Both the position numbers and the translations under genes were made by a program. A DNA stretch of 63,106 nucleotides, counting the filler, from Aduncisulcus paluster (Eukaryota): the NCBI GenBank assembly GCA_024181965.1. It is 12 parts of 12 records of this genome, joined end to end, with 100 filler letters (N's around TTAATTAATTAA, not from the genome) between each part and the next. Parts side by side here need not be neighbours in the genome. Positions count along the whole stretch, not along the records: positions 14,849 to 17,933 come from BQXS01011448.1; 11 more parts are not named here. The stretch is one strand, 5' to 3'. How positions within the stretch are numbered: position 1 is the stretch's first letter; each line of letters opens with the position of its first letter. Under the pieces are notes generated by a model. The model was not told where the DNA came from. It saw only the letters and a program-made list of their open reading frames with translations, and did no database searches. This document shows positions 1-63,106 of the stretch, piece by piece.

Positions 1-130
1 CCAGAGAAATCGAAGTTTTCACTTTGTCGAAACAGCGGCTTGATTAATTGATTTAAATTTTATAACTTATAAGCTAAATGAAGTCCTACGGCAAAATTTT
101 ACTTGTGTATTTATAGAACAAAAACAGGGA

Positions 131-1306
131 TTACATGAAACCATTGGGGAAGCCTCCTGCAAGACCATTCATGATTTTTCCTATAAGAGGGGCGAAATCT
201 GGATCACTCATCAATCCGATGGCAGCCATTGGCCCCTCTGTCTTAATCTTTTCGACGATTCCAGGCAACTTGGGTGATTGGAGTGCTCTCTTCACTTCGG
301 GATCGTCTTTACAATCCTTTAATGCGGGGAATTTGACGCACAGTTCATCAAATGCTTTCTGTGCCTCTGGAGAAATCTTAGGGTCCCCATCTGCTGGTTT
401 GGGTTCTTGAGCAGGGACAGGACGAGCATCAGCACTGCATTTTGGTTTATCCTCTTCCTCTTCATCCTTGGCATCTGAGCCAGATTGAGAAGCTCCAGGA
501 GCTTGACCTCCGAACAAACTTCCCATTAATCCTTGGGCCATCTGCATAACAGCAGGGTTGCTCAATAGAGATCCAAGGCCACCCATGCCACCAAGAGCAG
601 CGAATGGATTCGAGGCAGCGGATCCTCTTGCTCCTTCACCCTGCTCGGCATGACCAGCAGAGCTTGATTCTTCTTCGTCTCCAATTACTTCGCTTTCACT
701 CTCGTCTTCTCTCATCTTCTTGCGAGCAATATTGTAGTTTTTGCGATGATCTTCTTTCGTTGGTTCAAGCTCCATTGCTTTCTTGAAGGCTTCGGACGCA
801 GCACTGTAATCTCTTAATTCCATCAAAGCGTTTCCTTTTCTTGAATAACTCTTAACATAGGTAGGTTCAAGGGAAATGGCCTTGTCACAGTCTTCAATGG
901 CATTTTGATGCTGTCCAAGGCGAGTGTAAGCAAGAGCACGATTAGAGTAAACAATATGCGAATTGGGGAATATAAAAAGAGAATCTGAGTACGCTTTGAT
1001 TGCAGCAGGATAATCTTGTTGTTTAAAGAGTTCGTTTCCCCTATCTTTCAAGTTCAATGCTTTAGTTTTTTCCTCTTCAGAATAAAACTTGGTAGATGTC
1101 GAAGATGAGGAAGAATCTCCGGAAAGAGCTGCAAGACCAGCTTTATAAATAGCTTCTAGGGAGTGTTTGGGTTTTTCAATCGGTTCGGATAAGTGCAAAC
1201 CATCACAAATACAATCGATTCCAACACTAATACACTCAGCGTCGGATGGATCCAAAGAAAGATCTCTGAGGTGAGTAATAATGGCTTCAATTAATTCTTT
1301 GTTCAT
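131..1306 (-). CDS. SGT2: SGT2/SGTA-like TPR co-chaperone (GET pathway)
   Basis: N-terminal SGTA-type dimerisation segment (LIEAIITHLR...ECISVGIDCI), three TPRs (KDRGNELFK, YSNRALAY, KSYSRKG), and C-terminal STI1/DP-like segments (LLSNPAVMQMAQ, LMSDPDF). Confidence 0.85.
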   Translation of the reverse strand: MNKELIEAIITHLRDLSLDPSDAECISVGIDCICDGLHLSEPIEKPKHSLEAIYKAGLAALSGDSSSSSTSTKFYSEEEKTKALNLKDRGNELFKQQDYPAAIKAYSDSLFIFPNSHIVYSNRALAYTRLGQHQNAIEDCDKAISLEPTYVKSYSRKGNALMELRDYSAASEAFKKAMELEPTKEDHRKNYNIARKKMREDESESEVIGDEEESSSAGHAEQGEGARGSAASNPFAALGGMGGLGSLLSNPAVMQMAQGLMGSLFGGQAPGASQSGSDAKDEEEEDKPKCSADARPVPAQEPKPADGDPKISPEAQKAFDELCVKFPALKDCKDDPEVKRALQSPKLPGIVEKIKTEGPMAAIGLMSDPDFAPLIGKIMNGLAGGFPNGFM

Positions 1307-1664
1307 TGTATCAAAAATAGATCACGACAATTAATTCCAAAGAGTGGTTTTCGGAATCAATTTGATTTCAAGATTAATACGGGAATCAAACAACTATTTG
1401 TCTATAAAATTGTGACATTCTCTTGGTATTCAAGAAAAATATCCCTTTAAGATGTTTTATTTTTCTGTAGATCGACAGGAAAAACATAACTCAAAATCTA
1501 CTACAATAATTCTATATATCAATGCATATTTTGAAAAAAATTAAGTATATAATAAAATCAATATCAATATAAGTTCATGATCTTAACTACACAATCGACC
1601 TCACAAAATTTTGTGGTTTTGAAGTAGAACAACAACATTTATTAGGTTCCTTCACGTAATTAAT

Positions 1665-3565
1665 ATGTTTCCACAAGATGATAGAAGAATAGAATATAAA
1701 AGACGTCAGAGGGTTCTTGCTGAGCAAGAGAGGGAGAAAACCATGCACCTGTCGTTAGAACAAAAAGTTACAAGACAAATGCAAAAAAAGCGTGAAAGAG
1801 AAGAAATGGAATCAACAATTCGTGCTGCTGCTGAAGCCCGTGATAAACGTCATGCAAATGAAATGAAAAGAAAGCGTATTGTGAAAGATTCTGATGAAAT
1901 TCGTGAATTAGAACGTGCTTTGCAAATAGCTTATGCATCATATGAACAGAAAGGTCAAATTAATACCCGTCATGAGGAGCGGATTAAAGAAAGAGAAGCC
2001 TATGTCGAAGAGGGGAAAATTATGCATCAAAAAGTTGCTGAAGAGGAGGCTGCCATCCGCGAAAGAGAATACAATGAGCGCATTGCAATGCTTGGGCATG
2101 GTTCTATTCTCCGTGGACAGATTGATCAGCGGGAGAAAGATTCTGTTGAGTCTGCCGCGAATCAATTGGCCCATGACAAAGCCATGGTCAATGCTATTAT
2201 CGCACAAATTGATGCCGAGGAAGCTGAGAAAGCCAAACATATTGACGAGGTTAAGAAAGCCACGATTGCTCACATTAAACATTATTTGGAACAAAAGGCA
2301 ATTGTTGCTCACGATCAAAAACTCAGAGACTCTGAAGAAGAAGAAAGGAACGAACGTTATCGTTTGGCACAGGAAGAACGTGAGAGGCAACGTGCTGAAG
2401 CCCGTAAGATTGTGATCCAATCCAATGAAGCCCTCGGTGAGCGTCTTGCTGAAGCCTTACTTAAAAGACAACGTGATATCGAAACTCTTGAGAAACTCCG
2501 TCTTGATCTTGCCGCTGCTCTCCAAGAAGAGAAAGAGTTGCAGAAAGTGCGTGAACAGGAATATGAAAGACTCCGTGTTCGTGATGAACTCATTGAGGCT
2601 GCTCGGCAATCTAAACGCGTGCGTGAGGAACGTGAACGTGCTATTCGAGCCGAGGAAGAGGCTTACAAAGAAGCCATGCTCGAACGTCATGCCAAAGAGT
2701 TGGAGAAAGAGAGGTTGTCTGAACGTAAAAAGAAGCTCGCATTCCATGCTTATGGCCGTGAATTATCTGCAGCAATTGCTCAACGACGTGAGGAACGTAA
2801 GGCCGAACATGCCTCCATGCTTGAAGAAGAGCGGGCTCTCTTATCGACTGGAGATGAACGTAAGAAAATCATTGAAGAAGAGAGGAAGAGACTTATCTTG
2901 ATCTTGCCGCTGCTCTCCAAGAAGAGAAAGAGTTGCAGAAAGTGCGTGAACAGGAATATGAAAGACTCCGTGTTCGTGATGAACTCATTGAGGCTGCTCG
3001 GCAATCTAAACGCGTGCGTGAGGAACGTGAACGTGCTATTCGAGCCGAGGAAGAGGCTTACAAAGAAGCCATGCTCGAACGTCATGCCAAAGAGTTGGAG
3101 AAAGAGAGGTTGTCTGAACGTAAAAAGAAGCTCGCATTCCATGCTTATGGCCGTGAATTATCTGCAGCAATTGCTCAACGACGTGAGGAACGTAAGGCCG
3201 AACATGCCTCCATGCTTGAAGAAGAGCGGGCTCTCTTATCGACTGGAGATGAACGTAAGAAAATCATTGAAGAAGAGAGGAAGAGACTTATTAAGGAACA
3301 TGCTGCCCGTTTGATTGGATTTTTACCGCCTGGCATCCTGCAATCTAAAGAGGATCTTGAACTTTTGCCCCTCGAGGTGCGAGCTGAGGTTAAAAGACAA
3401 AGCGATGTAAGGGAATTGATTCTTCTCGGGTATGATAAGGATACCGCAGAAAAGATGGTTGCAGAGGGATCTGGAGCCAAAGATGCAGAGCGAGCAAGTA
3501 AGGTCAGAGTCAGAACCGAATCTGGATTGAAAATCAAGTCAAGGACTTCTCATGGATTTTGGTAA
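1665..3565 (+). CDS. MNS1: Meiosis-specific nuclear structural protein 1 (TPH-domain axonemal protein), interrupted by a 395-bp tandem duplication
   Basis: Long E/R/K coiled coil ending in IIEEERKRLIKEHAARLIGFLPPGILQSKEDLELL, matching the MNS1 C-terminal signature. Removing one copy of the duplication joins ORFs 1665.. and ..3565. Confidence 0.85.
2501..3290 (+). repeat. Exact 395-bp tandem duplication inside MNS1 (2501-2895 / 2896-3290)
   Basis: Both copies start TCTTGATCTTGCCGCTGC and appear identical. The period is not a multiple of 3, so it causes a frameshift. Probable misassembly. Confidence 0.85.
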
Positions 3566-4086
3566 GGAAGATCTGGAAGCTCCAGTGGAAGAAATAAAAT
3601 GTCCAATTTGTGTTGCTTCAAGTTCAATTCAACTAGTTTATTTTACACCCGGTGACTCATCGGGTGAGTTGTCAACTCAGTGAAACCCTCAAATATCCAA
3701 TTCAGAGACAAAAATATCAGAAATGGCAGACAAATCTCAACATTTGGGATTGTTGAGCCAATTAGTTCGAGAGTAAAAATTACAGGAGGGGATAATTGAA
3801 AGGCCAACGTCTTGAGAGGAGATAAATCCAACTCAGTATCTGTCGAACCTAAGCTTACTAAGCTTATCCATAGTATGGATACAAGATGCTGCTTACCACA
3901 AATGTCATTTGTCAAATGACTCGCAGATAGGGATGTAAGACCCGAATTATGAAAGAAATAATTTTTAGTATTTTATTAGTCTTACCCTAAAAGTATTTTT
4001 TTCTCTTTTTATAGTCGGTCTAAGAAAACATCGGCGTTGATGGTAATCTTTGGTGATTTCCGATCAATGTACAATTACAATATTCG

Positions 4087-4583
4087 ATGGATTTCTACTT
4101 TTCTGAATCCGAATCGTATGTATATTATTCTTGATATCTTTTTTTTTTTGTTCTATATTCTATATAATACTTTTAATCATTATCCAAATATGAAGTGACG
4201 ATAATGATTTATTAATACAATTATTAGCCTCTCATATAAAAGATAGTGCAAAAAAACCGAAAAAACGATCTAAAAAGTCCAAACTCGTATCTCCCTTATC
4301 TGAAAAAGACCAACATGAATTATACAAACTAGATAAAACATATGATGAAATTGTTGCAGAGATAGATGCAGCAACTTCTGTAGTAGCTGCTCCTCGCGAT
4401 ATTAAAAGAGCTAATATTATGTCTGTTGATACGCATGATAAAATCACTTTTAAAATATCAAAGGCTGAAGCCCATAAACACCAACTTACAAGTATGCTCG
4501 CTCAATCACAAAGAATGGGTGATATTATTCACGATAAACAAATTGAAGAGGCTAGAAGGAAAAGAATTAAAAGAGGTGGATAA
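4087..4583 (+). CDS. PRCC: PRCC-like splicing-associated protein; two exons (4087-4115, 4196-4583), 138 aa; absent from the ORF track
   Basis: Splicing GTATGT...TGAAG (4116-4195) gives MDFYFSESESDDNDLLIQLL...KAEAHKHQLTSMLAQSQRMGDIIHDKQIEEARRKRIKRGG*. The KHQL/KHQI segment resembles the PRCC C-terminal domain. Confidence 0.6.
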
Positions 4584-4594
4584 CTTGATCCTGG

Positions 4595-4740
4595 TGGATG
4601 TCTCCCAACCTGACGTTTCTAAAAAACGCATTTTTCGGGAGGGAGTTCTATTGGGAGGCTCTTCGTGCCATGTTCTTGACCCGGTCAAGGGTACTATGTT
4701 TTACTACTTTTACTCACCGCGTGTTTTCACGATGGTGTAA
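4595..4740 (+). repeat. Dispersed ~140-bp element, copy A (copy B at ~14265-14425, minus strand)
   Basis: Shared blocks CCCAACCTGACGTTTC, TAAAAAACGCATTT, GGAGGGAG, TTCTATTGGGAGGCTCTTC and TGTTCTTGACC occur in the same order in both copies. Confidence 0.8.
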
Positions 4741-4983
4741 TTTGAACATTCTTTTTGCATGATGTCGCATGCGACGGATCGCAAATTGAATATGTTCAAT
4801 TTCTCTTATCTGACAACAATAAACTTATTAATTAATCGGTTATTTTTAAAAAAAAATATTGGTGTTTTTATTTTACCCCTGCAAATTCTCCCAAATAGAT
4901 ACATTACCAACAGAATTGGATTTCCTTCGAAAAAGGTTGTTTTGGTAGCTTTTAACGTTTTACATTTACGGCAAAACCTACTT

Positions 4984-5567
4984 ATGACTATAATAGAATC
5001 TGAAAAGGACGTTCATTATGGGGAATCTTCCCAGGCCAAGCTCCAAGACACTTCAAGACGTGCTTTGGGTGCCAAAATTGCCGCTTGTAATGCTGGATAT
5101 TACGATGATGAATATATATCTGCTTTTAAAGGAGTATCGCTGATGGTTTCTCCGCCTCCCGAACTCCGAATCATCCTTAATCGTGGTCATTGCCTAAGGT
5201 GGCAAGTTTTCACTGATGCATGCATATCTTTTATTAAACGGTATAAAATTGCTCAAATTATCTCCGTTGGTTGTGGTTTTGACACTTTACCTTTTCGATT
5301 AATGAAGATGAAAATGGAAGATAAATTTGGAGATCATGTGTTTAAATTTATTGAGGTTGATCTCGTTCCTGTTGTTGCCACAAAATCTGCCAGACTCTCT
5401 CGGTCTCCGTTTAATTCATTCTTTGATAAATCAAATTCTAAAATATCTCAACATGGTGTGTCTTCTGTGAATTATTCTCTCATTTCTTGTGATGCCAGTG
5501 ACCCCACTGCCTTAGCAAAGGGTTTATTCGCCCCAGACTCCGATTTTCATCCACATGGCTGTTGTAA
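4984..5567 (+). CDS. LCMT1: Leucine carboxyl methyltransferase (LCMT1/PPM1 family; TYW4 not excluded), 3'-truncated at contig end
   Basis: LQDT..RALGAK..A..GYYDD, ILNRG..LR, QIISVGCGFDT and FIEVD motifs. Confidence 0.8.
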
Positions 5568-5667
5568 NNNNNNNNNNNNNNNNNNNNNNNNNNNNNNNNN
5601 NNNNNNNNNNNTTAATTAATTAANNNNNNNNNNNNNNNNNNNNNNNNNNNNNNNNNNNNNNNNNNNN
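5568..5667. other. Artificial contig linker (N44-TTAATTAATTAA-N44); also at 8649, 11622, 14749, 17934, 21102, 39430, 44706, 47500, 57356 and 60252
   Basis: Identical 100-nt N/all-frame-stop spacer occurs 11 times, and ORFs are cut abruptly at these linkers. Confidence 0.98.
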
Positions 5668-7309
5668 AGGAGGAGAGAAGAGGATGAAGAAAAGAAGAGA
5701 AAGGAAAAGGAGGAAGAAGAAGAGGAGAGAAAAAGACGAGAACTTGAAAAGCAGAAAAGAGAAGAAGAAAAATTGCAGCTCGAAAAAGAAATCACCAAAA
5801 TTAGAGAAGAAGAAAAGCGAAGGATCCAAGAAGAGGAAGCGACAAGAAGAAAAGAGGAAGAGGAGAAAAGGAAAAAGAGAGAAGAGGAGGAGAGAAAGCA
5901 ACAAGAACTTGAAGAGAGGAGAAGAGAAGAGGAGCACCTTTTGCTTGAGAAAGAACGTGAATTCTTGAAACAACAGAAAGAATTACTGGAACTTGAATGG
6001 AAAAAGAAGCAAGAATGGTTAAAAAATGAACAGATTAGAATTGAGCAAGAAAAGGAAGAAGAAGCAGAAAGAAAGAGAATAGAAGAAGAGAGAAGAGAGA
6101 AAGAGAGAAAAGACTCCGAGAAAACCAAGAATAATGTTGTAGATTCTGTTCATATTAATGAAAGTCCCACTCTTTCTATTCCTTCGCAACCCTATAAAAT
6201 ATTATCTGTTGATTCCATGGTTTCTCTGGCATCCACTCACAATGATTTTTCTCATAAATCTGAACAAGAACTTTCTCAATCTAGTGAGAATCTTGATCTC
6301 TCTCCAGATTCTGTTGTTCTTCCTTCACCTTTCCCTTCTCTTTTGGCTCCTTCTCATGAAGTCAAGGAACATGGCGAGTCAAGCGCCTCAATTAGTGGGA
6401 TCCATTCTTCCAGTACGTTGAATATCCATGGGACACCTAATAATGATCTTGGTGTTTCGGAAGATTCCTTGCGTACTGCCATCTCACCTACTGCTGTTGA
6501 TAAGGATAATACGCAAAAGAAAGTACTTTCTCCGAGTTCATCGGGATGCCTTGATGCGATCACAGCTCAACATAACGATCAAATATCCCATGTTCCTTTT
6601 TACATTCATTTTGATGAAGAGGAAGAGGAAGAGGAAGAAGAAGAGGAAGAGGGAAGAAGAAGAAGAAGAAGAAAGGGATGATGATGTTTTGAAGGAACAA
6701 GGGGAAGAAAAGGATGATGTCTTTCCTCCTCAAATTCTATTTAATCCAATGATATCAGTCCCACCTCCTCACCTAGAAATCAGATTCGACCATAGTTCTC
6801 ACCAATCCACAACAATACAGGAACAGCCAGAAATCAAAGAAATTGATCTCTCAGAGTCTTTGCCTTTGAATCTATTTTTAGATGAGAAGAATACGAGTCA
6901 TCAAATCAAACCCAAAATCCCTCCTCCTGAGTTAACTGTGAATCATTCTATTTCCTTGAGCTCTCCATTGTCCAATTCTACCTATTCAAGGTCTCCTTCG
7001 GCTTCTCGAGATGATGATTCCGAACATGAACCCTCTCTTAGCAAGTCTTTCTCAACTTCTATGGAAAGAGAGAGAGTACCTCGTGATACTGCACATTTTG
7101 AGGAACAACCTGGCTCAATCCTCGCAACAATGGTCTCAACTGATTTCGAACAAAATCTCTCGATGGATCAGGAATTAAAGATTCCTCATTCTATATCAAT
7201 AGACGAGGAAAGCGAAGATGTGACCGATACATTGCATGGCGTTAACTCAGATAAGATCATTGTGTTACTGTACACCGATGAATCTGGAATAATTTACACC
7301 CTCGAATGA
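5668..7309 (+). CDS. Low-complexity E/K/R coiled-coil and Ser/Pro-rich hypothetical protein, 5'-truncated; apparent frameshift in the GAA tract near 6650
   Basis: ORFs 5773-6681 and 6428-7309 overlap at a poly-Glu microsatellite and have the same composition. Confidence 0.6.
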
Positions 7310-7555
7310 AAATATCCTTTTCATTCACCCTGTGGTCTAACAACCTAATAAATATCTAATGGTGAGCCAATTTATTGATTCAAATATCATCATTGTATAT
7401 TCCGGCATACATATCTTATGCCACACACCCACATGTCTTTGGTATTCAGTTATAATATAATATTATTAATAAACAACTTTTTTAACTGATAAATTCAGTT
7501 TCATATTGGAAAATATCTGGATAACTATAGGAATGGAGAAAATTTAAAAATAAAT

Positions 7556-7628
7556 TGGTCGATCTGGGGCTCGAACCCAGGACCTTTGGCTTATCAGACC
7601 AACGCACTACCAACTGTGCAAACCGACC
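7556..7628 (-). tRNA. tRNA-Ile, anticodon GAT
   Basis: GGTCGGT-TT-GCAC-AGTTGGTA-GTGC-G-TTGGT-CTGATAA-GCCAA-AGGTC-CTGGG-TTCGAGC-CCCAG-ATCGACC-A forms a full 73-nt cloverleaf with A/B boxes. No CCA is encoded, and a T5 Pol III terminator lies just downstream. Confidence 0.95.
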
Positions 7629-8235
7629 GATGTTGAAATATTCGGTAGAATATATGAAATAAATAAATAAATTTTCAGAAATCAGCACTGAATTGAAATC
7701 TGTTAAGAAAATTGGATGATTTCATCATTATAATTAATTTAAATACAAAATAAACACGTCAAATTTTTAACAAATCTATTTTTAGATTATCTAAAAATTC
7801 AAAAATTGTCCTCTCGTTTTCTTTCGAAAAAAAATATTTTCTGAGAAAAATACGTGTTTTATAACGTTATCTCACTAAAACTCTTCTATTTCGGTTCCTA
7901 TTTGAAATGCTAACACTCTGATCTCATCAAATACTTGGAATTCATTCTCGTATTGGCTCCAAACAATCGAGTCGGATTTTCAAAATTTCAGAACTGGATC
8001 TTGAAGATCGATTGTTCAAGTTTCATGTTGTGATTCATTATTGAAATCAGTAAATTTGCTATCCCTACAATTAAAATTCTAGAATAACAATGTCAACAGT
8101 GCCTTGGATTCGTAGGGCTTCTCAAAACTCTCTCAACAATGAAATACCATCTTTACTACATATATTTCACACAAATAAATAAACATTCCACCTCTCCCCC
8201 TCCCTCCTTTCTAATTTTCACTCAAGAGAATGGGA

Positions 8236-8648
8236 TTATTTAGAAACAATATCCATAACCATTGATTCATGCTTCTTCTTGTAGTACTCAATCAATTCCT
8301 CCACAGTTGGGAATTTGAACCCATCACCGATCTTTGGAACGAATTTCTTGATTGGGGCAAGCCTTTCACGAGCTTCACGAACAGAGATACGATCACTCAC
8401 ATGCAACTGTGTGAGATCCTTGAAAACATCCAATACACATTCGGCAACGGTAGCATTAGCCTTCTTGAGAGAACACCACGACTCATCAATCTGCAAATTT
8501 GGTTTCATGCTATCAGATTCCAACAGTTTCGTGAGAGTCTGAGTAATATCGGACTTTCCACGGAGTAAAGGACAGTGTTCATATGGAACAAGCCCAGAGA
8601 AGACGGAAAAGATACAAAGACCAAGAGCATACGCGTCACTCTTCTGGG
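8236..8648 (-). CDS. Protein kinase C-terminal lobe (5'-truncated), same expanded family as 42501-44705
   Basis: QKSDAYALGLCIFSVFSGLVPY (subdomain IX) ... VFKDLT..SDRISVREARERL..IK..P.IG.G parallels the tail of the 42501 kinase. Confidence 0.7.
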
Positions 8649-8748
8649 NNNNNNNNNNNNNNNNNNNNNNNNNNNNNNNNNNNNNNNNNNNNTTAATTAA
8701 TTAANNNNNNNNNNNNNNNNNNNNNNNNNNNNNNNNNNNNNNNNNNNN

Positions 8749-8982
8749 TTCTTCCTCATCTTCAGCAACTTCGATCTTTTCGCTTTCTTTTCTCCTCATT
8801 CTCTTCTTCCCAAATACATGCATCACTCTCTCCATTTCGTTTCTGGTGGCGAATGCCGCCTCGATCTCAGTTGGGGTGGGCAGACGGACAAACCCATCAA
8901 CTGCCATCTTACGTAGTTCCTTCAGGATAGAGCGGGATATTTTTCCGGAAATTAACATCTCCATAATGGGGTAAAAGGTCAT
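8749..8982 (-). CDS. Hypothetical protein N-terminus, truncated at contig end
   Basis: Open frame MTFYPIMEMLISG...EDEEE runs into the linker; no recognisable motif. Confidence 0.3.
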
Positions 8983-9416
8983 AAGCTCCTTCGAAGACCT
9001 TGGGAAAAACAGAAAAAGAAAAGCAGGATTGCTCCACAAAGGATTGAAAAAATGAAATTGACGTGGCTGAAACGTCCACTGTTATCAGGCCTGGGTCAGT
9101 CTAAGTCGAACTAGCGTTCACTGTACCAAATTTATTATTTCGTCGGGCTCATCCGAACCCACTACACACGGATTCGCCTGGGAATTGTTCGCCAAACTTT
9201 CTCAAAATATTTTCTAAAAATTTCTAAAAATAGATTTTCTTGACATTGACATACCTGTTTGATTTTGGTCATAGAAAGACCAGAAGACCACCTGAAACGG
9301 AATAATATAAAAAAATGCATAGAAAAGGGGAATCTGCAACCTTTACTTGTTAAATTCATGTTTATTCGATTATTATTCTACCTAACGAATCCCGTGTTAC
9401 ATGAAGGTTCACCACT

Positions 9417-9891
9417 TTGAGCCACAGTGCCTGGCACCCACGTTCCACCGTTTACACTTTCTTCTGTTGTTGTCACATCAAGCGCCATTTGGGTCATCTT
9501 ACTTCGGACATATCCACCAACCCGATGGAAAATTATCGTTCTAGTGCCCTTAACAAGCTCTTCGAACTAAGATGCATACATCATCTTGGATGGAATATGA
9601 ATCAGCTGGTAGATCTGCCTTCTATTTCAAAAACAGAACGATCGCAACAAGATTGCTCCACGCATTCCCTTAGAGTGTTCGAGTTAGAATTCATATGATG
9701 GCGAACGTTTGCCACCAAGATGTCCTCTCTGTCACCGAGAAAATACCCAAACTCACCTCCTTGGGGGCTGCCCAGACACAATGCCACTATACCGACAACG
9801 TCATCATGACATAAGGGAGAAAAAAGCAGGATTGATCAGAGAATTTAAACTTGCCTGGGAGATCGAAGAGGAAGATTTTCTCTATCAATAA
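9417..9891 (+). pseudogene. Degenerate fragment of an RLE-type (R2/NeSL/CRE-like) non-LTR retrotransposon C-terminus
   Basis: CPLCHRENTQTHLLGGCPDTMPLYRQRHH fits the CxxC-x(7)-H-x4-C zinc knuckle followed by the RH motif that precedes the restriction-like endonuclease. Upstream frames are broken. Confidence 0.55.
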
Positions 9892-10887
9892 GCGTTTCAA
9901 TTCCCTTTCTCTCCTCGAATTAGATTTACAAAAAAGACCATTCAGCTCCATCTCACATATTTTCTTGGTTACCGGGTAAATTGTTAAACTTTTGCTTACT
10001 CTATAGAAGAAGAAAGATACGCTTAAATAATATTTGCATGTACCTTTCATCTCCATATGTAGAAGATCTATCCCAAAGAGGTCGCAACCGTCTCGTATCT
10101 CACACTCCTTTCCCTCCAACCAATCCTTCACACTCACCATTTGGCCCGATTGTTTTCCTGTTCAGAACACACAGTTGTTCGGGAAGCTATTCTTTAGATC
10201 CGCCAGCTTTACCCTCTGATGGGTGTCAGCCGCTATGGCAAAGACCTTCAGATGAACTTTAACCAACAGAGAACCCACAGTGACGATGAATGGAGACCTT
10301 GTTGTCCTTTACACCGAATAGTAAGGATAAATTTGCCACACAAGGTGCATTTTGCTCTTACACGGTTTTTTCTATACGACCCATCCAAAATCTTTTGAAT
10401 AATCAAGACAGTATCTCACCATGCCCATATCACTCACATCAACCTGATTTTTGTTCAAGATAACGTCAACGTAAATAACACTAGAGACAAGCGAACCACG
10501 AATCAGTTTGCCGTGGATAAGACTAACCCCATGTTTTAGCATAAGGGATGATTTAAAATAATCAACGGGGCTCATAAAAAGCAGATCAACCTCCTTCTCA
10601 CCAGACTTTACAAAAGTGGAAACACAATCACGAAAATCCTTAAATTCTGGGAGAATCTCAGAACACACACCTCTAAAACTTACTCTTCAGTCAAAGGATC
10701 ACCAAATTGCAAAATAGAAGGTGCAAGTCCGCCAGTCTGCGATATCGGCGGTGTTCGAAAAACCGGCATAGAATATGAAAATGGAAGTCTTTAACTTCCT
10801 TTTATCAGTTAACGTGATAAACTTTTGCTTATCTCTGGAATCCCTATGGGATTCACTCGCGCCTGGAGGTGTTCCTCCTTCGGCCAT
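9890..10887 (-). pseudogene. Frameshifted ORF remnant, possibly a Mutator-like transposase N-terminus
   Basis: Pieces MAEGGTPPG..., ...YCLDYSKDFGWVV / RKNRVRAKCTLCGKFIL / ..VSIHRHC resemble the MuDR-type Zn DNA-binding domain. Many stops and shifts are present. Confidence 0.3.
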
Positions 10888-11319
10888 CAAATCATAAGTA
10901 ATACTATTTTTACGTACAGCAAAATGCATTTTGTGGTAGTACTTGAATAAAACACAATAAAATTTTATATACGAATCGTAACGGTTCCACAATTTATTAT
11001 AATTCTGATATGACGGTAATCAACCGGTACCGTCGTGCCCAGCCGCCGCCAACAGTGTCAGGAAATCTCGCTCCCAGGAGATCTAACCGTACTATTGTAT
11101 TAAAACATAATAATAGATCATGTTGGCTATTACCACAGTATAGTGTAGTATAGGAAGTATAGTACAGCCGTATAGGGAAAATGAATAAATATATTGTTAT
11201 GATATTTTAGGTATTTTTATATGATTTTATTTTATTTCTCATGTTGCTATTTTTAGCTTCGGTTTATTTGTTTGTTTCAGTAAATTTGCAACGTTATAAC
11301 AATAATATTATTGAAAATA

Positions 11320-11621
11320 ATGTCCCTTTTAGAACCACCATATTTGAAGGACTTTAATTACTCTTCATGGAATTTATTTATGAAGAATTTTACCGTCTAC
11401 CGAGCAAAAGGTGGTGAGCTGGGTTGGAGAGCTTTGGTGGAACCAAATTTGCTCGAGGCAATCTATCTAACAACAGAAACGAGCGAGGAAACCCCAGAAG
11501 ATGCATTGAAAGCTGCGGTGACAGCTTCGTTCGGGGCCCACTCCACCCAGGAATTCTACGACCGTTTAAAACGGGTGAAACTGACGAAACTCTCCCAGAC
11601 ACAACTGGTCACTTATGTGGC
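11320..11621 (+). mobile_element. Possible LTR-retrotransposon Gag-like ORF start (truncated at contig end)
   Basis: MSLLEPPYLKDFNYSSWNLFMKNFTVYRAKGG...ALKAAVTASFG...YV has a Gag capsid-like pattern. A TG...CA segment (11056-11137) lies upstream on a TE-rich contig. Confidence 0.35.
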
Positions 11622-11721
11622 NNNNNNNNNNNNNNNNNNNNNNNNNNNNNNNNNNNNNNNNNNNNTTAATTAATTAANNNNNNNNNNNNNNNNNNNNNNN
11701 NNNNNNNNNNNNNNNNNNNNN

Positions 11722-12117
11722 ACTTCACGTCAAATCCAAGGAGAGAGAATGGATTCTGCACTTCGTGAGGTTGTGGAGGCAACAGGGACTCTTTCTTCCC
11801 ATCGCTGCATTTGTCAGGTTCCAACGTTCCAAGCCACTCCAAGGCAACGACTTCATCGCTCATGCTCATTGGGACACAGATAGGAACAACCAACGTCTGA
11901 ATATGCATCTTCCTGGGATGGGTTATTCGGGCACAAAGATCCTCAAAGTTGAAGGCTTCATCAGCAGCATGTTGATCCACGAAGTAAAGGCAATCATGCA
12001 CGGAACAGACGATAAACGAACAGTTAAACTGAGCATGGATGTGCAACTGAGAAAAATGGGGCGAAGAGAACGAGAGGGGGGAAAAGGAATTTGAGGGTTA
12101 CTTTTGGAGTCAGACAT
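11722..12117 (-). CDS. PMS2: PMS2/Pms1-type MutL C-terminal endonuclease domain (3'-truncated; 1-nt shift in a C6 run near the start)
   Basis: AQFNCSFIV....LYFVDQHAADEAFNFEDL contains the DQHAx2Ex4E endonuclease motif, followed by IQTLVVP and LGFDV. Confidence 0.8.
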
Positions 12118-12192
12118 GCAAAAGACCCTTGAGAAATTAAGAATATATTATATATAAGTAAATCTCATTCAATTATCAATCTTATTGGCATT

Positions 12193-13881
12193 TTAGGAAT
12201 ATATTCTTGAAAAACTTATCCTTATTTGTTCCATATAACTCTGAACAACTTCAAAAACATCATCCAAGATTGCAGGAATAAGACAATCATTGAAGAAACT
12301 AGCCAGAGAAAGAAGGGAAGATTTCAGATCTTTACATACACACAAAGGTTCCCTCAATATTCCAACAGAATCAACACAAGGAGGAATTGAATCAGGAGGC
12401 AACGAAGGAGATGATAATGAAGGGGCATAAGCAGATGATAGAGTGATTACGCTGTCATCATCAATGGTGTGACCACCGAGAACATACTCGTTATCCACAT
12501 CTGATGAGGTGATCACACTAAATGGATCGATTTTGGGTTCCGAAGATCTTTCCTTCTTCAAACATCCACAAAACAACCAGGCTTTCTCACACTCTCTCCA
12601 GGCTCCTTCACACCATTCAGATTCCTCAGATACACGGACAATGCAACGATAATACTCTTGTAATTTCGATAAGGACGAAGATCCTCGAAACTTGTTCACA
12701 AGAGATGAAAACTTCACCTTCGCTCGGCTTATTTTAGTCATAGACACTGAAGAAGGTTGCATAGTGTACAAAGCATCATCAGATTCCGAGATACTATCCT
12801 GGCGTGATCTTGCCTCTCTGATTTTCCTGTCTTCTGTTTCTTTTCGTAAAGCTCTCCCAGATCCAAAGATCTTGCTCACTTCGGGCAATATATTTGCGTT
12901 AAAGAGTGTTAATATCTTATTAATTGCAACCATTGACGATCTCATAACCTCCGAGAGCTCTGACTTAGGAACAACAGAGGATGTCCCCAATGTTTCTTTA
13001 TGCATCTCTTGCTGTTTCTTCTCTTCCCTTAGTTGTGCTGTCAGGGGAATAATGTGTCTCTCCACAGCTAATCCAGCACGATGAAGATGCGAGGAGAGTT
13101 TTTCGAGGGCAGTTATCTTATGTTGCAGTTGAACAATCTTGGCACTTGCCCTCCACGTGCCAGATGGGATAAATAGTCCATCACATAGGAAGACACCATG
13201 CGAGGAAGTATGAGGATGAGAGATGGATGAAGACAACAGACGCAAAACATCAAGAGAAGACGAAAAGGGAGGGAGAATGGGAACTGAGGGTTGTAAGGGA
13301 GAAGAATCATGTGATGTCTTGATTGCTACCCGTTTTAAAAATGGGAATTCTTCAAATTCAAGGTCGAAAGTAGGAATCTTAAATCCACTAGAAGATGTAG
13401 TTTTCTTGGAAAATAATTTTGAAAAAAAACCTTGATCCCGTTTTTCAACCGATTTTGATTGTGTTTTGAAAGGTCTAGATTGTGATTTATGAGGTTTTGT
13501 TGGCAATTTTTTAGGGTGTTTGGGTATTGAACTTTTAACCTCACTTTCCTTCACAATATCATAGCCCTTCGATGATATTTCCCGAGTTTCATCATCAATT
13601 CTATGATAATCATCCACGGGAAATATCATCGAAGGGCTAAGACTCAGCCTCGATTGTTCTTTTAGTAAGAGCTCAACCCTCGCTTTATAAGAAGGAATTG
13701 AATGTTTCATTGATTGTATTTGAGGAGAATTTTTGTCCGAATGAGAAATTATAGCTTTTTCCATGATTTCGATACATTTCGAATATGATTTACAAGCTTC
13801 TCCATATTTCTGTTGTGTATCAAGTAAAACTGCCTTTTTTGCATAAATAGAAGCTTCATTAATCAACTTTTCTAAACTCAT
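12193..13881 (-). CDS. MIT-domain protein with a helical C-terminal region
   Basis: N-terminal LINEASIYAKKAVLLDTQQKYGEACKSYSKCIE...YKARVELL is a typical MIT domain. No AAA motif follows. Confidence 0.7.
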   Translation of the reverse strand: MSLEKLINEASIYAKKAVLLDTQQKYGEACKSYSKCIEIMEKAIISHSDKNSPQIQSMKHSIPSYKARVELLLKEQSRLSLSPSMIFPVDDYHRIDDETREISSKGYDIVKESEVKSSIPKHPKKLPTKPHKSQSRPFKTQSKSVEKRDQGFFSKLFSKKTTSSSGFKIPTFDLEFEEFPFLKRVAIKTSHDSSPLQPSVPILPPFSSSLDVLRLLSSSISHPHTSSHGVFLCDGLFIPSGTWRASAKIVQLQHKITALEKLSSHLHRAGLAVERHIIPLTAQLREEKKQQEMHKETLGTSSVVPKSELSEVMRSSMVAINKILTLFNANILPEVSKIFGSGRALRKETEDRKIREARSRQDSISESDDALYTMQPSSVSMTKISRAKVKFSSLVNKFRGSSSLSKLQEYYRCIVRVSEESEWCEGAWRECEKAWLFCGCLKKERSSEPKIDPFSVITSSDVDNEYVLGGHTIDDDSVITLSSAYAPSLSSPSLPPDSIPPCVDSVGILREPLCVCKDLKSSLLSLASFFNDCLIPAILDDVFEVVQSYMEQIRISFSRIYS

Positions 13882-14264
13882 TTGATAATGATATTGGCAA
13901 ATGACAGACCAAAAGTGGTTTCTGTTATCTGAGCCTTCATAAACAATTAGAACATCAAATATAAGGAAATTAATGTCTTTATTGAGAATTTTATGTCGGA
14001 AAATCCGGGTCTATATTTTGTTTTACTCATTCTATCGTAGGTTAGAACACAAAGAAGTAATAACCAGTCAATTTAAAACACTCTAAGAAAGAGAGGGAAA
14101 AAAATGATCGAGCACAATTCAATTGAAAACTTCAAGTTTCTCAGGCTGAGAGGATCCTTCCTTGTGTTTCATGGCTTCCTAGCGGAGGGATAGTACAAAT
14201 AATGACGATTCTTTATTTTTGAGTATATTCTGAACCACAAAGTGGCTCCACCATATATTACCGC

Positions 14265-14425
14265 CTCGAAAGGCAATAACACAGGGGGTGAAAAATAAAT
14301 GCTCATTGGTCAAGGTCAAGAACAGGGCGCTTAGAAGAGCCTCCCAATAGAACCTCCCTCCTGAAGAAATGCGTTTTTTACCGGTTCATATATTCCGAAA
14401 CGTCAGGTTGGGGAGAGATCTATCG
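14265..14425 (-). repeat. Dispersed element, copy B (homologous to 4595-4740)
   Basis: The reverse complement carries the same conserved blocks plus a 16-nt insertion between blocks 1 and 2. Confidence 0.8.
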
Positions 14426-14532
14426 GGAGTTGGAGGAACAATAATACTCTATAACCAGAATTGATCAAGAACTGTACAACTGTACGGGAAAAAAAACATG
14501 AACACCATTTGAAAACAAAATTCATCTCTCAC

Positions 14533-14748
14533 CTATTGTTCTTCCTCTTCTTCCTCTTCTTCATTTCTGTACACATATACTTCCTCTTCCTCCTCTTCTT
14601 CTGGAGCAACAAACATTGCAACGGCAGAAGGCGATGTTTTCCCCTTTTCACATATGATCATATCAATATAAGAAGCTGGAGTAGAGTCATATTTATAGCT
14701 TTCTATATGCAAAAATTTGGTCTCTTGACATTCTTGCACAAGATCAGG
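14533..14748 (-). CDS. C-terminal fragment of a hypothetical protein with an acidic tail
   Basis: Open frame from the contig edge to a TAG at 14533, ending in poly-Glu. Confidence 0.4.
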   Translation of the reverse strand, partial: PDLVQECQETKFLHIESYKYDSTPASYIDMIICEKGKTSPSAVAMFVAPEEEEEEEVYVYRNEEEEEEEEQ

Positions 14749-14848
14749 NNNNNNNNNNNNNNNNNNNNNNNNNNNNNNNNNNNNNNNNNNNNTTAATTAA
14801 TTAANNNNNNNNNNNNNNNNNNNNNNNNNNNNNNNNNNNNNNNNNNNN

Positions 14849-17800
14849 AGAAGAAGAAGACGAAGAAGAAGAAGAAGAAGAGGAGGAGTTATAATCACGA
14901 TAACTGAACAGGGCACACTCGACCTGATACTCATCACTCCACACTTCACGACACACAACATTGTCCGAGGGTGTCATGGAAGACAGAGCATCGGAACAGT
15001 GTGCACAATACGATGAATCTTGAGCAATCAAAGAATCACTGCTACCCACATTCACGGAGAGAGCTGGCGAAAGAGGGAACAGTGCAGCATACACAGTGTC
15101 GGACACATTGCACAGCTTGTTCTCACGCACGTCAAGCGAAGACAGACCAGAGATCGGGAACAAGAGCGAGATGTCCGTGAGACCATTCGAACGGATGGAC
15201 AGGGTGGACAATGCAGGGAACATGCTGAGAGAACGCAAGGAAGTGTCACATAATCCAACAGAATCAAGGGTTAATGTTGTCAGAGAGGGCAGGGACGATA
15301 ATGTTGTCAGGGAGGAAGATAGTGTTGTGGATAAGGGGTTGCTGCTGAGGTAGAGTTCTGTTAATGCATTCATGGAGGAGAGGGCAGAAATGTCTGAGAT
15401 GTTGATAGTGTCAAGATAGAGATTTGTCATTTTTGTCAATCCTGCAAGTGGGGAAATATCAGAAATGCCGATGTTATATCCAAGGTTGAGATTGGATAAT
15501 GATGTCAGAGAGCTCAAGGAAGAGATATCAGAGATATTGTTGGATTGAAGATACAAATTTGCTAATTTCGACATCCCTGAGAGGAATGAAATATCTGAGA
15601 GAGTGTTTGAATTTAAACCCAAAGTAAGCAGCTCAACTTTCTCAGAAAGAACAGAAATGTCTGAAATATTGTTTGTACCAAGGTACAAAATCGACAGCTT
15701 TGACATTCCAGATAGAGCAGAGATATCTGAGATGTTATTGTTATAGAGATACAACTTTGATAATTGGAGCATATTTGAGAGAGATGAAATCGATGATATT
15801 TGGTTATGTCCAAGATGAAGATATGTGAGATTGGTGATGTTGACAAGAGGTGAAACATCTGAGATACTGTTTGAATAAAGATATAGAGTCGTTAAGTTTA
15901 TCATTCCTGATAGAGCAGAGATATCCGAGATGTTATTGTAATAGAGATACAGAGATACTAAATCATCCATGTTTGACAAAGAATCAATGGAAGTAATCTG
16001 ATTAGATCCAAGTTCCAAGGTTGTCAGATTCACCAAATTTTCCAATGGACTCACATCAGATATTTGATTGTTGTACAAATGCAAATACGTTAGATTCACC
16101 ATTCCGGATAGAGCAGAGATTGAGGATATATTATTGATGCCAAGGTGTAAAAATGTCAATTCCACCAAATTTTCTAATGAACTCACATCAGATATTTGAT
16201 TGTTGTACAAATGCAAATAGGTTAGATTCACCATTCCGGATAAATCGGAAATGTCAGATATCTGATTTGAATAAAGGTATAGAATATTCATATCATTCAT
16301 TCCAGATAGAGCAGATATATTTGAAATGTTGTTTGCATTAAGAGCCAAAGTATTGATCTCAGACATCTCAGAAAGATCAGAAATATCCGAAATATTGTTA
16401 TTGCCTAGATATAGAATTGACATCTTTAACATTCCAGAGAGAGCAGAGATATCTGAGATATTGTTTCCTTGGAGCTCTAATCGCACTAGTTCTCCCATTC
16501 CAGATAGAGCAGAGATATCTGATATATTGTTATCTCGAAGGTATAGAATATTCATATCATTCATTCCAGAGAGGGCAGAGATATCCGAGATGTTATTTTC
16601 ATAGAGATACAGATATACTAAATCATCCATATTTGACAAAGAATCAATGGAAGTAATCTGATTAGATCCAAGTTCCAAGGTTGTCAGATTCACCAAACTT
16701 TCCAATGAACTCACACCAGATATTTGATTGTTGTACAAATGCAAATACGTTAGATTCACCATTCCGGATAGAGCAGAGATTGAGGATATATTATTGATGC
16801 CAAGGTGTAAAAATGTCAATTCCACCAAATTTTCTAATGGGCTCACATCAGATATTTGATTGTTGTACAGATGCAAATATGTTAGATTCACCATTCCAGA
16901 TAGAGTAGAGATATCAGAGATAGCGTTTGATTGTAATCTAAGGTCAGTGAGATTGGTGATGTTGACAAGAGGTGAAACATCTGAGATACTGTTTGAATAA
17001 AGATATAGAGTCGTTAAGTTTATCATTCCTGATAGAGCAGAGATATCCGAGATGTTATTGTAATAGAGATACAGAGATACTAAATCATCCATGTTTGACA
17101 AAGAATCAATGGAAGTAATCTGATTAGATCCAAGTTCCAAGGTTGTCAGATTCACCAAATTTTCCAATGGACTCACATCAGATATTTGATTGTTGTACAG
17201 ATACAAATAGGTTAGATTCACCATTCCAGATAAATCCGAAATGTCAGATATCTGATTTGAATAAAGGTATAGAATATTCATATCATTCATTCCAGATAGA
17301 GCAGAGATTGAGGATATATTATTGATGCCAAGGTGTAAAAATGTCAATTCCACCAAACTTTCCAATGGACTCACATCAGATATTTGATTGTTGTACAAAT
17401 GCAAATACGTTAGATTCACCATTCCGGATAGAGCAGAGATATCTGAGATAATATTGTCTCGCAAGGTCAACTCAACAAGCTGCTCCTCAACACCACTCAA
17501 AGAACCAAGAACACTATGAGAGTCTGTCAATCCAGTGTTTCTCAGATCAAGCTTTGTTAACATTGTGAATGCGGATAAAGACACATCCTCAGATAATACA
17601 ATGTTCTGCAGATACAATGTGGATAAGGATGACGTTGGAAGATACCCAATCTCTGTCGAGTCAATCTCAAGGTCAGATGTGGATGTGCCATCGATGGTGA
17701 GTGATGCAAGGTCCGTAGCATAAGACAATCCTTCGAAGGTGTCAACAGAGGACGCACTGAGGGAAGTCAACGACAGCATGTCAATATTGGTTATGACTGG

Positions 17801-17933
17801 ACAATTAGCAGGAAGCCCAATAGAACTAACGAGAGCAGAACACACAGCAGCTCGAAGGTTTGCATCGGGGATGGATATTGAAAATTCACACACAACCTCA
17901 TCCCATTTCCCAATACAATCAGAATGCACAGAA
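14849..17933 (-). CDS. Internalin-like leucine-rich-repeat protein (more than 30 x 22-aa LRRs); both ends truncated
   Basis: IPDANLRAAVCSAL...ITNIDMLSLTSL...EGLSYATDL cap, then LxxLxLxxNxISDISxLSxM repeats, then a Cys-rich cap (NKLC...C..C...NVVCREVW...VEC). Confidence 0.9.
15360..17479 (-). repeat. Array of ~32 66-bp LRR-coding units with recurring near-identical cassettes
   Basis: For example the unit encoding LTTLELGSNQITSIDSLSNMDD occurs 3 times and LTYL(H/Y)LYNNQIS(D/G)VSxLExLV 6 times, with near-identical DNA. Confidence 0.9.
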
Positions 17934-18033
17934 NNNNNNNNNNNNNNNNNNNNNNNNNNNNNNNNNNNNNNNNNNNNTTAATTAATTAANNNNNNNNNNN
18001 NNNNNNNNNNNNNNNNNNNNNNNNNNNNNNNNN

Positions 18034-19515
18034 GAGGCCATAATTTGCATTGATCCTGACATGAAATTCTCCCCCTTAACACATCCTGATAATCCAAAAT
18101 CCAAGGATCAATTTGAATTAGATGATGACATTGATGAACAGGTCAGACACTATCGTTTTGTCCCTGGTGTTGATGAAATGTCTTTTAGAAAGATTCAACG
18201 CAAATTAAATCGACAAAGGAAGGCAAGTTTACATGTTTGGGGTAAAGTTGATGATATTAAAAAGGAAATGATGGAGAGAAAGAAAGAAAAGATCCTCCTT
18301 CGCAAAAGCCAACAGAGTGAAGCTGATAAGAAGATAAAAGAAGAAATTGATGAAGGATATGAAGAGGAAGATTATGCCAAATCTGAAGAAGAGATGAGAG
18401 AATCGCCTCTTTCCGATGTTGGTTTTGGAGGCGAAGAAGAGGAAGAACAATGGGGATTTTTTGATGAAGATGATGCCGAAGGGAGCGAAGGTCGCGAGAA
18501 ATCACCCGATAACTATGGATCTGATGACCGTCCGAGTGATCAATCCGGAGATATGTTCGATTCTGAGTTCCATCCCAAACGTCAAGCTGTTGGGCATGAG
18601 GATGCTGATAGCCAAGAAGAAAAAGAATATGACGGTCCAAGAAGTGACATGGGAACATATTCAACCGGACAAGGACCAACAGGATCTCAAGATACTGGAG
18701 ATTCACGCCTTAAGAAAAGAGGCAGTCGAAGCTCTGATCAAGATAGCGAAGCAAAGGATCTTGGTGATGAATCTGCAGACTCTGGTGCGAAACTCGATAT
18801 TACTCCTCCAACTCCCGGTGAGATTATGTTAGAGTATCCCCAAATATATCAGTTTGAGAAAGAATTAACAGAGGACAGATTCTATTCTGTTAAAACCAGA
18901 GATCAACGAGTGAGAATGACAAGTGTTCCTCTTGACCTTGCTGACCATGACTTGGAGCAAAAAGTCCGAGAATCTTCTCTCATGCGAAAACGACGCCTGG
19001 CCTTCATGGATATATTTATGCCCCACTGCAATGTTGATATCAGAATCTCCGCTTCAAGAGAAGAGAAAGACCTTCGAGTCGATCCTGAAGGTACACTTTG
19101 TTCGGCCGGAGATGCTGAGCTTGAAGATGTGGTGCCCGTAACGGCTGAAGATGTCTTTATTGCCGACAAGACCCTCAAGATGGAAACCCGAGGAAAGCTA
19201 AAAAGTGTTGGCAATTCGTTCGTTGTCAATCGGCTTGGACAAGTCACTGGTATTGATGTTAGAAAAAAGAATAGGTTGAGTGTGTTCCGTTGGCCCTTTC
19301 GAATTGATGTTACACGAGTCCATGTATATAACATGATGACACTGAAACACCAAGATGTGAGGGAAGTTGAGCTGGAATTTTATGATGTCGATGCATTGAG
19401 GGAAGAGAAACTAAAGATGATGGATGGGAAACCTTCAAAGTTCATGGATCTTTGCTTTGCTTTTACTTCAAATATTAGATCATTTTGTGAAGTTATTTCA
19501 GAGGATGGGATTTAA
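18034..19515 (+). CDS. CET1: mRNA-capping RNA 5'-triphosphatase, Cet1/CYTH (triphosphate tunnel metalloenzyme) type; 5'-truncated
   Basis: RFVPGVDEMSF, RVRMT, DIFMPHCNVDIRISASREE, RKKNRLSV..FRIDVTRV and motif C REVELEF. Confidence 0.8.
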   Translation, partial: EAIICIDPDMKFSPLTHPDNPKSKDQFELDDDIDEQVRHYRFVPGVDEMSFRKIQRKLNRQRKASLHVWGKVDDIKKEMMERKKEKILLRKSQQSEADKKIKEEIDEGYEEEDYAKSEEEMRESPLSDVGFGGEEEEEQWGFFDEDDAEGSEGREKSPDNYGSDDRPSDQSGDMFDSEFHPKRQAVGHEDADSQEEKEYDGPRSDMGTYSTGQGPTGSQDTGDSRLKKRGSRSSDQDSEAKDLGDESADSGAKLDITPPTPGEIMLEYPQIYQFEKELTEDRFYSVKTRDQRVRMTSVPLDLADHDLEQKVRESSLMRKRRLAFMDIFMPHCNVDIRISASREEKDLRVDPEGTLCSAGDAELEDVVPVTAEDVFIADKTLKMETRGKLKSVGNSFVVNRLGQVTGIDVRKKNRLSVFRWPFRIDVTRVHVYNMMTLKHQDVREVELEFYDVDALREEKLKMMDGKPSKFMDLCFAFTSNIRSFCEVISEDGI

Positions 19516-20116
19516 AGTTTTTTAAATTTTCCATCATGGGAAGCAAATCATCCCTAAATATATACTTAAATACTCTGTATGCGATTTGAACCAGATCTAG
19601 TGAATGTTCAGTATAATGGAATTTTTTAGAATGGACTCAAATTTGATCTCTAACATATTTATATATATAAATTATATATAAACAATCATTCATCTCTTAT
19701 TGATTTTGAATATATGTAAATATTTTATATTATTAATTTAATTTACTAAGATGCTCAATTGGACAATTGTTGTTCACAAGATTAACAATCCTTACGAAGA
19801 TACAACTGTTTAAAACTAATTCAAACTCGTATCAAATTTAAAAGAATTAAAATATCATATTTTAAAGATCAGCATATTGATTGCTGAAGAATGATTCATA
19901 CTATAGAATAAGAAATTTGATATAGCCTTTGAAAAGGTGAGTTTTAGGCAAAGAAATCATTTTTTCTGACATGACAATAAAATCTTTGCTATAAAAAAAG
20001 ACTCAACACATATTGAAGCGCCTTGCATGAGACTCGATAGGATGAGAAGGAAGATAATGCTTTCATTAGAAGAACACCCATGGCTTCAATCAGATACTAA
20101 ATTTTCAAAGAATTTC

Positions 20117-21101
20117 TTATTTAAAATTAAAATATATTTCAACACACATAGCCGTTTCCTCAAGAAAATGGTAGGTTCTCTGCCGAAAAGTTCTTTCATT
20201 GGAAAAAGACATTCTAACCAAATGTTGACACACATCTATTGGTCTATGGATATCATACTCCCCAACTTTATCATGATCACAACCAGAGGGCGATAGTAAT
20301 TTCAATTGACACTTTTCCCCACTAATGATGTCATGAAAATGATTTTCGATACCATTTTCAGCATAGTAATTGAATTCTCTCAATGTATAAACAATACAAA
20401 GAGGGAAGGAAATTTCAATGAAGGTATCCATCCCAGAATCAACTATTTGTTGTTTGCTTGTCACAATTCTTGGAATCATATGAACTGGAGGTAATGAAAG
20501 CAAATACTTAGATAGTTCAGTCCGAGCAACAGATTGGCAAATAGGATCCACTATTTTAGTGTAATACTTTCCTCTTGGCCTTGATCTATACATATGCCTA
20601 TACAGTGAAGTCAATGCATGATCCAACATCTTTGGAGATATTTTTGGAATTAACGCCGGGATTGTGGAAAACGATGCAATGAGAGAACCCCAATGCTCAA
20701 GACACTGCGGGCCACATCCTGTGAGCGATGACAACCATTCATCAAGGAACTCGTTGACACATTCAAACACTTCGACACCATGCTCAGCGTCACAACAAAG
20801 GTTGGAGAAGAATTTTAATGCATGGCTGTGATCATCCACAGCAAGCTGCTGGCCTTTGCATTCATTGCGGACAAGATCCAAAACGGGATGGAAAAAGCAC
20901 CAGGCTTCTTCACAAAGCGGGGGGTTCGGATAACCAGTTTTGGGCAATGTGGTGAGCTTTGAGAGAATAATTATCATCTGTCCAATGTGTTTGCTGTCGG
21001 AATAGAGAGTCAACCATGAGCCAATATATGGTTTGATGAGGGACATCAAGGCGACACGAGTGGGTAACGAGTCTGCATTGGCGATATTGCGTATTGGACG
21101 A
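20117..21101 (-). CDS. Helical (ARM/HEAT-like) repeat hypothetical protein, 5'-truncated
   Basis: Repeated helical pattern (LIKPYIGSWL / VNEFLDEWL; ILSKLTTLP / LIASFSTIP) in an open frame of more than 310 aa. Confidence 0.55.
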
Positions 21102-21201
21102 NNNNNNNNNNNNNNNNNNNNNNNNNNNNNNNNNNNNNNNNNNNNTTAATTAATTAANNNNNNNNNNNNNNNNNNNNNNNNNNNNNNNNNNNNNNNNNNN
21201 N

Positions 21202-21928
21202 AACAGCAGCAACAATCTCTCATTTTATGCCATCTTTCAGAAGGAGCATTTCCAAATAAATCGAGACATTTCGCATTAAATCCATTCAAAAACTCTCCGC
21301 TGCGTTTGTGGTCACTCACATTCATGGAAAAACCTTTACATTTTTGAGGAGGAGGTGATTTCTTGGGTGATATTGAAGGTAGATATTTCTTATGCAACTT
21401 CTTCCTTTGTCCCTTTTTGGAGATATGATTTGTTTTTGAGAAGAGAGAGGAAGAAGAGGTGTTGGGGACAATTCTAATAATAGATTGGGGCTTCACGGGA
21501 GATTCTTGAGAAGATCCAAGGGAATGTAACCCAAGAGAAGCTCTCTCAAGTTGTTTCTCACATAAATGATCAACGGACTCACGCAGACGCCTTCGATATG
21601 ATTCTGTAAGAATTGGAGTCGGCGTCGGAGCCGATGCACCCAAAACTGGGATTTTATCGGGATATCTTGCTTTCGAACTTCGGGACAATCGATATTCTTT
21701 CCGTTTAGCCGGATTTCTATCATTATGAATCTGAAGTTTGGTGGAATAAGACATATGATGTCTCATTGGTGGAGTTGCAGGGAGGAATCCAATGGGAACT
21801 TGCATATAGCATAATAATCGACATAAAGGTATCCTAGTAGCCTTCGGTTGCACAATAGCTTGCGATTTATGCGGTAAAAGTGTCTGATTCTCAGGAATTG
21901 GGAGGGTATGCCCCATTATTTGTCCCAT
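21202..21928 (-). CDS. Basic, Ser/Pro-rich hypothetical protein N-terminus (3'-truncated)
   Basis: Open frame of about 240 aa running into the linker; no recognised domain. Confidence 0.5.
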
Positions 21929-21950
21929 TTTGAAAATGGGACAAATAATG
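21914..21950. repeat. Perfect 18-bp inverted repeat with a 1-nt spacer
   Basis: CATTATTTGTCCCATTTT-G-AAAATGGGACAAATAATG. Confidence 0.95.
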
Positions 21951-22604
21951 AATTACCACCGATGATATTATTTAGTGGTTAACATGTAACTTACATGAAA
22001 TATTCATGTTACAATTCCTGAGAAAGATCGACTTCAACCACAGGAACATCGACAATCGTTCAATTACTCTGACAAGCCCTTTCGCGGCTAAAATTCTCTC
22101 TTGTTCCTTGTCGGTCACGAATCTAATGGCAGACAAATAAATAATATCCTGTTTTCCATCTAAATAACTTCCAAAGTGCAAGCAAAACAGGATTTGGTGA
22201 TTATGGCTGGAATCTTTGTTGTATAGTTACTCAATATTTTGTGACAAGTTTGATTTAATAAATATTTTTTTGTCCTTATTGTTTTATTTGAATTATATTT
22301 TGTTTCTTCGAGTGTTCTTGAAATTCTGGTTTGTGTAGAGGAGCCAAAGGACATGACGATAAAAGGGTTTATTGTTTTTATTTTGATATGTATTATTCTT
22401 TTCAAGACTTTGGCTCATTTTATATTGCTAAACTCTGGTGATAGGAGAGAAATCATAAAGAATGGGGCTAAAATACTTGTTAAAATGAAAAATCGATGCA
22501 CATACATTACATTTTTATATATGAGCATTTCATTATTTATCAAAAATAAGTCTCATTCTTTTAGAACTGGATTTATTGCATTTTTTTTCCCTTATTTCTT
22601 TAGG

Positions 22605-23543
22605 ATGAGTTTGAAGAGAGAAGGTAGATTGATATCTCCTTCCGAAGATATTTCTATTTCAGAATTTTGCGAACGGATTGCTAATTTGTGTTCCGTTTGT
22701 CTTACTGCAGCCAAACAAACTATCGAAGAGTTGCAACTTCGCAAGGCCGGATCGTTATCGACTCTTAAAAACCTTCATATTTTCGAGGTTGATTTGGAAA
22801 AACAATTGCATATTCTCATCCATGATGATTTTGAAATTATTGAACCTGTTCATTCCGATACTGTTGAGATTGAACGTGTTCGGAAAATAGATAAACGCTG
22901 GGCCGTCTCTTATCTTGCTACGTGTGATAAAAATAAGAGGCAAATCCCTCCCAAAGTCAAAGAGTTTGTCCTTCGCCTTTTTGTTCGTTTTTCGAATGGG
23001 TTTATTCGTCGCAACGCCCAAGAGGCTCTTCAAGCTTTAGAGAGTATTTTTTGTGTTGGCAATGATCTTATTTCCTCCCTTCCCAACAAACACCTTGAGA
23101 TTCCAATCAATACATTGGGATTGCTTCACACCTCTTCCTCTCTGTCTTTTATGCATATTTCCTCACAAAAAAGAAGCAAAATGAAATCAATGACTCTTCC
23201 AAGGGGTAATATTGCCGATTATACAGTTCTCAAGAAAAAGAAGGGCATTATGGATGGGGGATACGAAGATGACGTCTCTGACCAATCCGTGATGCCTTTC
23301 ACTTCATTTTTATCCATGGAAACCGGACTTCGTGGTCCATTATTGAATTTTGAAAAGACAAAACATCTTGTTCTTGTAAAAATAGTAAGAATGTTGTTTG
23401 GCTTTGATTATCGCATTTCTACCCTTGAAACTGTTATTGCTAGAGCAGAATTGGTATTGGCAATGTTATTGAGAAAAGTTGGGAGCAATATTAAGAAATT
23501 GGATACCATTTCTGAATATCCTATGCTAAGATGTGATTTATGA
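22605..23543 (+). CDS. Hypothetical protein (~312 aa)
   Basis: Probable start MSLKREGRL follows an AT-rich leader, and the composition is coding-like. Confidence 0.6.
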   Translation: MSLKREGRLISPSEDISISEFCERIANLCSVCLTAAKQTIEELQLRKAGSLSTLKNLHIFEVDLEKQLHILIHDDFEIIEPVHSDTVEIERVRKIDKRWAVSYLATCDKNKRQIPPKVKEFVLRLFVRFSNGFIRRNAQEALQALESIFCVGNDLISSLPNKHLEIPINTLGLLHTSSSLSFMHISSQKRSKMKSMTLPRGNIADYTVLKKKKGIMDGGYEDDVSDQSVMPFTSFLSMETGLRGPLLNFEKTKHLVLVKIVRMLFGFDYRISTLETVIARAELVLAMLLRKVGSNIKKLDTISEYPMLRCDL

Positions 23544-23803
23544 TATTTTCTTTTATTATAAAATCAAAGAATAGGTAAGAATAGTGTTAAAACCAACTTG
23601 ATAATTGTCCATTTATAAGTATAGAAGAGGCGAATTTGTAAGCTGTGTATTACTCTGATTTTTTCAAGATGATATATAAAAATTCAATAAATAATAACCA
23701 ACTAATATGTTTTGTTGCTTAAAATGTTGTTCAATATGTATTCTAAGCTTTGCAGGCAAATTTTCCCATTTTGCAACATATTAAGGGATAATTTTAATTT
23801 TTT

Positions 23804-26800
23804 ATGTCAATAATTGGTGATCCTGCCTTACATTTTGCCATTTCAAAGGATAATAGATTATGGACAGCATCTCCAAGATCACCATTAATTCAAATATTTG
23901 ATACAACTGTATGTTATTCTTTTTCAGACTTTTTTTTGCCTAAATCTTATTGTAACTTTCCAAATGCATTAATTATAACCCAAATTTCTCAATATCTATC
24001 TAACTTTTTGATTTTAGACAGGAACATTCATTCAAAGCATTTCTCCTTTAAAATATCATTCATATGATGGCAGTGACCTTGAAATAACAGCACTTTCACA
24101 TATAAACTTAGCTAATAATGTTCTAATGCTTGTTTGTTTCAGCTCTGGTGATGTTCTTGCCATTGATGGGGATTCTTTCCAGCTTCAATGGGAGAAAACC
24201 ATCGAAGATATATTTCCATCATCTAGTTGTGCTCCAATTACCCATGCAATTCCTACAATTGTTGATAATAGACCCTGTTTCACCGTTGCTTGTGGAACTC
24301 GCACGTTTTGCTCTATCCAAGCGAAAGATGGTGAAATTGTAAGTTCCATGACATTAGACTCGAATATTACAGCATTAAACTCCCTACTTCAGCGGAGCAA
24401 TGGTGATATCATAGATATATGCGATAATTATGAATGTTCTTCCACCAAACTCCACAGTCATAAATCTGGGACGAGTCCCCTTACAACAACCACTATTCAA
24501 TCTATTCATTCTCTCCTATTCGTTGGTTTTGCCAATGGTGAAGTATCTTGTTTTTTCCCAACTGAATCATTCACCCTCATGCGTTTACACTCTCCTATTG
24601 TTAGTATTGGACTCAGCAAAGATATTGTGAGTGCTGTGACGAGCTCTGACATTGCCGTTATCTCGATCAGGAGTGCATTCTCAGCCTCATCTCTTGCCAA
24701 CGCTCAATCCCCAACCTCATCTGCTGCTTCTCTACATTCTGGCTCTCCATCAACCTATGTTGCTGATAGAGATGACGATGATGGCTCACGATACTCCGAT
24801 TTGCATCCTCAGGTCGGATCTGATGGAGTCATGAAGAGGAGTCGCCGCAGAGACCATGTCAGTAGCATTTATAATATTTTCTCCCCTGGAATGACGATCG
24901 CAGATTCAGCTGCTAATCCATCCGAGCCTGCCAAGTGTTGTTACCATTCCATTCATGTTATTGGAAACATTGTATTTACATTGCTCACGAAAGACAGAAA
25001 GAGAACTTCAGAGCTTGTTGTGTTTGTTCCTTTTACTCATGAAACCAAAGCAACAACAACGACTGCTCCCACCTCCTCTTCTTCCTCTTCCTCTTCCTCG
25101 TCTTCCTCGTCTTCTGCTTCCTCGTCTTCTGCTTCAGCTGATGATAGTGGTGTTCCAGCGTCTCCTCAATTCTTGTTATCAATCCCACGTGATTCTTGGT
25201 CTGTATGCTTCCCAAAGAACCCTATTGCTGTGTCTATTGGGATTGTACGGTTATCCAAGCCATTGGGAGATACACGGGGAATGCTAATGTTCGATTCAGG
25301 CAGCGGTAAAAGGATCTTCGGTGGTATGGAACTCAAATCGGAAGATAGAGCTTCAAAAACAAAAGGGACTGGGCATGGATCATTAACATCAGGGACTACC
25401 ACTGGCACGATTTCATATTCTTCTTCAACATCTTCCGGCATTCATAACTGTCTTATCCCCGTTCTCATTGTTAGTGGAGATAATGGAACGTGTTACACTG
25501 CTTCCGTGCATGATCTTCTGTGCCACTCTGATATCTCCCTGAATAAGGGACAGAAATCTATTTTTGGAATGGCTTCTTCCCACAGCGAGGGAGCTCCTGG
25601 CGAAAGGGTTTCAGGCCATAAAGGTGGATCTCATCGTGGGGATCATCACGGTGATGTTGGAGGTAGTTCTGGTGTCTCGTCAGCAGGTAAAAACTCGAAA
25701 AACAAACAAAATATCTTCTTCTTCTTCTTCTTCTTCTTCATCATCTTCTTCTTTTTCTCTTATAAAAGCTGGGTCATCCCAACATCTGGCATCTTTAGCA
25801 TCTCTACGATCGTCTAACATGGCATGTAAACTTATTCCTTTTAGTTTCTCATCTAATCCAAAAATAGATTCCGATTCGATAGGTATTTCCGGTGGTAATA
25901 ATTCGAAGAGTGAAGCCACTCAACTTTTTTCCCATGCTCATGCTCAATCTCATTCTCCAACTCTCTCGACATCCTCATCTTTTTCTGAGGGTCCCTCTGC
26001 TTTGATACGCCTCCCTCCTACGTTTGCTGTGATTCTGCGCACTGAATCGGAGCGCTTGGGTTCGATCCTCCCCTCGTCCGTTTCTTTTTCGTCGAATGGA
26101 CTTGTATATGGTGTTAGTAACACTGGATGGTGTGTTGGATGGAACATCGACGGAGTGCAAGAGATGTTAGATGACCGAGAAAGGGAAGAATACGAGTTTC
26201 TTGCACGGCGGGAAGAGGAAGAAAGGGAAAAGAAACGGAAACGAATGGAAAAGAAAAACCTTCGTGATGGCCAAAAGGCTTCCCATGCCCACTCTCTCTC
26301 TTTTTCCTTGATGGATGGGAGAGACGATGATCTTTCTGATTCCATTTCAAGTTCAGATGATCGAGAATCCATTGTTGATGATAAACAGGGGGACGGAGAG
26401 TGCATTGAATCAGTTCTGAACACAGACATTCCTCCTTCTTCCTCCGTTCTTGTTCCATTTGAACTAGGTGAGACCTATGATTTGTCATGTTCTGTGACAC
26501 TCAGACCTCGAAGGATCTCAACTCACCAGGCTGGAATGGCTCCAAGGTATATTGGATTTGAAGGAGACGATGATTTCAGTGATGATGGTGCTGGCGACAT
26601 GTCCAATGGACTGATGAATGAATCGCTATGGACAGCTTCATATTGCAACTCAAAGGTGTCTGTGTTCCTTAACAAAAAGAAACACAAGACGATTGATATT
26701 GGTGCTAGTGATAGTAACACTTCCCTTTCATCTTCCTCTATCTCCTCTTCCTCTTCTTCTTCAGCCGGAGGTTTCAGTGGCAAAATTAGTGGTGTTCAAC

Positions 26801-29800
26801 AGTTACTCACAGCCACGTATTTACATCACACGTATGTTATCGTTGTTCCAGTTATGAGTCACTCAGTGTACGTATTCGATGCCGATTCTATGGTTCAACA
26901 TGCTATAATTGAGCATCCCTCACTAAAAGGAGACAGGGAGAGAGAGAGGAAAGAGAAAGAGAAAGAGAAAGAAAAAGAGAAGAAGAATGGAACAGATGTT
27001 GATTCTACTGTTAATCCATCACTCACTGGAGCTGGTAATTCAACTGGAGCTGGAGCTGACTCAGGGTCTTCATTGTCCACCACAGCTCCTTCCAGTCATA
27101 TTCCGTATGTTTCCTACTGTGCCGTCACTGGTAATAACACTGTCCGTTGTATCTTGTGGATCATTGATACATCTGGTCGTTTGCGAGGCTACAGTGTCGG
27201 CAGTGGCGGTGAGAGAAGAGAATGTGTCCGTGAGAAGAGAAACATTGCGAAGGAACATGCTTCCCATACTGGAACTGACAAATCACATCAGGATGGAGGC
27301 ATGGAGATACTTGATATCGAGAGAGGCTATGGGAGTGCCTATTCATTGCATTCCAAGAAGAATCCTGATCATTTGCCTATTCCTTCTTTCTCAAATAAGG
27401 GGACCAGTTCAGTATCCCCCCCCGGATCTCCTCGATCTGCCTCAAGGTCATCATCTCCTTCCAACACTTCCTCGTTCTCGTCTTCCCCAAGATACATGGA
27501 CCAACAATCTCGTTCTATATATGGTAACTCTGGGAAACAATCTCGTTCTGGCACACGTACGACAGCAATGATCCCTGCAGAGTCTACTCTATTCTCACAC
27601 ACTGGTATTAGTTCTCGTCTCCTCTCTTCGCCCCCAACAGCCTCATTATCGCTCTCCTCTTTCTTCCCCTGTGGAGTATTTGACACTGGTATGAAGAATG
27701 TGTGCTCTGCCATCGGAGTCACTGTCACTGACGAGGGTGCTGATGACCTTTCTAGAGAGATATATGGATCGGATGCACCTGGGAGTCATGGAAAGGATGA
27801 TAAACGTCAACATACATCGTCGGAGGAAGACATAATCGTACTATGTAATAGCTCAGGTGTGCGAGGGTTCAGATTCACTATTAATGTAAAGAATACTCAG
27901 AGATCTGAAATCATTGGACATGTTATCCTGGATGACAGTGGGAAGAAAGACAGGTCGAAAGATGGTCGAATTGGAACAGATGATCAAGATGTTATTGAAC
28001 TCCATTCTGGTGCTCTTTCTGATGGTTCAGCTTCCACAGTTGCCAAGAACAGTGGCTTGTCATCTAAAAAAAGTGGTAAATCTTCATCAAGTGATAATGG
28101 TAGTGGGTATTCACGTGCATATTTATTCTCGTATGTTTACTACAAAGCCCAGGTCAAGGTCAGTCGTGTATTTAGAGTCGGTTTCGTCTCTCCTCAATTC
28201 GAAAGTGACACTGTCAGTATGTGTGTTCTTGGAGGTTTTACTGACCGTCAACGTATGGAATTGGAGAAGAAATACCGTGAAATTGATGAATCTGAGAGAG
28301 CAGCGAGGGACAATGAAGAAGAGGAGGAAGAAGAGAAGAGACTACGAAGAGAGAAGGCCCAAGAAGCCAGAAACGATGAGATGAGAAGATGGGAACAGTA
28401 TGAGATATCCAAGGAAGAGAAACGTCGTCTAAAAGAGCAAGAAAGTTATGAGCTCATGCACGGCAATGATAAACTTCAGCATCAGTTCAGGAATCAAGTA
28501 GATGATCGAAGAAAACAGTGGGAAGTATGGTATAAGGATGAGAAGAAAAGAATAGCTAATCTTCTCATCCGGAAGTTCAATGAACGTGTCCAAGGTGCTG
28601 AAAATATGTCAATAGCTCACTGTGGTACACTGCCTGTATTTGTAGTTGTTCGAACTCGCACCGGTGATTCCTTCTTGTTGCATACTTCCATGCCACCCAT
28701 CCGTTTATCCTTACCCTTCTCTTCATCTCCCCTGTACTCTCACCCCTTTATTCCTTTCTCCCTCGCCGTGTGTGATGGGCATGACGTCAAGATATGTGAA
28801 TGTGTCGCTGGGAAGGAAGTGCTTGATCTTTCCTTTGAGATGAACAGAGCTATCCAGCGTTCGACTGCTTCATGCGGTGTCAATGGACTCCTTTCTTCCT
28901 CTCATAATATGCATATCCTCTCTCCAGTCGGATCTACAAGGGAAATGACTCAAGGACAGTCTGGGAGCAGTCTTGTGCTTGGTGTGGCCCAAAGAAGCGA
29001 TATCATGGGATCTGGAGGAATTATGGCAGATATGAAGGAGAGGGATGGAAAGATAGGAAGTGACATGATGATATCACATGATCATCATGGGAATGTCTAT
29101 AATGGGGATCCATCAACATCCACATCTCTGGTATCGTTGTCAAGTCGTAACAACCCATTTTCTAACAATATTACATCATCGATGGTTTTGTCATTGAATT
29201 CACGAGCACTTGCTCCTCTCTTCTCTTTCTTTTTCTCATCTCATTTCCCTCCTTCCAGATTAGATGGCTCCTCAAATACCTCAAAAGGAAGAGTCAGTGA
29301 TATCACAACTCTGAGAGATGCATTGCGTGAGGAAAAAGAACGCCGAAAAGAAATTGAAGAAGAACTGAGGAAATTGAAGGAAGAACTCGTGAAAAAAGGT
29401 CAGAACAAAGGAGGATATGGTCCAGGTGTCGATGATGGTGGAGTTTTAGACCAACGTGGAGAAGATATTGCACTTGGATCTACATCAACTTCTGCAGGCA
29501 TTGCTTATCCTCCAACAAAAAGTAGCTCCTCTTCTTCCTCTTCTTCCTCTTCTTCCTCTTCTTCATCTTCTTTTTCTCATCTCATTTCCCTCCTTCCAGA
29601 TTAGATGGCTCCTCAAATACCTCAAAAGGAAGAGTCAGTGATATCACAACTCTGAGAGATGCATTGCGTGAGGAAAAAGAACGCCGAAAAGAAATTGAAG
29701 AAGAACTGAGGAAATTGAAGGAAGAACTCGTGAAAAAAGGTCAGAACAAAGGAGGATATGGTCCAGGTGTCGATGATGGTGGAGTTTTAGACCAACGTGG

Positions 29801-32800
29801 AGAAGATATTGCACTTGGATCTACATCAACTTCTGCAGGCATTGCTTATCCTCCAACAAAAAGTAGCTCCTCTTCTTCCTCTTCTTCCTCTTCTTCCTCT
29901 TCTTCATCTTCTTCCTCTTCTTTGCCTCCTCTGCATCCTCCTCCATTGGAGGAAAAAGAACGCCGAAAAGAAATTGAAGAAGAAGTGAAAAAAGGTCAGA
30001 ACAAAGGAGGATATGGTCCAGGTGTCGATGATGGTGGAGTTTTAGACCAACGTGGAGAAGATATTGCACTTGGATGCTCCTCTCTTCCTTTCTCATCTCA
30101 TTTCCCTCCTTCCAGATTAGATGGCTCCTCAAATACCTCAAAAGGAAGAGTCAGTGATATCACAACTCTGAGAGATGCATTGCGTGAGGAAAAAGAACGC
30201 CGAAAAGAAATTGAAGAAGAACTGAGGAAATTGAAGGAAGAACTCGTGAAAAAAGGTCAGAACAAAGGAGGATATGGTCCAGGTGTCGATGATGGTGGAG
30301 TTTTAGACCAACGTGGAGAAGATATTGCACTTGGATCTACATCAACTTCTGCAGGCATTGCTTATCCTCCAACAAAAAGTAGCTCCTCTCTTCCTCTTTT
30401 TCTCATCTCATTTCCCTCCTTCCAGATTAGATGGCTCCTCAAATACCTCAAAAGGAAGAGTCAGTGATATCACAACTCTGAGAGATGCATTGCGTGAGGA
30501 AAAAGAACGCCGAAAAGAAATTGAAGAAGAACTGAGGAAATTGAAGGAAGAACTCGTGAAAAAAGGTCAGAACAAAGGAGGATATGGTCCAGGTGTCGAT
30601 GATGGTGGAGTTTTAGACCAACGTGGAGAAGATATTGCACTTGGATCTACATCAACTTCTGCAGGCATTGCTTATCCTCCAACAAAAAGTAGCTCCACAA
30701 TATTACATCATCGATGGTTTTGTCATTGAATTCACGAGCACTTGCTCCTCTCTTCTCTTTCTTTTTCTCATCTCATTTCCCTCCTTCCAGATTAGATGGC
30801 TCCTCAAATACCTCAAAAGGAAGAGTCAGTGATATCACAACTCTGAGAGATGCATTGCGTGAGGAAAAAGAACGCCGAAAAGAAATTGAAGAAGAACTGA
30901 GGAAATTGAAGGAAGAACTCGTGAAAAAAGGTCAGAACAAAGGAGGATATGGTCCAGGTGTCGATGATGGTGGAGTTTTAGACCAACGTGGAGAAGATAT
31001 TGCACTTGGATCTACATCAACTTCTGCAGGCATTGCTTATCCTCCAACAAAAAGTAGCTCCTCTTCTTCCTCTTCTTCCTCTTCTTCCTCTTCTTCATCT
31101 TCTTCCTCTTCTTTGCCTCCTCTGCATCCTCCTCCATTGTTATCTATCTGTGCACACACTCAGACTGACATGGACGATCGTGATGAAGAGTTAATCAACG
31201 TTCAGAGCCAAGTGAGTACGTTGTCATCACTCGTCGACACTCTTCGTGAGAAACTTAGTGAAGCCAACGCACAATGTATCAAAGAAAGACGGATTAAGCA
31301 GCTCGCCGTTGAAGAAGCTCGTTCCCTCGCTGTTGGACGTCTTGAACAGCTTGAAACCGTAATACCCGAGCTTGAAAACGATAATAAGTTGCTTAGAGAC
31401 CGTGTGAAAGTCAGTGAGGAAATATCGGTGTCATTAAAGACCGAGTCGCTGGAACTCAATGCCAAATTGTGTGGAATTGAAAAGGATAACACTGAGCTCA
31501 GAGGTAAAAATGACTTTCTTCAGCGTGATATCAAACGTAAGGAGGCTGAAATTGAGCTTTTGAAACGTGATTTGCTTGAAATCACAATGCAGCTTGAAGC
31601 GCAAGGCGAAGAGATGGTTCAACGTCAAGAAAAAGAAGAGAAGCTCCGTAAAGATTGGGAACGTAAAGAGAAGAAGAGGGAAGAAGAGTTTCGCACGAGA
31701 AGAAATAGTTCTGGAAGTGGTGCCTTTGGTACTCGTAGTCATAACCATCAAGATACTGGCTTGGTTGATCATGAACCCAGTGAGTTATCTGTGCTTCATG
31801 ATGAGATGGATCCCTTCTCAACACAACACACTCCTCGAACAGGCATATTATCAGAGAAGGATGCCATTGGTGCCGTTGCCAGTGCTCTTTCAGATCCATC
31901 TTCAGCTGCATTTGCCCACCTTGACTTTGATGAAATCAACAAGATGTTAATTTCACTCCAAACAGATGACGATCAACGTATTTTGTTGCTCTCTACCAAC
32001 ATTGTGCAGAATTTAATCAGTGCTCTGTGTATTGCTGGCGTTGACATCAAAGAGGATGATGTTCTTGGTGTGGATGAATCTGTTGCTCTTCTCGAAACTG
32101 CTGAAAGCATGTCTAGTCTTTTGGTTACAGAATTCCAGAACTTTACAGTCAAACAACTCACAAAGATGCACATTGATGGTGCTCGCAAATCATACCATGG
32201 CGGCCATCAGAAGGAATCAAAGGAAGTCGGAATGACAAGCCCATCGGAAGGAAATAGAACATCAAGCAGTAGCATGGAAGGAAGAGGACAAGGAGCAGAA
32301 TCTGAGAAGTTCTTCCCATCTTCTTTGTCTTCATTCGCTCAGTCGCTTCTTCTTGCTCCATCAGCCACTCACAGCACCGGTGTCCAGTGTGCTATTATTA
32401 GACTTAGTGAGAAAGATATCTTGGAGGAGAAAGACACTCTCCAAACAAGGCTTCAAGAGGTTCAAGATGCCTTATTTAACACTGAAGAACAGCTCAAGAG
32501 CAAATCTTCTTCTTTGCAATCGAACACTGAACTCCTGACAAGTTGCCGTGCCCACAACGAGTCTTTGCATAGTCAGATTGACCTCTTGCGAAGTTCCGAT
32601 GAGGACAAAACCAACACGATTGCCAATCTAAAGAAACGACTAGAGAAAAACGAGAGAGAGAAGGAAGGGAGAGAAGGAGTCGTTAGAGCTATGGAACAGA
32701 GATATCNNNNNNNNNNNNNNNNNNNNTTTGCAATCGAACACTGAACTCCTGACAAGTTGCCGTGCCCACAACGAGTCTTTGCATAGTCAGATTGACCTCT

Positions 32801-35077
32801 TGCGAAGTTCCGATGAGGACAAAACCAACACGATTGCCAATCTAAAGAAACGACTAGAGAAAAACGAGAGAGAGAAGGAAGGGAGAGAAGGAGTCGTTAG
32901 AGCTATGGAACAGAGAGTCACGGTCACTGAAGAGCTACTAACAACGTTCAGAGAACGACTTGCAATGATTGGATCTGAAAAAGAGCATTGGAGAGCTCTG
33001 TCTAAACTCCTTCAGAGAGAAAAAGAAGAGGAGGAAGAGAGGAAGAGGCGTAGAGAAATAGAAGAGGAGGAAGAGAGGAGGGAAGAGAGAGAGAGAGAGA
33101 AAGAAGAAGAAGACAAGAGAAAGGCTTTATTACTTGAGAAGTTGGAGAGAGAACAAGAGAAGAAAATGAAAGATATGAAAGAAATTGAAGCTGTCACAGT
33201 TGATACGAATATAAGTTCTGATCCCACCACCAATTCATCCAAGGCCTTGAAGCCACCACCGAACGAACCATCTTCTACCTCTTCCTCTTCTACTTCTTCT
33301 TCCTCTCCTCCTCAGAGTTCTGATGGAATTGAGTCCAAACAAACAGCTATTGCACATGAAGAAAAGAGGGACGAAAAGAGGGACAAAAAGAAAGAAGAAA
33401 AGAACTCGAAAGAGGAGGAGGAAGAGGAAGAGGAGGAAGAAGATGAACACGCGTCTGCTGAGAAAGAAGAGGAGGAGAGAAAGAGAATTGAAGAAGCCAA
33501 GAAGAAAGAAGAAGAAAAACAAAGGAAATTGGCCAAGCAAAGAAGAAGAAGAAAGACTGAAAAAGCTTCAGGAAGAAGAAGAAAAGAGGAAAAAAGAAGA
33601 GGAAGAGGAAAAGAGAAGAAAAGAAGACGAAGAGAAGAGGAGAAGAGAAGAGGAGGAAGAGCGCAAGAAAGCTGAGAAAGCTGAATCATCCATCATCAGT
33701 GGAAACAAGGTCGTCAATAACAACAATGTAAGTGACTCGACTAGGAGGGTCAGTACATCTTCTGATGATATTTCTCATCGTTCTATTTATAGATCTGTTG
33801 AGAAAGACTATGCTGATGAAAGTCCTGCTGATTCTATGATAACTGAGACCGAGACTGAGTTAAAACCCTTGACGGGAGCTCTAAATCTTGATGATCTTCT
33901 TTCATCTTCTCACCTCTCAACTCTTCGACCCATCTACCCCGAAGATGCTGACGATGGTGCTTCTCTGCCAGATCATTCCTCCCAACCGGCCAATTTGATG
34001 AGTCGAGAGGTTGCACACTCTCAACCGAACGTTTCCAGCCGGTCAAACCGGACATTCCAATCACATAAAGTATCACACCCCACGTTATCTGATGGGTATT
34101 CTGGGGATATTATGAGTGGTCGGAGAACCACAGGAGATCGAGCAGTGACGACCACCTTGAGATTTGAGAATAGAAATGCTTCTTCAAGGCTTTCTACTGT
34201 CGATGAAACTGATCATACAAGACCTCACTCAAGTGATGGAGCCACCCATTCAGCTCTTTCAACTCCAATTATCTCTCGTCAAGCTTCCACAACATCTTCC
34301 TCCTCTTCCTCCTCTTCCTCTTCTTCTTCCTCTTCTTCAAGTGCGAACCCTTCGTCCGTTTCTTCTAGTCGACTTGGATCTTTCCTGCATTCGTATACCC
34401 ATGGGGAAATGTATGTTTCCAGAGATAGTCAAGTCCACCATAGTTCTGTGAAGCAAATGACAACAGAAGAGGCTGAAAGGGCAAGGAAAAGAAGAGAAGT
34501 AGAGGGGAAAATAAGAGGCCCATCTCTCGAATCGTTGTCTGCACACAAGTCACCTTACTCATTCTCACAAAGATATGCCTCTTCTTTCTCAAAATCTAAA
34601 AATAGCAGTTCATCTTCACATTTCTCTTATGCTAATTTGCAACGGGAAGCCTTATTGCGTGAGAATAGGCGTCGAGAAGAGGAAGAACGTCGTAAATATG
34701 CTGAAGAAATTGAACGCAAAGAGAGAGAAAGAGAAGAGAGAGAAAGAATTGCTAAAGAAGAAGAAACTCGTTTGAGGCTTCAACGTGAGAGATATGAAAG
34801 AGAAAAAGAGCAACAAAGCGAAAGACAAAGATCTTCAATTCACCATGGTTTGGATTCGACTAGGTCAGATCACATTCTCAAGAGAGCCGAAGAGAGAAGG
34901 AAATATTCGTATTCTTACATGTCACCGAGAAGCAAGCATTCAATGTCTCCATATTCTTCTAAATCATCAATCTTGCAAAGCACGCCTTCCCTTAGGGGAA
35001 AAGATGGCTCATTAAACGTCCGAGAAGTATTCTCTCGGAAATCAAATATGTCTATGGCTCATTTGCCTTTTAAATAG
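23804..35077 (+). CDS. Giant (~3,100 aa after repair) beta-propeller-like plus coiled-coil, Ser-rich protein; one intron (23909-24017); broken by microsatellite frameshifts, a duplicated block and an overlap gap
   Basis: Exon 1 (35 codons) splices in frame to ORF 24126. The chain 24126-25564-30714-32728-33323 is continuous if the shifts in the TCT/GAA tracts, the 1532-bp block 29165-30696 and the 214-bp overlap at the N20 gap are removed. WD-like strands (LFVGFANGEVSCF, GWCVGWNI, VYVFD) are N-terminal, and long heptad coils are C-terminal. Confidence 0.65.
23909..24017 (+). other. Spliceosomal intron, 109 nt
   Basis: GTATGT donor, CTAAC branch point at 24000-24004, TTTTAG acceptor; removal keeps the frame. 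Confidence 0.85.
29165..31110 (+). repeat. Five full plus partial copies of a ~340-bp coding unit joined at TC-rich tracts
   Basis: The unit TTCTCATCTCATTTCCCTCCTTCCAGATTAG...CCAACAAAAAGTAGCTCC recurs essentially identically. Probable misassembly. Confidence 0.8.
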
Positions 35078-35386
35078 GGATATTATAGAAAATAATAGTA
35101 GTATTTGTTTTATTATCACTTATTAATCTTAGTAAATTTGATCCCAACCGTTAATGTATCATTTTTTTCGAGTGAGACACAATTTGTGTCAGACACAAAC
35201 AATGTTTTTTTGAGCGTTTCTTGAATGTTTAAGGTTTTTTATCTGAATAATTCATATTATATTTCATTTGTAAACATTATGACATCATAGAAATCTATAT
35301 GTGAAGTTTTCTTGTTGAAGATTGTTCTTGTCACCATAAGTGAACCAAAGATAAACTATTTGAATCCACAAATACTTGATATTAAT

Positions 35387-36334
35387 ATGCCGTTTTTAAT
35401 GCATTCCGAAAGGAAAGATTTGCCAACTCATCCCCCTTCTGAACCACAATATCCTATTTCCACTCCTTTGCGTGGAGTATATAAATGGTACAATTATTTA
35501 ATTGATATTCTTTTAATTGTTTTTATGTTTGGTTGTGGAAGACTTCCTAATATTTTTCCAAATGCAGTCGCTGATCGCTCTTTTTCTCTTACTGATGAAT
35601 CTATCTCTTATGAACAAATGGATTCGATTGTTCCATTTTGGTTGGTTATTGTTCTCGCATTATGTTATGTTTTGCCCATTATTATTGTTGATTTCTTCTG
35701 TATTAGTAATAAGATATATTCTGTCACTTGGTGTTGGATATTCTCTTTATTAGTTGCTTTTGGTCTTACAACTCTTGTTGGAACGTGCATTAAGATGTTT
35801 ACTGGTCGTTTACGTCCAGATTTTTTAGATAGATGTGATTGGGATGGCACTGAATGCACTGGAGATGAAGGTGATATTCTGGAAGGTCATTTGTCTTTTG
35901 TTTCATTGCATGCTGGAAGTGCATTTGTGTTATTTGGTTTTATTGCGTTCTATTTATTCCTTGTTATGGACCCGTTTTCTCCATCAAGAACCCAAATCTT
36001 ACGGCTTTTACTTGTTGTAAGTCCTCTTCTTATCGCTTTGTTTATAGCTATCTCTCGTTATGTTGATAACCACCATCATCCAGGGGATATATTGGCAGGA
36101 TCTATATTGGGGCTTGGAATGGCGTTCTTTGTGGGACGTAAGCTCTGGCAAGCACAATTAAAGGTTCCAATCAAAATATCAACACAAATTGATGGTTCTC
36201 CTTCATACCAAACTCGTGCAGAAAAAGCTTACTCAAATTCATCATCCAAAACTGGGAGAAGATTATTGCTTAAGCTTGATCCCTCACTACAGAATGAAAC
36301 GTCAATCAATTTCAACGCAGAATCAAATGCATAG
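35387..36334 (+). CDS. PAP2-family lipid phosphate phosphatase (DPP1/LPP-like), about 6 TM segments
   Basis: C1 KMFTGRLRP, C2 SFVSLH (for SFPSGH) and C3 SRYVDNHHHPGD. Confidence 0.9.
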   Translation: MPFLMHSERKDLPTHPPSEPQYPISTPLRGVYKWYNYLIDILLIVFMFGCGRLPNIFPNAVADRSFSLTDESISYEQMDSIVPFWLVIVLALCYVLPIIIVDFFCISNKIYSVTWCWIFSLLVAFGLTTLVGTCIKMFTGRLRPDFLDRCDWDGTECTGDEGDILEGHLSFVSLHAGSAFVLFGFIAFYLFLVMDPFSPSRTQILRLLLVVSPLLIALFIAISRYVDNHHHPGDILAGSILGLGMAFFVGRKLWQAQLKVPIKISTQIDGSPSYQTRAEKAYSNSSSKTGRRLLLKLDPSLQNETSINFNAESNA

Positions 36335-36576
36335 TTTTCTATACTCGTTTTATATTGGGCGAGAAAGATTTATTGAAAACCCTTGTTGAATGGCCCAAGC
36401 GTTGCCAGGCAAGATCGAACGGGCAAGTGCTTGTGATGAATCCAATGCTTAAATTCCTTCGATTCTTTGAATAAATATTTATATTTGTAATTATTTTGCG
36501 TTATTTGAGATCTATGATATTATCACGCTTGGTTTTGGCCTTGGACTGAGAGAAAAGAGAACAGGGCTTGGACCTG

Positions 36577-36642
36577 CGAGGGGATTAATATTTTTAAAAC
36601 GAGGGGCTTAAATTTTTCAAGCGAGGGGCTTAATATTTTTCT
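36577..36642 (+). repeat. Three direct repeats of ~22 bp (CGAGGGGMTTAA(T)ATTTTT)
   Basis: Copies start at 36577, 36600 and 36622. Confidence 0.8.
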
Positions 36643-37120
36643 ATCCTTTGGGGTCAATGGGAAGGACTAGAGGCCCTACTAGGTGAATTAGTAATTCACG
36701 TAATTAGGCGTTTTCTCGAGAATAAACAATGATTTCAGTGACAAAGCTGTACAAAAATGAAGAACAATAAAAACAAATGGTATATAATTTTTTTGAAAAT
36801 AACTCTTTGAAAGATAGGTTTTTGAAAGCAGAAATATTCTTTGAACTATTTGATTGCCTTTCCTCGCTTACTAAGCCTTAGTAAGGGTATCATACCCTTA
36901 ATAGTATTAAACAAACAATTCTATGTCAGCTCATCAGTCTTGTCAGGTGAGATTTGTTGAAGTGATCATGTCATTAAGATGATGTGATATTCACTTTTTC
37001 TAATATTAACATCCTTTTGTTATAAATATTAACAATACAACTTGATTTTTATTAAATTTTGATTGTTGGTATTAATATAGATCTATAACTTGAATATTTT
37101 TGATTAAATAATCTCCATAC

Positions 37121-38476
37121 ATGGGAACCCAAGTTGAAAAAATGGCTCGCAAAGATACTTCACGAAAACTGCCTTTACAAACGAAAAAAAGATCCCAAAA
37201 AGGTTTTTCGAAATGTGATATACCGCAAGATCTTGTCAAATCTCGACACAAACAATATCATCGTTTTCACAGACATTCAGCGCATTCTTCACATATTTCA
37301 CATACTACCAGTTACTCAACTTCAAATATTCATACATTTCTCTCCCCTCTTTCTCTCTCTTCCTCCCCATATCCATCCTCCGGGGTTCCATCCTCAGGTA
37401 TCCCGGTCGATCCATTGCCCCCGCACTCAATAATCCCTACAACGATTAATAATGAACCATTTCTTCACGATTCTCATCCTCAATCGTCAATATCATCACT
37501 ACGTTCAACTCTCTCAAGTGCTTCCATGCCTAATACCGTGGAACTAAGCGAAGACAAATGGGTAATGGGAAGTTCTGGTGAAAAACACGGGGATCTTCCA
37601 TCTTCCGAGGAGTTTAAATCAACACATCATAAAGTATCTCCACGACAAAAGACAGTTCCATTCACCATTGAAGAAGATCTCTCAGTTGAAACCAATGAAA
37701 AGTCTCTAAAGGGTGAAAAACAAGAAGAATGTGAATCTGATGAAAGTGAGGAATCGTCATCCTCTTCCTCTGATACTTGTCAGGATAATGCGATTATAAT
37801 TGAAGAACCCCATATCACCCTTCCTTCTCTTCCGACGCTTTCCGAAGGTGCTGCTCTGCCACAAGCAAGTCAGAGTAATCCGCATCCAAAACAAGGCGGT
37901 AAGAAATGGTCTGAATGCTGTCCATATGTCGAGGGTCTTGTGTCGACTCTCTCGATTGAAGGCTTTGCAGAGTATATTGCTTCGATCATTCGTGTGATAT
38001 TGACACCCTGTAAGAAGATTGTTAAATTCACTGGGAAACGACTCCCCGAACCTCCGATGTACTTGAGGGATTGGATTCTGAGATTGCTTGAAAAGAGTCA
38101 AATACCTCGACCCGTTGCTATTTTTGGAACCATTCTGATTCTTCGGATTCATCGGAGAGGTTTTGATATCACTCGAAACAATGCGTATCGGATGATTCTG
38201 ACCGCTTTCGATGTGGCATCTAAACAGTGCAGCGATCAACCCCCATCGCTAGCCATGTGGAGTAATGCTTCGTCTTACTTTGGGAAAGCCACGATATCGA
38301 TGTTTGAGACGGAGTTCTTGTGTATCATTCAGTGGGAGACTTTCATCAAGGAAGACGAGTGGTACAACTTTGTGTATGATACTTTGTCTCTTCATCCAAA
38401 GGCAAAGAATATCCCCGACTCGATTCCAAAGGCATGGGCAGATAAGATATGGAAGGAGCGGGACAAAAAGAAGTAG
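37121..38476 (+). CDS. PHO80/cyclin-U-type cyclin with a long disordered N-terminus
   Basis: LRDWILRLLEKSQ...ILILRI...NAYRMILTAFDVASKQCSD...WS...ISMFETEFLCIIQWETFI matches the PHO80-family cyclin box. Confidence 0.8.
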   Translation: MGTQVEKMARKDTSRKLPLQTKKRSQKGFSKCDIPQDLVKSRHKQYHRFHRHSAHSSHISHTTSYSTSNIHTFLSPLSLSSSPYPSSGVPSSGIPVDPLPPHSIIPTTINNEPFLHDSHPQSSISSLRSTLSSASMPNTVELSEDKWVMGSSGEKHGDLPSSEEFKSTHHKVSPRQKTVPFTIEEDLSVETNEKSLKGEKQEECESDESEESSSSSSDTCQDNAIIIEEPHITLPSLPTLSEGAALPQASQSNPHPKQGGKKWSECCPYVEGLVSTLSIEGFAEYIASIIRVILTPCKKIVKFTGKRLPEPPMYLRDWILRLLEKSQIPRPVAIFGTILILRIHRRGFDITRNNAYRMILTAFDVASKQCSDQPPSLAMWSNASSYFGKATISMFETEFLCIIQWETFIKEDEWYNFVYDTLSLHPKAKNIPDSIPKAWADKIWKERDKKK

Positions 38477-39090
38477 TTTCAGACCATTTAAAGAGGAGTT
38501 GCAATGAGTGATGAGTTGCTATAACTCTAATGATTACTCAAGCTCAGCAAGACCATTCGAGGTGTGTTCTAATCTTTGGACTTCTAGCTGAAACATCAAT
38601 GAACGTGGTGATGGTGGTTGCCTTGAATCTCTTGTTTGTATCTATCCAATCTATATGCCTCATATCTTCAGTATGAGTTCATTTATTCATGATACTGTGA
38701 ATTTCACAGACTGGACAAGGGATCTAGTGGTTGATGGAGTTTAAAAGGTTATGCGATAGAGTTACACGTCAAGCTGTAGATGATCAGGTTACAGAAGTTG
38801 TATCTTTCAAAACATCAATTCCTCTTCCTGTTTTCCTCCTGTTTTCCTCCTGTTTTCCTCCTGCTTGACACACTTTCCCACCCCACTTCTCTTTGGGTAT
38901 TACTCTTTCTTTTTCTTTCTTTCTTTTTCTTTAACATTATTAATCATCTTATCATGCGATTATCAATGATAAATTAATCTGAATCAGATCTGATAAATTC
39001 TGTCATCAAATAAAAGCCATTGTCAAGTGTCTCTGTTGCGAGGTTCATGAGTTTCAAGAGGGGAATAATCAGACATGCAATGCATTCACA

Positions 39091-39429
39091 TCACAAGAAC
39101 CACTTATGGGTGAGCACTTGCCTTGCTGTGGGTCTATCACGTGGATGCTCACTCACACATGCGGCACAGATGGAATGCACTTCTGCAGGCATGCACACAC
39201 CGTCAAGTGCACCGAACACATCCTGAACAAGCACACCGAACGAGAACATGTCACTCGCGGGAGAAGGGTGAACTTTCTTCCCATCAAACGCTGGCCTCAA
39301 CTCGGGAGCCATGAATGCTTGAGTCCCGACTTTCATCGTCTGGCTAATCAATCGCAGCGTACGCTCTCCACAATCAACAGCTCCCTCGAAGTCGCACAGA
39401 AGACCATTGCACGCATCATCGATTAGCAC
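39091..39429 (-). CDS. Protein kinase C-terminal half (5'-truncated)
   Basis: LLCDFEG, GTQAFMAPE, SDMFSFG and RPTARQVLTHKWF. Confidence 0.85.
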   Translation of the reverse strand: MLIDDACNGLLCDFEGAVDCGERTLRLISQTMKVGTQAFMAPELRPAFDGKKVHPSPASDMFSFGVLVQDVFGALDGVCMPAEVHSICAACVSEHPRDRPTARQVLTHKWFL

Positions 39430-39574
39430 NNNNNNNNNNNNNNNNNNNNNNNNNNNNNNNNNNNNNNNNNNNNTTAATTAATTAANNNNNNNNNNNNNNN
39501 NNNNNNNNNNNNNNNNNNNNNNNNNNNNNCAGCATATTTTTTGAGTTAGAGAAACATCACAGAGCGCAAGAAGT

Positions 39575-39847
39575 TGTGTTGTTAATTCCTTTCGAAGACA
39601 TCTTGGTAAGGAATTAAAAGCGAAAGAAAACAAAAAATAAACAAATAATAAACTGAATTAGTTTTTAATAAAAACTTTTTATCAATCGAGAAGAGAGCAG
39701 AGAAGAGTGAGAACGATTCGAGAAGCAAAGAAAACCAGAAGAATAGCTTCTCTGCCAAGAAGTCGATGATATATTCACAATATTCATGGATTTCAACTGC
39801 AACTTATCAGCATATTTTGTCACCTTATAATCCACTATGTAAACAAA
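39575..39847 (+). repeat. Dispersed ~300-bp non-coding repeat, copy 1 (copy 2 at ~46640-46959)
   Basis: Shared TTGGTAAGGAATTAAAA, AATAATAAACTGAATTAG, TTTATCAATCGAG, GCTTCTCTGCCAA.AAGTCGATGATATATTCACAATATTCAT and TTCAACTGCAACTTATCAGCATATTTTGTCAC. Confidence 0.9.
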
Positions 39848-40167
39848 TGTCGAACTTATGAAACGATTTCGTGTCAGGAGTGGACTCACAAGGATGGCAT
39901 GCAATATATGATAGAAAGAAAAATGACCATATAAATTTATTTATATATTGTATGATATTGCTTCCTGAGGTTGTCATTCGCGACTTTGTGTTTTCGTCTT
40001 CTGCTTTTCCTTCGTTGCAAGCAATTCAAGATTTACTGTATGTCATATATTTCATTAAATGCGCATTAAGACATATTTTATGCAATGTCATGCAATTATA
40101 TTCACTGTATTGTAATACTTTTTATTTTTTATTTTTTTTCTTAGATCCCGACTCTTTTCCGTTGTCA

Positions 40168-41511
40168 ATGAGTTCTTCGACCGATATTCAAATCGTGGAT
40201 CCTGAGTTTATTCATGAAGGACATGGAGGTTGCTGTCCAATTCCTAGAGATGCCCCGAATATTAAAAGTTCAGAAATCCCAAGTATCAAAGCAATCAATG
40301 AAACCAAGGAAGAAGATGACGAAGAGTATGATCAAAGTGTCGAAGCACAAAAGATGATGAAAGGAGAGGTTAATAATGGTCACTTTACCCATATCTCCAT
40401 TCCTTTCTCCTCATCTTCTCAAATGAAAGGAGCTTCTATATGTCTGAATGGTTTGATACATTGGTATCATATCTCACCTCCATCACATCTTACCTTCACT
40501 CTCACATCTTCAAAGGGTGAGAAAACATCCAAGAAATACGAATTTCCTGAATTTGAAGGTTGGCATTGGTATTTTCTTCCTGTCGATCTCCCTGATGTTG
40601 TTTTGTGTGAGATTACAGGGAAAGGAAGAGAGGAAGAGTATTTTGATATAGACTCCCTTGTTTTCATTAGTAGAGAAGAAACTTCTGAAGAAATCAAAGC
40701 TCGTAAAGCCAGAGAGAAACTATGGTCTGAAGCTCCAGTTGTGAAACCAGAGTTTGTTAAGGAAGGAGATTATAAATCTGAAGGTAGAGATTCTATTCCC
40801 ATTCCGTGTGATAATCCACAGATTGTAGATCCTTTATTCCCAATGGTTAAGTGCAAAAGAGATTCATATAGAAAGGAATCCGAGGAATATGATCAGAGTT
40901 CACAATCACAAACAATGTTAATAGGGAAAGGTTTTGTATGGTTATCCCATATTTCCATCCCTTTTCCATTACCTAGTCCAATGAAAGGTGCTTATATCTG
41001 TGTGAATAACTGTTATAGTTCACCCTCTCTTCTCTTCACTTTCACTGATTGTGATGGTAAGAAGACATCCAAGAAGTATGAATTCACAGAACCTGAACAT
41101 GATTATGAATGGCACTTCCTTCCTATTGATTTGGATAATGTTGTGTTATGTGAGATTGAAGGGAAAGGAACATGGTTTGATAAGAATAGTCGAGATTTCT
41201 GGATCAACTCCCTTGTATTTACAATCCCCGAAGAAATAGTTGTGAGTGAACTATTATCCCTTCTGCCATGGGAACATTCCAAAGATGATATCATGACAAA
41301 ACTTGAGAAAACATGCTATTATTTCGGTCAGGATCTGACATCTCATGAAACCAGATCATTTGGAAAAAACCTGATTTCATCTGAAGAATTTGAAGACTCT
41401 AATCAATTTAGAATTCAACCAATTTTTATTTATTCATTGATTATAGGCATTTTTATTATTTTGATGTTTTTGTCATCTTTTTGCACGAATTACTCAAATC
41501 ATTTGAACTAA
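40168..41511 (+). CDS. Lineage-specific protein with two tandem ~180-aa beta-rich domains
   Basis: Both copies show V.PEF..EG..PIP.D.P.I..EEYDQS..Q.M..G..HISIPF...MKGA.IC...FT.T..G.KTSKKYEF..W.FLP.DL..VVLCEI.GKG..F.I.SLVF. Confidence 0.75.
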   Translation: MSSSTDIQIVDPEFIHEGHGGCCPIPRDAPNIKSSEIPSIKAINETKEEDDEEYDQSVEAQKMMKGEVNNGHFTHISIPFSSSSQMKGASICLNGLIHWYHISPPSHLTFTLTSSKGEKTSKKYEFPEFEGWHWYFLPVDLPDVVLCEITGKGREEEYFDIDSLVFISREETSEEIKARKAREKLWSEAPVVKPEFVKEGDYKSEGRDSIPIPCDNPQIVDPLFPMVKCKRDSYRKESEEYDQSSQSQTMLIGKGFVWLSHISIPFPLPSPMKGAYICVNNCYSSPSLLFTFTDCDGKKTSKKYEFTEPEHDYEWHFLPIDLDNVVLCEIEGKGTWFDKNSRDFWINSLVFTIPEEIVVSELLSLLPWEHSKDDIMTKLEKTCYYFGQDLTSHETRSFGKNLISSEEFEDSNQFRIQPIFIYSLIIGIFIILMFLSSFCTNYSNHLN

Positions 41512-41512
41512 A

Positions 41513-41833
41513 ATGCCCATTACATCCATTTTGACTCTTGAACAATTTAAAGAATTCGTTGAACATCACCCTAAAGTCGTAATAGATTGCTTTGCACAAT
41601 GGTGTGGTCCTTGCAAGCGTATTAGCCCCATATTCCATTCTTTGGCCGAAAAGCCCGAATATTCGACCATTGATTTTGTTCAAATCGATGTTGATGAGGC
41701 TGATGATCTGGCTGAATATTTAGAAATCGCTGCAATGCCTACATTCATTTCCTACCTTAATGGAGAGAAAAAAGAATCATTCACGGGCGCATCTGAACGA
41801 AGGATTGAGCTTATGATTAAATCACTCTTATAA
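41513..41833 (+). CDS. TRX: Thioredoxin
   Basis: WCGPC active site, IDVD, MPTF; 106 aa. Confidence 0.95.
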   Translation: MPITSILTLEQFKEFVEHHPKVVIDCFAQWCGPCKRISPIFHSLAEKPEYSTIDFVQIDVDEADDLAEYLEIAAMPTFISYLNGEKKESFTGASERRIELMIKSLL

Positions 41834-42500
41834 ACTTCTTTATTTTCTTTCTATTTTAAACATTATATTCAGAAAGTTTTCTTCTTCTTCTTTTCTTTTT
41901 TTTTCTTTTCTGGCTCTCAGGAAACCTGGTCGGCGAAAGAATGAATTAATTTGGGCATGTATTCAAATCTATATGGACAATAGTGACTCAATACTATGGA
42001 GATATAATGAGAACGATGAATAATTTCATTCCAGTGGAATTTACATGGGAAATTTCCATTGAAACTTGAAGAGAATCAATTTTAAGGCATTCCATTCAAG
42101 AATCACCTCTTTTTTTTTGAAAAACTTTTATCGACAAAAATTTGGAATTAAATATACCGAATTTATTGGATTCCATCAGCTTGATATAATGAGAACTCGA
42201 TGAGGAAAAATAAATCACACGTTACAAAATGGAACATGGAAAACACACCAAATTAATTGCGATACAATGTATCGGATACATAAACATCAGTATAATATAC
42301 AGGAGATAAACTATAACAAGGGTTACGGACCTCCACAAAAAAAATTCTTCTTACAACGCACTCTACTCAAGAATAACAAAATCAACAATCACTTAAACGA
42401 TAAAACAAATGATAAAAATAAAAACATATAAAAAAAATCAAAATAATTCATATTTTGAGTTTCCAGAAGTGGGATATAGATCTACAAACTCTGGAGTTAT

Positions 42501-44705
42501 TCATTTTACACTCTTATCCCATCCCGCATGGTGAGATATATCAATGGCATATTGATCAGCATTAGTGACTGCCCCCAAAATGGTTCCTACCTGCCCTCGA
42601 TGTTTTCTTCGTTGTGTCGATATAACGCTATCGATTCCTGGACAACTCCAGCCATGTCCAATTTCAGGAAGGAGATACTTTATAGATTGAACTTTCAATC
42701 GGGCATGATTAATAGTTAACCGGTCCCTGTGGTTTAGTGCCGTTAACCCTTTGAACACTTCATTAAAACAATTATAAAGAGATAAGTATTTGCCACCGTC
42801 AATCGTTAGAAGAGATTCAAAGAGAGGGCAATGTGAAATATCAACATAAGTTCCTTCTTTAAGCAGAGAAATTATATCTTTCATGAATACGATCCTATCA
42901 GAAACACGAACGAATGGATGGTTCACAAATGGATGATGTCCTAAAAATAGAGAAAATATTGACATTCCAAGAGAATGTGCATCACTTTCCTGTGTTTGAT
43001 GAGCATATTGAAGAGACTCAAGGGAAGAATAGGGAAGAGTTCCACAAAAAGATCTTTGAGAAGACGTGCTTTGTGTCACATGATGATCACTCGTCGATGA
43101 AGAAGAGCGTGGAGCTTGAATTGAGGTCGTCGTCGTTATTGTTTGATGGATCTGAGCAAGACCAAGATCAGCGAGAACAACAGTGCATTCTCCATCTTTT
43201 GGATCAACACGAACAAGGAAGTTATCAGGTTTGATGTCTCGATGCACAAGTGTTGTCTTTGCTCTGAACACATCATCAAGACACTCGATCATTCCAACAC
43301 ATAACGAACATAACTTTACAGGGTTCAGAGTCATTGGGTTTATAAAAAGATCATCCATTTTCGTGGAAGAAGAAGAAGACTCAGAATCGCTATCCTCAAC
43401 ACTCACATACTTGCCATCAGTACACCAATTCTTGGCAAACTCTCTTACATTGCCTCCAACACAAAATTCCATCAAAAATCCATATGTACCATTGAATTTA
43501 GAATCAAGGAGGTCAAGGATATGCAAAGGACGTGGGATACGATTGTAACATTTGGGGTTCATAAACAATTTTCGTTGCATTTTAAATTCCTTCAAACATC
43601 CTTTCACAACTTCTCTATTTTCAACCCCAATCATCTTCTTCAGAACGCAAGGAGTATCATGTCCATCAGATTTTACAAGAAGAACCTCGCCAAAGCCACC
43701 ACAACCAATGATACAAAGAGGTTTGACGGATGAGGGAGAAGTTAGAACGAATGAATCAGATTCTGGCCTATGAATTTCTTTCCGAGGAATCGGTTTCGAC
43801 GTAATCGGTGTAGGATCTATTTTTGGAGTCACTCTGGAAGGCACCATTGGTCGGGTCTGGGAAGATGGAAGTGTTGAAGGAGGATAATGGATCGGAGGTA
43901 ACGGTTCATGCTTGATACCACCCATTAATTTAGGTTTATATTTCTGGTTTGGGATTGGTGATATTGTTGGTTTCTGATAAGAACTGGAGGAGGAGGAGGA
44001 GGAGGAAATCGGTAGTATTGGTTTGATGGTTGAACTACCGAAGAAAGCTGGAGATCCCCCATATCCATAGCCCATAGGGTTATATGGAGATGGAGTATAT
44101 GGCTCAGCATCAACGCGTGCTTCAATAACAGGAGAAGGGGGCAAGGAGGGTTTCTTCTCTTTCTTTTCTTTCTTCTTTTGACAACATAACTTCCAACGAC
44201 ATTCATATCCCTTGTATTTATCTGAATAATCAATATCCATGTCTTCACGTGACGAGACCTTTCGGCAACAGAACATTCTCAAACAGAATGTCACAAACAA
44301 ACCAGCACCAATAAAGACAAAAATGGCAAAGAATATAGCGTATCCAGAGAAAGAGTATTTTATACAAGAGTTCATCAGAATCCCATTTGAGGAGATCATA
44401 ACCATACCGCAAAACAACCCGAGAAGATCAGTTGAAAAGCTTCCGGATTTTCTTTCGAAACGGTCGTTACTATCCAATTCAGTAACATTAGCTACAGTAA
44501 TGCTGAAGACAACAATCAAACCAATGACAACAAGAAGCAAAATGGTAGAAATCAAAAACGCACCAACAACAAGGATTCCACACGAAGAAAATAAAATTAT
44601 TATTGAACCAACAAGAAAAATATCATTGGAACAAGAAGAAACCAGAGCTACAATTGAATAAATCCAGTTAATAAGACCGACAATCACTCCGAAAATAAAC
44701 CATCC
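42501..44705 (-). CDS. Multi-pass membrane protein kinase (5'-truncated)
   Basis: About four hydrophobic helices, a Pro/Ser linker, then IGCGGFGEV, VLKK, HRDIKPDN, DLGLA, GTLPY and SDAHSLG. Confidence 0.85.
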   Translation of the reverse strand, partial: GWFIFGVIVGLINWIYSIVALVSSCSNDIFLVGSIIILFSSCGILVVGAFLISTILLLVVIGLIVVFSITVANVTELDSNDRFERKSGSFSTDLLGLFCGMVMISSNGILMNSCIKYSFSGYAIFFAIFVFIGAGLFVTFCLRMFCCRKVSSREDMDIDYSDKYKGYECRWKLCCQKKKEKKEKKPSLPPSPVIEARVDAEPYTPSPYNPMGYGYGGSPAFFGSSTIKPILPISSSSSSSSSYQKPTISPIPNQKYKPKLMGGIKHEPLPPIHYPPSTLPSSQTRPMVPSRVTPKIDPTPITSKPIPRKEIHRPESDSFVLTSPSSVKPLCIIGCGGFGEVLLVKSDGHDTPCVLKKMIGVENREVVKGCLKEFKMQRKLFMNPKCYNRIPRPLHILDLLDSKFNGTYGFLMEFCVGGNVREFAKNWCTDGKYVSVEDSDSESSSSSTKMDDLFINPMTLNPVKLCSLCVGMIECLDDVFRAKTTLVHRDIKPDNFLVRVDPKDGECTVVLADLGLAQIHQTITTTTSIQAPRSSSSTSDHHVTQSTSSQRSFCGTLPYSSLESLQYAHQTQESDAHSLGMSIFSLFLGHHPFVNHPFVRVSDRIVFMKDIISLLKEGTYVDISHCPLFESLLTIDGGKYLSLYNCFNEVFKGLTALNHRDRLTINHARLKVQSIKYLLPEIGHGWSCPGIDSVISTQRRKHRGQVGTILGAVTNADQYAIDISHHAGWDKSVK

Positions 44706-44805
44706 NNNNNNNNNNNNNNNNNNNNNNNNNNNNNNNNNNNNNNNNNNNNTTAATTAATTAANNNNNNNNNNNNNNNNNNNNNNNNNNNNNNNNNNNNNNN
44801 NNNNN

Positions 44806-46170
44806 CATGGAAGTGTGGACATATCAGGAAGCACCTCAAACAAATTCCTATCTTCAAACAATCCATTCAGATTTTCCCAACAAGGAGATGGACCTGGACA
44901 TAGACAAGGACGTGGAGATGGAGATGGACATAGACATAGACAAGGAGATGATGTGGAAAGAACGCCAGTCATGAAAAGACCATACCACAATAGCACTCTT
45001 CATAATGGTGCTGATTTAAAGTATTCTTCTTCTTCTTCTTCTTCTTCTTCTTCTTCTTCTCTCTCAGGATATTCTAAAAATAGATCGAATGGTAGCATTG
45101 GACAATCGACGATATCAGCAGGTACTTGTATTACTTCCTCACACTCAATCCAACAACTACCAAGAACATCGACAATTCCAACAACAATTCCAACAACAAT
45201 TCCAACAACAATTCCAACAATTCCAACAACAGGGATAGAATCATTAGCTTCGGCATCCATCCAGAATGATATCATATGCTCTTCTTCCTTTACTCCACCT
45301 CTTATGAGACACAATCAATCATTCTCATCACCACATTCACCATTAATCTCCCCTCTTTCTTCATCATCTTCCATGACCCCTCCTCTTTCTTTCCCTCCAA
45401 CCACAATGTCATTGTCTCTCAATCCAACTCTCTCTGTTCAAGCTCACCGAGGTAAAGTTCGAGCTGTGGTAGGTCTTGGGAATTCAAAATGTGTGACAGT
45501 GAGCGGAGAAGATGGTTTTGTGAGAGTTTGGGATGTTAAACAAATGGTCAAAACACGATATTCGCACTCGTCTTTATTCTCAGACTGTCGTCACTCCTCT
45601 TCAGACTCTTTATCATTGGGGGCAACGTATGGAATATCGAATAGTATATCCATTGGACAAGAAATCAATTCCCTTATTCAATTGCGAAACAATGTTTTAG
45701 CTGGGACTTCAAAATGTGGTATTGAGATTTTTGATGTGAGAATGGGTCATTATTTGCACAATATTCCTTCTCTTGATCGTGGATGGGGTGCCAGATCATT
45801 GGCAAAAACCGGTAATATTCTTACGGTTGGCGGCGGTAGTTCTCGGCTAGCCCATGTCGATATTCGGTGTTGGAAGTATATATCATGTCCAATTGACCCA
45901 ATATATCACTCTCAGATGGATGAAATGGTTGTTCTTTACCAAGATAGAATGCTTAGACAATCGGTGAGATCAATACAACATCCAACGGGATTTCAAGGGT
46001 CATTCGGATATTGTGAGACTCCCAGTACTGGAACTACTGAGAATACAATGATGGCAGACTTTCCAGTAGCTATTCTGACTCTCTGTTATTCTTCAGATGG
46101 TTGTTTATTTGCGGGAGGAGGGCCTTTGATTGCAGGATTGAAGGGAGCTTATGCAGCAACATGGGATTGA
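44806..46170 (+). CDS. DCAF12: DCAF12/WDR40-like WD40 CUL4-DDB1 substrate receptor (5'-truncated)
   Basis: H.GKVRA, GARSL....ILTVGGG..L...DIR, and C-terminal AILTLCYSSDG.LFAGGGPL.AGLKGAYAATW match the DCAF12 tail. Confidence 0.8.
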   Translation, partial: HGSVDISGSTSNKFLSSNNPFRFSQQGDGPGHRQGRGDGDGHRHRQGDDVERTPVMKRPYHNSTLHNGADLKYSSSSSSSSSSSSLSGYSKNRSNGSIGQSTISAGTCITSSHSIQQLPRTSTIPTTIPTTIPTTIPTIPTTGIESLASASIQNDIICSSSFTPPLMRHNQSFSSPHSPLISPLSSSSSMTPPLSFPPTTMSLSLNPTLSVQAHRGKVRAVVGLGNSKCVTVSGEDGFVRVWDVKQMVKTRYSHSSLFSDCRHSSSDSLSLGATYGISNSISIGQEINSLIQLRNNVLAGTSKCGIEIFDVRMGHYLHNIPSLDRGWGARSLAKTGNILTVGGGSSRLAHVDIRCWKYISCPIDPIYHSQMDEMVVLYQDRMLRQSVRSIQHPTGFQGSFGYCETPSTGTTENTMMADFPVAILTLCYSSDGCLFAGGGPLIAGLKGAYAATWD

Positions 46171-46639
46171 CTCAATCATTGAGAACTAACCAGAATTATC
46201 AGAATGAATTCCACATCACGATCATGAAGTCCATCAATTTCCACAATAAATGATCTCTCAGTAATGATTACTATGTAATCGATGATATTCACGAACAAGA
46301 CCTTATGCACAAGCCAAATGAGTTAGTTTATGATCACTTTGGATGGGTTGTGGAACCACCGATGACTCGAACAAGACAATATTAGCTCTTACATGGAAAT
46401 GCACACCAATTGAGACCATGAACACATCAATATCGAGAATAACATTCCATGTATGGAATGATACTATCATATATAATATGCATTAAGAGTTGGACAGAAA
46501 GGGAGGGAATATGGAAACGAATAAAAACATGGAAATAAATAAAAACATGGAATGGCTAAATAAATAAAATGGATTTGGTTCTTATAGACTTCAGACTACT
46601 AACAAAGCATTTTGAAGATAGAGTTTGTAATGTTGAATT

Positions 46640-46959
46640 TGTTAAGTTCCCTTTCTAAGGCATGTTGGTAAGGAATTAAAATGTAAGACAAAAGTAAAAC
46701 AAAAGTAAATCATAACAAAACAAACCATAAACTAACCAAAACCAAAACAAACAATAAACAAATAATAAACTGAATTAGTATTTATCAATCGAGCAAGCAG
46801 AGAAGAATGTGAGAACGACTTTGAAAAACCCAAACTGAAGAAAACCAGAAGCTAGTAGCTTCTCTGCCAATAAGTCGATGATATATTCACAATATTCATA
46901 GATTTCAACTGCAACTTATCAGCATATTTTGTCACTTTATAATCCAATATGTAAACAAA
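46640..46959 (+). repeat. Dispersed ~300-bp non-coding repeat, copy 2, with an expanded A/C-rich stretch
   Basis: Same blocks as 39575-39847. Confidence 0.9.
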
Positions 46960-47601
46960 GCTCATAACCTCAGGGAAGCGTGTGGAAAGAGCATGAGCAG
47001 AGGATCTATAGAGACTATAGAAGTGCTAGTATCACCTAGAAAAACAAAGATATTCCAACTATCTACAACAAACTACGATCCCCTACAAGATACACACGAA
47101 CGAGGAGTAAAAAAAAAGGAAATATATGACGGAAATAGGAGACGGTGATTGTGGATAGTTTTATGAAGTGTCATAGCCACTGACAGCGAAATTGCATTGC
47201 AATGGAGCTCATAGGATTGACGATTCAAAGCATTGCCATAAACAAGGTAGTTGTTTTCTTCACAGTTACCCTTGGCGGGGGCTTCTTCAATGAAGAATCT
47301 TCATCAGGAGTGATTAAGCGATCATCAGGAGTGATTAAGCGATCATCATGGATTGGAATGCTATAAGACAGGGCGTTGAAGTCAGGAGAACCATAAAGGG
47401 AGAAGAACTTGTCAAAATCGATCCAAGACACCGAGTCCATTTCCCACCAACAAACAGATCTTTGCGCACCATAAGCACAGCCTTGCTCTCGTGGTGGACN
47501 NNNNNNNNNNNNNNNNNNNNNNNNNNNNNNNNNNNNNNNNNNNTTAATTAATTAANNNNNNNNNNNNNNNNNNNNNNNNNNNNNNNNNNNNNNNNNNNNA
47601 C

Positions 47602-49362
47602 GATGGCTACACGGGTGATGCGTGTTCCACTCGTGTGACTGGGTGTCCGTTCGTTACCGTTGGTGACGAGAGTGTTGTGTGTGGAGCACATGGTGAGTGT
47701 GACGAGGAAGCGGGAGCCTGCTCATGTTCGACAGGATGGTCTGGCTCCACATGTGAAACGCAGGAGTGTTCCGATTCCATGTGTTCGTCCTCTTCCTCTG
47801 CCGGATCTGATGGTGCGTGTTATGCCGTTTCCGGCGACGATTCCATGTCCTGGACGTGTACATGTGCTGACGACGAGGTCATTCTCACCACGGACGGCAC
47901 GATGATCCAATCATGTGTATCTGCATGCAATGCTACTCTTGGATGTGGCACTGGGACATGTACCGACACATCCACGGACGACGACGTATCTTCATGGGAG
48001 TGTCTATGCCCGACTGACTCGTATCTGTCCGGTTCCAACACGTGTATCTCTGCGGGTGGAGTTGACGATGGATGTTATGAATGTAGCTCTTTACATGGAC
48101 AGTGTACACTTGATTCAAATACCATGGTCCCTGCTTGTGTGTGTGAACTAGGATTCTCTGGGTTTTCATGTGATATTGTCGATTTGGATACTTTTTGTCC
48201 CTATGACTCTGATGGCGTGTCATGCGGGAGTGAGGGTACTTGTGTTGAGGCCGAATGTGTCTGTTCTTCCACGTCTTATCTTGATGATACTGGTCTATGT
48301 GTCATTCCGTCTGGAGATTTCTTTGGGGTTTGTGACGAATGTTCTGACCAACATGGACAGTGTTCTATCATTACCAATACTTACACTCAAGAAAAGTATC
48401 CTGTTTGTGTGTGTGAGGAAGGATGGAGTGGAGACACGTGTGAGAATGACGTTTGCTTACTCAGCGAAGTTGAATGCTCCGGACATGGTGAGTGTGTTCT
48501 TGACGGCTGGAAAGAGTGGATGTGTTTGTGCCAGGATGGTTATTATGGAGAGGCATGTACCGATAAGAAACGATCAATTAGCCCCGTATTTTATGGGTTT
48601 ATTTGCCTCTTGTCCGTGATTGCTATCGTTGAAGGTGTAACGCTTGCCCGATTGTCAAATACTCTGAAACATGAGTCCATATTGCTTGTCAAACAGAGGA
48701 GAGACAGTGTGCGAGCTATGTCTGTTAGTGGAGCCGTGATACTTGTTGAAGGTGCTGACATGGAGTTTATTTCTGGTGAAACCCCTGATGGAACTTCTAA
48801 TCCATCAAAACAGAAGAAAAAGAAGAGGAGAGTTGTCAGGAAAAAAGTTCGTGCAAAGCAAGCTCTTCCATCAATGGAACCAGCTTCTCGTGGGATTTCT
48901 GGAAACCAACAAGCTGATTCGGATGTTGTTCAGGTTGTTATTGATCCAATTTCTTCAAGTCCTCAGATTCCTGGAACAAAGTCCTCTTTTGAAAAAGGAA
49001 TTAATGCTGCTTCACCCAAGCATTCTTCTGAATCATTCGATCATGGTCCATCTCTGACCCCTTCATCTTCCTATATATCCGGTATTGAGCCTTCTCATTT
49101 CCCTTTTGATGATGTTGCTGATGCTGCAATGCTTCCCACAATAAGTCAAACTTCTTCACACTCTCCTTCACAGAAATCCACCAAGAAAGTACATGAATTA
49201 TCGGGAGATGCTTCTCTATCCCTGAAAGTTCCCGATTCTGCTTCTGGTGATGTGAAGCGTGTTGTAAAGCGAAAACGGGTGAAAGTGAAGAAATCGCATC
49301 GCCATTCAAACATTGAGAGCGTATCAAAACAAAAGCCACACACACACAAACATTCGAAATGA
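47602..49362 (+). CDS. EGF/tenascin-like Cys-rich type I membrane protein (5'-truncated)
   Basis: Multiple C..HG.C...C.C..G[WFY].G..C repeats, a TM segment (VFYGFICLLSVIAIVEGVTL), and a Ser-rich basic cytoplasmic tail. Confidence 0.85.
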   Translation, partial: DGYTGDACSTRVTGCPFVTVGDESVVCGAHGECDEEAGACSCSTGWSGSTCETQECSDSMCSSSSSAGSDGACYAVSGDDSMSWTCTCADDEVILTTDGTMIQSCVSACNATLGCGTGTCTDTSTDDDVSSWECLCPTDSYLSGSNTCISAGGVDDGCYECSSLHGQCTLDSNTMVPACVCELGFSGFSCDIVDLDTFCPYDSDGVSCGSEGTCVEAECVCSSTSYLDDTGLCVIPSGDFFGVCDECSDQHGQCSIITNTYTQEKYPVCVCEEGWSGDTCENDVCLLSEVECSGHGECVLDGWKEWMCLCQDGYYGEACTDKKRSISPVFYGFICLLSVIAIVEGVTLARLSNTLKHESILLVKQRRDSVRAMSVSGAVILVEGADMEFISGETPDGTSNPSKQKKKKRRVVRKKVRAKQALPSMEPASRGISGNQQADSDVVQVVIDPISSSPQIPGTKSSFEKGINAASPKHSSESFDHGPSLTPSSSYISGIEPSHFPFDDVADAAMLPTISQTSSHSPSQKSTKKVHELSGDASLSLKVPDSASGDVKRVVKRKRVKVKKSHRHSNIESVSKQKPHTHKHSK

Positions 49363-50564
49363 AAAAAAAAGAATGAAACGTTATTTTCTTCTTTTTTGTT
49401 CTTCTTTTTGTCCAAATTTTATATTTAAATTTTGTTATTTCTATAAATACTATTTTCTTATTTCATAATTATCTTCCTTACATTTTCTTTTTCTCAAAAT
49501 GTTTTTCTTTAATTTCTTATATTCTATTTCCAACGTCTTACAATTAATTTGATCATTGGTTTTTAACTAATTTTAATTATTATTTATCTATTTTTCTTTC
49601 ATTTGGATGAATTTTATTTTAGATCATATCTTATAACATTAGATCATTTTCAAACACTAGTGTTTTTTTTTCTTCCTGCATTACTAATTTTCTTTGAATT
49701 TTGGTAATTATCAAATCTCATTTCTTATATTTAACTTTCAAAACTAATAATTTCTACTACATTTTTTTCTCGATTCATAATGAAGATTTTTTCATATTTA
49801 TTTTTTAATTCCTACCTAATTCTTCAAAAAGACATGACCCTCTGAATTCGTGGCATCTTTCTAACATTTGTTTCGTTTTATTTTGAGTCTATATATACAA
49901 ATTGACAAACAAAAGTATCTTCCTAACGGTATTTCGTCTTTTCATGGGGTTGTTCATCTTTTTGAAACCATTCGGTATAATTATAATGACCGATGGTATC
50001 TAATTTCTCGTTGGAAGTTTCAATGATGAAACATACGAGCACTCAATAAATTGTAATGCAAAACTCAGTCTCGATTTTTGGATGATTTCGGTTCAGTCGG
50101 TAATTACCGGTAATTACCGGCACCTTGTAGAATATAGAAATGAGGTTTGTATGTAACGAAGATGGTGATTTATTCGATAATTTAGCCTTTTAAGAATTCT
50201 TTTTCGAACAAAAACAAGGCTAAAGATAACAGAAAAAAAGTCAAAAAAAAAAAAAAAAAAAAAAAATTTTTAAAATCAAGAACTATACGAAGTCTGAAGA
50301 ACTCATATTGGTATACAGAAAAACAAAGACAAAATAAATAAATGTCTTTTAAACCCCCGATACAAGGGGAAAAGAAGAGAGAGTGAGAGAAAAGAGGTTG
50401 TATTTTTTCGTTCACAAGGAAGAGAATAACGATAAAATAAGATTTAGAAGTAAATAACGGTAAACAATTTGATATAATGAATCAAAATAATCGTGGTAAG
50501 AGTTGTTGTTAGTAGCAAATATAAATAAAATAATATAATTAAATATATGTATATATATATCATT

Positions 50565-52988
50565 TCACACCTTAGTTTCTGGCTTTTTACGAACAATCTT
50601 GAGAGCAAATTCGAATAGTTCCTCCCTAGAACACAAATGTGCCAGCATGTGAGAGCTTCTGAGTCCAGAGAAGAAGTATTGACGATTGGTCATTCCTTCG
50701 TGGGTTGCAATAGATTCGAAAGGATTGAAAAACTCATTCTCAGCATTGCGAAGCCACCATATATTTGCCAAATGAGCACGCTCATACACAGTAAGTCCCA
50801 TGTTGATGTGAACCATCTGTCTAACAAGAGTAGAAAGGTGGAAGGAAGCGAAGATAGGAGTAAGAACAAGCACAAAGTATAATAAAACACGTCCAGATGA
50901 GCCAATTTCTTTCAATATCTCAAGTACATTCATGTCAGTTCCAAAGACTTCAGACGGGAACATAAAAACGCCAATGTAAGCAGCAATGCTGATGATAGAG
51001 AGGAACAGAGAACCGAATATGAGATAATAGACGAATAGAACATGATTTGAGGCACCAATATCGCTGTTAATCCAGACACAGTGATGATCAAACCCTGCGA
51101 CACATCTGTTACACCTTGAACAGTGATGGGAACGAGCAACAACGAGACCATCACATCCACGATCACAGAAACACATTCGTCCACCACATTCACAGCTTCC
51201 TTTCCCACAGGTACATTGCAACTTTTCAAGGCTTCGACTTGTCATATCGAGAGCTTCTGCGACGGCATCTACTTCCATAAAGCTGGCATCAATACTCGGT
51301 CTTCTACTGCTTATGACAGACGCACATCTCACATCTATACGAGTATTCTTGGGATTGGGAGTCATGTCTCCAGTCGTGTCTTCAGGTCCAAGTGGAGCCT
51401 CCCCCGTAGCTTTGGGTGAGATATCATCAGCCCCGCCAGGCACAATCGAAGCTGTGATGAGATCGTCTGAAACAATAGCCACAGCGGCAGCTATTATATC
51501 ATCAGGTCCATCTCCTCCAAGTATTGAGGCAGTAGGATCTACACATCCTTTAACATCCTTCAAGACAAGGGAAAGGTAGAGAGAGAGAAGAACAATACTA
51601 AAGACGACGATAATTCCACCTATGACAAGATTCGCTACATTCCCGAATCTCATAAAGTCCACAACCCCAGATATACACAGGATAAGGTAGAGAATGATGG
51701 CCAAAGGGATCAACAAGTGTCCTTTCTGTCCTCTTGCCAATTTTAAGTTCTTGGTTTCACATTCTTTGAGTTTTTTGGCCACATCATCGTGACCTTTGAT
51801 CTGAGCAAGGTCAGAAGCCTTGTGACTCTTCTTATCAAGAGCTACACGCTCTGTAAGAGTCATGTGACTAATGATGTTAGATACAGATGCCTTGTCGCCA
51901 CAAGCTGCAGCCCAGTGCAAGGGAGTGCACCCGAAGGAGTCAATGCAGTTCACTGGACTTCCGATACGCCTTAAAATTGCAACCACATCACTGAGTCCAA
52001 GTTTGGCAGCCCAGTGGATCGGGAGTAGTCCCTTGGCATCTTTGGAGACAAGAGTTTGAAGTGGAAGAGGCCTTGAACCCGATGTATCCATGGAATCTTC
52101 ACCAACATGGTCTCGAGCAAGCTCAACAATAGCCACGATTCCAGATCTAAAGGAACATTGGCAAGCAATGTGAAGAGGGGTGAATCTCTGGCCAGCTTCT
52201 CTTCTTCCTCCTCTTGATAGCAAAATACTCTTAATACTCCTGTTTTCACTGTACTTTTTGATGTCAGAGATCTTCCCGGCAAGAAGATGGACGGCTTTCT
52301 TGATTTCTTCCGGCGACACATCCGTGGCACCAATAAATAGAGCGTGGAGAGGCAAGAACTCCTCGCTATCGGGCTCTGACAGGAGTTCTGAGCATGTTTT
52401 CAAGAGGACATCGATGATGGGTACGAGAACAACGATACAGGCCCTATGGAGATAAGAATGCCCAGATGAGACATGTCTCCATGAAGAAATGACAGCGGGA
52501 TCAATGGCTGCCAAGATAAGGGCAGCAATGTTAGCGTGGCGCCTTGCAATAGCCAAGGACAAAGGAGTCTCTCCTTTCTTGTTCTCAATATGAACTTCAG
52601 CACCATATACGATCAAAAAGTGAACAATATCGGTGTAACCCTTGGCGGCAGCAATATGAAGGGCCGTATTGCCAGAGGGAGTGGTCATGTTGACATGCTT
52701 CATATCTCCATTAGCGTTGATTAATTTCTCAACAATAAGAAGCATTCCTTCTTCGGCAGCATAGTGAAGGGGGATTTTACCGGTGGAGTCGGGCGTAACG
52801 ATATGTTGTGGTTGTCGGTCGCAAAGAAGGGAAACGGTTTGATATTCTCCACCAATGACAGCCGAAGCCAAAGGATTGGAAGATGAAAGGGAAGGTGGGG
52901 CATACTTACCAATGGTTTTCAAATAATGAAAACACTTTTCATTGTAAATAGTGACGCTACTTGGCGGTTCTTCTTTAGGTCCAGACAT
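50565..52988 (-). CDS. AKR1: Ankyrin-repeat DHHC palmitoyltransferase (Akr1/ZDHHC13/17-like)
   Basis: Ankyrin repeats ([27 protein letters not shown]), TM helices, [28 protein letters not shown] and NPF. Confidence 0.9.
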
Positions 52989-53569
52989 ATTTCCAACGAC
53001 TTCCAAAATACTCGAAATTTATATTGAAAATATTATTCCTTGGAAGGTGGTATCAAAAAATACACAACTATCAAGCAAATTTAAATTCTCCACACCTCTT
53101 ATTAAGAATATTAATGGAATTACCTAGAAACTGAAATTACCATGGATACCTTGTTATTATTTTAATGTTTTAATTTTTAATTTACATATTATGCCCATAC
53201 CGCTGATTTGGAATATTCAAGAAAAGCCGTTTCTAGATAATTTCATGACACTTTTCTTACCAAATTTGATTTATTGATGGACTTTGATAAATTTATCAAT
53301 GTCCTTATTATGACTGACTAAACCATTGAAAATTCTATTTAAGAATTTCTTTAAATCTCTCTATGGCAAGAATTACAATGTGTTCATATCAATATTTGTC
53401 TAAATATTGTCCAAAACTTATTATTATTCGAATATTTTGAATCATTATTATCATTTTGACCCAGTAGAAAGATTTTGGATCATTTTCCCGTTTTGCCGCA
53501 AGTAGACATATAAAAATAGGAAATCAATTGATATATTTAATTAAAATTTAGATAAAAACTTATTTTGCA

Positions 53570-56500
53570 ATGATAAATATCAAACCTCAAGTCGTAACAT
53601 CCCCTATTGTTTCTAATGCCTATTATTCAGCAATTAGAACTAAAAACATTCAAAAAATCCGAAAATTAGCAATGAATAATGGTGTACCACCTGCTTTACG
53701 ACCAATTGTTTACTGTTTACTTTGTGGAGTTGATATATATAAAATTGAACAATATGATAATAATATGGTTTGGAAAGACCGCGATGATATTGGTAAAAAA
53801 GAAAAAGAACATGCAGAATCCCCTAAAACCAATCCATATCCTACTGATTATGACCGACGCTTCTGGGATCACCCACCCTTTGTGCACCCATGTGTGTGGG
53901 GAACTGAATCCGTTCAAATTGACAAAGATGTGAAAAGATCGTGTTTTTCTGTTGCTACGTTGTATGGATATGAAGAAATGGATCGGAGAAGGTTTCTTCT
54001 AGCATTTGTCCTTAATACGTTATATTTGACTTTTCCGGACAAGTCTTATTACCAAGGGTTCCACAATATCGTTGACCATCTCATTGATATCATGTGTTCT
54101 CCTGAGTTTGAAGGCAGTATCAGTCTTGGCGGAGGAGATATATTTGACTCTTGGGTTTGTGAAAGAGAAACATATCCCTTCTTTTCAGCAGAATCGACAT
54201 CATCCACGTCACATCAGGATGCCCATAAACAACCGTTCACCCATTCCCATGGTCCATCTCTTCCGCCATCTCTGAGCTCTGCTTTCCAATCGATGTACCC
54301 ACACCACATGCTTTCTTCACTCCCACCTGACATTTTATTCCTCACCAAACGTCTATTATCTCACACAGTCGTCTGTGACGATATTATCAGTGATGATATG
54401 ATTCTGAATACAGATATATCCTCATATGCTTCTCATCCTCCTTCCCCTGTCTTGGAAGGACAGACAAGAGGGACCAAAGAGACAAGAGGGACCAAAAAGA
54501 CCAAAGATATTCAATTTCCAACAAACACTTTTTCCAAAGGTATTCGAGTGTCTGACTTATGTTGTGTTCCACATGGTCCACCGATTGAAGACGATGATAT
54601 TATCCATCTAGAATACCCACTTCCCATATTCTTCCTTGCTCATCATTGTAAAGAATACCTCTCTGGAATTCAGTGCAAGAAGGAAGGAGAGCATACGATC
54701 GGACGAGTCCGAGAAGGTAGTTTAGAACAACAAATGAGAGAGAAATGTGATAGAAAAGTAATGTTTAAAGAGATTCCATTGTGTTTATTGTTATGTTGTT
54801 CCCATATTCTAATGCATACTGCTGCACCATTTAGTACTCCCTCTCTGGATCCCACATTCCCTTTCCTTAACTCCATTTCCCCCATTCTTCGCCTTGAATC
54901 GCCCCCACTTTACTCTATACTCGAGAAAAGCATGTCAACTTCATGTTTATTCTCTTTGAGCTGGATTATAACGCTATTTTCACATGATTTACTAGGAATA
55001 TCAGGTGTCGAGTATGCTGGTTCTTGTGTTAGAGGCTGGAGAGTCGCGGGGGAGAGTGACATGTCTTCTGAGGAGCTAAAAATAGGTATTAATAGAAAAG
55101 AGAAAAGAGAGAGGAGAGAGAGAGGAAGGGACGATGAGTTGGGTTCTGTTATCGGAATCAGAAGGATACCTTCATCTTGGAGTCTTTCTGATATTAAAAC
55201 GATTGTAAAAGTGTTGCAAAAGAAATTNNNNNNNNNNNNNNNNNNNNTACTCTATACTCGAGAAAAGCATGTCAACTTCATGTTTATTCTCTTTGAGCTG
55301 GATTATAACGCTATTTTCACATGATTTACTAGGAATATCAGGTGTCGAGTATGCTGGTTCTTGTGTTAGAGGCTGGAGAGTCGCGGGGGAGAGTGACATG
55401 TCTTCTGAGGAGCTAAAAATAGGTATTAATAGAAAAGAGAAAAGAGAGAGGAGAGAGAGAGGAAGTGACGATGAGTTGGGTTCTGTTATCGGAATCAGAA
55501 GGATACCTTCATCTTGGAGTCTTTCTGATATTAAAACGATTGTAAAAGTGTTGCAAAAGAAATTAATATTCGATAAACAACAGAAAGAGTTCCCTAAAGA
55601 AGCTTGGGAAGGTGTATGTTTTGTTACTGGAAGAGATCCTGACGAGGAATGGGAACTGATGAAAAAAGGTCGAATGGAGCTTGTATTTTCACTTGAAGAC
55701 TATGAAGTAACAAAACGACATAACGAGGAAGAGAGAAGAGAGGAGGAAGCTGAAGCAGAGAAGGGAGAAGAAATACAGGATTCAGTTTCTCTATCTTCAA
55801 ATGTTGAGACCTGTTTCCTGCAACGGCAAGCAATATTGTCGTCCATTGCTCTGCCTTCCTATCTCTTGCCTGCGTTATCTCACTCAATATCCCTATTCCT
55901 CTTCCATCTTTCGTCCTCACATCGTCTCTTGGACTTTGTATTTGCTATGGAAAGAATTGGAATGGTTTACCTTACTGCCGCCATATTGTGTACAAGATTG
56001 CCTTCTTCGATGGGATATGTCCTGCGAATTACTGGCCAGAAACGAACAACGACAACCGCTACTATTGTTACAAGCAGTGATAGTACTGGAGGCCTTGGAG
56101 GACACGGTGGTCGCAAACAACATCAGAAGAAGACACGTGTGAATGTATCCACTCTGAGTGAACGATCCCCTGATATAATCAATCCTATTGTCTTTTCGGT
56201 TATGCGAGATGTATTAAAAATCAAAGAGAAACACATGATTGGTTCTGACGAGAAGATTGAACAGGATCTCATTGAGGATAGACTTCTAGTGCTCTGTAGT
56301 GGAGGTCAATGTGGACATGGAGGCTTTGAAAAAGAGCATCGACGGTGCATTGGAATATTGAAGGACGTTGATCCACATCGATCAAGATTCTATTCATCAA
56401 ATAGTGTCATTCAGATTCCTTCCTTCCCTTTGAAAACATTGAGCACCATTGAATCGACAAGATACCGTGATTCTGTGATATCTGTTCCATCAAGATCAAG

Positions 56501-57355
56501 TTCTGTAATCCCTCATTTATGTTCCTTATTATCTGTATGGATGGAAACACCATTGGTCCCTTCTGATGTCTTGTCGACATTTATGATTCATGGTGACGTG
56601 TTTTGCTGTTCGTTACTAAGCCAATATCTTTCTTCTTCTTCTTGTGGTGGTACTGGTAGTGGTACTGACTCAATCAATGGTGGACAATCTTATGGTCACG
56701 ATGATTCCAAGGCTGGACAACAAGACCTCGGTCATGGCAACAAACGTGATGAGATTTCTCTTTCCATTCCACCATCTTCCTCTTCCTCTGCCTCTTCCTC
56801 TTCCTCCCCTTCAAGTTCTATCCTTCACCCAAGTCTATCTCAGCTCCCTGCCTTCGCTCATTTACTTAGCACTCACCCTTTCTTCACGTTGGCACTTATT
56901 CCTGTGCTCCTTCGGTACACATTAGCTCTGTACCAATCATATCCACCCCATGCAATGTTCACTGGTGACTCTGGAGTTGAACTTGGAATCGTTGATCCAG
57001 GTATCAATAATGTTACTCTCGATTCTGACGCGGATGCTACTGTAAATGGCGTTGAAATGGGAGGAACGTCGAGTGGAAGACCTGCGGGGGAAGGATTATT
57101 AGCTTCAAGTCCAGGCCTACGTCCAGGCCAGACAAAGGATATTGATGATGATCGTCACGATCAATCGTCTGGTGTTGATTTGGGAGAAAGTACGATGATA
57201 TCATCTGATGGGGATAATGATCCCATTGAAATGCCTCCAAAAGATGTTGTTCCTGATGTTATACAAGATTCCACGGGTGAATATGACAATGAAAGCGATA
57301 GTTACGGCGGTCCTTCTTGTATTCCTGACTGGAAACGGCATGTCAGTGGGGTTTT
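53570..57355 (+). CDS. TBC1D20: TBC1D20/Gyp8-like Rab GTPase-activating protein with large insertions; overlap duplication at the N20 gap; 3'-truncated
   Basis: QIDKDVKRS (R finger), YYQGFHNIV (Q finger), FSLSWIITLFSHDL, RLLDFV and VYLTAAIL. Confidence 0.75.
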
Positions 57356-57455
57356 NNNNNNNNNNNNNNNNNNNNNNNNNNNNNNNNNNNNNNNNNNNNT
57401 TAATTAATTAANNNNNNNNNNNNNNNNNNNNNNNNNNNNNNNNNNNNNNNNNNNN

Positions 57456-60251
57456 GACAGATGGAATTGTAACTGATGTCGAGTGTGGCCAAGTCACCAT
57501 TCAGATGATATAAAGGAGAGATGTCAACAAGGGAATTGTGTGCAACATTCAACTCATCGAGAGCAAGATGCACAATGGATAAGAGATCGGAATCTACAAG
57601 ACCCAGGGAGGCAAGGCCTAAGGAGGAAATGGAAGAGAAACTCTCAAGAATGGATGGGTCAAACAATGAAGTCGTTTCTACAATATCATCATACAACGAC
57701 ACACCATTCATTATCAGCTCCGTCAACGAAACATTGGTAGAGTCGGCAGCAACAAGAAGAGCACTAATATCAATAATGGATGTTTCGGCGAGATTGAGAG
57801 AGCTCAAGGATGTGTACGTATCAGCACACTCGGAAGTGTCGGGAAGAGCAGACACAGAAGTGACAGAAGAGAGGGCCAGGGTGGAGAGTGAGTGAAGGGA
57901 GCAGATGAACGATAGATCAGAAAAACCTTCAATGACATTCCCATCAGCATCCTCAGGAGCACCATACATGTTATGGGCAAGGGAAAGGGACTCAAGACCA
58001 TGCAGAGAGCCCAATGGATCAGCACTCACAAAGTTGTGATATGGTAACGAAATGGATGTAAGAGAGCGGATATGTTCAATTCCATCAAGCAGGGCGAATC
58101 TATCAGAGTTGGAGAGAGAAAAACCATCGTTGGACAAAGTAGATGCAGAAAGGGTTCTCAAGGAAGCAACACTGAATAGGGAAGGTGTAGAATCTGTTCG
58201 ATGGTCATAATTAGGAGTCTCATCAGAATCCACAAACATATCAGCAACATATGCATGTAAGTTCTCATCAATTATGACAAGATAACATGAAGAGGTGGAT
58301 TGAGTTAATTCATCATATCGACATTCATATCCATACTCACACCCACCAGAACATCCATATGTTACACCATCTGCGTTGAGTGGAGCTAGACACTCGAAGG
58401 TATCCACAGATGTGTATGATGCAATGCTATGGCTGGAACACACATAATGCCATGAACCAGACCCAGGCAGAGTCTCACTGCACACAATATTATCAGTTAT
58501 CGGGGTATCGGAGTATCCAATTTCAGTGATATCAGAGAAACATTCACAGTTTTGTGTTCCCAATTCAATACTCACAGATGATTGTGTGAATTTGGCAATA
58601 AAATCTGCAATTGAATTTGTTCCAAGACATATTTTGTTGTTTTTAATTGATACATTAATGAGATTGGGGAAATCATACAATGGAGATAGATCTGAAATGG
58701 AACAGCTTCTTAAGCTAAGGTTGATCAAAGAAAATAATCCCATCTTTGACAATGGAACAAGAGAAGTAATATCATGATTTAAGTTGAAGTTAAGATCAGT
58801 CAAAGTAGAAGAACTTTTTGAAAGATCTGGAATATTTTGCAAATTACAATTGCGCAAATACAACGACTCCAAATTCGTCATTTCGGAAATTACAGTATTA
58901 AATCCATCATAAATGGGATAATTGGCGAACTGGAAGCCGGTAATTATCGCCAATTGGTCTTCTGACAACGATTCAATCGAGGTAATCAAATTATCCTCAC
59001 CTCCAAATTGTAAATATTCAAGAGATGACAAGTAATTATAACCAACATTCTTATCAAAACCAGCTTGAGCGGTAGGAGTACGAACTATTCTCAATTCTTT
59101 AATTGTAGAAGGAAGAACATACCGATCTGAAGGAAGAGTTAAGGGCATATTTTGGAGGAACAATGTTTCAAGGGAAGAAAGACCTGTGAAATCAGGCAAA
59201 TCAAACGGGTCCACCATATCAACAAGAGTGCTGTCAGACAGGAAGAGATAATTGAGATTAGAAAGTGTTGATAGGGGTTCAAGATCTTTCGTTTCAGAGA
59301 TATAAAGATGATAAAATTGCATTTTTGTAATGAATCCAACATGTTCAATGCCAGAAAAACTACTCACTAAATCTTCAAGATAATTAGTATTGATTTCTGG
59401 GCTGACATTTCCATCTTCATCTTCTGCAGATATGAGAGTCTTCAAGGAAGCAACACTGAATGTTTGATCTGTTGTATCACAATGTAAGTCGGATCCTCCA
59501 AATAGACTATAGATAACATCGTGTAGGATATCATCAACTATTACTTGCTGACACGATGTTGAAGTTGAGGTTGAGTCATATCTGCACTCTTGCCCATACT
59601 CACACCCTCCAGAACATCCAAATGTACCATCATCATTACCTGGGGAAATGCATGAAAAGTCCTCAGCAGATGTGTATGACGTGTATGAATCACTGGCACA
59701 CACAACATACCATGCAGTAGACCCAGGCTTGGTCTCACTACAGACAATATTGTCAGTGATCGGAGTGCATGAGGAATCAGAGGTATATGCGATCGAAGAA
59801 CAACCAGTAGAGTCGCACGTTTGATCGGTTGCAAGATCAGAACCAAGATCAAGGATGAACCCAGCCTCTCCATAATTGTGGAACTTACTACCAAGATCTT
59901 CGGTGGACTCAGAACCCATGCAGATATTATTGCCAACAACAGAGATGGTCATTAAGTTAGGTAAGGAATACATTGGGGAAAGGTCTGAAATGGAACAGTC
60001 ATTGCAGTTGAAAGTTAGAAGTTGAGATAATCCTTGTGCAGCCAGAGGATATACTGATGGAATTTCACCATTATTTGAGAGAATAAAAGAGGTTAATGAA
60101 TCCTTTGAGGAAGAAAGATCAGGGATGGAAGTCAGACCGATATTTTTCAGAATAACAGTTTCTAAGTTGCTCATTGAATCCAATTTTGACTGAAGATCAA
60201 CAATATCAAAAGACGAAGAAGTATCTCCGATTCCAAGAGTTGTGAGTGATG
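57456..60251 (-). CDS. LRR plus Cys-module surface-type protein fragment (repeating LRR block/Cys cap); both ends truncated
   Basis: LRRs alternate with two DNIVCSET.PGS..W..VC.S.S..SYTS...F.C...GCSGGCEYG.ECRYD modules. Confidence 0.85.
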
Positions 60252-60353
60252 NNNNNNNNNNNNNNNNNNNNNNNNNNNNNNNNNNNNNNNNNNNNTTAAT
60301 TAATTAANNNNNNNNNNNNNNNNNNNNNNNNNNNNNNNNNNNNNNNNNNNNAC

Positions 60354-63106
60354 GTCACGTTCCCCGGGTTCTTTTCGAGTCTTGCCCTGTCCGATGGGTC
60401 AGCCCTCCCCGCGCTGACGACGTTGGATCTGAGTGGCACGAGCGTGTATGACTTGTCTCCTGTGCCAGCGACAGTGACGTCATTGAATGTGATGGAGCGT
60501 TTAATTGATGACTTAGATATGGATATAGATGAAGATATTACTATGTACTTGTCTCTTCATCCCCGTGATCTGAGTTCAATTCCATCCACTATAACAGAGC
60601 TTACTATTGGATATACTGTTATTTCAGATTTGGACTTCATCGATAACCTCCCAACCCTTGTTAGTCTGGATCTGATGTACTGCTATATCTACGATCTTTC
60701 CAAACTATCCCAAGTGAAGGATACTCTTGAACATTTCAGTGCGTCCTATAGTGAGATCTACTGCAGTTTGGATGTGTTGGCTGAGTTGACAAATCTGAAA
60801 TATTTGGAAATTTCTGAATCTCGCGCTTATAAATCTCTCTTTCCTGATTTATCTTCTCTTTCTTCTCTTACCCATCTTGACCTTCATGAGTTTAATGGAG
60901 ACCGTGAATGGGATATTTCATGGCTTGAACTCATAGCCAATCTCAAGTATTTGGATATTGAAAACGCTGATATAAAATCTTTTAGGCAGTCTTTTCTTCC
61001 CAATATAGCAAATATGGAGTTCATTAATGTGCGTGGAATTGTGTCCAATGATTATTTTAATGATGCTATAAGTTTGAAATCTTTAGCAATTAGCCTGACA
61101 TATTGTGAGGACTTACCTGACTTCACAAATCTTCCAAATCTCACTCAGTTAACACTAAGCTGCAAATGGATTGATGAGTCTGATCTTCAAAACATTGCAA
61201 CATCACTGAGACTGGAAAGTTTGACATTGTATACTACTTCTCATACCTATGGAGGCATTTCTAATATCTCCTATCTTTCCTCTCTTTCATTTCTCAAGAT
61301 CCTAAATTTGGATGGTGTTTATTACCTATCTAATCTTACATTGCCTTCTTTCCCTTCTCTTGAGTATTTGAGTTACCCTTCATCAGGGGTTACAACTATT
61401 CCCGATCTTTCCACAGTACCCAAGTTGCGTGTGTTTTCCTGGGATGATTCTTCTATTTCAGGCTTCTCCAACCTATCCACTGCTCCTGCACTCCAATCAA
61501 TTGTTTTCTCTGATTGTAGTTTATCTGATGCCACACAATTTTCATCTGTTCTATCCTCTATGATAAGTTTGACAGATGTTACCATAAAAGTATCTAACAC
61601 CCCCTCTTCCACATTCGATCTGGGTTCAGTTACGAGTCTAAAATATCTAAATATAGATGGAGCTTGGAATGACATGTCTGACGCCATTCTTCCTCCAAAT
61701 GTAAGAGAGTGTATTATGTATCGTCATCTAGATGGTGGTAGTATCACCACGGCTCCAGACTTGTCATCCTTGACCAGTCTTCAGGTTCTTGATCTTGGAG
61801 GCAATTCTATATCAGATATTTCATTCCTTTCAGCCGAATCCTGTCCTTCATGCTCTTCTCTGAAGGAATTATATCTTGATGGTAACTCTATTGAGGACAT
61901 CTCTCCTCTCAGTGGGATGACATCTCTTGAGTGGTTAGATTTGAGTAGCAATTCTATATCTGATATCTCTACTATATCTTATCTTCAGCATTTGAAGTAT
62001 TTGGATGCTTCTAGCAATGATCTCAGTAATGTTGACTTAACTCCCCTTTCCTCTCTTTCTTCCTTAAACTCTCTGTTGCTTTCAGGAACTGCAATTACAG
62101 ATATTTCTTCCATTTCCACCCTTGTATCATTAAAATATTTGGAAATATCTGGAAATGGTATCAGTGATGTTTCTCCTCTCTCTTCCCTTGAGTCTTTGCG
62201 GATCTTATTGTGTTCCAACAACAATATATCTGATAGCTCTTTCCTCTCCTCTTTGCCCAATATCTCATATTTGGACATTAGTTCCAATAGTATTTCAACC
62301 ATACCAGCAGGATCATGGCTCTCGCAGATCCAAAAGATGATACTTTCATCCAATTCACTCTCTGATATCTCCTTTTTCGAATTCATGCCAAATGTATCTT
62401 ATGTTTCACTCGATGAGAATAATGTAAGTGATATCGCTCCACTTTCCTCTTCCACATATTTATGGAGAATAGACTTATCTGAAAACAGTATCAGTGACAT
62501 TTCTCCTCTCTTTGATCTTTCTAATCTGTATTATCTTGGCATGAGTTCAAATAATCTCTGCTTTGGAAACGAAGATGAAGATGATTTGATTGAATTGTTT
62601 GAGTCCGATAACATTTCTATTAATTCCTCTAGTCAAATCTGCAACTGCCCTTCTCTAGACCCTGACTCTGACAGCACGATTGCAGCCATCTCTGAGGGTT
62701 TCGTGTGCTCTGAGACTGCTCCTTCCTCCAACACCTGGAATGTGACCTGCATGAGCGACTCATATTACACGTACTCTGATTCGGACACATTCACATGCAC
62801 ACGTTCTGCCGACTGTTCTGGTGGGTGTGAGTATGGCTCCGAATGCCGTGTGAACTCCGATGGCACTCATGGGTGTTCTAGTGTTGTGCCTGATGTGGGC
62901 TTGCATGGCTGTGTGTCCGACCTGATCGATGCTGCTGACAAGGTTTCTGTTGGCGATGGGACGTATGAGTTTGGAGTTTCCTCCTTGAAGAGCATCCCTG
63001 CATCCTCGTCTCTGACATGTTCATCGAGCAGTGTCTCCTCTCTTGTTGGTCTGGAGCATGTTGGTACTCTGTCGACTGTTGACCTCAGCTCGAATAATAT
63101 TGTTGA
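60354..63106 (+). CDS. LRR plus Cys-module protein fragment (~917 aa open frame, missing from the ORF track because it runs off both ends)
   Basis: The frame VTFPGFFSSLALSDGSALPALTTLDLSGTSV... carries LxxLxLxxNxISDISxL repeats, then NNLC...VCSETAPSSNTWNVTC...CSGGCEYGSECR...VVPDVGLHGCV...GLEHV. Confidence 0.85.

What the first reader, a model, noticed from the sequence alone, without database searches (positions are those of the whole stretch)
15360..17479. LRR receptor gene assembled as a shuffled mosaic of 66-bp cassettes
Seen: the 22-aa repeats fall into discrete cassette types reused in non-periodic order, roughly A B C D B E F G H B C B E F' D' I J K D B C B E F G L M. B occurs 6 times, C and E 3 times each, and the blocks B-E-F-G and B-C-B-E each recur. 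The DNA copies are near-identical, with scattered single-base changes and hybrid units such as F' and D'. Cassette types differ mainly in the xLxxLxLxxN beta-strand positions, while the ISDISALSGM framework is shared. Established: that face is the LRR ligand-binding surface, and lamprey VLRs and some algal ROCO/LRR genes diversify by LRR-unit shuffling. Inference: homologous exchange in the constant framework may generate a combinatorial repertoire of prey-, pathogen- or self-recognition receptors in this protist.
Basis: partly seen in the sequence, partly recalled or inferred. Interest (0 to 1): 0.72.

Follow-up and report, generated by a model that had tools for sequence, protein, structure and literature searches.

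The report
Block-duplicated LRR gene family member
This is a leucine-rich-repeat protein gene from a free-living relative of Giardia whose 22-residue repeats were recently copied in blocks and recur in other orders in sister genes; such families commonly vary this way, and the exact repeat order here rests on one short contig.

Summary
Window 14849-17929 (minus strand) is one open frame of 1027 codons that fills a 3085-bp contig. B occurs 6 times, C and E 3 times each. Units of one class differ at 0-9 of 66 bases. Units of different classes differ at 10-41 (median 32).

The pattern reduces to four or more recent block copies of 2-5 units (96-99% identical, one 253-bp exact repeat) laid over old, diverged units.

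Four related proteins were found. Two are annotated as Aduncisulcus paluster. All share a near-identical N-terminal cap. Three reuse the same cassettes in other orders (A B C/E F G H N O P D'; A B C G L M B; A B E F' G). The fourth has 7 unrelated units between the same caps.

The best reading is a germline multigene family of secreted SDS22/internalin-type LRR proteins, remodelled by in-register unequal recombination and gene conversion.

Nothing supports or tests a somatic, VLR-like process. "Receptor" is unproven. The long-range order is insecure: public-run contigs shatter on this stretch, and neighbouring contigs carry perfect 300-400-bp tandem duplications that look like assembly artefacts.

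The parts
14849..17933 (.). One 3085-bp contig of the concatenated window, bounded by N44-TTAATTAATTAA-N44 spacers
14849..17929 (-). Open frame of 1027 codons with no stop, open at both contig ends: a fragment of a larger LRR protein gene
   Evidence: Pfam LRR_4 E 1.9e-135 and LRR_8 E 8.2e-69
17882..17929 (-). First 16 codons (..DCIGKWDEVVCEF..). By eye this looks like the end of an EGF-like Cys module. The sequence upstream of the cap differs between family members
   Evidence: loose ends at 17872/17879 in both runs
17480..17881 (-). N-terminal cap region (SIPDANLRAAV... to ...GVEEQ). It is 151/154 and 149/154 identical (counted through cassette A) in two Aduncisulcus paluster proteins, and 119/131 identical in P0362
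   Evidence: 35-39% identical to N-caps of long multi-module LRR proteins
15500..17479 (-). 30 in-register 66-bp / 22-residue LRR units in the order A B C D B E F G H B C B E F' D' I J K D B C B E F G L M N O P
15368..15499 (-). Two further LRR units with a one-residue register shift
14894..15367 (-). Degenerate terminal LRRs plus a Cys-containing C-terminal cap (..NKLCNVSD..YCAHC..VVCREVW..VECALFSY). It is 143/149 identical to the C-terminus of P0362
14849..14893 (-). Poly-serine run, (AGA)n on the + strand, at the contig end
16947..17232 (-). Block copy S1, partner 15825-16110 (units 3.74-8.08 = 20.74-25.08): 286 bp with 4 mismatches, all in the first 33 bp
15825..16077 (-). Longest exact internal repeat, 253 bp, identical to 16947-17199
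16575..16902 (-). Block copy S2, partner 15915-16242 (units 8.74-13.71 = 18.74-23.71): 328 bp with 12 mismatches
17153..17305 (-). Block copy S3, partner 16163-16315 (units 2.64-4.95 = 17.64-19.95): 153 bp with 6 mismatches
17288..17430 (-). Block copy S4, partner 16100-16242 (units 0.74-2.91 = 18.74-20.91): 143 bp with 5 mismatches. It also matches 16760-16922 (163 bp, 9 mismatches)

Best explanation
The contig is a fragment of one member of a multi-copy germline family of secreted or surface LRR proteins in a free-living fornicate flagellate (Aduncisulcus paluster or a close relative).

Each member has a conserved N-terminal cap, a variable array of SDS22/internalin-type 22-residue LRRs, and a conserved Cys-containing C-terminal cap. 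The array has 7 units in one relative and 32 here.

The units are old: different classes are about 50% diverged at the DNA level. Blocks of 2-5 units have recently been copied, deleted and converted in register. Most events run between cassettes of the same class (B with B, or E-F-G with E-F-G). A few go through the short identical stretches of the ISDISxLSGM framework, and these make hybrid units and new junctions.

The outcome is a set of paralogues carrying the same cassettes in different numbers and orders, so their concave binding faces differ.

Shown here: the cassettes, the block copies, the paralogues with other orders, and the conserved caps.

Inferred: the recombination mechanism, secretion (a signal-peptide-like start in two relatives, judged by eye), and a binding role such as adhesion to prey bacteria or surfaces.
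For: - Unit classes and order.
- Block copies at 96.3-98.6% identity. Their ends fall at unit fractions .64-.74 and .71-.95, that is, in the framework tail.
- Mismatches in S1 are confined to its first 33 bp, followed by 253 identical bp. This is what a recent conversion or duplication tract would look like.
- 4 of 10 pairs of informative sites among the six B copies fail the four-gamete test.
- Copies within a class differ at 8 synonymous-only codons and 7 replacement codons. Three of the 7 are the register effect at codons 21-22. The copies therefore behave as constrained coding sequence.
- Four family members were found outside the window. P0241 and P0301 are named Aduncisulcus paluster.
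- N-cap plus cassette A identity: 151/154 and 149/154. N-cap alone in P0362: 119/131.
- Cassette orders in the relatives: A B C/E F G H N O P* D'; A B C* G L M B; A B E F' G*. The junctions H-N, C-G, M-B and P-D' are absent from the focal gene.
- P0362 has the same caps (C-cap 143/149 identical) around 7 unrelated units.
- In public run X1, 1426 contigs lie on the 3085 bp at 95% identity or more. Of these, 552 are only 95-99% alike, so many near-copies exist in that sample.
- Exact runs between unlike classes are at most 27 nt. That is shorter than the 31-letter words that the run index uses (tool text), so the junction types themselves are unlikely to be word collisions.
- Fold class: best solved matches are internalin A (E 5e-88), a Roco LRR and SDS22/PPP1R7.
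Against: - I saw no DNA for the four relatives, only protein.
- Their contigs are short where listed (1557 and 1808 bp). They may come from the same kind of short-read assembly, so their orders are no more secure than this one.
- No listed contig of either public run spans the stretch. The listed pieces are 67-119 letters in X1 and 102-314 in X2.
- At several places the runs' contigs read another letter than the window. In X1 this is 100% of the depth at 15493 and 16670, and 54215 of 55452 at 17237.
- Other contigs of the window carry perfect two-copy tandem duplications of 310-395 bp. One breaks a reading frame and one straddles a gap, so this assembly does make repeat errors.
- The two other LRR contigs in the window share no cassette with this gene (0 of 2).
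- Copy number could not be calibrated.
- Secretion and function are inferred only.
Confidence: 0.6

Rival explanations
1. The cassettes are real, but the particular order and copy number on this 3-kb contig is partly a short-read assembly product: a chimeric or collapsed path through several near-identical paralogues. This rival concerns the order only and can hold together with the family reading.
For: - The 253-bp exact internal repeat and the 286- and 328-bp near-exact blocks.
- Public-run contigs shatter here and none spans the stretch. In X1, 618 of 1426 laid contigs fit two places.
- At some places the window's base is the minority or is unseen in the runs.
- Perfect 310-395-bp tandem duplications elsewhere in the window look like unmerged overlaps.
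- The contig ends inside the gene on both sides.
- The one published draft genome of the closest named species was built from 150-nt paired reads of about 500-bp fragments into 25,863 contigs, N50 4.6 kb (PMC9933649, main text and table read).
Against: - Unlike classes share at most 27 exact nt, so false joins between unlike cassettes are unlikely. Errors would be limited to which same-class block follows which.
- The frame stays open across all 32 units.
- The relatives differ from the window by point substitutions in the non-repeat cap (3 and 5 of 154). Separate copies therefore do exist.
Confidence: 0.3
2. This is a programmed or high-frequency diversification system. Cassettes would be exchanged somatically or mitotically between family members, VLR-like or antigenic-variation-like, so that cells of one culture carry different arrays.
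For: - The architecture resembles a variable array between constant caps.
- Hybrid units and framework switch points occur.
- B copies are mosaic.
- There are very many near-identical variants in run X1.
Against: - No observation here separates variation within a clone from fixed paralogues.
- Relatives differ in cap substitutions and in what lies upstream (a signal-peptide-like start versus an EGF-like end), as separate loci would.
- Synonymous differences have accumulated between copies.
- There is no flanking sequence to show donor arrays or an incomplete acceptor gene.
Confidence: 0.06
3. These are a few old tandem duplications private to this one gene, with no exchange with other genes.
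For: TRF reports a 462-bp (7-unit) period over 16495-17450. The order can be written as three imperfect copies of D-B-C-B-E-F-G.
Against: - The copies are 96-100% identical while the classes are about 50% diverged, so the duplications are not old.
- The same cassettes occur in at least three other proteins in other orders.
Confidence: 0.04

Closest known systems
Tetrahymena LRR genes built of tandem 90-bp exons (PMC6564038; abstract and searched passages read)
   Same: A protist LRR family in which the number and order of repeat units vary between members. The paper attributes this to unequal crossing over within and between genes.
   Different: In Tetrahymena each unit is a 90-bp exon flanked by phase-2 introns, and a LINE-like element is implicated. 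Here the units are 66 bp in one uninterrupted frame, so exchange must occur inside coding sequence. No retroelement was seen on the contig.
Lamprey and hagfish variable lymphocyte receptors (recalled, not from a call)
   Same: Constant N- and C-terminal caps around a variable number of LRR cassettes, with switch points in conserved repeat sequence.
   Different: VLRs are assembled somatically from flanking donor cassettes into an incomplete germline gene, and they use 24-residue LRRV units. Here the units are 22 residues. No somatic step, donor array or incomplete gene has been shown or could be tested.
SDS22-like / internalin-type LRR domains (Listeria internalin A and B, PPP1R7, Chlorobium Roco LRR)
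   Same: 22-residue units with LxxLxLxxNxIxDIxxLxx. Best solved matches are InlA at E 5e-88, the Roco LRR at 1e-72 and PPP1R7 at 2e-29. The IPDxNLR-type N-cap is shared with long multi-module LRR proteins.
   Different: No Internalin_N domain, Ig-like inter-repeat domain or cell-wall anchor was found. The host is a eukaryote, and the flanks are Cys-rich and EGF-like modules with a poly-Ser run.
Plant LRR resistance-gene clusters, Cf- and Xa21-type (recalled)
   Same: Germline families in which unequal crossing over and gene conversion change LRR number and shuffle solvent-exposed residues.
   Different: Plant LRRs are 23-24 residues and show dN/dS above 1 at x positions. Here recent copies show more synonymous than replacement change, and comparisons between classes are saturated.
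BspA-like surface LRR proteins of Trichomonas and diplomonads (PMC11437800, searched passages read)
   Same: A large LRR surface-protein family in metamonads, proposed there to be on the cell surface.
   Different: BspA proteins carry the TpLRR type (Pfam LRR_5). LRR_5 is not among the hits at E 0.01 or below here.

Membership tests
SDS22-like (internalin-type) LRR class | Repeat unit of 22 residues | tested here: met
   30 consecutive units stay in register at 22 residues / 66 bp
SDS22-like (internalin-type) LRR class | Consensus LxxLxLxxNxIxDIxxLxx (the class definition is recalled) | tested here: met
   L4, L6, N9 and L17 are invariant. I11 is present in 29/30 units, S12 in 27/30 and S15 in 27/30
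SDS22-like (internalin-type) LRR class | Sequence similarity to solved members | tested here: met
   InlA E 5.1e-88; PPP1R7 (SDS22) E 2e-29
Listeria internalin family | Internalin N-terminal cap domain and Ig-like inter-repeat (LRR-adjacent) domain | tested here: not met
   The six Pfam hits at E 0.01 or below are all LRR models. There is no Internalin_N or LRR_adjacent hit
BspA-like / TpLRR proteins | Pfam LRR_5 repeats | tested here: not met
   LRR_5 is absent from the Pfam hits
Variable lymphocyte receptor system | 24-residue LRRV units between Cys-knot LRRNT and LRRCT (recalled) | tested here: not met
   Units are 22 residues. The N-cap is of the IPDxNLR type shared with long multi-module LRR proteins
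Variable lymphocyte receptor system | Incomplete germline gene with flanking donor cassettes, assembled somatically | not testable with these tools
   The contig is 3085 bp and ends inside the gene. No genome is held. Only contigs of the runs were available, not raw reads
Tetrahymena 90-bp-exon LRR genes | Each unit is a 90-bp exon separated by phase-2 introns | tested here: not met
   Uninterrupted 1027-codon frame with 66-bp units
Tetrahymena 90-bp-exon LRR genes | Unit number and order vary between family members | tested here: met
   32 units here against 7 in P0362 between the same caps. Three relatives show other orders
ROCO LRR proteins (Ectocarpus type, recalled) | ROC GTPase and COR domains next to the LRRs | tested here: inconclusive
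   None on the contig, but the frame is open at both ends
LRR receptor (receptor-like protein or kinase) | Membrane span and cytoplasmic signalling domain | tested here: inconclusive
   No kinase or other domain on the contig. The gene is truncated at both ends. P0362 continues only 32 residues past the shared cap

The most novel reading that the evidence does not exclude
A free-living relative of Giardia varies a surface LRR protein by frequent mitotic exchange of 66-bp cassettes between family members. Cells of one culture would then carry different arrays between constant caps: a cassette-based variable-receptor or antigenic-variation-like system outside vertebrates and parasites. The very large number of near-identical variants in one sample (1426 contigs on 3 kb) and the mosaic B copies do not exclude this.
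Probability: 0.06. Interest if true: 0.85.

Novelty: new member of a known kind. Interest (0 to 1): 0.42.

Why it matters
If the family reading holds, a free-living, bacteria-eating fornicate has a large family of modular LRR proteins whose binding faces are re-dealt by in-frame cassette exchange without introns. This adds a clean example of how LRR repertoires grow in protists. It also offers a candidate for prey or surface recognition in the lineage that later gave rise to Giardia, with its variant surface proteins.

I found no paper describing LRR families in this organism. A search for 'Aduncisulcus' returned 30 papers. A search for 'Aduncisulcus' with 'leucine-rich' returned 1 paper, which treats diplomonad BspA-like proteins.

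The practical lesson is a caution: the repeat order in contigs like this one should not be interpreted until long reads exist.

Tried and rejected
- Whole genome: none is held for this window.
- Earlier notes of this scan: nothing by place or by sequence.
- Metagenome scans: a 27-nt B-cassette word had 0 matches. For the N-cap protein, 327 pattern matches included no relative by tblastn.
- Protein search at similar length: the best 120 of 5851 hits were all 29-50% identical, mostly unnamed; the few that carry names are bacterial. There was no close paralogue and no self-hit. Paralogues appeared only among shorter proteins and in the representative library.
- In-window paralogues: 0 of 2 other LRR contigs share a cassette. 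The only DNA hits were the (AGA)n run and one 26-nt match.
- Expression: no RNA holder is listed. X2 is only guessed to be RNA, so nothing is concluded.
- Joints have sides of only 21-23 letters. They show other cassettes next to framework-like sequence, not alternative orders of this contig. By eye, one set of letters between the sides translates to the FLSSMNDLSIL junction of P0362. I did not run this through a tool.
- dN/dS between classes: synonymous sites are saturated (pS 0.67-0.79), so the ratio of 0.73 at x positions means little.
- Cys-rich module of the neighbouring LRR contigs: no Pfam family at E 1 or below apart from a chance-level hit. The best Atlas score was 0.83, below the 0.9 lead level, and all structural TM scores were 0.35 or lower.
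- Supplements of the three papers were not opened.
- Structure and complex prediction were not used, because the LRR fold is already clear.
Full report
WHAT THE WINDOW IS. The 63,106-base window is not one stretch of chromosome. It is 12 contigs of 2.7-18 kb joined by spacers of N44-TTAATTAATTAA-N44, with overall GC of 39.5%. The finding lies on a 3085-bp contig (14849-17933). The minus strand of that contig is a single open frame of 1027 codons that runs off both ends. Pfam scores it as LRR_4 (E 1.9e-135, 19 stretches) and LRR_8 (E 8.2e-69), and finds nothing but LRR models.

CHECK OF THE OBSERVATION.
- At the DNA level the classes are discrete. The 24 within-class pairs differ at 0-9 of 66 bases. 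The 411 between-class pairs differ at 10-41, median 32.
- Residue variability peaks at positions 2, 3, 5, 7, 8 and 10, and at 16, 21 and 22. L4, L6, N9 and L17 never vary.
- Two refinements apply. First, codons 21-22 of each unit follow the identity of the next unit, so the true cassette starts two codons earlier. Second, the framework is conserved as protein (pN 0.18) but its synonymous sites are saturated between classes (pS 0.79). Unlike classes share a median of only 8 exact in-register bases. Only 9 of 153 pairs share 20 or more, and the maximum is 27.

ANATOMY OF THE MOSAIC. A self-comparison at every offset finds a small set of long near-identical segments.
- Units 3.74-8.08 match 20.74-25.08: 286 bp with 4 mismatches, all in the first 33 bp.
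- Units 8.74-13.71 match 18.74-23.71: 328 bp with 12 mismatches.
- Units 2.64-4.95 match 17.64-19.95: 153 bp with 6 mismatches.
- Units 0.74-2.91 match 18.74-20.91: 143 bp with 5 mismatches.
- The longest exact repeat is 253 bp (15825-16077 = 16947-17199).
- Every segment has units 18-24 (D B C B E F G) as one partner. The array therefore reads as that 7-unit block plus partial copies of it: B C; D B E F G with C-B lost between two B's; and B C B E F. These sit among single-copy units A, H, I, J, K and L-P.
- At least four events are needed, and they are recent (96-100% identity) compared with the roughly 50% divergence between classes.
- Among the six B copies, 4 of 10 pairs of informative sites show all four combinations. 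This indicates conversion or recombination among them, or a chimeric assembly.
- Within classes there are 8 synonymous-only variable codons and 7 with a replacement. Three of the 7 are the register effect. Recent copies therefore look constrained, not driven to diversify.

RELATIVES.
- A DHHC-ankyrin protein on another contig of the window is 49% identical to a transcript of the Carpediemonas-like organism NY0171, and has no other close relative.
- At similar length, the LRR array finds only proteins of 29-50% identity, mostly unnamed; the few named hits are bacterial.
- Among shorter proteins the best hit, and one further hit, are annotated 'hypothetical protein, partial [Aduncisulcus paluster]'.
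- An exhaustive search with the N-cap adds two more close relatives. It then finds long multi-module LRR proteins at 35-39% identity that carry the same IPDxNLR-type cap.
- The two named proteins match the window at 151 of 154 and 149 of 154 residues, counted through the cap and cassette A. What lies upstream differs: a signal-peptide-like MLFFMVICSSICMVSA (judged by eye) in P0241 and P0361, and an EGF-like end in the window, P0301 and P0362.
- Their cassettes are the window's cassettes in other orders. P0241 reads A B C/E-hybrid F G H N O P* D'. P0301 reads A B C* G L M B. P0361 reads A B E F' G*. Several units are identical over all 22 residues.
- The junctions H-N, C-G, M-B and P-D' do not occur in the window's gene. 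In each, the beta-strand half of one class is followed by the framework tail of another, so the switch lies in ISDISxLSGM.
- P0362 has the same N-cap (119/131 identical) and C-cap (143/149 identical) around only 7 units, none of them a window class.
- The family is therefore: constant caps, a variable array, and shared cassettes. The two other LRR contigs in the window (57456-60251 and 60352-63106) belong to a different branch and share no cassette.

HOW FAR THE ORDER CAN BE TRUSTED.
- Two public runs of one sample hold the stretch. Both are served only as contigs.
- In X1, 1426 contigs lie on the 3085 bases at 95% identity or more. Of these, 874 are 99% or more alike and 552 are 95-99% alike. 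618 fit two places and none spans the stretch. The listed pieces are 67-119 letters in X1 and 102-314 in X2.
- This shows many near-copies in the sample, and that the region cannot be threaded with short words.
- At some places the runs' contigs carry another base than the window.
- Elsewhere in the window there are perfect two-copy tandem duplications of 310-395 bp. One is 395 bp, which is not a multiple of three, and it splits a TPH-domain frame. One straddles a 20-N gap. These are the mark of unmerged overlaps.
- The only draft genome I found in print for the closest named species was assembled from 150-nt paired reads of about 500-bp fragments into 25,863 contigs with N50 4.6 kb and GC 39.1% (PMC9933649, main text and table read). 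I do not claim the window is that assembly.
- Unlike classes share at most 27 exact bases, so the junction types are probably real. What cannot be vouched for is which same-class block follows which over 3 kb.

EXPLANATION. The best-supported reading (0.6) is a germline multigene family of secreted or surface SDS22/internalin-type LRR proteins. Their arrays are remodelled in register by unequal recombination and gene conversion, mainly between same-class cassettes and occasionally through framework microhomology.
- Rival, about 0.3 and compatible with the family reading: the order on this contig is partly an assembly product.
- Rival, about 0.06: somatic or high-rate switching.
- Rival, about 0.04 and already contradicted by the relatives: a few private old duplications.

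COMPARISON WITH KNOWN SYSTEMS.
- The repeat class is met: 22 residues, the consensus, and best solved matches of InlA at 5e-88, a Roco LRR and SDS22.
- Membership of the Listeria internalin family is not met, nor is membership of BspA/TpLRR proteins.
- Membership of the Tetrahymena 90-bp-exon genes is not met, because there are no introns.
- VLR membership is not met on unit length and is untestable on its defining somatic assembly.
- The family works most like the Tetrahymena and plant LRR families (the plant case is recalled), which vary by unequal crossing over.
- I found no description of this family in print. 'Aduncisulcus' returns 30 papers. With 'leucine-rich' it returns 1 paper, which is about diplomonad BspA-like proteins.

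VERDICT. This is a new member of a known kind, of moderate interest (0.42). Long reads from a clonal culture would settle both the order and the question of switching.

Noticed in passing
window 5568-5667, 8649-8748, 11622-11721, 14749-14848, 17934-18033 and six more: The window is 12 separate contigs joined by N44-TTAATTAATTAA-N44 spacers. Neighbouring 'genes' are therefore not neighbours in the genome.
   Followed up: yes
window 2501-3291; 29214-29913; 30089-30696; 30402-31061; 54909-55564: Two-copy tandem duplications of 310-395 bp at 93-100% identity. The 395-bp one shifts the frame of a TPH-domain ORF (1623-3311 continues as 2876-3562). The last straddles the 20-N gap at 55228-55247. They look like unmerged-overlap assembly artefacts.
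   Followed up: partly
window 57456-60251 (-) and 60352-63106 (+): Two further contig-filling LRR proteins carry a repeated Cys-rich module (..VCSETxPGSxxW..CSGGCEYGxECR..) at about 59616, 58353 and 62814. It has no Pfam family and no Atlas lead. The focal gene's C-cap ends in a related ..VVCREVW..VECALFSY segment.
   Followed up: partly
window 17480-17881 (-): The N-cap (SIPDANLRAAV..) is of the IPDxNLR type that also heads each module of long multi-module LRR proteins found at 35-39% identity (P0363, P0366). The LRR array's nearest non-family hits are mostly unnamed, and the few named ones are bacterial, at up to 50% identity. A bacterial origin of the module in this bacterivore is possible but untested.
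   Followed up: no
window 14849-17929 (-): The protein encoded by this contig did not appear as a self-hit in either protein search, although a protein from another contig of the window did (P0121). The gene may be unannotated in the source's gene set.
   Followed up: no
window 47602-49359 (+): A Cys-rich EGF/teneurin-like extracellular protein. By eye, it has a hydrophobic segment and a basic, Ser-rich tail.
   Followed up: no
window 21202-39429: An 18-kb contig with several long ORFs (up to 1353 codons) has no Pfam match at E 1e-5 or below.
   Followed up: no
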